The translations under genes were made by a program, and so were the position numbers. From the NCBI GenBank assembly GCA_002269645.1, contig NIVC01000872.1, positions 1-64,000 of the forward strand: 64,000 nt of DNA, in the 5' to 3' direction. Below, piece after piece: positions 1 to 64,000 of this stretch. Position 1 is the stretch's first letter. Each line of letters opens with the position of its first letter. This DNA is from Macrostomum lignano. Taxonomy: Eukaryota. The notes under the pieces were generated by a model. That model had not been told where the DNA came from. It was given only the letters and a program-made list of their open reading frames with translations, and searched no databases.

Positions 1-29
1 AATGGGAGCTTCTCCATTTGTGATAGTTC

Positions 30-1429
30 TTAAACGGGATACTTCTCTTCAGCTGAAGGAAGAGAGCAGTTTGTCGGGTGATCCTCGCATGATAATTCAT
101 GCTCTGTTAGCTTTTCAAAGCGTTCAGGTCCACTGTAATGCTTAAGGCACAAGCGGCAGATGGCAACAGCCTCGTGATGATTATTCAACTGCTTGTGAAT
201 GAGTCTTGAAAGATCTTTAATCCAAACATAGTGAGCCTCCTCTAGTAAATTACCAATCACTAGAAGATCCACTTCAGTCCGCCTTTTCCCTCGGATCTAA
301 AACGTCTTTGCTACATCTGACCGGTTGAACTTTCTCAGTTTTTTCACTCCACTCAAAGACTGTGATTCTAATTTTGTTATTAAAACACTTCTTCTAGCTT
401 TGGGATCTGAGAGATCGCCAGGCCTCCTTTGTCAAACCTGATTCCCTTCTTTTCGCATTCAATGAGATAGTAGTTGAAATAATTTTGATAATTTGAGGTT
501 CTTTCGGGGTGGTGAGGTACACTAAAAAGTGCAGAAAGAACTGCCCATAGAGCACAGCAATTGTCTTTATTTTTAACATTTATGCAAGCTTTTTTACCGG
601 CTAGCTTATGCGGGAGCTCTATATAAGAGGAGGCTTTAAGTGGGTCATATTTCATGACCATGACAGTCGCTCTTTGATCCCTCCCACGACCCACCCGGAA
701 CCTCTGGATGTAAACGCTTCAAATTTTCTTATTGACATCTTGAAGGAAAGGATCCAGTGTGTCTGTTGGGGTGAATGGCTTTGCCTTTGTTGTCATGTAA
801 TACTCGAGATGCTCAGTGGGTTTCGCAGGCATATAAAACGCAATCTTGAATGATATCTGTAGTTTAAAAGTCTTGCGTGTTTTGAGTGTGTGATCAACAA
901 CTGATTGGATGCTGTCTTTATAGTCGTAGATGTTTGCGGTGGTACCGTTGGTGCCGTTTATTGGGATTGTGTACTCTATGTAATGTTCTGTAAACTTCGT
1001 CTGTGCAAAATTAATCTCTTCAGTGGCAAGCTCCGACTCTTTTAAATGGATTAATTGCTCTAATTTCTCTTGTTCCTGCTTATTTTGTGGGTACTTTGCT
1101 TTTTCACCAGTGAGAGTTTCATATTTGTTAACTAAGTTGCGACTCCTCTCTTGGTGTTCCTTTGCAGAATTTTTATAGGCGCATACTGGTTTGATTCTAA
1201 TTGATTGATGATTTCCAACTGTTTTCATAGCTTCCCAGGTGACCAGGGTCGGTGTTGAACTTTTGTTTGCATGCTTCTCTAGTGAATTACTTTTGTCTTG
1301 AAATGAGACGCCTTGTAAGGTTGTAGGGTAGGGTAAATGAGACGAAAAATATTTGTTGACTAAATCTCTTGCTGGATTGGCTTTTGGCATTTTTCTCGAA
1401 AATATAAAAAAAATTTTGAGGGTGACCAC
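30..1429 (-). pseudogene. N-terminal region of a Polinton/adintovirus-type protein-primed DNA polymerase B gene, in three frameshifted pieces (719-1429, 380-694, 30-272)
   Basis: FTSRGSGW (restored across the ~715 frameshift), KYDPLKASSYIELP..KKACINVKNKDNCCALWAVLSAL and HYVWIKDLSRL...CRLCL..H...C motifs are typical of this region. Confidence 0.8.
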
Positions 1430-1513
1430 CCTGATAGAAAAGTTGAACTGTTTCTACATCCTATAAGTAGCGTTAGGTTTATGAAGCTGGATAACGTGGG
1501 GTTTAAAACCTCA

Positions 1514-1960
1514 TCACATACGCATTATTGTAAACCCAGCATTGTGCAATGTCATGATGGCTTTGACAATGTCAGACTTGCTTACAGAATTTTCATGCTC
1601 ACAATCATCAGGATCAGGGCAGCCCTCTCCTGCCTTAATTGTTATACCTTTGTCTCTTGCAATCTTTTGCAATTCTAGCTGGTGGGCTCTATCATTCCCA
1701 GCTTTAACAGCAGTTGCTACACCTCCAGCTACACCACCTGCGGCACTTACAGCGCCTGCAATGATCGGAATAAGAGCTGCTAATGGTAGGATTCCTCCTG
1801 ACTTTTCATCTGTGATGCTGTGTCTTTGTTCATTACACTGAACTATTTGCTGCGTGGGATCGATTTTTACTTTGATACCTTTAATTGATATAAGACCTGG
1901 TTTCTTTGATTCAATGATTTTATTGAGTTTATTGATGGTTCTGGTTTCAATCTTTGTCAT
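1514..1960 (-). CDS. Small Polinton/adintovirus protein with an amphipathic Gly/Ala-rich helix (protein X / cupiennin-like, putative membrane-active virion protein)
   Basis: 148-aa open ORF containing GGILPLAALIPIIAGAVSAAGGVAGGVATAVKA, located between the integrase and PolB genes. Confidence 0.65.
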   Translation of the reverse strand: MTKIETRTINKLNKIIESKKPGLISIKGIKVKIDPTQQIVQCNEQRHSITDEKSGGILPLAALIPIIAGAVSAAGGVAGGVATAVKAGNDRAHQLELQKIARDKGITIKAGEGCPDPDDCEHENSVSKSDIVKAIMTLHNAGFTIMRM

Positions 1961-2005
1961 TTTTTATTTTAATATTTTAATTAATTTCTGTGTCAGCTGG
2001 TATCA

Positions 2006-3012
2006 CTAGGAGTTCAGCTCTAGTGAATGACCGTGTGGGGATTTAGGGTTAAAGGCCTGAGATAAAAAGTAATAGTCACCGGAGTCGGAGGTAAAATGTC
2101 TGTCTATTTTATGTACATCAAGGCTGAAGTATGGATCTGTAGCTCTTCTTTTGGTGTCTTTCTCTAGCTCTCCAGGTAGATATAAAAAGCGTAGAAACTC
2201 AGAGTTTGTCAGTATGTATGGTGATTCAACTCCTGGAAGCTTAGGGTAGTTCGAGGTGTGCTTTGTGTTGTGTGTGTTGTGTGGGGTTGTCGTGTTGTTG
2301 TCTGTTTTATGAGATGACTTAAGTTCGACAGTGTCTTGTTTAATTGCATGGGACGGTTTCAATCCAGTCATGCGTGTGACTTCATTGTTCAGTTGTTCTA
2401 TAACAGTGGGGAGCCGGTCTGTCCACTTGGTGTAGTATTGGCCACTTTTTAGTTTCAGCTCTTCAGCTGTCTGCTTAGTGAATAGCCTCTTGGCTAGAGT
2501 TAGATTGAATCTTTCCACAAAAGCCTGATCTCTGTGGAGCTCAGTTCTGCCATAGCGAATCTCTGTATTTTTCTTTTCCATAAGTGATTTCACTGCACCC
2601 ATGAATTCTTTACCAGGGTCTGTCATAAAGATTTCAGGGTAACTAAGGGTGAGTTTTTATAAATATCTTGGAGGGCGGCTGCAACTGCTTCTGACTTCTT
2701 CGTCTTGAGTGGGCGAGCTTCCTTATATCTGGAAGCAACGTCTGTAATTGTAAGAGCATACTTGTAGCCCGAGTCATTGGGGAGAAACAGAAGATCTGCT
2801 TGGTGCGCCTCATTAGGTTTATAAATACTGAAATGGGGCCTTTCAAATTTTACTGGTGGGAAATAGATTTGAAAGACAGCCTGCTTAGAGAGCCATTTTT
2901 CTACTGTAGCTTTTGGTTCCTTACTCAGCTCCATGAGTTTACTAACGGCATTTTTGCCTACAAAGAATCCTTTGTCGCTGTAGTAGAGTTTTTTAAGTTT
3001 CTGATCTGTCAT
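2006..3012 (-). pseudogene. Retroviral-like (rve) integrase of Polinton type, 1-nt frameshift at ~2645
   Basis: HQADLLFL..YKYALTITDVASRY (D1), MTDPGKEF (D2) and AFVERFNLTL (E) are split over ORFs 2623-3012 and 2006-2626. Confidence 0.9.
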
Positions 3013-3042
3013 TTATTTAAAAAGAAAATTTTAAATAAAATA

Positions 3043-3528
3043 ATGCAGCGCTCTGGTGGTAAAATAGATTCACATGGACTGATAGAAAAGCTTCCTCATC
3101 CAAACAAAGGCTGGACACTTCCCGGCTATAAATATTGCGGGCCTTTGAATCCACTTGAAATACAGTTAGATAAAAACAATAATCCACATCCTGGGCATGA
3201 GCCTGTGAACGAGCTAGACTCTGTCTGCATGTGGCACGATGTTAAATATAGAGATTTTCCTGAGGAGAAGAATCGCTGGGACAAAGAAATGCTTAAGAGA
3301 CTAGACAATATAGGGGCTTCAAGCGGGTGGAAGGAATCGATCGCTCGGAAGCTAGTTAAAGCTGTTATTTTTGGTAAGACAAAATTGGGGTTGGGAATTA
3401 ACGCCGAGGGTGGGTGTTTGGGAAGAGAGGTGGGCTTTATATTGCACGCGCCACGTAAAGAACTTGGAAGACTGCTGAAAGAGCTGGGGTTGAGAGAGCA
3501 GAATGATTCAAGTGGCTCTAGCGGTTGA
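3043..3528 (+). CDS. Parvovirus VP1u-type phospholipase A2 domain protein (PLA2X-like)
   Basis: LPGYKYCGPLN Ca-binding loop and EPVNELDSVCMWHDVKY catalytic HD motif. ATG at 3043 follows an AT-rich leader. Confidence 0.85.
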   Translation: MQRSGGKIDSHGLIEKLPHPNKGWTLPGYKYCGPLNPLEIQLDKNNNPHPGHEPVNELDSVCMWHDVKYRDFPEEKNRWDKEMLKRLDNIGASSGWKESIARKLVKAVIFGKTKLGLGINAEGGCLGREVGFILHAPRKELGRLLKELGLREQNDSSGSSG

Positions 3529-3649
3529 AAAGAAAGCTTGTAAAGGCGGCTATATTTTCCTTATGACATTTTGCCGCGTGGTGGTTGGGTGTTGAGCGGA
3601 ACGGATATGGCAGCTGTTTCTTGTCAACCATTATCCTATACTCAATGTG

Positions 3650-3870
3650 CCGCAGATACTGCAGTATTCAATGTGAAAAGTATTCAATGTGAAAAGCAGC
3701 AGATACTGCAGTATTCAGTGTGAAAAGTATTCAATGTGAAAAGCAGCAGATACTGCAGTATTCAATGTGAAAAGTATTCAATGTGAAAAGCAGCAGATAC
3801 TGCAGTATTCAATGTGAAAAGTATTCAATGTGAAAAGCAGCAGATACTGCAGTATTCAGTGTGAAAAGTT
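3650..3870. repeat. 47-bp tandem repeat, ~4.7 copies, between convergent viral ORFs
   Basis: Unit gcagatactgcagtattcaatgtgaaaagtattcaatgtgaaaagca read directly. Confidence 0.95.
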
Positions 3871-3927
3871 TTTTATGTGAAAAAGCAAGAGTCATAGCAG
3901 CAAGAGTCATTAGTCACAGCAGATTAG

Positions 3928-4566
3928 TTAACCCAGGAGTGCACTGGCCTCTTCTTCTTCTTCTAGCATCTTCAATGCCTCATCGGCATACTTAATTATT
4001 GAGCGCAGTCGATACAGCGAGATGCCACAACGATTTAGAATAGGGCGAGTGTTGCTGAGTCTTGCCACCCGAATTAAGAAATTCCCCCAAACCGGCTTAA
4101 ATCGAAGCTTCATGGCAAACGCTCTATATTCCTCAGCAGACAGTACGAGCTTCATGCGGATCAGAATTTTTCCAGCCTTTATTCCGTATTGAAGTCCTTG
4201 ATTTTGTAGTTCATTTATCATTTTGTCAATTTTGTTGAGCTCATTCACAACATCTGCAATGTCATGCCTCCCAGAGACAAATTCCACAGCCGGTTGTGGA
4301 ATGACACGAGCAAGTGAATCACGGAGTAAGTTCGCAGCCTCATTGATGTGCTCCAACTTCTTTCGTTCGTCAATTCCTTCCACCCTACCAGTGATAGATG
4401 GTAGATTAATCACACACTTATTGAATCGCCTCGCAACTTTGTTAAATTCCTCAATCCAATACTTCGATTGCTTCATGTCATCACTCTCGCACATCCTCCT
4501 TACTAGAGCAACCAAATCATCCTCAAATGTAGGCATTGCTATGTCCATTGAAATTCTAAAACACAT
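3928..4566 (-). CDS. Hypothetical helical protein, probably Polinton accessory ORF
   Basis: 212-aa intronless open ORF with protein-like composition and no recognised motif. Confidence 0.55.
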   Translation of the reverse strand: MCFRISMDIAMPTFEDDLVALVRRMCESDDMKQSKYWIEEFNKVARRFNKCVINLPSITGRVEGIDERKKLEHINEAANLLRDSLARVIPQPAVEFVSGRHDIADVVNELNKIDKMINELQNQGLQYGIKAGKILIRMKLVLSAEEYRAFAMKLRFKPVWGNFLIRVARLSNTRPILNRCGISLYRLRSIIKYADEALKMLEEEEEASALLG

Positions 4567-5299
4567 TGTAGGTGAAGTAAATGAAAAAAAGCAGAACTAG
4601 TATAAGCAAATATATTAATAATTATTACCTTGCAGATTAAAAAAATATTTAGCGCGTATATGGATACTGAATCGGGAATCAGTAGTTCTTTAGTAGGTAG
4701 AGCTCTGCTCAATACTAAGCTCTACTTTAAGATATGGCTCTAGAAATTTTTCTCAGTGTATTATACAATAGATACAGTAGCTTCCGCGCGATCGACACTG
4801 ACACGGTAACGTTGTTATCCCTGGGGCGGCGAATGTGGCAGCAGCTGGTGGAACCGGTTAAAGACACAATACGCTCTCGTATACCCAGTAAGTATAAATC
4901 TATATTAACCCTGGAAGAACTCTGCCCTATACGATTTGCTGTACACGAAATGAGCGGGAGGAAAATCTATAGTTTACAACTCCAAGTCCAAGAGGCAAGG
5001 GCGTTCTAGCTTCTATTGTGCTACAATTGAGGCACTGGCAAGCAAGAGAGGGAGAGAGGGACGGGACGGGAGCCATGGACGGGAACGGACGGGGCTGCTA
5101 GAGTCTGGCAAGCGGGCAGAATTATGGGGCTATTGCCATATACGATTTGCTGTACACGAAATGAGCGGGAGGAAAATCAATATTCTTCTGGATCCGAATA
5201 ATAGGAAATTCTCGGCCGGATAGCCCTGCACACTCAGTGTCTGCTCTTTCCTCCTTATTTCCTCCTGTTTTATGTAAATATACTTGTGAATAAATGAAC

Positions 5300-5560
5300 T
5301 TAGTCTGTTTTTTTAGTAAGCTTCAACTGCCTAATGATTTCTGCAAAGTTATAGTAGCTGTCGTAATCTGTTACGTAGGTTACTCCATACTTATGAAACC
5401 AATGTCTTTGGAGAGCTTGATTAATATTAGGGACATTGATATCAACATCGGGCCAATATTTTCTCATGTACTCGCTGCATTCTAGTTTGCATCGGTACTT
5501 GGATTTGTACAATGGATGAGGCTGAGTATAATAGGAACCTGGAGAGACAACTGGAAACAT
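5300..5560 (-). CDS. Small Tyr-rich hypothetical protein, probably Polinton accessory ORF
   Basis: 86-aa ORF with an AATAAAAATG start context like the other viral genes. Confidence 0.45.
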   Translation of the reverse strand: MFPVVSPGSYYTQPHPLYKSKYRCKLECSEYMRKYWPDVDINVPNINQALQRHWFHKYGVTYVTDYDSYYNFAEIIRQLKLTKKTD

Positions 5561-5769
5561 TTTTATTGAGAATTTAATTTTTTTAAAGGGTGAGGACCCT
5601 GCGCTGATGATTTAAAGTCTTAGGGATCTGGTAGCACGTTGCGAATTGAATGTGGGGAGAAGAATGCAGATTATTTTTCTGATTGTTTTAGAAATGTTAT
5701 GGGTGGATTTGGAGCTGTTATGCTCAGAGCATAAACCCTCAGAGCATAACAGTAGGACACCTGTTATGC

Positions 5770-5985
5770 TCTGATTCTGTCAGGGATAATATGGATGGAT
5801 TTAATGGGATTATGGAGGATGTTTTGTGAGCGAGTGCGACCCCCTTTTTTTCTGATTCTGTCAGGGATAATATGGATGGATTTAATGGGATTATGGACGA
5901 AGTTTTTGGAGCAGGTGCGACCCCCCTTTTTTTCTGATTCTGTCAGGGATAATATGGATGGATTTAATGGGATTATGGAGGAGGT
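5770..5985. repeat. ~81-82-bp tandem repeat, ~2.6 copies
   Basis: tctgattctgtcagggataatatggatgg recurs at 5770, 5851 and 5933. Confidence 0.9.
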
Positions 5986-6742
5986 GAAAAATTTTGTCCC
6001 AGAAGCCCCCTCATGCCTTCTACTGATGCTTGCAGTTTCGTACCTTTTTTTCATTTATTAGTAACTGAGGACAGTGCAGTTGAGCGCCGTTGAGCGCCGT
6101 TACATCAGAGTGAAGATAAAAGCAGAGTGAATATAGCACCGTTTGGTAGCTATAGCAGCAGATGAACAATCTAGCAGGCCAAATCTGCCAGCCAACAAAC
6201 GGAGAACATATCGAAACCTAAGTACTTTAATATGACATTATTACGCGTTACATTTGTGCAATTATGTTTTCTTTTAACTATTCGTATCCATCCTATCTCA
6301 TTATTGACTTTTATGCATTTCCCAGTAAGCAAATTCCACCTCTTGTTACTTAACTTGTTTTTTACGAAAACGTGTGCTTCCGTTTTATTACAGATCCCGA
6401 TTGCATTGCCTTGCATTCATTTCATTGAACTATCTAGTCATGGTTTCTATTGCAAAAATTCAAGTGTCACCGTTCATCCGCCCATATGTTAGAACAATCG
6501 TATGTAGTAACAATCAGTATCACTAATCAATCAATCACAATCAATAATCAGTAGTAGTAGCAGAAGTCATTGATCCCCTCATTTTAAGTAGGATACCGTA
6601 GTGATCTAGAATAGCTACCCACGTCTATATAGAGTTGACACATTCATCTAAACCTATTGCATACATGAATGTCATGTAGTTCCTCCGATTATTATTATTA
6701 TACCGTTTCGTTACAGAACAGTCGAAATCTGACTTCTCCAGG

Positions 6743-9407
6743 ATGGACAAGGCCGGCACCTCAGCACAGTCTGCAGGGCCGGAACAGACGGACGAAACGC
6801 ACAATGCAACGCACTATATGAGAAATTGGCGGCTTGGCATACGTAAAAGGGCCGCACCCGCATTGACTGGCCAGCAGAGAATGCAAGCATTACGGCAACG
6901 TCGATTACGCGACAAACGCGCGAATCTGGCAGATCTGCCATCAAACACTCTGGTCCCTAGCCTCAATGAGGAGGGCAGCGACGCATCCGACCAGAGCGAC
7001 CCAGCCAGTCTCAACGAAGAGGGTAGCGACGCATCCGACCAGATCGACCCAGCCAGCCTCAATGAGGAGGGCAGCGACGCATCCGACCAGAGCGACCCAG
7101 CCAGTCTCAACGAAGAGGGTAGCGACGCATCCGACCAGATCGACCCAGCCAGCCTCAATGAGGAGGGCAGCGACGCATCCGACCAGAGCGATCCAGCCAG
7201 TTCGAGAGCTGATCCTATTTTCATAGACAGACCATTTCATAAAATAGCCGAAGCGGATGTGCTTCTAACGACAGGAGAAGCGGCCACATTAATTGCGGAC
7301 TACTGCTCCAAGTGGAAAGCATGCAGAGAGCAGAAAAGAGAACTACTAGGTTTATTACGCAAACTGATGCCTAGCGCTGATGTGCCGCGGTCGCCGCATG
7401 TACTTTCTGAGGTTGTGAAAGCTCGCTTTCGACAAGAATGCAGATCTGCATTACCGACCTCAGAATGCTACACTGTGTGTGCGAAGTGTAGACAAAATCG
7501 ACTCGGTCGAAACGCGCCGACGTGTTCAACTTGCGGTAGCGAAGAAGTTGCAAGCTTCTGGCTATGTGACGCAAAGGATCAACTTCGGCGCTGCATCCGA
7601 CGCGGAATGCTGGAGACTGTTGTGTGGCCGGCTGATCAACCGTCAGACGACATGTTTAGACGTCAGTTACACTACGTCAACAGTGCACTGTACAGGGAGT
7701 TCCTAGCGTCGATTGAACCTCGACGTAGATGCGATCTGTCGTACACGCTATGTTCAGACGGATTTTCGTTGCGGAAAAGCAGTAACGTCGAGGTCTGTCC
7801 AGTGTACATGTCTGTAACAGAGGTGTACGAACGCATGAAGTATAAGTACGTGATTGTATGCGGAGTCTGGGCTGGACACGTTAAATTGCATGCGGAAAGT
7901 TTCCTACCAATATGTAGACGGACACGGCGATAAGCAAATCCTTAGATTGCACCCTTTCCAGGCCATCTTCGATGCCCCAGCACGAGCGGATGCACTAGGT
8001 ATGAAGCGATTCAACGCGATATACGGATGCGAAAAATGTTATATTCGAACAAAAAAACAGCCGTTTGGATCCGGACGTATGTTTCCGCTCGAAATCACCA
8101 ACGCTATGCTGAACGCCGCTGTCAGACGTGGGTGTACACAGACAGAGTTTCGGTGCGTCACCGACACTAACATGCTTGCCGATCGGCACGAATATGAAAG
8201 AGACAGAATGCGCGTGGCTCGTACTGACGACAAGACAGACACGCTTGGAGTGCGAGCCAAGTCTCCACTGAGTGAACTGGCCGGGTTCGACTACATTAGG
8301 GGTTGCCCGCCGTGTTATTTGCACCAAACCTGTGCTGGTCTGACCGGCTATCTGATGTACCAGTTGTTCCTAATACGACATCAAAAGCCAGACCAGACGT
8401 CGAGAAACCCCGATTTGTACCGACGGATTAGCCTGATTGATGAACGGCTCGCAAGAATTCGAGTGCCGCGTAGTGTTCAGAGACGCGGACCAAGGTCACT
8501 AAACCTATTGAAGAGGTATCGGGGCCACGAGTTTGAAATGTGGATGTTAGCTTACGGTCCGATGGTACTGGAAGATTTCCTTGCATGCTATGATCACGGC
8601 AGGTACTATCAGCTACTGCTGGCTCTATCGTCCGCAATGTTCGCATTGTCATGCGTTGGTTCCTCGATCCGCGAGCTGACACATGTGCGAACGACATTAT
8701 CGTACTTCCATCGCCTACTCCCGATGATGTTCTCGAATCGGGCATTGACTTATAACGCTCATCAGGTATGCGTGCATACCCTGATGCACGCAGTGTTGGC
8801 AGGGCCAATACACCAGTTATCAGCATCGCTGTTCGAGTCATTTCATTGTAGTATTCGTAAACGCATACGCGGTTCGCGAGCGACCGACGTAGAAATAGCG
8901 AACGTCATCCAAACTGAGCTATTAGTGGCACAATTGGCGGACAAGACAACTGAAGATCTTCAGTTGACTGACACGCCAGTAGCCAGACGCATGACAACGA
9001 AGAACATCAGGTGTGGCACAGTTTCACGACCTAGAAGATATGCTGGAAACCCGAGTAAATGGGAGCGAGTTACATTGCATGACGGCACAATGATCGATGT
9101 GTTCAGACAATCTATGTCACAGAAAAGAGTTGTCTCCAGCTTTGTTGCCGTCTGGACTGACGCTGGTCGGTCAGCGATAGACTTTGGTCGCGTCTACGAA
9201 TTGGAAGAGGATGAGGATGTAGGCGATCTACATCTACTGATGCAACCGCTCCGTCTGGCCGCACCGATGGAGGATCCTCTATCAGTGCTCGTGGCCGTTC
9301 CGGTTGATGCGCCAAATCGAGGTTGCCGACTCATCCACGTCCGGAAGCTGGCTTGCGATCCCTTCGGTGACATTGGCGGCTATGTTATTGTGTTCCTATC
9401 AAAATGA
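6743..9407 (+). pseudogene. CMC/EnSpm DDE transposase, one frameshift at ~7905 (ORFs 6743-7933 and 7854-9407)
   Basis: Zn-ribbon CAKC..CSTC, then CSDGF (D), FDAPARA..MKRFNAIYGCEKC (D + C(2)C), YLH, and GPIHQLSASLFES (E): the CMC signature order. Confidence 0.85.
6959..7202 (+). repeat. In-frame 48-bp x5 coding repeat (SLNEEGSDASDQ[S/I]DPA) with 96-bp higher-order alternation
   Basis: Visible in the ORF translation and in the DNA. Confidence 0.95.
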
Positions 9408-10248
9408 TTGTGGGATCATGTGCTGTCAGCGACACGCATGTAGTAGCGCTGCCGCATGCGCAACTATCTTTTTCGTGAATTTGCTCGGGCCTATACGCCT
9501 GTGTGCTCCTTGTACTGTCCAAGCCCATTGTAATGTATTGACGTTGCTTAATAAGTTCGCGGAAAAGACAATTTTAAGTAAGCTGTCACCTCAAACGTTT
9601 GTTTGCGTATACCCCACAATTTGTACGAACTGATTAAGCAGTCTTTGTAACGTCAAGTATAGTACCGCTCATTGCTGAGATAAAATCTGTTCCACTGTAT
9701 GTTGCCACCCTATTTATAAACGCCTTCAACTTTATCTATGAACGTTATAAGACTCATTCACGCAGGCATTAAATAAGGCGAAGGTTCACAAGTTTACACG
9801 ATCTTTACACCAATGGTCATTCGTTTATACACCAGTATACTTCCACAACCACTATGACGACAATGTGAATGAATCTTAATCACTTTAAATATGTATGAAA
9901 TCTGCCGTTTTAATTTTTTCATTAAAATGAATCATAACGGACCTCGTATCATACACCAATCAGTAAATATGCGCAATTCACGCATTTTGCGTCCATCATT
10001 ACACTATGTCTCGTGTTTCGTGATTGCAACGTTGCATCGAACCTAGCATGTAGTTCACCACATCGATTGGTTGGCCGTCCACTCTCCCTATAACGAAATT
10101 CCTTAGATCTAACTTTAGCGTGTACGTAAGATTTTGTGGAAATTAGGATCGTATCTTGAGAGCGTCCTTTTCTATTCTTAAACATTGTACAATGCGATAT
10201 TTGAAGTAAATATGCTGTTAAAAATCGTTTTCCAGTCGTCTGCTTGAT

Positions 10249-11901
10249 TTGGAAAGTAATGGGCAAGAAGAACTGCGTTACTCACTTACAAGAGGACGAA
10301 ATCCAGTGGATATAGACGCAGAACAAGCCGAAAAGCGACCGCGCAAGGGTGTACGACCAAACGACCAATCGACAGTCCCGAAAGCTTCGTCGGAAATTCA
10401 GTCGGAAATATTCGATGGGTCCGACAGCGCGAGGTCAACAAAGAAGAAGAACCGCCAAAATAAAAGTGCAAGTGCAGAATGTGCCCCTGACGGAATGCGC
10501 GGTTACAAATCTGCAGATTCGTCCGCGTGGGCGGTCATTTACGACAGCAACAACGACAGAGGTGCGATACTTAGCACCGATATTGTTGCTCTTGACGATC
10601 GTCATGAGCAACCCACTGTTGGTTGTCGCATTGTCGTCGTGACAGCCAAAACAAAGACTGCCTCGGCCGCAAGATATGGCGCCACTATATGGAGTGGACC
10701 CTACAGTAGCATTGCTGCTGCGCAACGCGTCGCATCCGCGTCGGGCCCGTTGCAAACTAATAGTGCGCCGAATCCTTGTGGTTCGTGTTGTGCACTAACC
10801 AACCAATTGCGCTCGCATGTTTCCATTGTGGACGAGCAACGTGCGTAACTATTGGTTTACTGCGTAATTTCAATATATTTGTATGTAATACGTAGTCAAT
10901 AAATTATTCTATAAGAGCAACTCTATATATTTATCTGAACGCACTTCATCACAGGTGATCGCATTCGGGCTCTGGAAAATGAAATTGAAAATGAGAGGGA
11001 ACGTTCGGCACATCTGGCGCAAAGTAACACACAGTTGTTGAACGAAGTTGATCAACTTCGCGCTCAACTGCATTCGCTTGAAGAACAAATGGCGCAGAAC
11101 GGGAACACTGACTCCAGTCGAGACGCCAAAATGCAGCAGGTTATGAGCGTGGTTGAGCGCCGGTGTGAGCGACTACTCAGTGCAGTACATGCTGCCAGAT
11201 GCACAATCGGAGGCTCTGATAGTGTCGACGCAGAGTATGCCGATCGGCAAGACGAAACTGGTCCCATTTTAATCGATGACGAACCTCGAGAAGTTGGTAT
11301 ATATGCCCACAGCCATTGGTCCACTGACCAGTCGGCGCAAATGAAGCAGACTATGGGTGCTGTGCAGGCTGCCGACGCTATTGTTTCAATGCGGCCACGT
11401 GAAGTCAACCCAAGCGCATTGGTTCGCCTGTCAAACGACAACGGCTTTAGGAGAATACTAGTAGAGCCGAAAGACAAGCGCGAAATCGAGCAGCGAACGG
11501 AAGCCATTCATCAACTGGCATCGGCCGATCGGCCAGATGCAAAAAAATTGGCTACCGCTAATGGCTCATTTATACGAGCGGTCCTTCGCGCTTTATTCAG
11601 CGAGGACCAGTTTTTGCGGGAGACTTGCTCGGGTCGCGTCAAGGGTCAAGTAGGTGGCCAGCGATGTGACGACGGCAAGCTAGCCGTGGCTATGGCATAC
11701 GCCAAGCACGTTGGCGTAAACATAGACGAAAAGGAGTTTCGGCGTCAGCACTATCAGTGCCGCGAGACGGCCATAAAACGCAGGCAGACTCCGGAAGAAA
11801 AGGCTAAAAAATCCGACGCTGTTAAAAGATGGCGCGCCGCTAAGAAGACACAGCTGGCCGGCACAGCCGAGGAAGCCGTCGAGGGAGCCGCCGAACCTTA
11901 G
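10249..11901 (+). CDS. Coiled-coil + C-terminal BEN-like domain protein; intron 10841-10954; true start not resolved
   Basis: A GT..AG intron joins EQR|DRIRALENEIE in frame. The C-terminal SFIRAVLRALFSEDQFLRETCSGRVKG...DDGKLAVA resembles the BEN domain pattern. Confidence 0.6.
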
Positions 11902-12969
11902 GCTGACTGTCGGCGTTGAGTAGTTTTATAGGATAACGGATCATAACGGATTAATACTATAAATTGTTTTCGCACAATGAACTTACTGTTTTTGTTTGTT
12001 TTTTTACACAGTACTTCGTCCCATAGCAGATCTGCTATTTTAATTCAGGACGATAATCGTTTGAAATTTCGTCCGGCATTTTGCCATTCATCTTTGTGTG
12101 CTTCATATTTCAGTTTTCCAGTTTTTTTCTGTTCAACGTTTACGGTTTACTGTTTCATGTTCAGTGCGACTTGCGATTTGAAGTAGGCGTGCACTTAGAA
12201 AGGCCAGACACAACTTCTTGTCGCGAAAAATGATCCAGGAGTCCGTACTTATACGTGGGAATTCTAATTGCCCCAATGCACGTAATACTGTGTAACTCTA
12301 TTATACCTTGGGAACTAGAACCATATTCGGTGCACCTACTTGACTTAATGAAGGCATGAGTTCTCTAAGAAAGTACGTAATGTTGTGTGACTCAGTATCT
12401 ATTTTTATAACACGAATTCATCTCCTACAGTACTAGGAGGGCCCTCGGGCACGTGTTTCCCCCGTAAACATGGATCAACGAGTGCAGCACGTACGTCAGT
12501 TTCATCTACAACGTCCACATACGTTAACAGTACTAATAATATTCTAAAGTATTACTTATAACACATACAGCTTTTCCAATCTTTTTCCTAGCTGCTTTTT
12601 TAATGTCTTTATTGTCGTGCTTTTTGGCACCACTATAAATGAAAAATACTGAACATTTTTATTACGTCTTTTAAGTCATTTCATACGTACTGTCTTGCCG
12701 AGATTCCGAAAAAGTGGTAGTGCGAGTTCTAGGGGACGACCCGTTTTGATTTAAATCAATTGCTAGAGGTCTGGACTCTGTCCCAACAGACTTGTGTCTG
12801 GGTGCCGAGTTAGTTGTATTATATGCGGAGTTATGTTAAGTCAATGGTAATAACAAATACCCATGCAACGTCCTTTCAATCCTGTCTCCCATCTCATGAT
12901 CGCTGGTGTCCGACGCTGTTTTCGGGCCACGCCGTCTCACCGAACAACCTCCACTTCTCTCTGTTACAG

Positions 12970-14459
12970 ATGTCCAGCGCTTCAAATCGCACGGTTGGTC
13001 CATTAAGCACGCTGCGACTGAGTACCGACGACGCAAAGTATGCGTTTTCGGAGTCCATATGGAATACACCTGCTTGGAGAAACGCCATCGGCGACATCGG
13101 GATCGAATTGTGCACGAAGCTGTCAGAGTTCTGTACTGTCGGCCACATTCGCGACTCAACGAACAGGATTCCGATATTGTTGCTACTTATTCAACGAGTT
13201 ACCGACCAGCAGATCTGCTCAGCGTCATCCTCGTCGGCTTTTACAATTGATGCATGCGACCCAACCGGGATGATTGGTTGCAGTGTCCAAGGCAGCGTAC
13301 GCTCGCAGATTGGGCCGTTGCGTCGTGGCGATGTTATTCTGTTGCGCCGACCGACAATTTTTGCACCGCCCGGTCGTCCAGACAAACGCTCTGTCAATAT
13401 TGTACCTAGTAACATCCTACACGTATATACGGGATGCACATACGTACGTATAACCTGTTTTACTTTTTATCGAACTAACTGACCTTAACGAAACCAGCCG
13501 CTATATACAACTAATTCTGTAGATTGTCGACTGCACGACACCTCGCTGTCCGCGTTGCCGTAGACAAGCATGCGGCGGCTGCAGCACGGGCAGCTACTTG
13601 CGTCAAGAGGTAGTACGACTGGAACTATTTCTGGCTGATTTGCCAGTGGAACCAGTAGGTCGTACCAGCGGAACTGCTGGCGTAGTTCCATCCTATATCG
13701 CTGCTCCCTGCGGCTCGCTAATGTCTGTCTGGTGGGCTGGCTTTAATACACCGCCGATCGGCGGCAATCAAGTAACATCTTTCCCTCGCGCAGCCGGGAT
13801 TTCGTGGACGCAACTGCACGAGGACCCCATCGCAACGCAAGCGGATACTTCAGATGGCACGCCATTCACTTCGTCTCCAGTCTACGAGCAGTCGTTCAAC
13901 GAAAGCCACTTGTTTCCAGAGGGTGTCACTGCTTCGAACGACGCAGTTGATGACGCCGTTGGACGATCGTCCATCACACTAGCGACATCTGCAACGCCAA
14001 GTCGGTTGGATATTACCGTTGGCACACGGGATTGCAAAGACAATCAGGTAAGAGCTGTTTCCAGTGCAGTCGGCATTTCGTGGACGCAACTGCACAACGA
14101 AGCCATCGCCGCGCAAGCCGGCGCATCAGATGGCACGACATTCACTTCGTCTCCGGTCTACGAGCAGCCGATCAACGAAAGCCAGTTGTTTCCGGATGAC
14201 GACTATGCTACGAATGAAACTTCTATCGACACAGCTGACGCTACTTGTGAACGGTCGTATAATATGGCAATGCCTGTCGGCACACCGTCACTGTCTGTTA
14301 GAGCTAGACAATCGAGAGTGTATGTACCTTACTGTGTTTTTTATAGCTGTGTATATGTCGGAGAAACTGTCATCCATCGCCATTCAATTTAACTTAATAC
14401 TACAGAGTCGTTCCATTGCGCCGACATATAATGCAAGTCCCCGTCGGCGGTCTCATTAA
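12970..14459 (+). CDS. HROB: HROB/C17orf53-like OB-fold (DUF4539) protein with Cys cluster and duplicated Ser/Thr-rich tail; exons ~12970-13443, 13523-~14320, ~14407-14459; upstream exon(s) possible
   Basis: W-anchor, RIPILLLLIQRV, DPTGMIGCSV, LRRGDVILLRRPTIFAP and VNIVPSNILHVY align by eye with the HROB motifs as recalled (KVPNMAVMIKSL, DPTGEMQGTV, LKPGSVLLLKQIGVFSP, LNVTPNNLVHIY). The phase-0 intron 13444-13522 joins in frame to ORF 13598-14392. The symbol marks homology, not proven orthology. Confidence 0.75.
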
Positions 14460-14822
14460 TCGCCGTCCGCGGGCGCGACCCGGTCTTTCAAACGTCTGGC
14501 TCACGCGTCGACTGCCGCCAGAGTCGCGTCCGAGTACAGCAGGTCCGAGCTCGCCAGCTGATACACCAGGTCGCAGCAGATCACCAATCCAGTAATATCA
14601 ATTGGTATCCACAGTATAAGTAGATCTACTTATAACTGGACTCCCGAAACTCAGACTTATGCCACACTGTTCTCCAGATGTTTTCGTTCATGTTGAGATG
14701 CCGTTTAGTTGACACCCCGCTGTTAAATAGATGCTTCTCACAACATCTTGAAGCACCAACTTTTTATACGCTTCTTTACTGCGAAATTTGATTGTCGGTG
14801 CCTTCTGCCTTTTATTATCATA

Positions 14823-15370
14823 AATTACCCGACTGTTATCTGATCAGGAAATCTTGTTTGATGCCAGACAGGATAACAAACAAGATAACAAACAGCATAA
14901 CACGATGTTTCCCTGCAGGATTCGCATGAATTACCCGACTGTTACCTGGTCAGCGAATCCTGTTTGCCAGACAGGATAACAAACAAGATAACAAACAGCA
15001 TAACACGATGTTTCCCTGCAGGATTCGCATGAATTACCCGACTGTACCTGGTCAGCGAATCCTGTTTGCCAGACAGGATAACAAACAAGATAACAAACAG
15101 GATAACACGATGTTTCCCTGCAGGATTCGCATGAATTACCCGACTGTTACCTGGTCAGCGAATCCTGTTTGCCAGACAGGATAACAAACAAGATAACAAA
15201 CAGCATAACACGATGTTTCCCTGCAGGATTCGCATGAATTACCCGACTGTTACCTGGTCAACGAGTCCTGTTTGCCAGACAGGATAACAAACAAGATAAC
15301 AAACAGGATAACACGATGTTTCCCTGCAGGATTCGCATGAATTACCCGACTGTTATCTGGTCAGCAAATC
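14823..15370. repeat. 103-bp tandem repeat, ~5.3 copies, rich in (G/C)ATAAC(A) sub-motifs; probable CACTA subterminal array
   Basis: aattacccgactg starts at 14823, 14929, 15032, 15134, 15237 and 15340. Confidence 0.95.
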
Positions 15371-15740
15371 CTTTTTGAATCTTGTTTGAAACAAGGAAAC
15401 GTAAGATTTCGTCACGCAAACAAGATTCATACAAGATAACATTTTGCATAACCGGAATAGGGCATGTTATCTTGTTTGAGCGAATGTTATCTTGTGGTGT
15501 TATCTGGTTTATTTACCAGAGGGCAAGCAAGGCCAGGCTAGCCACGGCCAGAGCATGCCCAGTATTGGCTGCAGGAATGGCTTGGCCATAGACTAAAAAA
15601 TGGAATATCAAAATGAGAATAAGACGCTCAATATGAGACTGAGTGTGAAAGCCTTCAGATATCGCTCTAACCCTCCGACCCTCAGCCAGCTCTCCTTCTT
15701 CACCCCTTGGGTTGCATCTGACCCCTTGGATTTCACTGTG

Positions 15741-16050
15741 ATGGCACCATCGATTCCTGCAGCAAACCGTCAGCGTCTGATCGACGCAGTAAACAATGGA
15801 TCAACCATCCTAGCTGCCGCTCAAATTCCCAAGATCAAGAGAGCGTCCGCCTTTAGGATCGCTGCGGAGTTCCGCCTCCATGGCAGAGTTGAATCCCTAC
15901 CTCGTGGCGGTCGGAGAGAAGAAAATTGCAAGGCTGACAACGAGATGAGAGACTTCCTGACTGAGACGCTGGAGGAAAATCCCTTCCTCACACTCAAGGA
16001 AATGTCCTCACGTCTGGCTACGCAGTTTCCGGAAAAACCCACCGACCAGG
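15741..16050 (+). mobile_element. Tc1/IS630-family transposase N-terminal HTH fragment (truncated)
   Basis: RQRLIDAVNNGSTILAAAQIPKIKRASAFRI..E.R..GRVESLPRGG...EENPFLTLKEM. No DDD/E domain follows. Confidence 0.65.
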
Positions 16051-16145
16051 CCCACGGGGGATCCATCCCCATATCCCCCCTTGCCTACGCCGCTGATAAG
16101 TACCAATGTTACAGTAATATGTTTGATTGTTTAGAGGTAAGTAAG

Positions 16146-16149
<4 letters not shown>

Positions 16150-16229
<80 letters not shown>
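16150..16229. repeat. (CT)40 microsatellite
   Basis: Direct read. Confidence 0.99.
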
Positions 16230-16234
<5 letters not shown>

Positions 16235-17857
16235 AAAATTTTATCCATGTGGACTCTTCATCGGACTATTGACAGATGGATTGATACAAACATGAGCCCA
16301 CTATAATTTCATGTACCTGTAAAACTGTACTCTGTAAATATTAAATGTTTTTCTCTGATATACATTACCTTTTTATCTGTTTATCAACATGCCGGGTGAT
16401 TGCAGGATCTCGAATCATTTTCTTTGACTAAACAAAGAAGACGAAGATAAATTGTCAATTTTAGTCTCTAGAATAGAAATCATAATACTGTGTTAAATTT
16501 ACGCGTTGACTCATGACAGATACAATTCCTTTTGCTGCATCATCTGACTAGAAAATAAAACAATAGTGAGACGTCCGGGGGCTACGTCGACTGCTTCTTG
16601 CTTCTTTGAATCACGCCTTTTTAAATCTGTTTAATCATCACGCGGAGTGATTCCAGAATATCGAATTCCTTTGTTTGACTAAACAATTGTCCAAAAAAGT
16701 CCTAGACTTAGACAATAGTCCTACACTTGTACGCGTGAACTCATGAGAGGCGCAAAATATTCTACTGTTTCATGATCTGGATTGCAGGTAAAACAATGGT
16801 GAGAAGTCAGGAGGTTACGTTGACTGCTTCTTAGAACACCCTCAGTAAGCCAAGCAGAAAAAGCAGTAGGCAAGTAAATGCGTGTAGCGTGTATAATGCT
16901 TAGTAAGGACAAGCCAAGGACAGGAAGGAAGACTTGAAGAGCCTCGGAGACCAATAATATGGGAGAGAGCTAGAGTCCTCTTTTCCCTCCTCATTTCCCC
17001 CAAAATTCCAGAAGCAACCAATGTTGATTTTTTCCTAGCCCTTCCAAGGCTTGGTAAAGTCATCAGATAAAGGCATTACGATGGGGGACAAGAAAAGTGC
17101 AACTTTTTAGAAAGTGCCTCTTTCTACTAGTGCAGAGAGGGCTTGTTGCAGCAATTGGCTTTAAAAAAGAGAAGCATGAATACGAAGTTCAGCTGCCACA
17201 GTCAGAAAGAACAATTATAAAAAAAAGCCCTAATTTAATTGCAATGAACTTAGTTTAGTTTGATTTTAAAATCTGTGTAGGACTTCATAATGCCGATTTT
17301 AGGAATTTCAAACTTCTTGTTCGATTCCGCCACATTAATTTGGTGGTGGTTAACGGGAAATTGACCGGGGTATTGTGCGATTCTCGCCAATGAGGACCAA
17401 CCCGCAAGGTGCAGAGAGTGTAAATGCCTGACACTCCTGAGTGCGTGCCCGCGTACAGTATTGGTGCGCTTGTAAGTGCTGCCTCAGAACTGCCTCATCG
17501 CTGGTCTGTGGGACAATGTCTCCGAAGTTGCTGCGTCAATATTTTTATATTTTATGACATTGTTTGATTACTTTGCACTAATTAATACCGTGAGGGAAGG
17601 AGTAAACTTTGCTTAAACAGTTGGAATTTTGCTAGAATTCCCATTTTGTTTCTACGAGTATGTTATTGAGTCATTAAATATAATACTTTACCCACTGCAG
17701 TAAGGCTTTTAGAATTCGAAACTTGATCCGAGATGCGAGTACCCTAGCTGTTAAAATTTATCATACAAATTTTGTATTAATATACTATGAGAGTTCCAAA
17801 CTACACTTAAACAGGAAGCGAATATCGTAGAAAGGTAGGTTAACCTTAGTTTAATAA

Positions 17858-18160
17858 GGGAGTTGTAGCCAAGTGGTTAGAGCGTCGGACTCACGACTTG
17901 AAGGTCGGAGGTTCGATTCTCGACCCACTCGAAACAATTTGTGCCAAGACACTTGACTCTGCACTGCTTCAGTTTACCCAGCTGTAAAATGGGTGCCAGC
18001 ATTAGCTGGGGTAACTGATTGGGTTTGTGTGACGACCCCCCCCATTCCTTTGAATGAACAGCCGTACGCAGCCTTCAGATGCACCGCGCAATAGCTGCGG
18101 CTGAGCTGTCGGTTGCACATCTGGCCCAATTGGGGCAGTTGTACTCAATTATTATTAATA
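17858..18160 (+). mobile_element. tRNA-derived SINE with CORE-like central domain
   Basis: A box TAGCCAAGTGG, B box GGTTCGATTC, then gccaagacacttg...cccagctgtaaaatgggtgcc and a (TTA)-like tail. Not a full cloverleaf. Confidence 0.8.
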
Positions 18161-18971
18161 TTTTTATTAGTTAACAGATAAAAATAGTAATAGCTTCTGC
18201 TACCCGCGGGGTCGACGTAAGCAATTTGATATTCATACGCTCAACTATAAGCTAGGCTAACTTTTCTTAACTAGATGCAGCAGTAGAGCTACCTGTAAAG
18301 GTGAAGGATCTACTTGGCTAGCGAGAACAAAGTCACTCCATAGTAGATAAATTTGAAAGTTTAAAAGTCTGGAATAATATGGCTTGCAGTGTCTCGCATT
18401 TTCGATAGAACTATACTTTCCTGGTAGATTTGCTACTCAAAACTACAGAATTGCAATCCTGCGAGCTAAGTAATGTTTATAAAGGTAAAGATGGAAGCAG
18501 AATGCTTTCTTTCAGCATTTTTTTCTAGAAAGTTTCTGCTGTGGCTCTAACTGCGTCTATCTTTTAGACATGGTTAAAACTACTGCCAGAAGTCAGAAGC
18601 ATTTTCAAAAAAGAGTTTTGAGGAGCTGCCAACTCATCCATATGCTTTAGCCTAGGGTGAAGCAGCCGGTAGGAATTTTCCATGGAACAATTTACAGCCT
18701 CAAGAGCAAGTCGTCTTCACACTGCCATTGCATGGGAGCCATGCATCTGGGGCTCAGAAACCTTAAGCATGGGATTGGATAAGATATAAGGAAGGGCGGC
18801 GTGCGCCTCGCAAGGAAGGCAGGAATAGACGATGGCGAGTGGCTGTCCTAGCAACCAGCTAAAACTTTACGCTCACATAGAATTCTTTCAAAAATAAGAC
18901 GTAGAAGGTAACTGTAGGCATCCGACTTAAAGCTTGGAAAGATATTTGCAAGATCGCGTTAAAATTTCGTT

Positions 18972-21900
18972 ATGGAATCAATAAGTTTCGGATTGTTCAT
19001 TCTTCTGGTCTGTTGCTGTGTTTGCTTCGATGCTGCTCAAGGTAAGTCAATTGATCTGCATAATAGTGGATTCTGTATTATCCGTCCAAGTCAAAGGGTC
19101 TGCAATATTTTCCACCTAAAATTGGTAGATGGCTTCGGGTCAGAGTGGAAGGACAGAAAAAAGATGAGAGATGAGACGCGACAAACAGGATGAGAGTAGA
19201 GAAAAGGCGAGAAGAGGTGGGAGAGAGGGGAGAGAGGAGAAAAGGGGGAGAGAGGAGAGAGGCGAGAGAGAGAGAGAGACTCTCTACCCGACGGGACGGA
19301 TAGAGAGAGGCTTCACGGGCTGCATGCGGCCCTCGGGCCGGAGTTTGCCGACCCCTACTCTAAGTGAACGTTAGCGGTGTCAGTGACTCCGGCTGACAAG
19401 TTAAGCATCAGCGCCAAGTCGTGCGGCCTACACAACTGGTGCAGACGGTGCTACTAACAGGCATCCTGCCTGCAAGGAGAGGCAGAGACCAGGAGATTAC
19501 ATAAGTACAGCTTTTTTAACGCTCTACAATTGCTTTGCAGGATCCTGCAATCCTGCTCGCTACACGCAGCACAATGGTGTCCTTACGATCAACTCCGGAG
19601 TCAGTAGCCAAGTCAGTAACATCTCTGGAGTGGAATCCCTGCAGGGGTGCCTGACTCTGTGCCGGGTGAGGGACTGCGTTGCTCTCGAGTACCGACAGAG
19701 CAGCGGTCTTTGCCGGCTGGTGACTGTCTCAAAAGGATCTAGCGAGTCCAGAGTCCTGGGGACAGAGCCTGGCTCTGAAGTTTTCAAGCTGAAGAATTTC
19801 GACTCTGTGATTAATTCGATATTAAGCACCAACATCACTCTTCTCTTCACAAGTAAGCCTTGCTTTTCGTAATAAAAGCATTTTGTAACCATAGTTAGGT
19901 AGAAATTAATTTGACAACAAATTTCAGACACCAGCACTGGTCAGAACGGCAGCATACAGCAGACAACGATAAACGTGACTGGCTGTTATCGAATTGAGAT
20001 TGCCGGAGCCAAGGGTGGTAGCAACTTTGACAGAGAAAAATATGGCGGTAGGGGAGCCCTGGTCGCTGGAAATGTCAGCCTGACGGCCGGCAGCGTGCTG
20101 TCCATTGTCGTTGGTCAGGCTGGTGGCCACGCGATATCCGGTTATGTTGGAGGTGGCGGCGGCGGTGGAAGTTTTGTGTACCGTGTATCGGACAGTGAGC
20201 CGCTCATGGCGGCTGGCGGTGGCGGCGGAGCCTCCAGAAGCGAACATGGTTCGTTGAACTGAAGTTTCCTTTTAAATACTGACTGCTCGTACCGTAACAT
20301 GTGATTAGAAAGAAGTTTCCAGAATAGCTTACTTTAATTAAATCAATTTGTAGGCACAATTTTCGACTCGATACTCAACATCAGAGCACTTTAGAGTTGA
20401 ATTTTAAAAGAACATCTACATACGCTTCTACAACTTTAAACACTCGTTTAGCTTCGAAGTTGCTAGCTTGTATGGGTGAAAAACCATCTCCAGAGTAGAT
20501 TGACAAGAAAAAATTAAATTATATTTTGCCAAGTTCTATTCAGGTAGTCCTTGTATGGACCTAGTCTGTTAAATTTATAGTGTTGTGACGTCGGAGCGCA
20601 TAATGGTACTATAAAAAGCCTAAAGTGTTAGGTCCTCTGAAAAATGTTAAACACCATTTTTTCAGGACGCCAGGGTGAGGCCGGAAGAAATGGTTCAGAC
20701 TCACGTGGCTCAAACACGGTAATTTTATGACAATTAGTTTTGGTAATACTCGATGATAATTAATAAGTTTTGATGCTCAACGTCTTTTGATAAACCTGAG
20801 AACAAGCTTTTTAATTAAGTGTATCACTCTAGATTAGAAAGATACCTTAAAAGTCAACTCTAAAGCTGGATTCACAGTCATTGCGATTCGGAAAGTTTTT
20901 TTCACTAAGTACCTTCTTTAAAATGTTCAAAATAGAACAGAAACAATCAGAATAAACCGTATCAGGACCTGGATTGAGTCAAATATTGACACGGTTGTGA
21001 AGTCCATAAAGTACTTTTATTTCTGCCAAATTTTGAGTTCGTTCCAAAACAATAATTTTTAAACAGTTTTTAAACCCGATTTTGCATTCGCATATTTTAG
21101 TCATTCTTTTTGTCATTCCGCACTTATTCGTCTCACGGACTAAAATAAGATATGAGTTCCTTCTGGCTTCACACTATTTGTATTTATGCATTTAGTAGTA
21201 TTTTAGTAGTAGAAAGGGTTTTTGCTAATTTTCAAATGAATTTAGCTCGTACCTTGTGACTATTGAAGACCACTAGCTTAGTGTAGTTTTGGTTGTAGTT
21301 ATAGTACTTAACTGGCTCCATAAATACTATAGAGCAAAGATAAAAGTTTAAGTGCAAAGTTAAAAGTGCCCCTACTATTCTTAGCATTTCTTGATATTCT
21401 TATCACAGTAAAAATTGCAAAAAATTTAATCTTACAAATAATTATAACGATAATTATAACGAATATTATGGTCTACTATTACAAAGAATATAAGGAAGTA
21501 TATACGGTAAAAAAATCAACAGAGTATGTTTGATATCTCGACTGTTTTATTAAAACAACGAGTGGTATTTTTTACTCACGACACAACCCAACTGTTTTAT
21601 ACAGCCCTCTGAGATCGGCATAGGAGGCATCAATGGACAACCGGGCAGTAATTATCCGTCTAATGCGCCCTCAGGCGAAAATTACGGTGGCTGCGGCGCC
21701 GGCTGGAAGGGTAGAGCAGCCGTTGCGAACAGTAACGAACATGGTGGCGGAGGTGGTAGCAAAAATGAAAATTGGATTGGCGGCTCCTCCAGCCAAGGTT
21801 CTTCCTACGGCTTGGGCGGCTTCGGTGGCGGCGGAGGAGCTGCTACCGGCGACGGTAGTACCAAAGGTGGCGGCGGAGCTGGCGGCGGCTACAGTGGAGG

Positions 21901-22054
21901 CGGAGCCGGACTGAGAGAAGATTTTTCTGGCGGAGGCGGCGGCTCCTTCTGTGGCGGTAGCGGCTGCGTGGCCACCACTGGCGGCAACACGAACAGTACC
22001 CAAGGATTTGTTAAGATTATGTTTGATTCTGTTATCCATTACACATGCGCTTGA
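18972..22054 (+). CDS. Paralog A (intact, 401 aa): signal peptide + PAN/Apple domain + ALK/LTK-type glycine-rich domain; exons 18972-19041, 19541-19852, 19928-20248, 20666-20718, 21605-22054
   Basis: All introns are GT..AG and phase-consistent (1206 nt). CLTLC..DC..LCRL PAN cysteines; YRIEIAGAKGG, LSIVVGQAGG, GGGGGSFV, LMAAGGGGG, GGFGGGG, GGGYSGG, GGGGSF and GFVKI motifs of the glycine-rich domain. No TM or kinase exon was seen downstream. Confidence 0.9.
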
Positions 22055-22264
22055 AAAAATTGATCGGGGATTTGGAAAGCATAGGGTGACGGCCGAAAGT
22101 AACACTCATTACAGCCAAAGCAAAATAAAAAACTTTGTTTAGAAACTTATCCAGCAAACCAAAGCCAGGGGAAACGAAGAAAGACGACAGTGTCACAGGG
22201 GGAATAATAATGGAATCTTCGGGGAATTAACGGGAAATTAACGAGGGATTAACGGGAGCGCCAG

Positions 22265-23249
22265 GGGCCCGTGCTATAGATTTAAGAGCAAAGAGTAAGG
22301 AGTTAGGAGTCAGGAGTGCTCCTAGCAAGGAGCGAATCGATTTTGTGTGCTATAGAGTTCAAGAATCAAGAGTTAGGAGCTAGGAGTTGTTTTAAGGAGT
22401 GCAGCATAGGAGTGAGGAGGAGTTCTAAGGAGTGTAAGGCGATTGGCTAAGGAATCTGCCAATCTGCGTGCTATATTAAACTCCTAAATGTACGCACCTT
22501 AAGGAGTAATTATAGGAGCAATTCGTGAATTCAAACAATGCAAGCAAACCAAAAAGTTGCGTTTGTTAAAGCGTTGAAGCGTAGAAAACACTGTACTTTT
22601 TGAGACTCCATGTGCATCTCCAATCGTTCTATAGTCTGCTCCTGTGGCCAAAAAGCGAATCGAAAGCCTCACTTGCTGTTCGGCACTTAAAGCATAGTTA
22701 CAACGAGTTCGGTATTCAATTCGATTTCGAATTCAATTCGTCAGGCTAGCGAGTTGATTCTCATTGAGCGAAAATCGTGACACAGTATTATATTCTTCAA
22801 AACAGTTAATCCTATGCTTAAATTGTCTAGGTCGTCGATCATTAGCTCCCTCATCGTCCGCCTAGCTCACTGTCCGAAAACACGAAAAAAGAAACAAATC
22901 ACACGATCCTACTATAACCTAAGAGTGAGATTTGGCCCTTGAAGTCTTAACTGGGAGTTAGGAGCTAGAAATGAGTTTCGCTCCTTCTATAGGACACGCA
23001 CTCCTAAAACTCACTCCTAAACGGCAATTCCTAGCTCCTAGCTCCTACGCTCCGCTCCTTATTCTATAGCACGCGGCAAACCTTAATGAGGTCTCCTAAA
23101 TTCCATAAGGAGTATCCTAACGTCCTTAAAGAGCCTCCTAGCTCCTAAAATTTACTCTTGATTCTATAGCACAGAAAAGCCAGTTAGGAGCTAGGAGTTA
23201 GGACACTCTTAAGGATTTAGGAGTTAAGAGTATTCTATAGCACGGGCCC
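22265..23249. mobile_element. PIF/Harbinger-type MITE (985 bp) with 3-bp CAG TSD, left arm only
   Basis: TIR GGGCCCGTGCTATAGA / TCTATAGCACGGGCCC, CAG on both flanks, internal GTGCTATAG repeats, and an empty site in the right arm at ~42815. Confidence 0.85.
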
Positions 23250-24689
23250 CAGATGAAACCGCTATTCGCAGGTAAAGGGACAGTTAAGAACAAAGCATAG
23301 TACCCACAAGCGTAGGTTGTGCGAAGCCGATATTATAACCAAATATCCTACATTAATAATACTCGTAATGTAGCAATATACTACATATATGTTATTAGTC
23401 TAGATATCAATGGCTAAAACATGTTTTAATCGATCATTTATTTACTAAAGCCACAAAAATGTAGATTCTTTTTCTTTTTTATCTTTGTTTTTAAAAAATC
23501 TGAAAATTTTAAAACGTTTTTTTTTGAAAATCTACGTACTTTTGACTAGTCGGTAGCGTGAATATGTGACGCACCTAAATTATAGGCGACCAAATGTTTC
23601 AACGCCACGCAGTTTGAAGCGATTGAATTTCTTCATTGAATTATTGAGTAGTACTAGCTTGCCACTGCTGCCCAACAAATTTGCTTTATAGGATAAATGT
23701 CCCGCTATAGATTTCCCGTCCTACATTCACAATAGCATAGTTTGTCTATATCTAGTTATACCATTAATCTATACCATTTTAATCTATCTATCGATTTTTA
23801 ACATATGCGTATACATACTTATGCGTTTCCTTATGTCAAAACCATAACGTCACGCTTGCAACTCTTTGCACACTTTAATGCAACTATATTTGCTATTAGT
23901 CAGTTGCCCAACCCAGATGTTGGTTTTCTACGATGTTGCTAAAATATACAAAAGAATTCCTTATTTCTTTTTTCATTAACCTCCATAAAGTGCATTTCGA
24001 TTTCGCCTCTTTCTCAATCTGAGAAACAACAAACTTCTTATGGTAATTTTCTCGTTTCTAAGACTGAGAACCATCCAGTTCTCCTCAGCTGTCATTGTTC
24101 TCAGTCCTGCTAGAGTTGGACAAATTTAAACTAAAATTAACTGACCAACAATTAAACAATTCAAAAAATTAAAAATATCAAAACTGAATACAACAGGAAG
24201 TTTAGCATATTAAAAAATAGACGTGTCTTGTAAGCGCCTAGAGTCACGTATAGTGGCCGTAAATATCATTCAAAAGTAATTCAACAGTGAACTGGCGTTA
24301 CCATTGATGTTAAGCCTAATTTTATTTGCCGGTTTAGCACTCACTAGGTTGCTTTGTTTCATAGCTTCAACTGTTCTTAGGCAATGTAGCTCGCACAGAA
24401 TACACCAGAATGCTCAATCAAGCTCCCTGCGATTTTTCGCTTCATCGCTCAATCAAGCTCCCTGCGTAGCTAACTTTTCGCTAGTTACACTACTTCTAAG
24501 GTGAAGTGATTTGTGAGTAGTGCTGGCTTTTTTTATCAACCCGAGTGTATGGGATCGATTTTACCATAGACGATGTTTTTCGCTTGCCTTTCCGTCCATC
24601 TATCCTATCTATTTGATGCCTAGTGTATAATAACTCAGCTTAATTGCCTGCGTTCCTTAGATTTATACCCCTTTTGGCCGCTCCAAATC

Positions 24690-25260
24690 TGTGTTGTCCA
24701 GAAATCTTACTCAAGATCACGTAGAAAATGGCTTTGCGTGCTCCGACGACGAGACGGCTTCAATGACTGTCCTGAGTACAAAGAAGCTGCTGCGGCATTC
24801 CGCTCACTGGCTGTCAACCAGTTACTTGTCTGCTCATCGTTTGCTAACAACTGCAAACCCGACAGTTCAGTTTCCATGTTAACCGATCTCATTCAGCCAA
24901 TCACCGATGAAATCAAAGCGGATGGTGAGAAATTCTCTATCGCGTTCCGTTGACGAGAATGCGTGCCTGGCATTGACACAATTGTCTATGAAGATTCAGG
25001 AATATTTGGAGAAAAGTGTGCCTATGTTGGGGTTGGATGCTTCATTGCTTGTTGCGGTTGCGCACCGCTTGCCAGGACTGCAAAATTGGTCTTCTGAGTC
25101 GCTATGGTTGCAATGAGGGCATGCGTTTCCTGGAAAAAAAGAATATGCCACACACTGAAGATGGCGGTCTGTACGTACCAAGTGAAGCAGTCTTGAAAGC
25201 AGTGCAAAAGATGGAGATGGTTTTCGACCAGATTTGCCTGTTGTTTGAGGCTTAAACTGC
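24690..25260 (+). pseudogene. P-element/THAP9-family transposase C-terminal fragment 1 (frameshifted)
   Basis: RNLTQDHVENGF, LRRRDGFNDCP...AFRSL and GGLYVPSEAVLKAVQKMEMVF. Confidence 0.7.
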
Positions 25261-25639
25261 TGCTCATACTGCTGTTTTTAAACTGTTCTAGTTTGCGTTG
25301 AATGTTCACAATTAATATCTACATTTTCATGTCGCTACAGCTGCAAATATACAATCGGGACTTTTCTGTCCATATAATTTTCCCCCTCGAATGGACGTAC
25401 AAAAAGGTGACCACTTCTCAAATTTCAGTACTACTTATCTCTTCTTCACCTCAGGAGTAGTGTCTATGGTTTTATAGCTCGTAATTCGGCTTTCGATTTG
25501 GAAGCTAATTGAGCATTCTGGTGTATTCTGTGGTAGCTCGCTTAATAAACAGCAAATAAATGAAGGTGATAATCAACATGTTTTGTACTGTTATGTGCTT
25601 AATTTTTTACTCCTGCCAAATAGTTAATTGTTTAAGTCA

Positions 25640-25790
25640 ATTCAAGAGCTGTTGTGACACTGAACCACACGAAATAATTAAGAATATACAATTTTGTAAG
25701 AACGACAACAAACTTAGCTTATTAGAGGCTATGCACATTAAGGCCCAACAACCTACTCTGAACAATCAGCTTGCCATGGGGGTGCTAGCC
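25640..25790 (+). mobile_element. Penelope-like GIY-YIG endonuclease C-terminal fragment
   Basis: KLSLLEAMHIKAQQPTLNNQ matches the LE(A/S)xxIxxxxPxLNxQ end motif of PLE endonucleases. Confidence 0.65.
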
Positions 25791-25972
25791 GTCAGCTTCA
25801 ACTTTTTTAGCTCTCTCAATAACCGGATTGGACTGTTTTTGATTTGCATCACGCCTTTCACCCAAACTTGTGTACCCTGCTATGTACCTTAATTTTTTAA
25901 TCCTGTCAAATAGTTAATTGTTCAAGTCAATATATAAGAGCAGAATTTCATTTCGTTTAATAAATTTAGTAA

Positions 25973-26009
25973 GCCCTGACGATGTCCATTGAGGACGAAA
26001 TGCAACGGC
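25973..26009 (+). ncRNA. Minimal type-I hammerhead ribozyme motif, cleavage triplet mutated (AAC), probably inactive
   Basis: GCC-CTGACGA-T-GTCC(attga)GGAC-GAAA-TGCAAC-GGC. Confidence 0.6.
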
Positions 26010-26169
26010 TGCTCAGCTGCGATCTCAGCTTCCGGCGCATCAGCTTGCGCATCAGTAGGACGAGACGACAGCAATACTGCAACCAGTGACTGGACACTGC
26101 CGAGTGAAGCCTATGGCAGCAATTCAAACGAAGCAGCCATCCCGCTGCTGCACGAACCGATAGAACTGG

Positions 26170-26636
26170 CTACTGTCCAAGACGATGCAGTACTGAACGA
26201 GGCCACTGAATACGTAGCTGGTTATGTGCTGAAAAAGAGTGGCGTATTGGACTGCAGCGACTGCAGGGCGGAGCTGACAGTGTCACTTCCGTCTGGCTGT
26301 CACATGCAGCACAAGCGACCGCCCCACGCAGTCATCGGCCTCACGCATCCTTCACCTGCGGCTTTGGGCGAGTTCTGCAAGATGGAGGCTGCCTTCGTTG
26401 CGCAATCGCACAGTTTTATTGTGCAGCCGCAGGTAGCTAAACGATTGGCTGCTTTGTTCACAGCTGCAGCAGTTGCACTGCCGGCGTGCAGCTCACACGC
26501 TGCACATGTGCAGCGTCAGGTATGCAGCACGTTTGCACAGCTGCGACTGCATCATTGGTGCCGCTGCGAGGTGAGAAGCCTGCGAGCAGCGACGAGCAGG
26601 AGCAGCACGCTGCGAAAGTTTCACAAACTGCGATGA
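26170..26636 (+). pseudogene. P-element/THAP9-family transposase C-terminal fragment 2 (different family from fragment 1)
   Basis: EATEYVAGYVLKK..LDCSDC...GLTHPS...KMEAAF...LRLHHWCR. Confidence 0.75.
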
Positions 26637-27197
26637 GCTGATTAATTGATGAGAAATCATTCTATTTAGATAAAAAAATATGGAGTATATAATAGCTTGT
26701 ATTTGCTAAGTAGTTAACTGCAATTATATGGCCGTCAATGCAATCTAAAGCATTCGCAGTATTGCTTTTTGTCGTAGATATTGTCACAGACGTGTTTCCT
26801 CCTTCTTCTAGATCCCACTAGATGTCACCAAGTTGTCGCAGACGTAATCGTTCCTAACTGCGATTTCACCGTAAAGCCACCGAGTCTTTACAGACTTTCT
26901 GGTTCTTATCACTAAGCTGCCTATTTCTAGTAGTATTGGCTGCCCTAAACTATGACCTTTCTCTAATTTCACACGATTTCTCGGAAACCTTGTGATAGCG
27001 TGTAGTGCCCGAGCGGTAAGACACTGTCTAATTCCCTAGTTTAGTCCGAAAGCCTAGCGTTTTCCGAGGATCAAGGGTGTCCAGCAGTAGCTAATGCCTA
27101 ATCTCCTAGCGCCTAATACCTATTATTAGCCAGTACGGCTTTCTTAGAGTCTGTACGACCTTAAATTTCTCCTTATTTTTAGACCTCTATCTTGGAT

Positions 27198-27378
27198 CTC
27201 CACGACCTCTAGTTTCTCCCTATTCAGATCCCTAGTTCTGGGTCTCCACGACCTCTGGTTTCTCCCTATTCAGATCCCTAGTTCTGGGTCTCCACGACCT
27301 CTGGTTTCTCTCTATTCTGATCCCTAGTTCTGGGTCTCCACGACCTCTGGTTTCTCCCTATTCTGATCCCTAGTTCTG
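27198..27378. repeat. 46-bp tandem repeat x4
   Basis: Unit tctccacgacctctggtttctccctattcagatccctagttctggg. Confidence 0.9.
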
Positions 27379-27933
27379 TATTCGTACAAAGAACTAAGAC
27401 TCGCAGGTTTTAACTTACGTTTTGGTTTGAATGTCAAACGCTGCTTCTCCGATTGAGAGCGAGCTCGCGAAGATTCGCGGAAGAGCAAGTTACTTTTATT
27501 TTTGGTAAATTGTTTCGTTTATATAGGGGATAAAACTCAATTTGATTGGTTGAAATTAATTATAACAAAAATAGTTTACGAAATTTTAACAAAGTATTAA
27601 ACTCCATTGGCTGAGATTATTTAAAACAAAACAATTTAGGGATTTAAACAAGGAAATTCACTGATTGGCTGAGTAAAAATAGCTCATTAAACCCGCTTAA
27701 AACTACTATTAGTAAGAATAAAAGATCGACCCTATTACAATATTATAGTTAAAAGTTTATTTTTGCTAATAATATCATAATACAATTGCTGCATTGTATT
27801 CATCTTGATTTTTAATTTTTTAAATATAAAAAACGCTAAAATGTTTTATCACTACTAAGCAGAAAGTAGAATAAACTGTCATGTTGTGAAAATTAGCCTG
27901 AGTGGCCTATCTAGTGTTTATAGTATGTGGTAA

Positions 27934-27970
27934 GCCCTGACGATGTCCATTGTGGACGAAATGCATCGGC
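27934..27970 (+). ncRNA. Minimal type-I hammerhead ribozyme (PLE type) with palindromic stem III
   Basis: GCC (stem I) - CTGACGA - extra U - GTCC/GGAC stem II - GAAA - ATGCAT palindrome - AUC cleavage triplet - GGC (stem I'). Confidence 0.75.
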
Positions 27971-28019
27971 ATTAAAACATGTTGATTATCACCTTCATTT
28001 ATCAACTGTTCTTATTCAC

Positions 28020-28410
28020 GCTCGGTTTTAATAGACGGACTTGATGATTGACCACCTGGTTGAAGACCCTGCGATATTTAACATGATTTTGGACGTCAAG
28101 CTGAATATATCGATCAAAAGCTGAGAAGATTTTCCTGTAACACGAGCGATATTCTCTCAAGCGAAGCCAGCGCGTTTTAGAGTGCTTGCGTCAGTCTTGC
28201 CTGGTCGTGAGACCGATCTGCTGCTTTGGCACGCTATACGCATTTGGGTGCACGGCCCTCACGACCTATGGTAGTCGAAAGCCTTCCAGGCTTTCCAGAG
28301 CAATCAGGCTCGACTGGCGGGTCCACACTTTCTCGATGACTCGGCGAAGAGCCTGGATCTGCGCCACTGTGCCTAGATGGGGCCGGAACCCATTCTGCTC
28401 AACAAGTAGC
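28020..28410 (-). mobile_element. RTE-type LINE reverse-transcriptase fragment, partly shared with the right arm (~41170-41420)
   Basis: EQNGFRPHLGTVAQIQALRRVIEK followed by a frameshifted KAFD. Confidence 0.75.
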
Positions 28411-30574
28411 ATACCATTGTAATTTGCCTTGTGGTCATAACAGCTTGCATTCTCGCTAATTACACGTAAGCCAACCTTGACTTGCTCCGAATTCCCCCGA
28501 CTAATAAAGTTAAATATTTTTACCTAATGTTCAAAAACCCCTTTTGTAGAGCTTGAATCACTCAAACTTTAGTTGGATAGCTCAATTAATGTTTCATGTA
28601 GGAAATTTCTTACATCCGGCCAGTCAGCTGTACGATTGCTTAATTAATTATGCATACATAGTAGAAGATATGTGAAAAACATTTTAAACTTACATGTAAG
28701 TTAAAAAGTCAAACACCCACTAAGTTTATATCTGCTGTTTTGCTAAACGCAAGCAAGCATAAAAGTCTCAATGGAGAATATATTGTGGTATAAGATAACA
28801 AAGCTATGACAAATATGATATTGAAGGATGAAGCGAGTCTTTCTTTATGTATACTTCATATTTATACTGTAGTATGTACTAGTCTTGTTTTCGGTTTTGT
28901 AGAGAGTTAAACAAGTCCGATTGAAACAAGCTTCTGCGCTATATGCCAGTATATGCTGAATGAGAATGTGAAAACTTCATTCAAAGCCTATTTGCATGCT
29001 AAATTTCTTCATAGACAGATGTGTCAATAAACGCGGGAACAAGTCTCAGAATTTTAATGCTTTCAAAGATACCGTAAAAGCCTTCTCTACCATCTAGATT
29101 CAGTACATAAGTCAACTTTGATTCAGAAAGTTTTTGCAATCAGCGAGCTTGTAGGATAATCCTGCTTTTTAGTAATAAAGGAAGAAATGGGTTTGATTTT
29201 TTACTCTATTCTTCTAACTTCATGCTTCAATTGTTTTTAGTAGCATCGCTTTAAAAAATCTAGCTGGTGTACAAGCAGGCGTCAGCTTTATGATCTCTAT
29301 CTATAGTGTAGTGAATTATTTATCTCTGTCCAATACTACTCGTACATGCATACTTTTGTCTGAACCAACAACTATTTGTGCACTTTTTACAAAATGGTTA
29401 AATTACGAGCGTATAAACATAGAATACTTCGAATTCGATAGATAATGAATTTCTTGCGTTCTCTTCCAAAAAGTTATTCGATCAAGTTAAATGATGTCGG
29501 TTGCTTCTTTAACAATCAAAAGTTTGTGTAGTTTAGAACCGAATAAAGGAATTAATTAATTTTATCCTCAATTGAAAATTACTTCTCTCATTTTTCTGTC
29601 AGCCAGAGGTAAAAAACGCTCTACTGGTACGTTAAACCTGAATGAGTACATCAATAGTAAAGCAATTGTTTATGGTCATGTATTGTAACGATGGAGCAAA
29701 ACTACGACGTATCTGTGCATAATTCGAGCTATTACTGTAGTTTTCTGTCGCTTGTCGGAAAATCTGATGACACTGATGGAACCGTTTTTAAACCTTTCAG
29801 CTCGTCACGCAGTCAGCGCATTTTTGAGATGACAGAAAGCTAGCTTTTTACCATGATTCAGTCAACAGTGTATATTACTGGCTTTTACCAAAGGAAGACA
29901 CTGAATCAAGTTTTTTTATTTTTATTGACAGGACAGAAGATGTTTCTAGCTTTTAGCTTTGCAGAATTTTGGCGTATGGATTATTATTCAAGTTTCAGTG
30001 AAGTATAGCAGAAAACACGATGCCAGATGACCCGCACACTCTATGTATTAACTTTTGGTCTTACTGTAATATTACTGCAGCAATCATGTTGGATAGTTTA
30101 GTTTTGAGAAAGCCGCACACGGATACGTACGAAGGCACACACTCAACTGGTTTTATAGCGGCCCTGCCTTTCAAATCACCAGGTATATATAAGCATACAC
30201 CTTGGGGCTCTTTACAGATACTCGTACTATGGCGCGAGAGTCTATGATACACCAGATATTGCACATTTTTTGCTCCATAAATATACTTCTATTAGTTAAA
30301 ATTTCTTTAATTCTATAGAAAAACGTGTCAAGAAAAAATTCGACCGTTTTGGGACCAAAAAAACTGCAAAATTCTGACAGCCAATCAGCGCCGCTACAGC
30401 GGGAGACGTATCTTTCGAGCTCTTAGCTGAAGCCAATAGCATCCTGGATGCAGAATGCAGTTTCTGAAATAGGTTAATGTATTCCCCTTTAATGGATTAA
30501 AATGCCACTTTCCTTACAACTCGTGTCAAGCCGTTTGTTCAAGACATAGACATTTGTTCAAGCTTCGCACAAAT

Positions 30575-33200
30575 ATGCTTTGGAAATTGATTATTATCCA
30601 TCTAGTGTGTGAATTTTTCGCTGTTCCGGTTATCGGTAAGATCTTACAATTGCCTCTTAAGTTTTTAATTTACGTGATTAGATAGTAGCTCAAATCTGAA
30701 GTTATCTAAGCGGGGGCAAACTTTTGCGCTCGTGTGTACGAACAATAGAGGTGGATTTGTGCAGTTCTCATCCGGTCCATAAGGAGCTGCCATCTTGAAG
30801 CTACACTGTCTGATTATCAGAAAAGCACTTCTTCTTTGTCAACGCGGAGTTAAAGCAACGCTTTCTGAAAATTGGAAACTGAAAATCTTTTATATATAAT
30901 ATTCTATACCGATACCGTTCAAAACGCAATTACGCTTGTAGCAATCCACTCAAACATGCACAGTAGCGCAACCAGAAATTTTTCAAGGGGGGGCGGATTC
31001 TGAGGGTAAAGTCCCGGGAGGGGGGGCGGCGGAGGGGTGGCTCTGTTTTTGGCGAAAATTCGCTTGGTCCCCCCTTTGATTTTTTTTCGGTCCCCCGCCT
31101 AAGGGGGGGGGCGACCGCCCCCCCCCCCCCCCCTGGTTGCGCCACTGAACATGCATCGAACATTTTTTCAGCCACTTGCAACAAAACTCGTTACGCAAAA
31201 CACGAAGGAGTCCTCGTCATCAACTCGTCTATCAGCAGCCAAGTGTCGAACTTCCCCGGGATGGCATCAAAGCAGGGCTGCCTGATGCTGTGCCGGGCGA
31301 AAGGCTGCGTTGCGTTGGAGTTCCAGAAGAGCAGCAAACTGTGCCGGCTGCTGCTGACGGTGCCAGAGGTGCCTGGGTCCGTCTGCAGTAACCAGACGAG
31401 ACGTTTGGGAACCGAGGCCCAATCGATAGTGCTCAAGATTGAAAACCTTGATGAATTGATGGGCCTGAACACTAAATTCCACGTGAGACGCTTCTTCACA
31501 AGTGAGACTTATTTTCAATGCTCTCTCGAGTTTCTATTGTGCGCAAATTCTGAATGAACAACAGACTTGGCATTGCAATAGTTCCGTTTCTTCAGACAAT
31601 TAAAAGAAAAGAAGTACGATTTCTGCTGTGAAGAAATTTAACAGCATACATGTAGGCTCACTAAAGTTGATAAAATTGTCAAAATTGTCAAAAACACCTC
31701 CCTGTATTGAGTACCGAGCACTCTAACCCAATTAGGGTGACCGGGTACCGAGTACCGAGTATTGAGTACCGAGTACCGAGTACCGAGTATTGAGTACCGA
31801 CTACCGAGTACCGAGTATTGAGTACCGAGTACCGAGTACCGAGTACCGAGTACCGAGTACCGATTACTTAGCTGTGGCAGCTTATTTTTTAACATTCAAC
31901 TTCACGGGAAAAATCACTTTCTGAAAGTTTATTTACTGTCTTTTCTATGAAGGAAAATCGTGAATATACTTTCAAATGTTCAATCCTGTCTAATATTTAA
32001 TAGAATTATCTACTTTATTGACTATTAATCAACTTGAATATGGTTGTGTGCGATTTAATGGCACTTGTACGAGCTATCATTATTGTTCTACTAGCGAATA
32101 TAATAACTACCCATTCAGACGCTTCAACTGGTCGACATGGCGCCATCCAGCAGATGACAATCAACGTGACTGGCTGCTATCGTGTCAAGACCGCCGGAGC
32201 CAAGGGTGGCGACAGCTTTGGTAGAGATCAGAAACACGGAGGTAGAGGAGCCCTGATCGCTGGCAATGTCATTCTGGCCGCGGGCACTCAGCTATCCATT
32301 GTTGTCGGACAGGCCGGAGGCACAGCGCATACTGACGAGTACGCTAGTGGTGGTGGCGGCGGCGGAGGCAGCTTCGTGTACCGGACATTGGACAATGGTC
32401 TGCTGATGGCTGCTGGCGGAGGCGGAGGCGCATCTTATAAGTACGATGGTGAGAGTTGTCGATCGATTTTTATATTTGACACTTTTTTTACCACCAGTCA
32501 GGTCAGTCAGTCAACAACTTGACAAACTGCATCTAACGCAGATATAGTTTATTCTGCATCATCAACTATGACTCACTTTTTAGGACAACCAGGTGAGGCG
32601 GGAAATAACGGCACGGGATCTGTCGGTACGGAAGATGTAAGTCGATGCGTTTTGGAAAGTTGTCTTTTTTGAAGCTTTTCAAGTTCAAATTGTATAGGCC
32701 ATAACTTAAAAATGAGCACTAAGCTACTACTGCAAGTAATGCTTTAATGATTTAAATGGTTGCAGCCTAATCAAATGGGCACCGGAGGCATCAATGGGAA
32801 CCCGGGCAGCAACGACCAAAGCACTGCGGCTGAAGATAGAAAACATGGTGGCTGTGGAGCCGGCTGGCTTGGCAGGCCCGCCATCGCCCGCACACGCAAA
32901 GAGTACGGAGACAGAGGCGGCAGTCGCGCCGACGGCTGGGTCGGCGGCAGCGCTGGAAAAGGCAGCCTAGCTGACGGCGGCTTCGGCGGTGGCGGAGGCG
33001 GAGGCGCGGCCGCCATAAAAGGAGCGGCAGGAGCCGGCGGAGGCTACAGCGGCGGCGGAGCCGGGAGTCGCAGCAGTTACGCCGGAGGCGGCGGCGGCTC
33101 TTTCTGCGGTGGCATCGACTGCATGGCTACCACGGGTGGCAACATAAAAAGTGAGCACGGCTTCGTGCTGCTACGACTGCTGGTCGGCGCCTGCAACTAG
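30575..33200 (+). CDS. Paralog B (intact, 402 aa): signal peptide + PAN/Apple + ALK/LTK-type glycine-rich domain; exons 30575-30635, 31172-31501, 32119-32448, 32584-32636, 32766-33200
   Basis: GT..AG introns with the same phases as paralog A (1209 nt), leader MLWKLIIIHLVCEFFAVPVIA, same PAN and Gly-rich motifs. Confidence 0.88.
30961..31147. mobile_element. hAT-type MITE (187 bp) with 8-bp TSD in intron 1 of paralog B
   Basis: TIR CAGTAGCGCAACCAG / CTGGTTGCGCCACTG, with AACATGCA on both flanks. Confidence 0.9.
31744..31863. repeat. (GAGTACC)n heptamer array, ~17 copies, intron 2 of paralog B
   Basis: Direct read. Only ~3-4 copies are present at the paralogous site in B' (~39360-39385). Confidence 0.95.
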
Positions 33201-33770
33201 CCACTCTAGCTGTAACTTTTTCGGCAATACAAGTGCCTAACTTATGCGGAAACATTCGTACTCTGGTTACAGCTTGCAATGACAACAACAGTGTCGAATA
33301 AAGATTTTTGGTTGTTGCTAGGCAAAAGATAGAAAAAAATGTCACCTAGTCAAAATACATTCAAAAGTTAATTTCACTATGGCTTCAAATGAAGCAGGAT
33401 GATGTCTAATAGCTAAACTCTGAATATCGAAGAAAAATTTATTTGGAAATGGGAATCATCTGATGAGATGGTTTAGCTGGTTCAGCAACTGCACTATGTT
33501 GAAGTCGAGCTCTCGAACAGCAGCGCACCGAGGCAAATCGGAAACTGCTCGGGTCTCGCCGCATTTGCCGCCTCCGCTTATTTTTTTAGTGACCTTCTAG
33601 TGAAAGAAGCTTAAGAATTACTAAGATTAAGATTCGTTTTTTAATTAAAACCTTCGTGACCGAGAGCCAGATTTAAGCCGCTACTTAATTTAAGACTTAC
33701 ACGTCTCTGCAATTTACTCCGTCTTTGTCCTTGATCTAATAGGGTGTGGTGAAGCGTATGATTTTTTTAT

Positions 33771-34225
33771 CAGGGGCGTCGCCATGGATTTTTTGGTGGG
33801 GGGGGGGGCAAAGCAAAGAATTTTACATGTACATGCATCTGACTAAATCCCTACATGTACACGATTTTGAGAGTCGGTGTTGTCAGCGCTCATTTTGGCG
33901 CCGCAGGCACTGATTTTGGCGTCGCAGGTACTCACTTTAGCGCCGCAGGCACTGATTTTAGCATCGCAGGTACTCATTTTAGCGCCGCAGGCACTGATTT
34001 TGGCGTCGCAGGTACTCACTTTAGCGCCGCAGGCACTGATTTTGGCATCGCAGGTACTTATTTTAGTACTGCAGGTGCTATATTTAGGCGCCCTGAAACA
34101 AAATTATTGTTTTCCACAACGTGTCACACGGTGGGGTGGGGGGGACAAACCATTGGCCTGTCCCCCCTTGGCTTTTATTTGGGGGGGACATGTCCCCTTG
34201 TCCCCCCCCCGGTGGCAACGCCCTG
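33771..34225. mobile_element. hAT-like MITE with internal 21-bp tandem array
   Basis: Ends CAGGGGCGTCGCCA / TGGCAACGCCCTG, degenerate 8-bp TSD (6/8), and ~9 copies of gcgccgcaggcactgattttg-like units. Confidence 0.7.
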
Positions 34226-34828
34226 TCTTTGATCATACATAATCCACAGGCAAGAAAATGAGGCAATACAATACGCTTGTACCAGCTTCTTACCATGCAT
34301 TCACCACGGTTTAACTCTTATCTAAATTCCTTGCTGGCAGTAACTTAAGTTAAAAATATGCATATCAAAGCATATTCCAGGGCAAAAAAAGTTATGAATA
34401 TAACTGATGTTTTGTCTATTTCAGTCGATATAAAATTTTAGGACAGCAAAAAGTTAAGCATACTGAATATACATTTAATCATCTCTTTGTCAGCGTACAT
34501 CCAGTAGATCGTATATCTGCGAATCTGATTCGACAATTACGTCCTAGTTACATTTTGAAAAAGAGTATTGTGCATAAAATTGTGATAGTTCGTTGTGCCA
34601 CGATAGTGCAATTCAATATTTTCACAAAAGTATTGTTCAAATGAACGTTTTGTAAAGCGAGCCTCGCTGTTTAAATTTTCGAAATAGGTTTTCATTTTTT
34701 GTTAAAATTCTTACAAAAACAAACGGTATTATTCAATGAAGTACTTAAAGACAACGAAAATGTGCTACAAAAGAAAATAAATTCCGGTTAGTTTCTCAAT
34801 TTAGTCAAGGTTTCCGTCCGTCTTGGAG

Positions 34829-35995
34829 TCAAGCCTGTAGGCTAGCGAAATTGTTTATCTGGTGCAAGTCTGGATCTGTAGGACCCGAGCGACCAGAGTC
34901 TTTCCTGCAATTGCTGCAACGCTGCACACGGAACAGAGTCACGAACCGCTGCCGATAATTTGGGTTCTTCCAGAGCAGAAGCAGCCAGTTGCCGCTTTGG
35001 TTGAAGATGACCAGCGCCTCGCTTACTTTCGAAATTCTCACCAGAGCGCGGAGAAGCTGAGCATCTGCCACCGTGTCATATTCTCGAATAAATTCAACTG
35101 CAAGAATGATTAGAACACTCGGTAGAGAGCACAGAGCGAGAAGGACAGACATGGCTACGCACAGAATTGTGTTAGACATCTTGTCTCTTTCCTCAGCAGC
35201 TGTTCCAAGCCAAGTCGAGAGCTGACGGTGCTGTCGCAAGATGGCGACCAGCTTGAAGACCAAGTAGCAATTCGCGAGCAGCACGCAGAGTATCGGCAGA
35301 GTCGGAGGCTGCAAGAAAAGCACCATGTATACACTCAACAGGGTTCGGAGTGCACCTTGGATACTGGAGTAAACTTTGCAGATCGTCATCATGGGTCCAG
35401 TGGGTCCGAACTGCAACTCGTCCCAGCCGTACGCAGCCAGACAGACGGAGCTCAGTGCCAATGAAGCCGCGACAGCTGCACCACAAACTCGCCAGTCCGT
35501 GCGGTACGACACAACTTGGAAGCGAAACGGCATGGCCAGGCACAGAGCTCGGTCCAGCACCATCGCCAGAAAGATGCACATCGACTGCAGGCTGAGCCAC
35601 TTCTGAACGAAACGATGCGCAGTGCAAACTGTAGAAGATTAGTTTGACACGATGAAGCCCAGTCGACCGCCGCTCACCCACGGCAGCCCTCGAGTGAGAA
35701 GCAGGTCAAGGCAGCCAGATACCAGCAGGGAGGCGTTGTCAGCAATCGCCATGGCGCCCCGGTAAACGTTTAGCCGGGAGCGCTCTGCACCGCGACCCAG
35801 CGTGATCCAGGCCGTGGTGCAGTTGCCAAAGAGTCCGGACACGATCACCAGAGGCAGCAGCAGGCCGGTCACAATGCCGTAGGCTGTGCTGATGGGGCAG
35901 AATATGCGTCGATTTGGCGCATTCGGCAGGCAGTCGACAAAGACGCCCTTGAGAGTGGCGTAGAATTGTATCCTTACGACGGACGAGTTCGCCAT
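34829..35995 (-). pseudogene. Single-exon class A (rhodopsin-like, peptide-receptor-like) GPCR interrupted by one in-frame TAA at 35639-35641
   Basis: The two ORFs are in the same frame, linked by SSTVCTAHRFVQKWLSLQS. TM1 GLFGN, TM2 MAIAD, TM3 C..LDRALC..PF, TM6 CSLPS and TM7 NQSGNW motifs. Confidence 0.85.
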
Positions 35996-36391
35996 GGTTT
36001 GTCAGGGGAAGTTGAGGTTGCCTTCGATCTTGGTTTAGCGATGCAGTCTTTATATACGCAGGCGGGTCAGGAACGCCTCTAGCTGTAGATAACTGCTTTC
36101 TTACTGTCGTTTGATGGGATTATCCTTTTCATTTTTACCTATCCCAGGATCAATTTAAACTGAAGAAGCAATATTTCTTAAAAAGTAATCGAAAGTTGAA
36201 AGGGGTATTAATCTGTGTTTTTTATATTGTCCAGAAGTCTTTGACGTCGAGAATAACCAATTCTGACTGTTATTTGCTGGCATACGCATCGTTTCTTATT
36301 AAAAAGCAAAGAACCGAGATTACTGGAGGCAGTTTGTCTGATCTAAGCAGACAAGGCTGCAGGAATGTTTCTCCTACATTGTTCGGGGGTG

Positions 36392-36622
36392 TCCCTGTCT
36401 CTTGCTTGGCGTCCCTGTCTCTTGCTTGGCGTCCCTGTCTCTTGCTTGGCGTCTCTGTCTCTTGCTTGGCGTCCCTGTCTCTTGCTTGGCGTCCCTGTCT
36501 CTTGCTTGGCGTCCCTGTCTCTTGCTTGGCGTCCCTGTCTCTTGCTTGGCGTCCCTGTCTCTTGCTTGGCGTCCCTGTCTCTTGCTTGGCGTCCCTGTCT
36601 CTTGCTTGGCGTCCCTGTCTCT
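36392..36622. repeat. 20-bp minisatellite (cttgcttggcgtccctgtct), ~11 copies
   Basis: Direct read. Confidence 0.95.
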
Positions 36623-36729
36623 TTATTGCCATTCCTATGTCTTCGTGGGCCCCTGTCTCTTAGTGGGCGTCCCTGTCTCTTGATAGGCATCCTTGTCTCT
36701 TGGTGGACGCCCCTGTCTCTTGGTGCCCT

Positions 36730-36900
36730 ACAGCCTCTCTCCTTCTCTCTCCTTCTCCCTGCCGCCTCTCCTTCTCTCTCCTTCTCTCTGCCGCCTCTCC
36801 TTCTCTCTCCTTCTCCCTGCAGCCTCTCTCCTTCTCTTTCCTTCTCCCTGCAGCCTCTCTCCTTCTCTCTCCTTTTCCCTGCAGCCTCTCTCCTTCTATT
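36730..36900. repeat. Pyrimidine-rich minisatellite (ctctctccttctccctgcagc-like), related copy at 54400-54610
   Basis: Direct read. Confidence 0.85.
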
Positions 36901-37620
36901 TCCTTTTCTCTGCTTACTTAGGCACGATTCAAAGAAGCAAGAAGCGGTAGCCCCCTGATATCTCACTGTTGTTTTACCTTCTAGTCAGATCATGAAGCAA
37001 AAGGAATTGTAACTGTCACGAGTCAACGCGTAAATTTCTTTAACACAATATTATGATTTCCATTCTAGAAGCTAAATTAGACTTGTATCTTTATTTTATA
37101 CTTTTTAGTCCAATAAAGAGATTCGAGATTCTGAAATCACTCCGCTTGCTGATTAAAAATAGTAATTAAAATTAGCGAAAAATAATCAATACTAACGAAG
37201 TACAGTTTTATAGGTAATTATAGTAGACTGATACATGTGTATGTCTATCAATTCATCTGTCAATAGTCCAATAAATAGTCCATACGAGTGTACGTATAAC
37301 ATTTCGAGTCAGAAAGGGCCTGTTCACATATCTTTAAACAATCAAGTATACTACTTCTAAGAATGAATGGCAAATAGTACTATACCTCGTATTTATCGTC
37401 TTGGAGGCAAAATTATGCAAACCATGATCGTAAGGGCGTACTGCAACTGTTGCTGCACAGGTGTGTTAAAGTAATCGTGTGCTTTACAATTTCCCGTCTG
37501 TTATAATGTAAATTTTTATACAAGGGTGGTTCAAACCGCTACTCAATGACCGTAACCAGAGTTCGATATTTTCCGCATAAGATAGTCACTTTTTTGCTGC
37601 AAAAGTGATCGTTAGAGTGG

Positions 37621-40014
37621 CTACTTGCAGGAGCCGTCGACCAGCAGTCGCAGGAGCACGAAGCTGTGCTCGCTGCCCGTGTTGCCACCCGTGGTGGCCA
37701 CGCAGCCGCTGCCGCCGCAGGAAGAGCCGCCGCCGCCTCCGGCGTAAATCCAGTCCGGAGTCCCAGCTCCGCCGCCGCTGTAGCCTCCGCAGGCTCCTGC
37801 CGCTCCTTTTATGGCGGCCGCTCCGCCTCCGCCACCGCCGAAGCCGCCGTCAGCTAGGCTGCCTTTTCCACCGCTGCCACCGACCCAGCCGTCGGCGCGA
37901 CTACCGCCTCTGTCTCTGTACGAGATGCTTGCCGCGGGCGGCGGCGGGCTTGCCAAGCCAACCGGCTCCGCAGCCACCAGGCTAGGGTTTCTTTCGGAAG
38001 CCGCAGTGCTCTGGTCGTTGCTGCGCGGTTGTCCGTTGGCGCCTCCGATGCCCATCTGATTCGGCTGCAACCATTTAAATCTAAAGTATTGCTGTTTCAC
38101 TGAGCGAAATTGAGTTGTATGCTTAGAAGTGCTACTACTTATAGTAGTAACGTTTTGGTGATTTTTAAAGTTAGGGCTTATAACATTTTACCTACGAAGT
38201 CTAAACGCTTCATGAAAAGAAAACTTTCTAAATCGCACCGACTTACATCTTCGGTACCGACAGATCCCGTGCCGTTATTTCCCGCCTCACCTGACTGTCC
38301 TAAAAAGTGAGTCATAGTTGACGATGCGGTATAAACTACATCTGCATTTGATGCATATTGTCAAGTTGTTGATAAAAACCAATTGAAAACTCTCACTATC
38401 GTACTGATAAGATGCGCCTCCGCCTCCGCCAGCAGCCATCAGCAGACCATTGTCCAATGTCCGGTACACGAAGCTGCCTCCGCCACCACCACCACTAGCG
38501 TACTCGTCAGTATGCACTTTGCCTCCGGCCTGTCCGACAACAATGGACAGCTGAGTACCCGCGGCCAGAATGACATTGCCAGCGATCAGGGCTCCTCTAC
38601 CTCCGTGTTTCTGATCTCTGCCAAAGCTGTCGCCACCCTTGGCTCCGGCGGTCTTGACACGATAGCAGCCAGTCACGCTGATTGTCATCTGCTGGATGGC
38701 GCCATGTCGACCAGTTGAAGTGTCTGAATGGGTAGTTATTATATTCGCTAGTAGAACAATAATGATAGAAGTGCCATAAAAGCACTCACAAACATATCTA
38801 ATAAAGCCTAATCGAGTTGATCCATAGTCAACCAAGTGGATAATTGGATTACATATTCGACGGGATTAAAAATTTCAATGTAATTTTCTCGATCTATTTT
38901 TGTAGAAAAGGCAACAAATCAACTTTCAAAAAGTAATTTTTCCCGTGAAGTTGAAGATAAAAATAAGCTACGTAACTCAGTTACCTTTTTTATTAGAGGC
39001 AGGGGGTTGTGTGCATCCTGGCGCACTTTAAGCGACATAGGCACACAACCGGCGAGAGGCATTACTGCCCATTCCGCCGACTCCCCTGAGCAGGCATACA
39101 AGCGCGCGGATACGTACGCAGGCACACACTCACACAGGAGTGTACAGCGGCCCTAACTTTGTATTATCGTTAGGCATGTACACTTCACTGCGCCTTGGGG
39201 GGTTGGCTCTCAAGGCCGTTAATTGCACGAGCAGAGCCAAGCCGAGATTCCAATTCAGCCCCAAATTAATGTGACTGCACTTGGAATCGAGCCTGGGTCG
39301 CTGGCACACCAGAGCAGCTGCGCTACCGCTGGGCTACGGCCCCCCTAGCTACGTATCTCAGTACTCGGTACGTGGTACTCGGTACTCTTTAAATATACTC
39401 AGCAAAATTTAAATCCATGCGCAGTGAGCAAATTTCTTGGGCTATTCTGAAATAAAAGGTACGAGAAAACTGAGGGGTAGCTTTAATCCGTCCAACCCTC
39501 GCACACCGCTCCCCTCACTTCATTCCTCAACTCGCTAAGATTAAGAGACTTCAGCTGCACTCTCAAAAGTGGCGACCACAGACGGAATCTTCTGTGCTGG
39601 CGAATTTTTATTAGGAACTGTGTAAAAAAAATTTGGAATTTTTTATCAACTTAAGTGAGCTTATGTTGTTGCATTTCGTCTCCGCAGAAATCGTTTCTCT
39701 CGATTTTTTTTTGTCTGCAAAAACGGGTATTTTGAAAATTCAAGTCTGTTAGTCTCGACTAAATCGAGAGAGCATTGAAAATAAGTCTCACTCATGACGA
39801 AGCGTCTCACGTTGATTTTAGTGTCCAGGCCCAATAATTCATCAATGTTTTCAATCTTGAGCTCTATCGATTGAGCCTCGGTTCTCAAACGTCCCGTCTT
39901 GTTGCTGGCGACAGACCCTGACACCTCTGGTACCGTCAGCAGCGGCCGGCACAGTTTGCTGCTCTTCCGGAACTCCACCGCAACGCAGCCTTTCACCCGG
40001 CACAGCATCAGGCA
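37621..40014 (-). pseudogene. Paralog B': 5'-deleted copy of B; exons 39792-40014 (partial), 38397-38723, 38247-38299, 37621-38064
   Basis: Homology jumps at ~40014 from mid exon 2 to sequence matching 29640-29685, a ~1.6-kb deletion that removes exon 1. Two compensating frameshifts in the last exon. Confidence 0.85.
38982..39346 (-). mobile_element. tRNA-derived SINE with poly(A) tail and ~16-bp TSD in intron 2 of B'; degenerate partial relative at ~17380-17540
   Basis: Minus-strand A box TAGCCCAGCGG and B box GGCTCGATTCC. TSD AGCTACGTA(A/T)CTCAGT at 38966-38981 and 39347-39362. Absent from B. Confidence 0.85.
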
Positions 40015-40879
40015 AATACATGACTATAACCAATTGTTTTACTATTGATTTACTCATTCGTGTTAAACGTACGAGTAGACAGTTTTTACCACTGGCTGAC
40101 AGCAAAATACGAGTTGTATGTTCAATTGAGAGCAAAATTACTTAATCCCCTTATTCGATTCCAAGCTACAGTTACTTTTGATTGTTAAAGAAGCAACCGA
40201 CTTTGTTCGAACTTAATCGATTAACTTTTTGGAAGAGAACACAAGAAATTCTTTATCTGGTAAATCGTGTGGATGCTTTGACGCACTTTATAGCTCGTAA
40301 GGAGCCATCAATGGAGGAGTACAGTACGTAACTTTACATAATTTTTTTGCCGAAGTATTCGATGTTTATACTTTAACTATTTTGCAAAAAGTACACAAAT
40401 CGTTTTTGCTCCAGACAAAAGTATGCATTTATGAGTAGTATTGGACAGAGATAAATAATCCAATACAGTATAGATATAGATCATAAAGCTGACGCCTTCT
40501 TATACAACAGCTCAACTTTTTAAAGCGATGCGACTAAAAGCAATTGGAGCATAAAGTTAGAAGTATAGACTAAACAAATCGAACCCAGTTCTTCCTTAAT
40601 TTACAAAAACTAGGATAATCCTACAAGCTCGCTGGTTAAAAAAACTCTCTGAATCTAACTTAACTCATGTTACTTAATCCAGATTCTACGATATCTACGG
40701 TATCTTTGACAGCACTAAAATTCTGAGACTTGCTCCCGCATTTATTGACACACCTGTCGTCTAAAGACATTTAGCCCGGCCGCACGGCGACGTCAGCCTG
40801 CGAGAGCTGGAAGCAGCGAGAGGCCTGTTGACCCTCTCGGACGGAATCCCGTCCACCCTCTGCCCTCCGCTCAAATTCA

Positions 40880-41060
40880 CAACCAGCATTTCACCACGTC
40901 ATGAATCAAGAGACAACTGGATACCCCATGAAATCCACTGCTTCACTGATGGGTCCCAAATCTGCATCGTGTCTGGAGGAAGAACTGTGGCGACCTACTC
41001 CCAGCACACCGGCACCTGCTCCACCGTCTTCCAGAACGAAGTTCTCGCCATCAGCTTTAG
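40880..41060 (+). mobile_element. Non-LTR retrotransposon RNase H fragment
   Basis: IHCFTDGSQ...STVFQNEVLAI. Confidence 0.7.
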
Positions 41061-41959
41061 ACAGAGGCAGTGACACTACAAGACACAAAAACACTCTTAG
41101 ACATAATAAACACACTATTTTGGATTGATTCAGCCCATCTCTCTGTCGAAGAAAATTTTACAAAATTCCAGATAATAGTTGAATAGTACCCTCAACAGTC
41201 TCTAGCTAAGCAAGACTGGCGCAAGTAACCCTACATCGTACGAGGGTACGATCGTGCTGGCTTTGCTAGAGGGGACATCGCTCGTGTTATAGGACACTCT
41301 TCGACAGCTATTGAGCGATATATTCAGTTTGACGCCCAAGATCATGTTGAAATATCTCATGCTCTTCAATAAGGTAGTCAGCCATCAAGTCCGCGTCTAT
41401 TTAAACCGAGCTTGAATGCTCTGTTGAAGCTATGAAACAAAGCAACCTAGTGAAAACTAAACCGGCAAAGAAAGACTTAGCATCAATAGTGACTCCAACA
41501 CTGTTGAAATACTTTTGAGTGATATTTACGGCCACTATACGTGACGCTAGGCGCTTACAAGATGCTTCTATTTTTTACTATGCTAAACTTCCTGTTGTAT
41601 ACGGTTTTGTTATTTTAAATTTTTTTGAATTCTTTAATTTTTGATCAGTTAAAATGTTAGCTTAAATTTGTTCAACTGTAGCAGGACTGAGAACAATGAC
41701 AGCTGAGGAGAACTGGATGGTTCTCAGTCCTACACCGATAAATTACCATAAGGAGTTGTTGTTCCTCAGATTGGGAAAGAGGCGAGATCGAAATGCACTT
41801 TCTGTAGGTCAATAAAAAGGAATAGAGAATTCTTTCGTATATTTTCAGCAACATCGAAGAGAAAAAACATCTGCGTTGGGCAAACTGACTATTATATAGC
41901 ATATGTATATGCAGGCAAGTGTGCCAAGAGTTACAAGCGTGACGTTATGGTCTTGACAT

Positions 41960-42570
41960 AAGGAACGCATAAGTACGTATAAAGTAAACCTGGGTAAACA
42001 TGACTAAATAGGCAAACTTGAGTAAATAGGCAAACATGAGTAAATAGGCAAACTTGAGTAAATAGGCAAACATGAGTAAATAGGCAAACTTGAGTAAATA
42101 GGCAAACATGAGTAAATAGGCAAACTTGAGTAAATAGGCAAACATGAGTAAATAGGCAAACTTGAGTAAATAGGCAAACATGAGTAAATAGGCAAACTTG
42201 AGTAAATAGGCAAACATGAGTAAATAGGCAAACTTGAGTAAATAGGCAAACATGAGTAAATAGGCAAACTTGAGTAAATAGGCAAACATGAGTAAATAGG
42301 CAAACTTGAGTAGATAGGCAAACATAAGTACATAAGCAAACGTGAGTAAATAGGCAAACTTGGGTAAATAGGTTAACATGGGTACGTAGGTGCACATTTA
42401 GTGTAGTTGGATGAGTAAATTGGCAAACATGAGTAAATAGGCAAACATTTTGGAAATGTACGTAGGTAAACCTATGCACATAGATAAACATGAATAAGTA
42501 GGCAAGCATGAGTAAATAGGCAAACTTGAGTAAACAGGCAAACTTGAGTAGATAGGTAAACGTAGGTACA
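41960..42570. repeat. 20-bp minisatellite gagtaaataggcaaac(at/tt) with strict 40-bp alternation in the core (~42006-42320), right arm only
   Basis: Direct read. Confidence 0.95.
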
Positions 42571-42995
42571 TATGTAAACATTATAATATGTAAACATTAG
42601 CGGGACATCTAAAAAAATCCTACATTTCTGTGTCTTTAGTAAAGATATGATCGAATAAAACATGTTGCAGTCACTGATATCTAGAATAATTGTATATGTA
42701 GTATATTGCTACATTATTACTAATATGTAGGATTTTTGGTTATACGAGTGGTATCGGCTTCGCATAACCTACGCTCGTAGGTACTATGCCTACTTCTTAA
42801 CCATCTCTTTACCTGAGAATCTGGCACCCCAGTTAATCCCCCGTTAATTTCCCGTTAATTTCCCGAAGATTCAATTATTATTTCCCCGTGACGCTGTCAT
42901 CTTGCTCCCGGTTCCCCTGGCTTTGGTTTGATGCATAAGTTTCTAAACAAAAATCATATTTTGCTTTGACTGTAATGAGTGTTAATTTCTAGACC

Positions 42996-45900
42996 TCAAG
43001 CGCATGTGTAGGGGATAACAGAATCAAACAGAATCCTAACGAATCCTTGGGCACTGTTCGTGTTGCCGCCAGTGGTGGCCACGCAGCCGCTACCGCCACA
43101 AAAGGAGCCGCCGCCTCCGCCAGAAAGATCGTCATCAAGTCCGGCTCCGCCTCCGCTGTAGCCGCCACCAGCTCCAGCGGTACCTACGGCTGGGCTACCG
43201 TCGCCTATAGCAGCTCCTCCGCCGCCACCGAAGCCGCCCAAGCCGTAGGAAGAGCCTTGGCTGGAGGAGCCGCCAACTCCTCCTGCTACCACCTCCGCCA
43301 CCATTTTCGTTACTGGTCGCAACGGCTGCTCTACCCTTCCAGCCAGCGCCGCAGCCACCGTAATTTTTGTCTGAGTCCGCACTAGACGGATCATTACTGC
43401 CCGGTTGTCCATTTGTGCCTCCTATACCGATCTCAGAGGGCTGTATAAAATGGTTGTGTGTTGTCGTGAGTAAAAAATACTCATAGTTTTAATAAGACAG
43501 TAAATTTATCGAGCATATTTTTTAAATATTTTGACCGTTTTTTCTTTAGCTATATTCTTTTTAATAGTAGACCATACGTATCGTTAAAATTAATTGCAAC
43601 ATTTAATATGCTGCAATTTTTACTATAAGAAAAATATCAAGAAATTACCTCGCTTGAGCCGTAAGAGTTTGAACCGTTTTTTCCAGCCTGACCGGGGCGT
43701 CCTGAAGAAAAGTGTTTAACCTTTTTTCAGTGGATGTAAATAACTTTAGGTTTATTTACATGTAGTACCATTATGCAGTCCGGTGCCACAACACTATAAA
43801 TATAACAGACTAGGCTCGTGCAGAGACTATGAGCTACCAAAAAAAAATAACAAAATATAAATTAAATTTATTTCACCGATCTACTCTGGAGATAGGATTC
43901 ACCATGTACGCGATAGCAAGTCATTTAACTTCAAAGCTGACGATTTTTTTCATTTGTGAAAGCGCAGATGTTTCATTAAAAATTAACTTTAAAGCGTTCT
44001 GATTGTAAGTGTGAAGTCAAAATTGTGCCTTAAAGTTTATATACTTCGAATTAAGATATTTTGGAATATTCTTTCTGATTGGTACGTATTGAAAAGGAAA
44101 CTACTTAAAATGAAAAGGTAAACGAACCATGGTTGTCTCTGGAGGCTCCGCCGCCACCGCCAGCCGCCATGAGCGGCTCACTGTCCGATGCACGGTACAC
44201 AAAACTTCCACCGCCGCCGCCGCTTCCAACATGTTCGGATCTCGCGTGGCCGCCAGCCTGACCAACGACAATGGACAGCACGCTGCCGGCCGTCAGGCTG
44301 ACATTTCCAGCGACCAGGGCTCCCCTACCGCCATATTTTCCTTCGCCATAGTTGCTACCACCCTTGGCTCCAGCAATCTCAATTCGATAGCAGCCGGTCA
44401 CGTTTATCGTTGTCTGCTGTATGCTGCCGTTTTGACCAGTGCTGGTGTCTGAAATTTGTGGTCAAATTAATTTTTACTTAACTATGGTTACAAAATGCTT
44501 TTAAAACGAAAAGCAAGGCTTACTTGTGAAGAGAAGAGTGATGTTGGTGCTTAATATCGAATTAATCACTGCGTCGAAATTCTTCAGCTTGAAAACTTCA
44601 GAGCCAGGCTCTGTCCCCAGGACTCTGGACTCGCTGGATCCTTTTGAGACAGTCACCAGCCGGCAAAGACCGCTGCTCGGTCGGTACTCGAGAGCAACGC
44701 AGTCCCTCATCCGGCACAGAGTCAGGCAACCCTGCAGGGATTCAACTCCAGAGATGTTACTGACTTGGCTGCTGACTCCGGAGTTGATCGTAAGGACACC
44801 ATTGTGTTGCGTGTAGCGAGCAGGATTGCAGGATCCTGCAAAGCGATTGTATGGCGTTAAAAAGCTGCACATATGCAATCTCCTGGTCTCTGCCTCTCCT
44901 TGCAGGACGCCAACTCCCCACTGACAGAAACAGATATGACGGGATGGTGTACATTAGCACCGCCTGCACCAGCTGTACATGTATGCGCCGCACGACTTGG
45001 CACTGATGCTTATCTGGTCAGCCCAAGTCACTGACACCGCTAATCAGGGACAACTAAAACCCTCGGGACGCGAAACGAGCCAATTCATGGCAAAAAATCT
45101 GAGGGGCTCGCTTAAAAGTATTGTTCTATGGCTTTTTCAAGTCTTCTCTGCTATCAGGCAAATTAAAATTGCTTTAGCTGCGGCCAGCAGTGAAGCTAAG
45201 CTGAACTATATCAAGAGAAGCATTTTTTATTCACTTGATGAAATGCCAAGAAAGTGCAGCGTATTTCCGTGCTCGTCAAATTACAACTCTGAAGCCGTTC
45301 GAACACGGACATTTGCGTTTCCCAGAGATCCACAGGAGCGAGAGCGATGGAGAAAAGCGCTGCCAAATATTCTCCAGGTAAGAAATCAGATCATTTGCTG
45401 TCATTACTGCTGCATAATTCCGCTTCAATTCTGCATGCCAGTCTCGTCCAAACAACTTGAAACCCAAAATTTATTATTTTAGCGAGTGACTGACAATATG
45501 GGCGTGTGCGTAAAGCATTGGCCAAGCGATGCTCCAATGGTCAAGAAAAACTCTACCGAAAGGCCAATTAATCCTCCTTCTGTTTTTAATGGAGTTCCTA
45601 GCTCATGTTTTGTTCAGAACCAAGGTACGTAACTTAAAGATTGCTCAACACTTAGCGTCTACTTCAAGTATATCGATTTTGCCGCTCACAATTATCTTAC
45701 TTTTATTTTTACTCTTATTTTAGACCAGGACCGACAGGCCGAAAAGCGCGGTGTTCTTTCTGACGCGAGGTGCGGCGACATCGATGAGATGGACGCTTTT
45801 CAGCTGCTTGATTTTTTGCCGGCATGGGAAAGTTTTCGAGCTGAGGTGAAAAATTCGGATGTCGTATCTCGACATGCACTGAACACAGCTATTCTGAACG

Positions 45901-47586
45901 AAGACGTTTACTTGTTTACGTTAGATAAAGATGGAGACCTGTCTGTTCGAATTTTTGTCTCACCCAACTTTCTGATTCGTGCATTCAAACTGCATACACC
46001 GATTTCGGTTCGAGACTTGTTGGGATTTCAACCGACACTCAAACGCTGGTCACAACTGGATGCTGTTGTCGTGCGGTGCAAAAATTCCGACGCCAATCCC
46101 CAACGTGAAGTCGAAGCGTTTGTTAGTAGAATCAGTGATGATATAGATTCTACTCTGATTTGGATCCGTCGCTTCAGTTTTTGATTCGACAACTTAGCCT
46201 TACATTAGTAAATCGGAACAATCGCCGCTATGACATTTCACTAGTGCGACAGTCAGCATTGCTCTACTTGATCAGTAGTTCGGCTTACTCTTACCTACGG
46301 AAGCTATTGCCATTGCCTCATCCCCGAACGCTGCAGCTGCAACTAGCAGGTACAGGAGAAGTTGGCACAGAAACCGACGCAGCCGATGTGATCCAGTCAG
46401 TTTTTGCTAGTCTATCAGGAGCTCAGCGAAACTGCGTAATATGTTTGACGAAATGTACATACAACCGTCCGTTCGATGTCGATGCCGTCACCTTCTGGGT
46501 CGAGCCGTCGACGATCCGGACCAGGTTGCTAGGACAATTTTGGCCATAATGGTAAAGCCATTACTTGGTGGAAAACCGTTTGTAGTCCGACTATTGCCGA
46601 CATACATTTTGTCTGCGGAGTTTCTGCGAAAATGCGTCAGCCAATGTATTAAAGCAATTAACAACAACGTCAAAACTCCCACCAATACCGACGACATCCC
46701 ATGATAGAAAGCTTCGGAAGTTAGATGCTCAGTAGGTGAAGTTCCAGCGTTTCCTTTATGTACGAGCTACTGACTGTTTGTGTCGTCTTGTCCTTGGAGT
46801 TCCGTATTTGCTTCTATCTTCTTGCCGTTGGAGTTTCATCTTCGCTTTCATCCTTTATCTTCTTGCCGTTGGAGTTTCATCTTCGCTTTCATCCTTTATC
46901 TTCTTGCCGTTGGAGTTTTTTGTTGATATGGCGGTTACTTTATTGTAAATACATTGTAATTATATCACTGGTTCCTATTCTTTAAATTAAATACTCGAAA
47001 TTGCTTCGCTTTACTATTTAATCTAACCGTTAATGCCTGATAGCAGAGAAGACTTGAAAAAGCCATAGAACAATACTTTTAAGCGAGCCCCTCAGATTTC
47101 TTGCCATGAATTGGCTCGTTTCGCGTCCCGAGGGTTTTAGTTGTCCCTGCCGCTAATATTCACTTGGCCCAGGGGCTAGTACACCCGGGTCCGCGGGCCA
47201 CATGCAGCTCAAAAAGCCTCTTTATCCGGCCTCGGGCCCTTTGAAACTTCACAATAGCAATCCGGCCTGCTTAGGGTTTGTGAATTGTGTCTATTCTCAT
47301 TTCTCTCGCTCTCTCCTCTCTCTGCTTCTCTCTCCTCTTCTCTCCCCCACCCTCTTCTCTCCTCTTCTATTCTCTCATCTAATCTTTCGCCTTCCACTCT
47401 CATCTACCCCTCAGCTAAGAGCCGAATTCTTTAGCTGGCGTCGTGGTACGAGAAAAAAGAAATTGCTGACTCTTAGATAATGCAGAATCCCCTATAATGC
47501 AAACCAATTGGCTTACCTTGGGCAGAATCGAAGCAACTACAGCGACAGACCAGAAGCATTAACAAGCCAAAAATTATTGACTCCAT
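42996..47586 (-). pseudogene. Paralog A': copy of A with a frameshift in the last exon and a P element in intron 1; exons 47517-47586, 44524-44835, 44128-44448, 43649-43701, 42996-43440
   Basis: Exon lengths equal those of A except exon 5 (445 vs 450 nt). A net 8-nt loss at ~43280 gives a premature TAG. Confidence 0.88.
45045..47149 (+). mobile_element. P-element (THAP) DNA transposon, internally deleted, 116-bp TIRs, 8-bp TSD
   Basis: TIRs 45045-45160 / 47034-47149 start CAGGG; CCGCTAAT on both flanks. Spliced THAP domain (MPRKCSVFPC...W...CVKHW, ATG 45243), then SSSAYSYLRKLLPLPHPRTL and FDEM.I.P. Confidence 0.93.
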
Positions 47587-49329
47587 TGGGAATTTTTAAC
47601 GCGATCTTGCAAAGATATTTCCGGGCTTTCAGTAGGATGCCTAAAGTTACCTTCTATTTTTCATTTTTGAAGAAATTCTGTGTGGGTGTAAAACATTTTG
47701 CTGGTTGCTAGGGCAGCCACTCGCCATTGTCTCCCCTTGCTTTCCTTCCGAGGCGCCGGCCGCCCTCCTCAGCAAGGTTTTCTGAGCCCAGAATGCAATG
47801 GCAGTGTGGAGACTCCTCGCTCCAGAGACTGTAATTTTTTTAAATTCCCAGTGAATGCATCGTCTTTGGCTTAAGCATAGGGATGGGTTGCCAGCTTTTC
47901 AAAACTCTCTGTTTGAAAAGACTTCTGACTGGCGGCAATTTTAATTGGCAATGGAATGGCTCAGAACAGGGGTCCCCAACCTTCTACTGGCAGCGGGCCG
48001 CATTGTTTAGCAATTTGACGATCATTATTCGCATTTTTTATGCAGAACAATCCATTACTACAAATTGTTTTAGGATCGTCAACTCCATTGACAACTGGCT
48101 TGGGGTGTTCGGGCCGCATGCAAGTAAAACATTGCAGTTTTCTTAGCTGCCATCGTAAATACCTTGAGCTTAGGACTTTAACCGGTAGCCTTGAAAACTC
48201 TTAGAAATTTAGTAAAAATCAATATTGGTTGCTTCTTGGAATTGCCCGACTCTTCAACGAGATAAGGAGTCTTAATTTCCCATTCTATCTATCTTTGTAC
48301 TGTTGTCTGCTTTCTGTTTTTTACTGAAGCCTATTCACTTGCCTATAGCTTTTTCCACTTGGCTTACTGAGGCATGATTTAAGAAGCAGTCGACGTGGCC
48401 CTGACGTCTCACCATTGTTTTACCTGCAAGTCAAATGACAAAACAATTTTTTGCCACAGTAAAATGATTTCCATTCTTGAGGCTAAATTTGGCTTTTTAT
48501 CTCGGTCTTCTATTGTTTAGTCCAAAAAAGGGATTCGAGATTCTGAAATCACTCCACGTGCTGATTAAAAAGATATAAAGGTAATGCATATTGGAGAGAA
48601 ATGGTTAGTTCTTACAGAGTGCTAAATAGTCCACTCGGATAAATTTTTGATTCACAGAAAGGGCCTGCTTACAGACCGTTAACAATCAAATATACTACTG
48701 TAACGAGTGAAAGGGCAAATATTGCTATATCTTGGATGCAAATTTATGCAAACCACGATCCTAGCGTGTACAACTGTTGCTGCACAGTTGTATCAAAGTG
48801 ACCGTGTGCAATCAAATTTATAAAAAGCAAAATTCTATAAAATATAATTTTCTCGTTATTGCGACACCACTCAAGCACCGATACTTTGTTTCTGTTGCTT
48901 TGTTTTATTTTGATTTCTAGAATCAAATTGGCTGGATGGGTTGTAGTTAAGCAGATGAAGTTTGCGGTGCAGGGCGTTTCAGTTGGGCTAGCAAGAGTGT
49001 TCAATGTCTCAATCATCACTTCCATCACCTTTGAATCCTTATTTTATCATCATGTACATAGGGGCACCGCGATGAAGCAATAACAATGGTCCTTGCTGCA
49101 CGAAGTCGTAACGCGCACTCGTGTTTGACCAGTATTTCAGCCCGTTACCTACTATACAGCCCACCATTGTTCATTTCAGCATTTGAATTGGCTTGCTTTA
49201 CTGTGTAGAATACGGAAACGAATTCGTTCGGCTTGCTGGTGCTAATGCGCGGTCGAAGTTCAATGCTGGATTCCAGAACGATGGGTTCACTAACTTTGCG
49301 CTCTTCAACTCTCAGTACGACTCAGTACG

Positions 49330-49960
49330 GCAGTACGACTCAGTACAATTCGACTCGGCGCGGATGATGTGGCCTGCCAGCTGGAGTCGCCGACGGCGCA
49401 ACAGGTCGCTTGGATGGACCAAAGCCGGCGCGGCGATACAAAGCTGCATTAGTTACTTGCTCGTAGCCGCGATCGTGAAGCAGGCCAGCATGCGCCGCGT
49501 CAACTTGTTGCTCGAGCGACTCTGTCAGCGTCCAGGTCTCGGCGTTGTACAGCAGGACGATCTCAAACATAGGGTCAGATAGGGCCGCGGATTGCAGGAC
49601 TGCCCTCACAGAGCGAAAAGCAAGCCCACTGTGTCGCGGACGCGCAAGTCATCACCGCCAGAACCAGAACGCTGGGGTGGACCGAACTGCTGACAACGCG
49701 GAAGCTCTGTCGCCTGTCCATCAGCGCCTTGGCACAAAATCACAGCCTCGATGTCATCTGGCACGCAGAGCAGGACAGCTTTCTGCATGTTGACCACCAG
49801 GAAGCACCGAACGAAAAGCTGTCCGCTGCTACGGTGTATGCCAGCCGTTTGCCGGAAATTTGCATCATCAGCGCTTGCGCTCTTAATTGACTTACTTCAC
49901 TTTGCTGCAGGGGGCTCCGCGCATCCAGCGGAAGCGTTGCCGCCCATTTTGCTCACCCTT
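49330..49960 (-). mobile_element. RTE-clade LINE 3' fragment
   Basis: VLLYNAETWTLTESLEQQVDAAHAGLL; same family as 63187-63720. Confidence 0.8.
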
Positions 49961-50500
49961 TTCACCACTAGGGCTCTGTTCCAAATGAAGCCGTCGAAGG
50001 AGATGGCCGGTCTCACAATGGCAGTGTACATCTACCAGAGGCGACGGGGGTGAGGCCCTGTCAACCTGTGGTCGAGGGTGACGCCCAAACATCTGGTTTG
50101 TTTTCCGCGATAACAGGTTTGCGATATAGTGAGAGCGGGTCAATTATCCAGTTTCGGCGGCTGGTGAACATGATAGCCACGGTTTTAGACTCAGAGAACC
50201 TGAGACCGCAGCTGTGTGCCCAGCGCTCGGCACAGTGGATGAAGTCTTGGATGATGTCTCTGAGGACCGCGAGTGATGGTCCAGTCACAGTGGCGGTAAC
50301 ATCGTCCGCATGCGACCTTTTGATCGGGGTCCGGATGCGGGCTGCAGAACAGCTCGTCCATGACCAAGTTTCAGATATCGGGCTGAGGACTCCACCTTGT
50401 GGTCCGCCTTTCTGGACCTCCACAGAGCGGAAGTGTCCTAGGAGGTGCGAGTTGACAGTACAATTGAAGACCAATTTTTTATCCAGCGGATAAGGTGCCC
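49960..50500 (-). mobile_element. R1/LOA/I-like LINE reverse-transcriptase fragment
   Basis: KGGPQGGVLSP, HADDV and WAHSCGLRFSESKT..IMF motifs. Confidence 0.8.
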
Positions 50501-51293
50501 GTGCGTGCCCCACTCTAAAACAGTGTAAAACAATTGAACTATAGTAAGCAGGAATAATACATAAATAGTGAGAGTAACGTAGAGGCTATTTATTGAAATA
50601 AATTGAGACCAAGTCGCTGTTTTTTGGTGTATGTTTAATTAATTGAGTAATAAATTAGGTTTCTATTCATAACTTAAAGTAGCTTGGTTTCAGTAGGTAC
50701 CGTATATTTACAGTGTATGGTTTTCTGCCGCAAATTTCTATAGAAATCTATTGCATTATAACAAATTACGAACTATATAAGCTTGAAAAACGGCTGGAGT
50801 GGGACTGCATTGAAAATTACTGAACAAGAAGCTGGTTTGTGATATTAGTTCGATTTCACAATAATATATGAGGAATCAGAATTCAAAAGAAGTTTCTTGG
50901 CGAAGCAAGGATCGATATTACATGTAAATTAAGTAATTTTATGGAACATTAGAATGTAAAATAAGCAAGCATGTTACAGTTATTTGACAGTGTCTAAATC
51001 TAGTGCCCCTGTAACGCGTCCGGTATATTTATAATATTACTAGCGGAGGAGAGTATTAGCAACGTATGGTTCAGCAGCTACGTCTGTCAGTCCTGGACGA
51101 TTTACTATACTAGTAGCATAAGAAATCTTACTGTCTTAGTATGAATGCGTACACTGGTGATCGGCTCTGATTATAATTATTGTATCTCATGAAGTACAAG
51201 CTATTTGCTTCCCGGATTAGGCCCTTGCGGATTACTTTAAGACTCGAGCCTCTTCATTGGGAAGTTCTCTCAACTCTCAGTAGCGTAGGTAGT

Positions 51294-52236
51294 GCTGCCA
51301 CCAGTTCCTTCAGGTCTCGGCCTTCGATGAGGTGAGCTTCCCGTCGGAACGAAATAAACAAGTCAACGAACTCAGAACAGCGTGCAGATTTGCAGATTAA
51401 TGAACAAGGCGTCCTGATCAGCAGATCCCCGCCGGGCTCAGGGGTGGCTGGGAAGGCAGTGTTAGCCTCCCTTAGGCTTGGGCTTTAGTGGGTCTCAGTC
51501 AGACCAGTACAAACGGATTCAGTACGCAAAGGGCACTTAGTTAGACACTGACGCACACGGGATCTTAGTGAATTCTCCGCAGATAAGAAGCCAAAACAAT
51601 TCCTTGACGGAAACAAGGGGAGAGGGGTCCTATTTATAGCCGGGAAACACCCACGCACAAGACCTCGTGACTTGTTCTATTTTTAGAACTGACGTCACTT
51701 GAGATCTCGAGGCAGGGTCTCAGTGCGCGCAAGACCTCGTGACTCGTTCTATTTTTAGAACTGACGTCACTTGAGGTCTCCGGCCAGAGTACACGCGGCT
51801 GTGACTCAGTTGCTATTTTTAGCAGCATGAGTCACTCCTCTCCTTAGAGAAGGGAGGGGTCCGAAAGCACGTGATTCTCCCGGTAAACAGGGCCAACGAG
51901 TGCAGTAAACATGTTTACTGCACTTTAGGACTCGAAGAACGCAGAGTCTGTCATGTGACTTGCTCACATGACAGAGGAAAACGGGACGGGAACGAAACAG
52001 AGACAGCCCACAGCAAAGAAGCTGAGGGCTGAGAACAGAGACGCAGAAGGGCAGAACAGGCCAAGGGCAGCAACAGACGGGCCAAGGGGGCGGGAAGCTG
52101 ACCAGCGGCAGACAGCAACCCAGGGCGAGGGCGAGGGAGACTGCTGACAAAGTGGGACGCCTAACATCAACTAGCGGATCACTACACTCACGTACATGCT
52201 AATTTGATCTACGTCCAAGGCTGCCACACGCTTACA
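51294..52236 (-). mobile_element. Probable LTR (~51304-52236) plus tRNA-Leu-type PBS; internal region missing
   Basis: Minus strand: TGTAAG start, TATAAATA box (~51628-51635), 72-bp enhancer-like direct repeat (51659/51731), then TGGTGGCAGC (51294-51303), complementary to a tRNA-Leu 3' end. The LTR 3' CA is not canonical. Confidence 0.45.
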
Positions 52237-52689
52237 GAAAAGGCTAAGAACTTACATGTTTAAATAATGAGTCGCATTTCTTGGAAACGGAAACCAAATT
52301 ACCAAAATACGTAATATTAGAACCCTAGAATAAATTATGCATATAATTCAAACAGCTAAGTATCTGACTAAAGTTAAAATACACCATGTAAATAAACTAG
52401 ATTCGAATTACAGAACTGTCAAACCGTTACACCCCTTCGGGGCGGCCGATAAGAAAGAGCGAAATTTATTTGTTTAAATTCTGGTAGTGATTAGTATGGT
52501 GTCACTGGTAACAATAAGCAATTTTAATAATTTTAATAATTTTAATACTTTTTTGCGCTGGTAGCTATGTACAGTACAGTGCCGATTAAAGAAAATACAC
52601 TAGCGATTGCTTACACGGTTCGTAAAATTTAAGTCAGAAACTTAATTGAAATCGTGTTTCTTTACATTTGCATCTTACAAAAGCAGCAC

Positions 52690-53714
52690 TTTCTCAGGAG
52701 ATGACACGCACGAACTTCGCTGAGCAACTTTCTTGCCTCTTCGTTAATTGCAAATGGTCACCAGTTCTGGTGTAGTTCCAGGATACTGGCTGCTGGTCCC
52801 TTCAAGAACCTGGTTAAAAATGTGCTTTGCGTATGCCTTCTTCCCCTCTCCACGAAGATTTCCCATGGTCATTTTAAAGCGCTCGAATCCTGGGATGGAA
52901 ATCCTGGACATCAGCTTGGCGAAATACTTGGCACTGGGGCTTTCAATCTTGATTGTGTGAAGCAAGCGCGGATCAATCGACTCAGTGGAGAAATAAATAG
53001 GGCTTTGAAAATCTCCGATTTCGTCGTACTCTGACAGTGTTTGACAGCGTGGATCAATATCCTCGATTGGAAGTTCGAATTTCCTTGTGGTTTTGATTTT
53101 AGCTGCAGTCGAAAATTGAATTTTTGGAGTCTCGGCGCGTGGAGTCTCGGCGCGTGGAGTCTCGGCGCGTGGGGTCTCGGCGCGTGGGGCCTCGGCGCGT
53201 GGGGTCTCAGCGAGTGAAGTCTCGGCGCGTGGGGCCTCGGCGCGTGGAGTCTTGGCGCGTGGAGTCTCGGCGCGTGGGGCCTCGGCGCTGGGGGCCTCTG
53301 CGCGTGGGGTCTCGGCGCGTGAAGTCTCAGCGCGTTGAGTCATTGAGCTCATGGAGTGCTCATTGGTTACTTTCAGAGTTAAGAAGGACATTGTATCCTT
53401 GATTTCTCTTACATCTTTCTGAATCTGACTGACTGCTGATGAGAGCTCCTGTAGGTGCACTACAATCAAGGAGTTGACGACACTGCCGTCATTCTGCTTC
53501 AGACGATTAAACTCTTCTCGATACCTCCAAGCTCTCTGGCCAGAGATGATTCAGAGATCGAACCGACTGATCCGATCCGAACTGCGACGAACCGAATGGC
53601 AGCGTTGGCAGCCGCCTCTTGCTGATTTGCCGCCTCTGCAGGCTTCGCGCGGCTGATGACTGTAGCTACGGCAGTTTTTTGAGCCGTGGACTTTCTCAGA
53701 ATCTTCTTCGCCAC
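52690..53714 (-). pseudogene. Coiled-coil + (ETPRA)n + possible BEN-like domain gene, disrupted
   Basis: LSSAVSQIQKDVREIK coiled coil, 15-bp pentapeptide repeats at 53120-53335, and SAKYFAKLMSRI...NLRGEGKKAY...YP with a frameshifted AINEEARK end. Small upstream exons at ~53800-54000. Confidence 0.4.
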
Positions 53715-54399
53715 TGTTGTCGAAGCAGTTGCCTTCCTTTTTAGAGGGCTTCAAGGAACAGTGGCATGAGTGACTTCAGAGTTTCCCTCATTTCCAACTT
53801 TCAGGTAGCATCCAGTAGAATTCACACCTTGCTCCTCCCTTTGATTCTTCGACTACGAATTTAAATAATTAGCAAGCTTACCGGATACAGCAAGAATTTC
53901 GAAAAGCTGTTCGTCTCCATGGTAGCTTATTGTGATTTCTTCTTCGACCTCCGGCACTGCCTGCTTGTACCTGCATCCAGAAAGTCTGTTGTCGTGAAGA
54001 GCATCGGCTCATTTGTAGAAAAATTAAAGAAATAATAATAAAAGTATCAACTTGAGTTGTCCGTAAGATACCGATTGATATTGAGTATTAAAACAATAAA
54101 CAAGGATTATGCGCTAAATCATTTCTCATTTCTCAAAGCATTTCATGCCTCCCTACCTCCCGCCAACGAGAACAGCCAATGGGGTGTATGCTTTCGCAGA
54201 GTATGAAGAAAATTCAGATACACTTCTCTCTTCCCCTACACCCTTTGCTCTTTCTCTCTCACTCCTTTCTCATTCTTGCTGATGGCAGCTTCAGAAGGCG
54301 GGAGAAGATACTCAAAACTTTTAGTTTGAAACCTATGCAAAAATATCACTTTTTATGTAAGAGCTGTTTTGTAATTGCACGAGGGCGAGGGCCTCCCCA

Positions 54400-54610
54400 A
54401 ACGGCCTCTCTCCTCCCTCCTTCTCCCTGCAGCCTCTCTCTCCTTCTCTCTCCTTCTCCCTGCCGCCTCTTACCTTCTCTCTCCTTCTCCCTGCCGCCTC
54501 TCTCCTCTCCTTCTCCCTGCCGCCTCTCTCCTCTCTCCTCCCTGCAGCCTCTCTCCTTCTCTCTCCTCCCTGCAGTCTCTCTTCTCCCTATCGCCTCTCT
54601 CCTCCCCCTG
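54400..54610. repeat. Pyrimidine-rich minisatellite related to 36730-36900
   Basis: Direct read. Confidence 0.85.
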
Positions 54611-55087
54611 TCGCTTGGTCCCCTACCCGTACCCCCTACCCCTTAGGTATCCTAGTCCGGTGGATGCCACGTCTAAGAGGATGGACAAGTTGAGCTCCCG
54701 TCATTCGTCGTGCTTGGTCACCTCTTTCAATTTGTTTTAGTGGAGCAAATTTTTTAGGCTGATTTTGGTACGGCGACATCCTGGACTGGACATGCGTACA
54801 TCACTGATTATTATTGAGGAAATATTCAGATTTTGCTGGATGCTACTGAACAGCACCCGTACAGTAGCTAGCTGGTAATTTTTAGTTAAATTATGTTGCA
54901 AATGCAACCCTCACAGCTACTTTTTTGCTCTGAAACGCTATATTTCTGTTATTTATAAAGTGTAAAGTTCAATAGGCGGTCGGATATCATAGTATTGACT
55001 CACTGTAACTGATAATTGTTTATGATAGCTTGTATCTTGGTTTTTTCCGGATGTATTTATGAATAGCATTCTTTCACGGCTATATCT

Positions 55088-56844
55088 TCACCCAATAGCG
55101 CTAGCAGCCAGCAGCTGCAGAGCTACTCGTCCGTGTTTGTCAGACGAGTTGCCTCCGGTGGCGCCGGTGCAGTCGATGCCGCTGCAGAACGAGCCGCCGC
55201 CGCCTCCAGAGTGGCGGTAGCCCAGTCCAGCTCCGCCACCGCTGAAGCCTCCGCCAGCTCCGCCGGCTCCCCTCAGGGTCTCGGTTTCGCCTCCACCGCC
55301 TCCACCGCCTCCACCGCCGCCACCTCCGCCGAAGCCGCCTTTGCCAGCGCTGCCGTCTCCGGCTCTGCCGCCGATCCAGCCGTCTTCCAAACCACCCCCT
55401 CGTTAGCCATCACCGGAGCCTCGCCTCGGGTTGACGGCCCTGCCCAGCCAGCCGGCGCCGCAGCCGCCGTGGAACATAAAGGATGAAGCTCGACTCGGAT
55501 CATTGAAGCCCGGCTGACCGTTGGCGCCACCAAAGCCTCTTGTCAAATCAATGCCACCGATGGAATCCGTTCCGTTCATGTCTATCCGTCCCGGTCCTCC
55601 GTCTAGTGGTTTAAATGCTCGCGATTGTTGTTCTGTTTCTGTTGAATTTTAAAAAAAAAGAAGAAATTTTCTCACCACTCGCTCCCCGAGAAGAGCAGCC
55701 GCCGCCGCCACCAGCCGCCATCAGCAGCTGCTGGTCCGCAGTCCGGTACACGAAGCTGCCTCCGCCGCCGCCGGCTCCCGATGTATTTGAGTTGGCAGAG
55801 CCGCCCGCCTGCCCGACCACGATAGAGAGCTGGGTGCCGGCTGTCAGGTTGAAGCTGCCAGCTGCCAAGGCGCCGAGACCTCCACTTGTCTCAGTGAACG
55901 AGTTGTCGCCGCCTTTGGCTCCGGCCACCACGATGCGGTAGCAGCCGGTGACGTTGATCAGAGCGAGCTGGATGGAGCCGTTTCTGCCTGAGCTTCTGTC
56001 TGTGGATTTTGAGTGCCCCTAATATAAATAAACTGATGCTGCTGTTATACTTAGTTAGGAATCAATTTCTGAAGTCCAAATAGGTCATTAATAGTTCAAA
56101 ATAGTCACCAACTGAAGTAGTTTCAATGTATTTTTATTTTATGCGATGGGAGAGACTTAACTCACTCAAAAAAAATCGCACCGTGTTCTTCATTGAAATG
56201 GAAGCAGCAAAGCTCTTAGCTGCCTAGACTCTGTCTCCAGCTTCCGCTCCGAGAAGCCGACTCACGTGAGTTCTTGGAGGTCCTGCCGACATCAGGGAGT
56301 CAAAGACGGTGACAATTCGACAAATTTGCATCAACTTGTTGAGCACTGCAAGGACTCAGAACTTTTCTTGGCACAGAGCCAAGTACGAGCTACTTGATGC
56401 CGGATTGAACTCCAGTCACGTTTACGACGTCACTCTTGATGCTTGCGTTGAAAAGCACGGGTTTCTCGTAGTCAACAAAGCGATTAACAGCGCTCTGGGA
56501 CTTGGTCGACTCTGAAATGGGTTACGTAAGGACTTAGCTAGTCACCACACTGAATAAAATTTTTCAGTAAACTGAAACTACCAATCAATAACCTGAAAGA
56601 CTGCTTTGATAGAAGGGACTCAAGAAAGCGGGTAGAATTAACCAAAGTCGATTTTTTTTGCATTTTGAAATCTATTTATAGTTTTGTACAATCGTTTTAG
56701 ATTTAGTCTTTACGAATTTTGGGATTTTGAAAGCCTTGGTTTTTGGTAGTGCCTAAAGCCCTCAGCCAGTTCTTCAAACTTACCAGTACCGCCAAGAACA
56801 TCAACTGACGCTAAAGTTAGTAAAACCAGAAGACACAAACTCAT
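55088..56844 (-). pseudogene. Paralog C: diverged PAN + ALK/LTK glycine-rich gene, 4 exons (56784-56844, 56166-56511, 55676-55999, 55088-55602), multiple lesions
   Basis: Leader MSLCLLVLLTLASVDVLGGT. The PAN exon carries a frameshift plus TGA/TAG stops, and there is an in-frame TAA at 55403-55405. Splice positions are homologous to A and B. Confidence 0.82.
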
Positions 56845-57577
56845 GACTAATTGCAGGGTTGAACAGTTGCTACACAGGTAATGCAGATGTGTTTCTTTGC
56901 AGCTGGGACCAAAGACTCTACTTTTTCACGCCCAATTTGCAATTCCCATTTAAACTGTAGTTTGTTGATTGACATCAAACACAGGACCCCTGCGAAAGTC
57001 GTTACATTTAAGTCAGCATCAACCCAGCAGCAGCTTCTGCAACATCTTTGACAGCGAACATTTATGCAAAACGTTTTTTAGAGTCTGATACGTTATATTT
57101 GCCTTCATCTCCTACTTTCCCAGCTATCAAATGTGTGCCACAGTGGCTGTCATTTGTTTGCCTTGGGGCAATAAATCATTTATTTTCGCTCGTCCATGAG
57201 ACATTGACACTTGGTCTCTAAAGGGGTAGGATAAAAGATCGAAGATAAAATAATTTCAGAATACTTCTAGATTTTTATCGAAGTGGCAAATAAATTATAT
57301 ATTATTTTCGTCCTCAAGGTCACATAACCATACTGTGTATCCTCATCCGCCTTCGGGGCGAATGGGAAGCACGAGGTTTTCTCTAAGGCAAGTGCTATAG
57401 GATTAGAAAAGCTATTGTCTAGGATAAAGTAGAAAAAGTAACCTTGAATTCGACTAGCCAGTAAAAGTGTTTATGCTGTATTGTAAATGAAAAATGATCA
57501 CTACAGCGGAACAGCAAATGCAGAGATAAACTCACAAATAAAGAATCTAAAGATATAATCAGCCATGGTCCTCTTAA

Positions 57578-59394
57578 CAGTAGAACTACCAAGGGGGGGG
57601 GGGGAAAATTCCCCCCCCCTGACAATTTTTTTTGCTGCGCCGGAACGGAGCAACGCAGGCACACGAAATTCAAGAACACGGGCTAACTTTTTGTTGCGCA
57701 CCTTCTCAAACAAGAATCAAGTCGCCAGCCCTTCGGACCGTCGAGATATTCGACGATTCTGCCAGAAGGTCGGATTTTTACCATAAGCGCTAGTGTATTC
57801 AGTACACCCCTGTGCGCCAAATAGCACTGCGCCTCAGTGCAGCCTTGCCAAGTCTCCAAATTTCATCAGCACGTCGACCAAATGTGTCTGCATGATGAAA
57901 AATCACGCTCAGGTGTCCTTACTCCCCTGGTGCCACCTGTTGAAGGTGCCGACGGCGTCGGGGTGATGGCTGAATGCTTGACTGACTAGCTGAGGATGTC
58001 CAGCAGTTGAGGTTTGCTCATTATTGAAGCTTGATAAGAAAAACCTGACATATTTGCAAAAGGACGTCCATAGTCACCTGGTGTAATCTGTTGAAGGAGC
58101 CGACGGCGTCGGGATGATGACGGAAGGCTTGAGAGACTAGCTGAGAATGTCCAGCAGTTGATTTTTGCCCACTGTCGAGGCTTGATCGGCGAAACTAGAG
58201 AAATCAGCATCAGGTTGTCCATAGTCATCTGGTGTCATTTGTTGAATGTGCCGACGTCATCGGGGTGATGACGGAATGCTTGAGAGACTAGCTGACAATG
58301 TCCGTTGGTTGAGGTTTGCCCATTATTGAAGCTTGATAAGAAAGACCTGACATAGTTGCAAAAGGACGTCCATAGTCACCTGATGCCACCTGTTGAAGGT
58401 GCCGACGGTGTTGGGATGATGGCGGAAGGCTTGAGAGACTAGCTGAGAATGTCCAGCAGTTGATTTTTGCCCACTGTCGAGGCTTGATCGGCGAAACTAG
58501 AGAAATTCGCATCAGGGTGTCCATAGTCACTTGGTGTCATCTGTTGAAGGAGCCGACGGCGTCGGGATGATGACGGAATGCTTGAGAGACTAGCTGAGAA
58601 TGTCCAGCAGTTAGGCTTGCCCACTGTCGAGGCTTGATCGGCGAAACTAGAGAAATTCGCATCAGGGTGTCCATAGTCACTTGGTGTCATCTGTTGAAGG
58701 AGCCGACGGTGTCGGGATGATGACGGAATGCTTGAGAGACTAGCTGACAATGTCCGTCGGTTGAGGTTTGCCCATTATTGAAGCTTGATAAGAAAGACCT
58801 GACATATTTGCAACAGGACGTCCATAGTCACCTGATGCCACCTGTTGAAGGTGCCGACGGTGTCGGGATGATGAAGGAATGCTCAGGAGACTAGCTGAGG
58901 GTGTCTGGCAGTTGAGGCTTGCCTACTGTCGAGGCTTGATCGGTGAAACTAGAGAAACTCGCATCAAGGTGTTCATAGTCACCTGGTGCCACCTGTTGAA
59001 GGTCTAGAAGCTCCGTCTCGGGGAAGGCCAGTAACCAACGAAGTCAGAACTGATGCAGACACATTTGGTCGACGTGCTGATGAAATTTGGAGACTTGGCA
59101 AGGCTGCACTGAGGCGCAGTGCTATTTGGCGCACAGGGGTGTACTGAATACACTAGCGCTTATGGGAAAAATCCGACCTTCTGGCAGAATCGTCGAATAT
59201 CTCGACGGTCCGAAGGGCTGGCGACTTGATTCTTGTTTGAGAAGGTGCGCAACAAAAAGTTAGCCCGTGTTCTTGAATTTCGTGTGCCTGCGTTGCTCCG
59301 TTCCGGCGCAGCAAAAAAATTGTCAGGGGGGGGGGAATTTTTCCCCCCCTCTTGGTAGTTCGACGGGCGGAAAAATGGCTTGGTATTCCTACTG
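57578..59394. mobile_element. Non-autonomous TTAA-flanked foldback element (piggyBac/Kolobok-like target) with ~310-bp inverted arms
   Basis: TTAA|CAGTAG...CTACTG|TTAA. Near-identical inverted repeats at 57583-57893 and 59053-59361; the right arm is offset ~33 bp from the terminus. Confidence 0.6.
57910..59000. repeat. ~151-bp satellite-like tandem array, ~7 units of two subtypes, inside the foldback element
   Basis: catagtcac anchors recur about every 150 bp (~58069 to ~58973). Confidence 0.9.
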
Positions 59395-62300
59395 TTAATG
59401 GTCATTTCAATGGCGAGCTGCCTCTTCCTGTCTCTTCCTTGTTGAAAAATTTCCAAAGACCAATCTCGAGCGATCCTCAGACGAAATTCTTTATTGTGAG
59501 GATCGGATCACGAGTGTCATCAGAAATGAGGGACGACAGGGAGACAGGAGTGCAGGCTGGCAACTACGCTCGTAAGGACACAGATCTCCTTTTCGTCGAA
59601 TTTGAATTCACTTGGACTAGCTTTTTGCCATACTGTGTGTTCATACACTAACGCCCACCTGCAGAAATAGATGAACTGATTTTGGATTCAGTTTTAATGA
59701 GCAACTAACAGCAAAACCTCAGTACGAGGTACTATTAGTATAGTACAACACACCAGAAAATAATAAACGAAAGTTTTAAACTGGTTTTGCAAACACTTTT
59801 TGCAGTCCTAATACTCAACTCATTTAATCCTTATGAACTGCTGTCATATATTGATGTATTTTACATAATCAAACATTGGAAGTATATGTCAGAAAATACT
59901 GTCTTGAAAAGGCCCTTTTATTGTATTGAGTTGAATCTGTCAGTACTGATCCGGGAACCTTAATAAAACAGAATGTGCTGCAGCAAGTCAAGAGCAGAGA
60001 CAAAAAGCAGCTGTTCCAACAGGAAAGAGATATTAGTCAAGTTAAGCACTAAGCACTAAGCAAGCCATAGCAAACGACGTACGACCTAGATCGACTTCCC
60101 TGAATTAATTTAACTTGGATTCTGAAGAGTACTTATGGCCAATCGGAGAAGGAGAGTAAGTAGAGAGGCTTAGAGCTAAAAAAATCATTTTGCTTATTGC
60201 TTTTGTACATGCTTTGAGCTACGTTGGAAACAGTTGGAAACAGAAAGAAGAAGTTGTGCTCGTGCATACATGCAGAGTTTAGGTAGAAGCTTAAATTCCT
60301 CTCCCTTGTGGACGTACATGAGGCCCATGAGGGAGCTCAGTGCACATTCAGATCAACAGTTAACACGTCTCGCGTCAAGGGTTTCCAGATTCGATTCCAC
60401 GCTGCGGGGCTTGTGAGAAAAAGTTGGCCCAAAGGGTAAATGCAACTCTTCTCAAAAGTGTGTACATGCCTGAGTATGAGAAAGTCTGCGTCAAAGTGTG
60501 CCTGGGCGTATGGCCATTTAGGCCTTGCTATCACTGGTTGCAGAGCTCTCAACGACATGGTTCAACATCAAGCTAGCAAGGCAGCTCTGCCAATAATCAA
60601 AATCGCATAAGCGCGTAGCTACTTGTCGCTTGCAAACTCTGTGCTAAAATGCATCGTTAGTTCCTTGAAACGATTAAAAAGGTACAAGCACGGTAATATA
60701 AGGCTATAAGATGAATATGGTAATACAAAATTTCATAATACATTATACACGAGCTATGTACGACATAAAAATTCCATAGAGCACACCGATAAAGAAAAAC
60801 GTACAATTGCTAGATCTACGTTCGTACTGTCGCTGGTCGCTAGGCATAGTTATTCGTGCCAATAGGAAGGGATTATGGCAATTTTCCTACACAAAAAATT
60901 GGGGAGCGTGGACCGGAGCGGGCGAGAATGGCGTTGGAAAAAAATATTTCCCATTTCCTTTCCCAGCCGAATAGGCGGGTAGCTTAGAAAGGGACACACA
61001 TTTTTTTCTCCTCGGCTCGTCCTCTCACGAACGGTTCCTCGTTTCATCAGTTCTACCGCCATCCCCTCAACTGCCCTGGAGGCCTAAAATCCTGTTTCCG
61101 AATCTGCAAATGCACCACCTCTCTTTTCATGCCTACTAGAGCTGTTACAACCGTATTTCCTTCCCCAATATATTAAAGCAGATTGCGACAATCTCAGTCT
61201 TGGGGATTGCAACAAATTTTCTTCTTTCAAAGACGGGTGCTGAAGTAGTCCAGCCTAACAGATGGACGAGGAAGACTATGTCGGATCGGCGCTGCCACCA
61301 CTGCCGCCTCGGTACCGGCTCAGGGATGTCATTCTCGGTGGCGACTACGGCACTGCGGACGACGATTCTGACAGGTGAGCTAATCTTCTGGCAAATGGCT
61401 ACTTCATTTCTTAGAATGAAAAAGTTTTAGTTAAAAAATCCTGCTATGATCTTATTAGTGAATACTTGTTTTTTTTCACATTGTATGTGAAATTCTCCCC
61501 TAGATGGAAAAACCTTTGGTAGAAGCACCTTGTAGACGATATTGAGCGTTCATTCGAGCACCAAACGCTCTGACTAAGACGATTAACCCGAACTCTCACC
61601 TTCAGCGGATAAGGCATTTGATTAACGACTTTGCCGATGCTAAGAGAAGAAGGACTTGCAATACAATTCCCCGTATGCTCGTGTGCCTTTTTTGAAAATG
61701 GTGTTGCCAAATATCTCGAGGGAAATTCGGAATTTTCCAAGTTTCCAACTTTCACGTCTACATAACTTTTAACTTATCTAATGGCATTCATTTTACTTTT
61801 TCTAATGATTATTTACCATTAGTAACTTTAGTTGTAATGAACTCTCTATTATTTATAAGGTCAACAATTTATTAGAAAGCTCGCAATTAATAAAGTTAAT
61901 GACGAAATTTTAATATGTAAACTCGAATCCTATGGTGTTTTAATAAAGTCCATATTAGTCCATAAAGTCCGTCTGGCTAATGTTCCCAACGTGTATCCAC
62001 GTTGATGACAGATATGTACGCTCGTACTTTTACATTACATCGACAGATAACGAACAACGTGATATGTCGGCTGAACCTTGGATTGCAGTACAGGAGTGGA
62101 CGCCAGCTAGAGGGGGTTTCAATCATATTTGCAATCGCTCTGTGCATACAAAACAATAACAACATAAATTGAGATTATACCAACAGATATCTCCACTGAT
62201 TAATGTAAATTTAGATTGAGGCGAACTGAAAATCAGTGCTTACACATATCTACCGAGTTTGCATTTGCACCCGCCATACCGCTTCATTTCTTTTATGTTG

Positions 62301-62680
62301 CTCGTCCAATCTATCCTATTTTTCTCTCCGTCTCACGTTGCCCCGCCGCGTCCGCTGACTGAATCCCATCCATCCGACGTCACTCCTTCATCCCATTCGG
62401 GATTGTTTATCCGGTCTAATTAATTGGCTGCGGGAGCGCACAGATTGTAGGGAAGTTGCAAATTCACCCGCAGACTAAACTGACGCAAATCACTCCCCTT
62501 TATAACTATTTATGCGCCCAGAAGCTTCAGATCACCCTATGATTAATAGGCAATGTGCAAAACTACAGAAAATACTTTCCAGATTCTGTCATCGTAGTGT
62601 AGCAGGCTTAGCTCGTACTATGGCCGTACCTTTCCCTTCGATTGTGCGTCAAGTATAAAGCCATTAGAAATTCCATCTTT

Positions 62681-63186
62681 CCCCCGGTGCTGGCGCCCCC
62701 GGTGCTGGCGCCCCCGGTGCTGGCGCCCCCGGTGCTGGCGCCCCCGGTGCTGGCGCCCCCGGTGCTGGCGCCCCCGGTGCTGGCGCCCCCGGTGCTGGCG
62801 CCCCCGGTGCTGGCGCCCCCGGTGCTGGCGCCCCCGGTGCTGGCGCCCCCGGTGCTGGCGCCCCCGGTGCTGGCGCCCCCGGTGCTGGCGCCCCGGTGCT
62901 GGCGCCCCCGGTGCTGGCGCCCCGGTGCTGGCGCCCCCGGTGCTGGCGCCCCCGGTGCTGGCGCCCCCGGTGCTGGCGCCCCCGGTGCTGGCGCCCCCGG
63001 TGCTGGCGCCCCCGGTGCTGGCGCCCCCGGTGCTGGCGCCCCCGGTGCTGGCGCCCCCGGTGCTGGCGCCCCGGTGCTGGCGCCCCCGGTGCTGGCGCCC
63101 CCGGTGCTGGCGCCCCCGGTGCTGGCGCCCCCGGTGCTGGCGCCCCCGGTGCTGGCGCCCCCGGTGCTGGCGCCCCCGGTGCTGGC
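62681..63186. repeat. GC-rich 15-bp minisatellite (cccccggtgctggcg), ~33 copies, resuming at 63720-63800
   Basis: Direct read. Confidence 0.97.
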
Positions 63187-63720
63187 TTGCCTGGGCTGCC
63201 TTTCGTTCTGTGAGGGCAGTCCTGCAGTCCGAGGCCCTACCGGACCGTCAGAGGGCGGCGCTGTTCCAGGCGGTAATCGAGACCGTCCTGCTGTACAACG
63301 CCGAGACCTGGACGCTGACGGACTCACTCGAACAGCAAGTCGATGCGGAGCACGCTGGCCTGCTGCGCGCCGCCTTCAACATCGGCGTCGAGCGAGTCAA
63401 CAATGCGGCACTATCGCCGCGCTGGCCTGCCACGTCCAAGCGATCTACTGCGCCGTCGGCGACTCCAGCTAGCAGGCCATCTCATCCGCGCCGAGTCGTA
63501 CTGCCCACAGCCGGTGCAGGAGGTGCTGCTGCTCACGCTGCAGGCACCCTACCGGCGAGGTCAAGCGCAAACTCGGCGTTACGTCGACTGTCTGCTGGCT
63601 GACGCCGGCGCCCCGGACACTGCCGGTGGCGCGGCCTTTGTTCGCGCCCAAGCCATGAAGCGCGCCCTGTGACGCTGGCTTTTGCCATTCTGACAGCGTA
63701 TTTTGTTGTTGTTGTTGTTG
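63187..63720 (+). mobile_element. 5'-truncated RTE LINE with (GTT)n tail inserted in the 15-bp minisatellite
   Basis: ALFQAVIETVLLYNAETWTLTDSLEQQVDAEHAGLLRAAF...LRRRRLQLAGH, ending ttttgttgttgttgttgttg. Confidence 0.88.
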
Positions 63721-64000
63721 GCGCCCCCGGTGCTGGCGCCCCCGGTGCTGACGCCCCCGGTGCTGGCGCCCCCGGTGCTGGCGCCCCCGGTGCTGGCGCT
63801 CGCATCATTAAACATCAATCAACACGGGCCCTAACACTGTCATTGTCTACTTGTTAGTTTAAGAAACAATAATGCTTTCTTTTCTTATGTTTTTTCTAAT
63901 GCATCTTTTCGCACTACTTATATCCGGACAAGTAGATACTTTTGTGCTCAAGCATAAAATTTAACTCAATAAAGTAGACGCAGTTTATATTGGAAAGCAT

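Follow-up and report, generated by a model that had tools for sequence, protein, structure and literature searches.

MCM8-9 is recruited and activated by HROB (MCM8IP, C17orf53), a factor required for long-tract gene conversion (PMC6771392, PMC7290032); its loss specifically impairs this form of repair (PMC7290032). The canonical protein is the product of a single-copy host gene, is ~80% disordered, and carries N-terminal RPA1-binding motifs and an OB fold near its C terminus (PMC7290032, PMC11055865). MCM8 binding maps in human HROB to residues 362-440, a stretch that includes 396-413 and immediately precedes the OB fold (PMC7290032, PMC11055865). Human HROB can bind ssDNA without its OB fold, which contacts MCM9 (F553) and is required for stimulation of the helicase (PMC11055865). 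Platyhelminthes have MCM8, MCM9, and MCM8IP/HROB, with a host HROB in Schistosoma (Huang 2020 supplement).

Transposons that encode OB-fold proteins of host origin have been described among Helitrons, whose RPA-like genes stem from separate acquisitions in different lineages and are missing from related elements (PMC4683698). A literature search returned no paper linking HROB or DUF4539 to a transposon. Here, we describe a predicted gene with an HROB-type OB fold that lies among transposon genes in Macrostomum lignano.

An exon with an HROB-type OB fold

The DNA analyzed is a stretch of 64,000 nucleotides from contig NIVC01000872.1 of Macrostomum lignano (the window), which is eukaryotic, repeat-rich DNA. 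A first-pass annotation had described an HROB-like OB-fold gene carried inside a CACTA/EnSpm transposon. The parts of this gene, referred to as the OB gene, and the DNA on either side are as follows.

11902-12969, + strand: noncoding spacer of 1.07 kb, 41% GC, between the second transposon gene and the OB gene
12970-13443, + strand: OB gene exon 1, 158 aa, with the HROB/DUF4539 OB fold at residues 66-154
13444-13522, + strand: putative intron of 79 nt, GTACGT...ctgtag, with an in-frame stop at 13480 and a continuous frame over the junction
13523-14392, + strand: OB gene exon 2, 289 codons plus stop (14390-14392)
13922-14602, + strand: dispersed repeat segment (3' part of the gene and beyond), 72 to 78% amino acid identity to three Macrostomum lignano gene models

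The 158-aa translation of 12970-13443 matches Pfam family PF15072 (HROB, formerly DUF4539) with an E value of 2.1e-9 and a score of 37.6 bits, above the gathering cut-off of 30.8 bits. The match spans profile positions 2-83 of 85 (83/85 given as covered) and protein residues 66-154. PF15072 aside, no Pfam family matched the exon with an E value of ≤1. Longer, read-through versions of the open reading frame (ORF) gave the same match at 36.6 and 37.4 bits, and controls (five shuffles and the reversed sequence) produced zero HROB matches at E values of ≤10. The match is real and specific. The first-pass annotation had recognized the HROB/DUF4539 OB fold from motifs and had named a profile search against PF15072 as the check, with absence of a DUF4539 match counting against it; a match above the gathering cut-off and negative shuffles uphold the identification.

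Searches with single sequences gave a different picture. A word-indexed homologue search with exon 1 yielded 28 candidates, none of them significant, and a comparison with PDB sequences gave no match at E values of ≤10. When the 447-aa gene model described below was used in a full phmmer (HMMER) scan of 1.84 billion representative proteins, the OB part was left unmatched, and no HROB protein matched pairwise at E values of ≤0.001. Because no single-sequence search detects the OB domain, it is a distant member of its family, recognizable by profile alone. A single-sequence AlphaFold model of the OB region had a pLDDT of 33, too low for use.

Predicted structure of the OB gene

The ATG at 12970 lies immediately 3' of an acceptor-like ...ctctctgttacag, and this gttacag acceptor has the same form as the acceptor upstream of the transposase ATG. 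Read from the sequence, a GTACGT donor begins at 13444, right after the OB domain, and an acceptor (...ttctgtag) ends at 13522. The frame that follows this acceptor is open precisely from 13523, contains no early ATG, and continues until the stop at 14390-14392. Splice signals and frame are together consistent with one gene, which makes the predicted splicing plausible and agrees with the spliced ORF of the first-pass annotation. A third exon, open in the same frame, is possible at ~14438-14620. An alternative read-through model, with its stop at 13482 and the OB fold then at the C-terminal end of the protein, is also conceivable.

Joined in frame, exons 1 and 2 would encode a product of 447 aa, which consists of an N-terminal OB module, a Cys cluster of the form C-x4-C-x2-C-x4-C-x2-C in exon 2, and a repetitive Ser/Thr/acidic tail, with ~290 aa following the OB fold. 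The Ser/Thr/acidic region contains an in-frame internal duplication (13766-13939 versus 14042-14215, 80% nucleotide identity). The two duplicates have a dN/dS of 0.48 over 58 codons, which is weak support for coding. GC content is 50 to 55% in the OB gene exons and ~41% in adjoining noncoding DNA, and the intron is AT rich. The GC profile tells coding from noncoding DNA alone and marks no element boundary.

The frame of the OB exon is open upstream as far as 12814, and the 1 kb preceding the exon shows no other coding exon. The spacer at 11902-12969 contains no tandem array, no motif cluster, and no element-end features. The OB gene had been described as tightly packed behind its neighbor, a description at odds with the 1.07-kb gap that separates the two.

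Neighboring transposon genes and a complete relative

Two genes precede the OB gene in the window, and both have homologues on L001, a 10.2-kb Tara Oceans contig carrying a complete element of 9.9 kb. The relevant features of the two sequences are as follows.

Window, 6743-9478, + strand: transposase gene with two frame breaks, located by tblastn with the intact protein P0001
Window, ~10236-11901, + strand: second transposon gene, in a TnpA-like position, with homologues on L001
L001, 97-130 and 10008-10041: terminal inverted repeat (TIR), 33/34 nt, CCCGCTGAAAAAATCGTCCGGTTTTT(G/C)GTCCGG
L001, 178-656: left subterminal array, 153 bp x3.1
L001, 9685-9961: right subterminal array, 111 bp x2.5, 80 bp from the right TIR

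The sole database relative of the window transposase is P0001 (intact, 863 aa, on L001), with 46% identity. A tblastn search of the window with P0001 gave three high-scoring segment pairs in two frames (6743-7912 in frame 2, ~7911-9388 in frame 3, and 9392-9478 in frame 2), and the window gene reaches C-terminal residues and a stop equivalent to those of P0001. The ORFs at 6743-7933 and 7854-9407 are two pieces of this one transposase. The two frame breaks would be mutations or assembly errors.

The second gene, with splice sites read from the sequence, consists of an exon at ~10236-10846, an intron at 10847-10954 (GTGCGT...cacag), and an exon at 10955-11901. ORFs 10249-10848 and 11035-11901 correspond to these two exons. 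Its start codon is probably in a further upstream exon, none of which was located. Both parts have collinear homologues on L001 (7509-8237 and 8575-9342) with 27 to 29% identity. Pfam searches found no family match for the second gene, and the first-pass label of BEN-like was not confirmed: neither the window protein nor its L001 homologue matched Pfam BEN at an E value of ≤1. A single-sequence AlphaFold model of its C-terminal part is all helical with a pLDDT of 47, too low for use. Both the transposase and the second gene are genuine transposon genes whose association is conserved in the complete element, and the OB gene is co-oriented with both, all three lying on the + strand as first described.

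Neither the window transposase nor P0001 matched Transposase_21/Tnp2 or any other Pfam family at threshold. DUF4218 was found below threshold at the homologous place in both proteins (E values of 0.014 and 0.073; 13 to 16 bits versus a cut-off of 27). The CACTA/EnSpm assignment is a reasonable lead, not a result: the arrays and the second gene speak for it, while DUF4218 reaches only sub-threshold scores and the L001 TIR starts with CCCGCTG, not CACTA. The flanks of L001 (AAT versus CCT) differ, and an AAA/AAA match needs four unpaired bases added per terminus. With its 33-nt TIR, two subterminal arrays, and two genes, L001 is a clean reference element, and its transposase belongs to a family that escapes current Pfam models.

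The distance from the second gene to the right array is 340 bp in L001, and the window equivalent is 2.9 kb (~2.6 to 2.9 kb extra). No OB or HROB ORF is present anywhere in L001. Since this relative is complete and apparently intact without the OB gene, the gene is not a family-wide accessory.

Element ends and the position of the OB gene

Candidate end regions were sought on both sides of the three genes.

14819-15377, + strand: 103-bp x5.4 tandem array with ACAGGATAACA, ACAAGATAACA, and ACAGCATAACA motifs, the presumed right subterminal array
15378-15499, + strand: terminal region in which the 11-nt motif continues in both orientations
5715-5979, no strand assigned: possible, unproven left-end region, with AGCATAACA hairpins at 5716-5770 and an 81-bp x2.6 array at 5770-5979

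Motifs of the ACAAGATAACA type occur 18 times in the window versus 1.2 expected, and all but one lie within 14868-15508. The array and this motif cluster have a layout like that of the right end of L001, with its 111-bp x2.5 array. They lie downstream of the OB gene, as the first-pass annotation had placed the subterminal repeats. A candidate right terminus ends in ...TGTTATCTTGTGGTG at 15499 (reverse complement CACCACAAGATAACA, 15485-15499), which gives the proposed TIR a right-end candidate at 15485-15499; an inverted partner of CACCACAAGATAACA is absent from the whole window.

The left side is less clear. The 9-mer AGCATAACA is confined in the window to 5716-5770 and the right array. It was rejected as proof of a left end, one 9-mer common to the 103-bp unit and 1 kb being expected by chance. 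Local alignment of 5.5 to 6.1 kb with the right end in either orientation gave nothing significant and no TIR-type match, and neither GTTATC nor ACAAGATAACA clusters anywhere in the window other than at 14.8 to 15.5 kb. No left TIR, left motif cluster, or target site duplication (TSD) was found in the window, so the boundaries of the element are not proven. An imperfect 25-nt inverted repeat that brackets the OB gene (12380-12404 and 14725-14746) was also rejected as a pair of ends, as its score was attained in 11 of 300 shuffles and no TSD accompanies it.

The OB gene is co-oriented with the second gene and lies between it and the 103-bp array. We infer that this array is the right end of the transposase-bearing element, which would place the OB gene inside, and on balance the gene probably does lie within the element boundaries. 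The proposal that it is carried by a transposon is supported by the true transposon genes and the array beyond the OB gene; matching TIRs and TSDs were not found in this window.

Copies and dispersed repeats

Neither blastn nor tblastx found a second copy in the window. Nothing was returned when an alignment of the transposase was searched against JGI metagenomes and IMG/VR or when the OB protein was searched against JGI metagenomes. In the HMMER scan of 1.84 billion representatives, the 447-aa model had three matches, all to its tail and all in Macrostomum lignano. The three gene models carry pieces of 13922-14602 between unrelated flanks, one of them being annotated as LAMTOR5, a pattern that is the signature of exonized transposon fragments and that also fits a macrostomid flatworm as the host. 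The Macrostomum lignano fragments contain frame shifts and comprise the 3' part of the gene only; the OB exon, the transposase, and the second gene are absent from all of them. This restriction means that the 3' part could be an independent short repeat. Multiple copies carrying the OB gene, as envisaged for a mobile cargo, were found neither in the window nor in the collections searched, and the complete relative L001 lacks the gene.

Origin and possible function of the OB gene

The explanation we favor, tentatively and as one that falls just short of probable, is a lineage-specific capture of an HROB OB exon by a CACTA-like transposon, of which the window would hold one decaying copy. The element would be a cut-and-paste DNA transposon of ~9 to 10 kb with CACTA-like architecture, and the extra 2.9 kb between its second gene and right array would be a two-exon (possibly three-exon) gene in which the OB-fold exon of a host HROB, captured by transduplication, was fused to element sequence. 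Because flatworms have a host HROB, both a source for such a capture and a host-gene rival are available. The rival, which we regard as unlikely, is that the OB exon is the 3' part of a flatworm HROB orthologue, that a right-truncated element lies in an upstream intron or adjacent to it, and that the 3' repeat and the 103-bp array are repeat remnants with no connection to either. It accommodates the presence of MCM8, MCM9, and MCM8IP/HROB in Platyhelminthes (Huang 2020 supplement), an OB exon that begins at a splice acceptor and has a frame open upstream to 12814, a read-through protein ending 16 aa past the OB fold as would a canonical HROB (OB fold near the C terminus), the lack of a TIR pair or TSD around the OB gene, and a complete relative without that gene. 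It is harder to reconcile with the lack of element-end features between the second gene and the OB exon, with an L001-like array and motif cluster just past the gene, and with a downstream frame whose 289 open codons start precisely at the predicted acceptor. A conserved host gene would also not be expected to leave the OB part unmatched in Macrostomum lignano and all other proteins among 1.84 billion representatives, and the preceding 1 kb lacks a visible coding exon. We consider it highly improbable that the OB gene belongs to a different, smaller repeat inserted between the second gene and the right array: that only 13922-14602 recurs in Macrostomum lignano, while the transposase and second gene do not, and that a 25-nt inverted repeat brackets the gene are in keeping with such nesting, yet the inverted repeat is weak (11/300 shuffles, no TSD), the 2.4 kb contains no transposase or other mobility gene, and the recurring part leaves out the OB exon.

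Cut-and-paste elements gain copies only if the excision gap is repaired from a copy still carrying the element. For a 10-kb element, this repair needs long-tract synthesis, a step supported by the HROB-MCM8-9 pathway. The OB gene might therefore be a maintained accessory that engages host MCM8-9 (or ssDNA) at the gap, so that long-tract repair restores the element, a scenario that we judge improbable. It would draw on the co-orientation of the OB gene with the element genes, a frame intact over two exons, an ATG right after a gttacag acceptor like that of the transposase, and exon 2 duplicates that keep frame with a dN/dS of 0.48. It would draw as well on the specific impairment of long-tract gene conversion after HROB/MCM8IP loss (PMC7290032), on the MCM9-binding nature of the HROB OB fold (PMC11055865), and on the precedent of Helitron RPA-like genes (PMC4683698). 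Against this, the closest complete, apparently intact relative does without the gene, the single known copy sits in an element with a twice-broken transposase, no MCM8-binding region is visible, the dN/dS estimate covers 58 codons, and the Macrostomum lignano copies of the 3' part are frame shifted. With the transposase broken twice, the intact OB frame may merely reflect the youth of this copy. None of this shows that the OB gene helps the transposon, and a role in repair is purely conjectural.

Under the capture by a CACTA-like element that we favor, the OB protein, if it acts at all, would act as an isolated HROB OB module. As it consists of the OB module alone, with the MCM8-binding stretch not visible, it would be at most an MCM9 tether or competitor and not an MCM8-9 activator. 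By analogy with the human protein, the ssDNA-binding role assumed in the first-pass annotation appears less likely. That an animal cut-and-paste family maintains the MCM9-binding OB module of HROB in spliced form, bringing host MCM8-9 to the excision gap, or diverting it, so that the 10-kb element is restored at the donor site by long-tract homologous repair, seems quite improbable; the element would then encode a manipulator of repair-pathway choice.

If it were true, a repair-manipulating cargo would make this the first eukaryotic DDE element to encode a homologous-recombination factor and would offer a natural way into the question of how repair choice is steered where elements excise. The present case is much weaker, with one broken copy and a complete relative without the OB gene. 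It may well represent the capture of a host gene by an animal CACTA-like element, a process documented mostly in plants. Interest would be high only if genome-wide copies show the OB gene travelling with the element and conserved.

Comparison with known systems

The OB module resembles HROB/MCM8IP/C17orf53 in matching PF15072 over 83/85 positions above the cut-off, and the ~65 residues before the match could equal the larger structural OB domain (human HROB 446-580, PMC11055865). The predicted protein differs from HROB in that its OB fold is N-terminal (residues 66-154 of 447), with a ~290-aa tail after it, in that no MCM8- or RPA-binding region is visible in the exons of the gene, and in its location among transposon genes.

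The carrier resembles En/Spm (CACTA) in its large transposase (TnpD in En/Spm) with a co-oriented second gene (TnpA, which binds subterminal repeats) and in its subterminal arrays with a short motif in both orientations, present at either end of L001 and, in the window, at the right end. The candidate terminus in the window, CACCACAAGATAA, is also similar to the En/Spm TIR, CACTACAAGAAAA. It differs from En/Spm in the lack of a Transposase_21/Tnp2 match, in the 33-nt TIR of L001 beginning with CCCGCTG, in the lack of a demonstrable 3-bp TSD, and in its animal host. A start with CACTA or CACTG, by which CACTA TIRs are recognized, is not seen at a paired end: the right-end candidate in the window is unpaired, and L001 begins with CCCGCTG.

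Among known systems, the nearest parallels are the Helitron RPA-like genes (PMC4683698) and gene capture by Pack-CACTA elements (PMC6379663). As in the Helitrons, a transposon would carry a host-derived OB-fold protein of the DNA replication and repair machinery (PMC4683698). Helitrons, however, are rolling-circle elements with RepHel, for which a ssDNA binder has an obvious role, whereas the window element is of the DDE cut-and-paste type and has an HROB-type OB fold, a module whose human version binds MCM9, not DNA. Pack-CACTA and Pack-TYPE elements would share with this locus host coding DNA, here a putative host exon with its acceptor, between CACTA-like ends as a lineage-specific addition (PMC6379663, PMC8903248). 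Those elements are plant, nonautonomous, and without a transposase gene, whereas the carrier in the window keeps both of its genes, the transposase in broken form.

Acceptor-like sequences and repeats in and near the large element

An identical acceptor-like heptamer, GTTACAG, precedes the ATG of the decaying CACTA-like element's transposase gene (6743) and that of the HROB-like OB gene (12970), at window positions 6716 and 12969. The first visible exon of the second gene begins without an ATG, at an acceptor, ttttccag (10235). These signals suggest that the genes have a leader exon in common, or that a polycistronic transcript of the element undergoes spliced-leader trans-splicing.

An acidic and aromatic motif, SSPVYEQ(S/P)(F/I)NES(H/Q)LFP(E/D), occurs twice in the tail of the OB-gene product and is also retained in the M. 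lignano fragments, pieces of three gene models matching this part of the window. This motif could serve in short-range contacts as a small protein-interaction site. The transposase N-terminus contains an in-frame tandem repeat at 6959-7201 (96 bp × 2.5, or 48 bp × 5) that encodes SLNEEGSDASDQ(S/I)DPA and is not present in the L001 homologue.

Neighboring genes and mobile-element traces

Features of the window
13766-13939 and 14042-14215: duplicated tail motif, OB gene
19975-22054 (+), 32034-33200 (+), 37621-38835 (-) and 42996-43412 (-): ALK/LTK-type paralogues
50061-50513 (-): reverse-transcriptase fragment

In the left part of the window, an ORF at 2800-3528 (+) encodes a parvovirus-VP1-type phospholipase A2 domain (PF08398, 52 bits versus a cutoff of 23.9) and overlaps an integrase fragment on the minus strand (rve, 2623-3012). 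The ORF is possibly an endogenous remnant, parvovirus- or densovirus-like, or else a phospholipase A2 carried by a transposon. An ORF (15600-16295, +) with a subthreshold Tc1/mariner-like N-terminal helix-turn-helix (HTH_32) begins roughly 100 bp past the large element's candidate right terminus and extends into a (CT)40 microsatellite (16150-16229).

A local gene family, with members in both orientations, comprises at least four paralogues (genes or fragments) that code for an ALK/LTK-type glycine-rich domain (PF12810, 38 bits for 32034-32522). Downstream of an ORF at 44979-46549 (+) with a subthreshold THAP zinc finger (20 bits) lie more ORFs in the same orientation, and this region is possibly what remains of a P-element/THAP9-like transposon.

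A reference element from Tara Oceans

L001:97-10041 (contig ERZ976238 k127_1411745): two-gene DNA transposon, 9.9 kb

This relative of the large element is complete and apparently intact. Its TIR (33/34 nt matched) has the sequence CCCGCTGAAAAAATCGTCCGG..., and both ends have subterminal arrays containing CCGG. Its 863-amino-acid transposase is recognized by no Pfam model. The L001 element is a good reference for an animal transposase family that is undescribed or poorly modelled.
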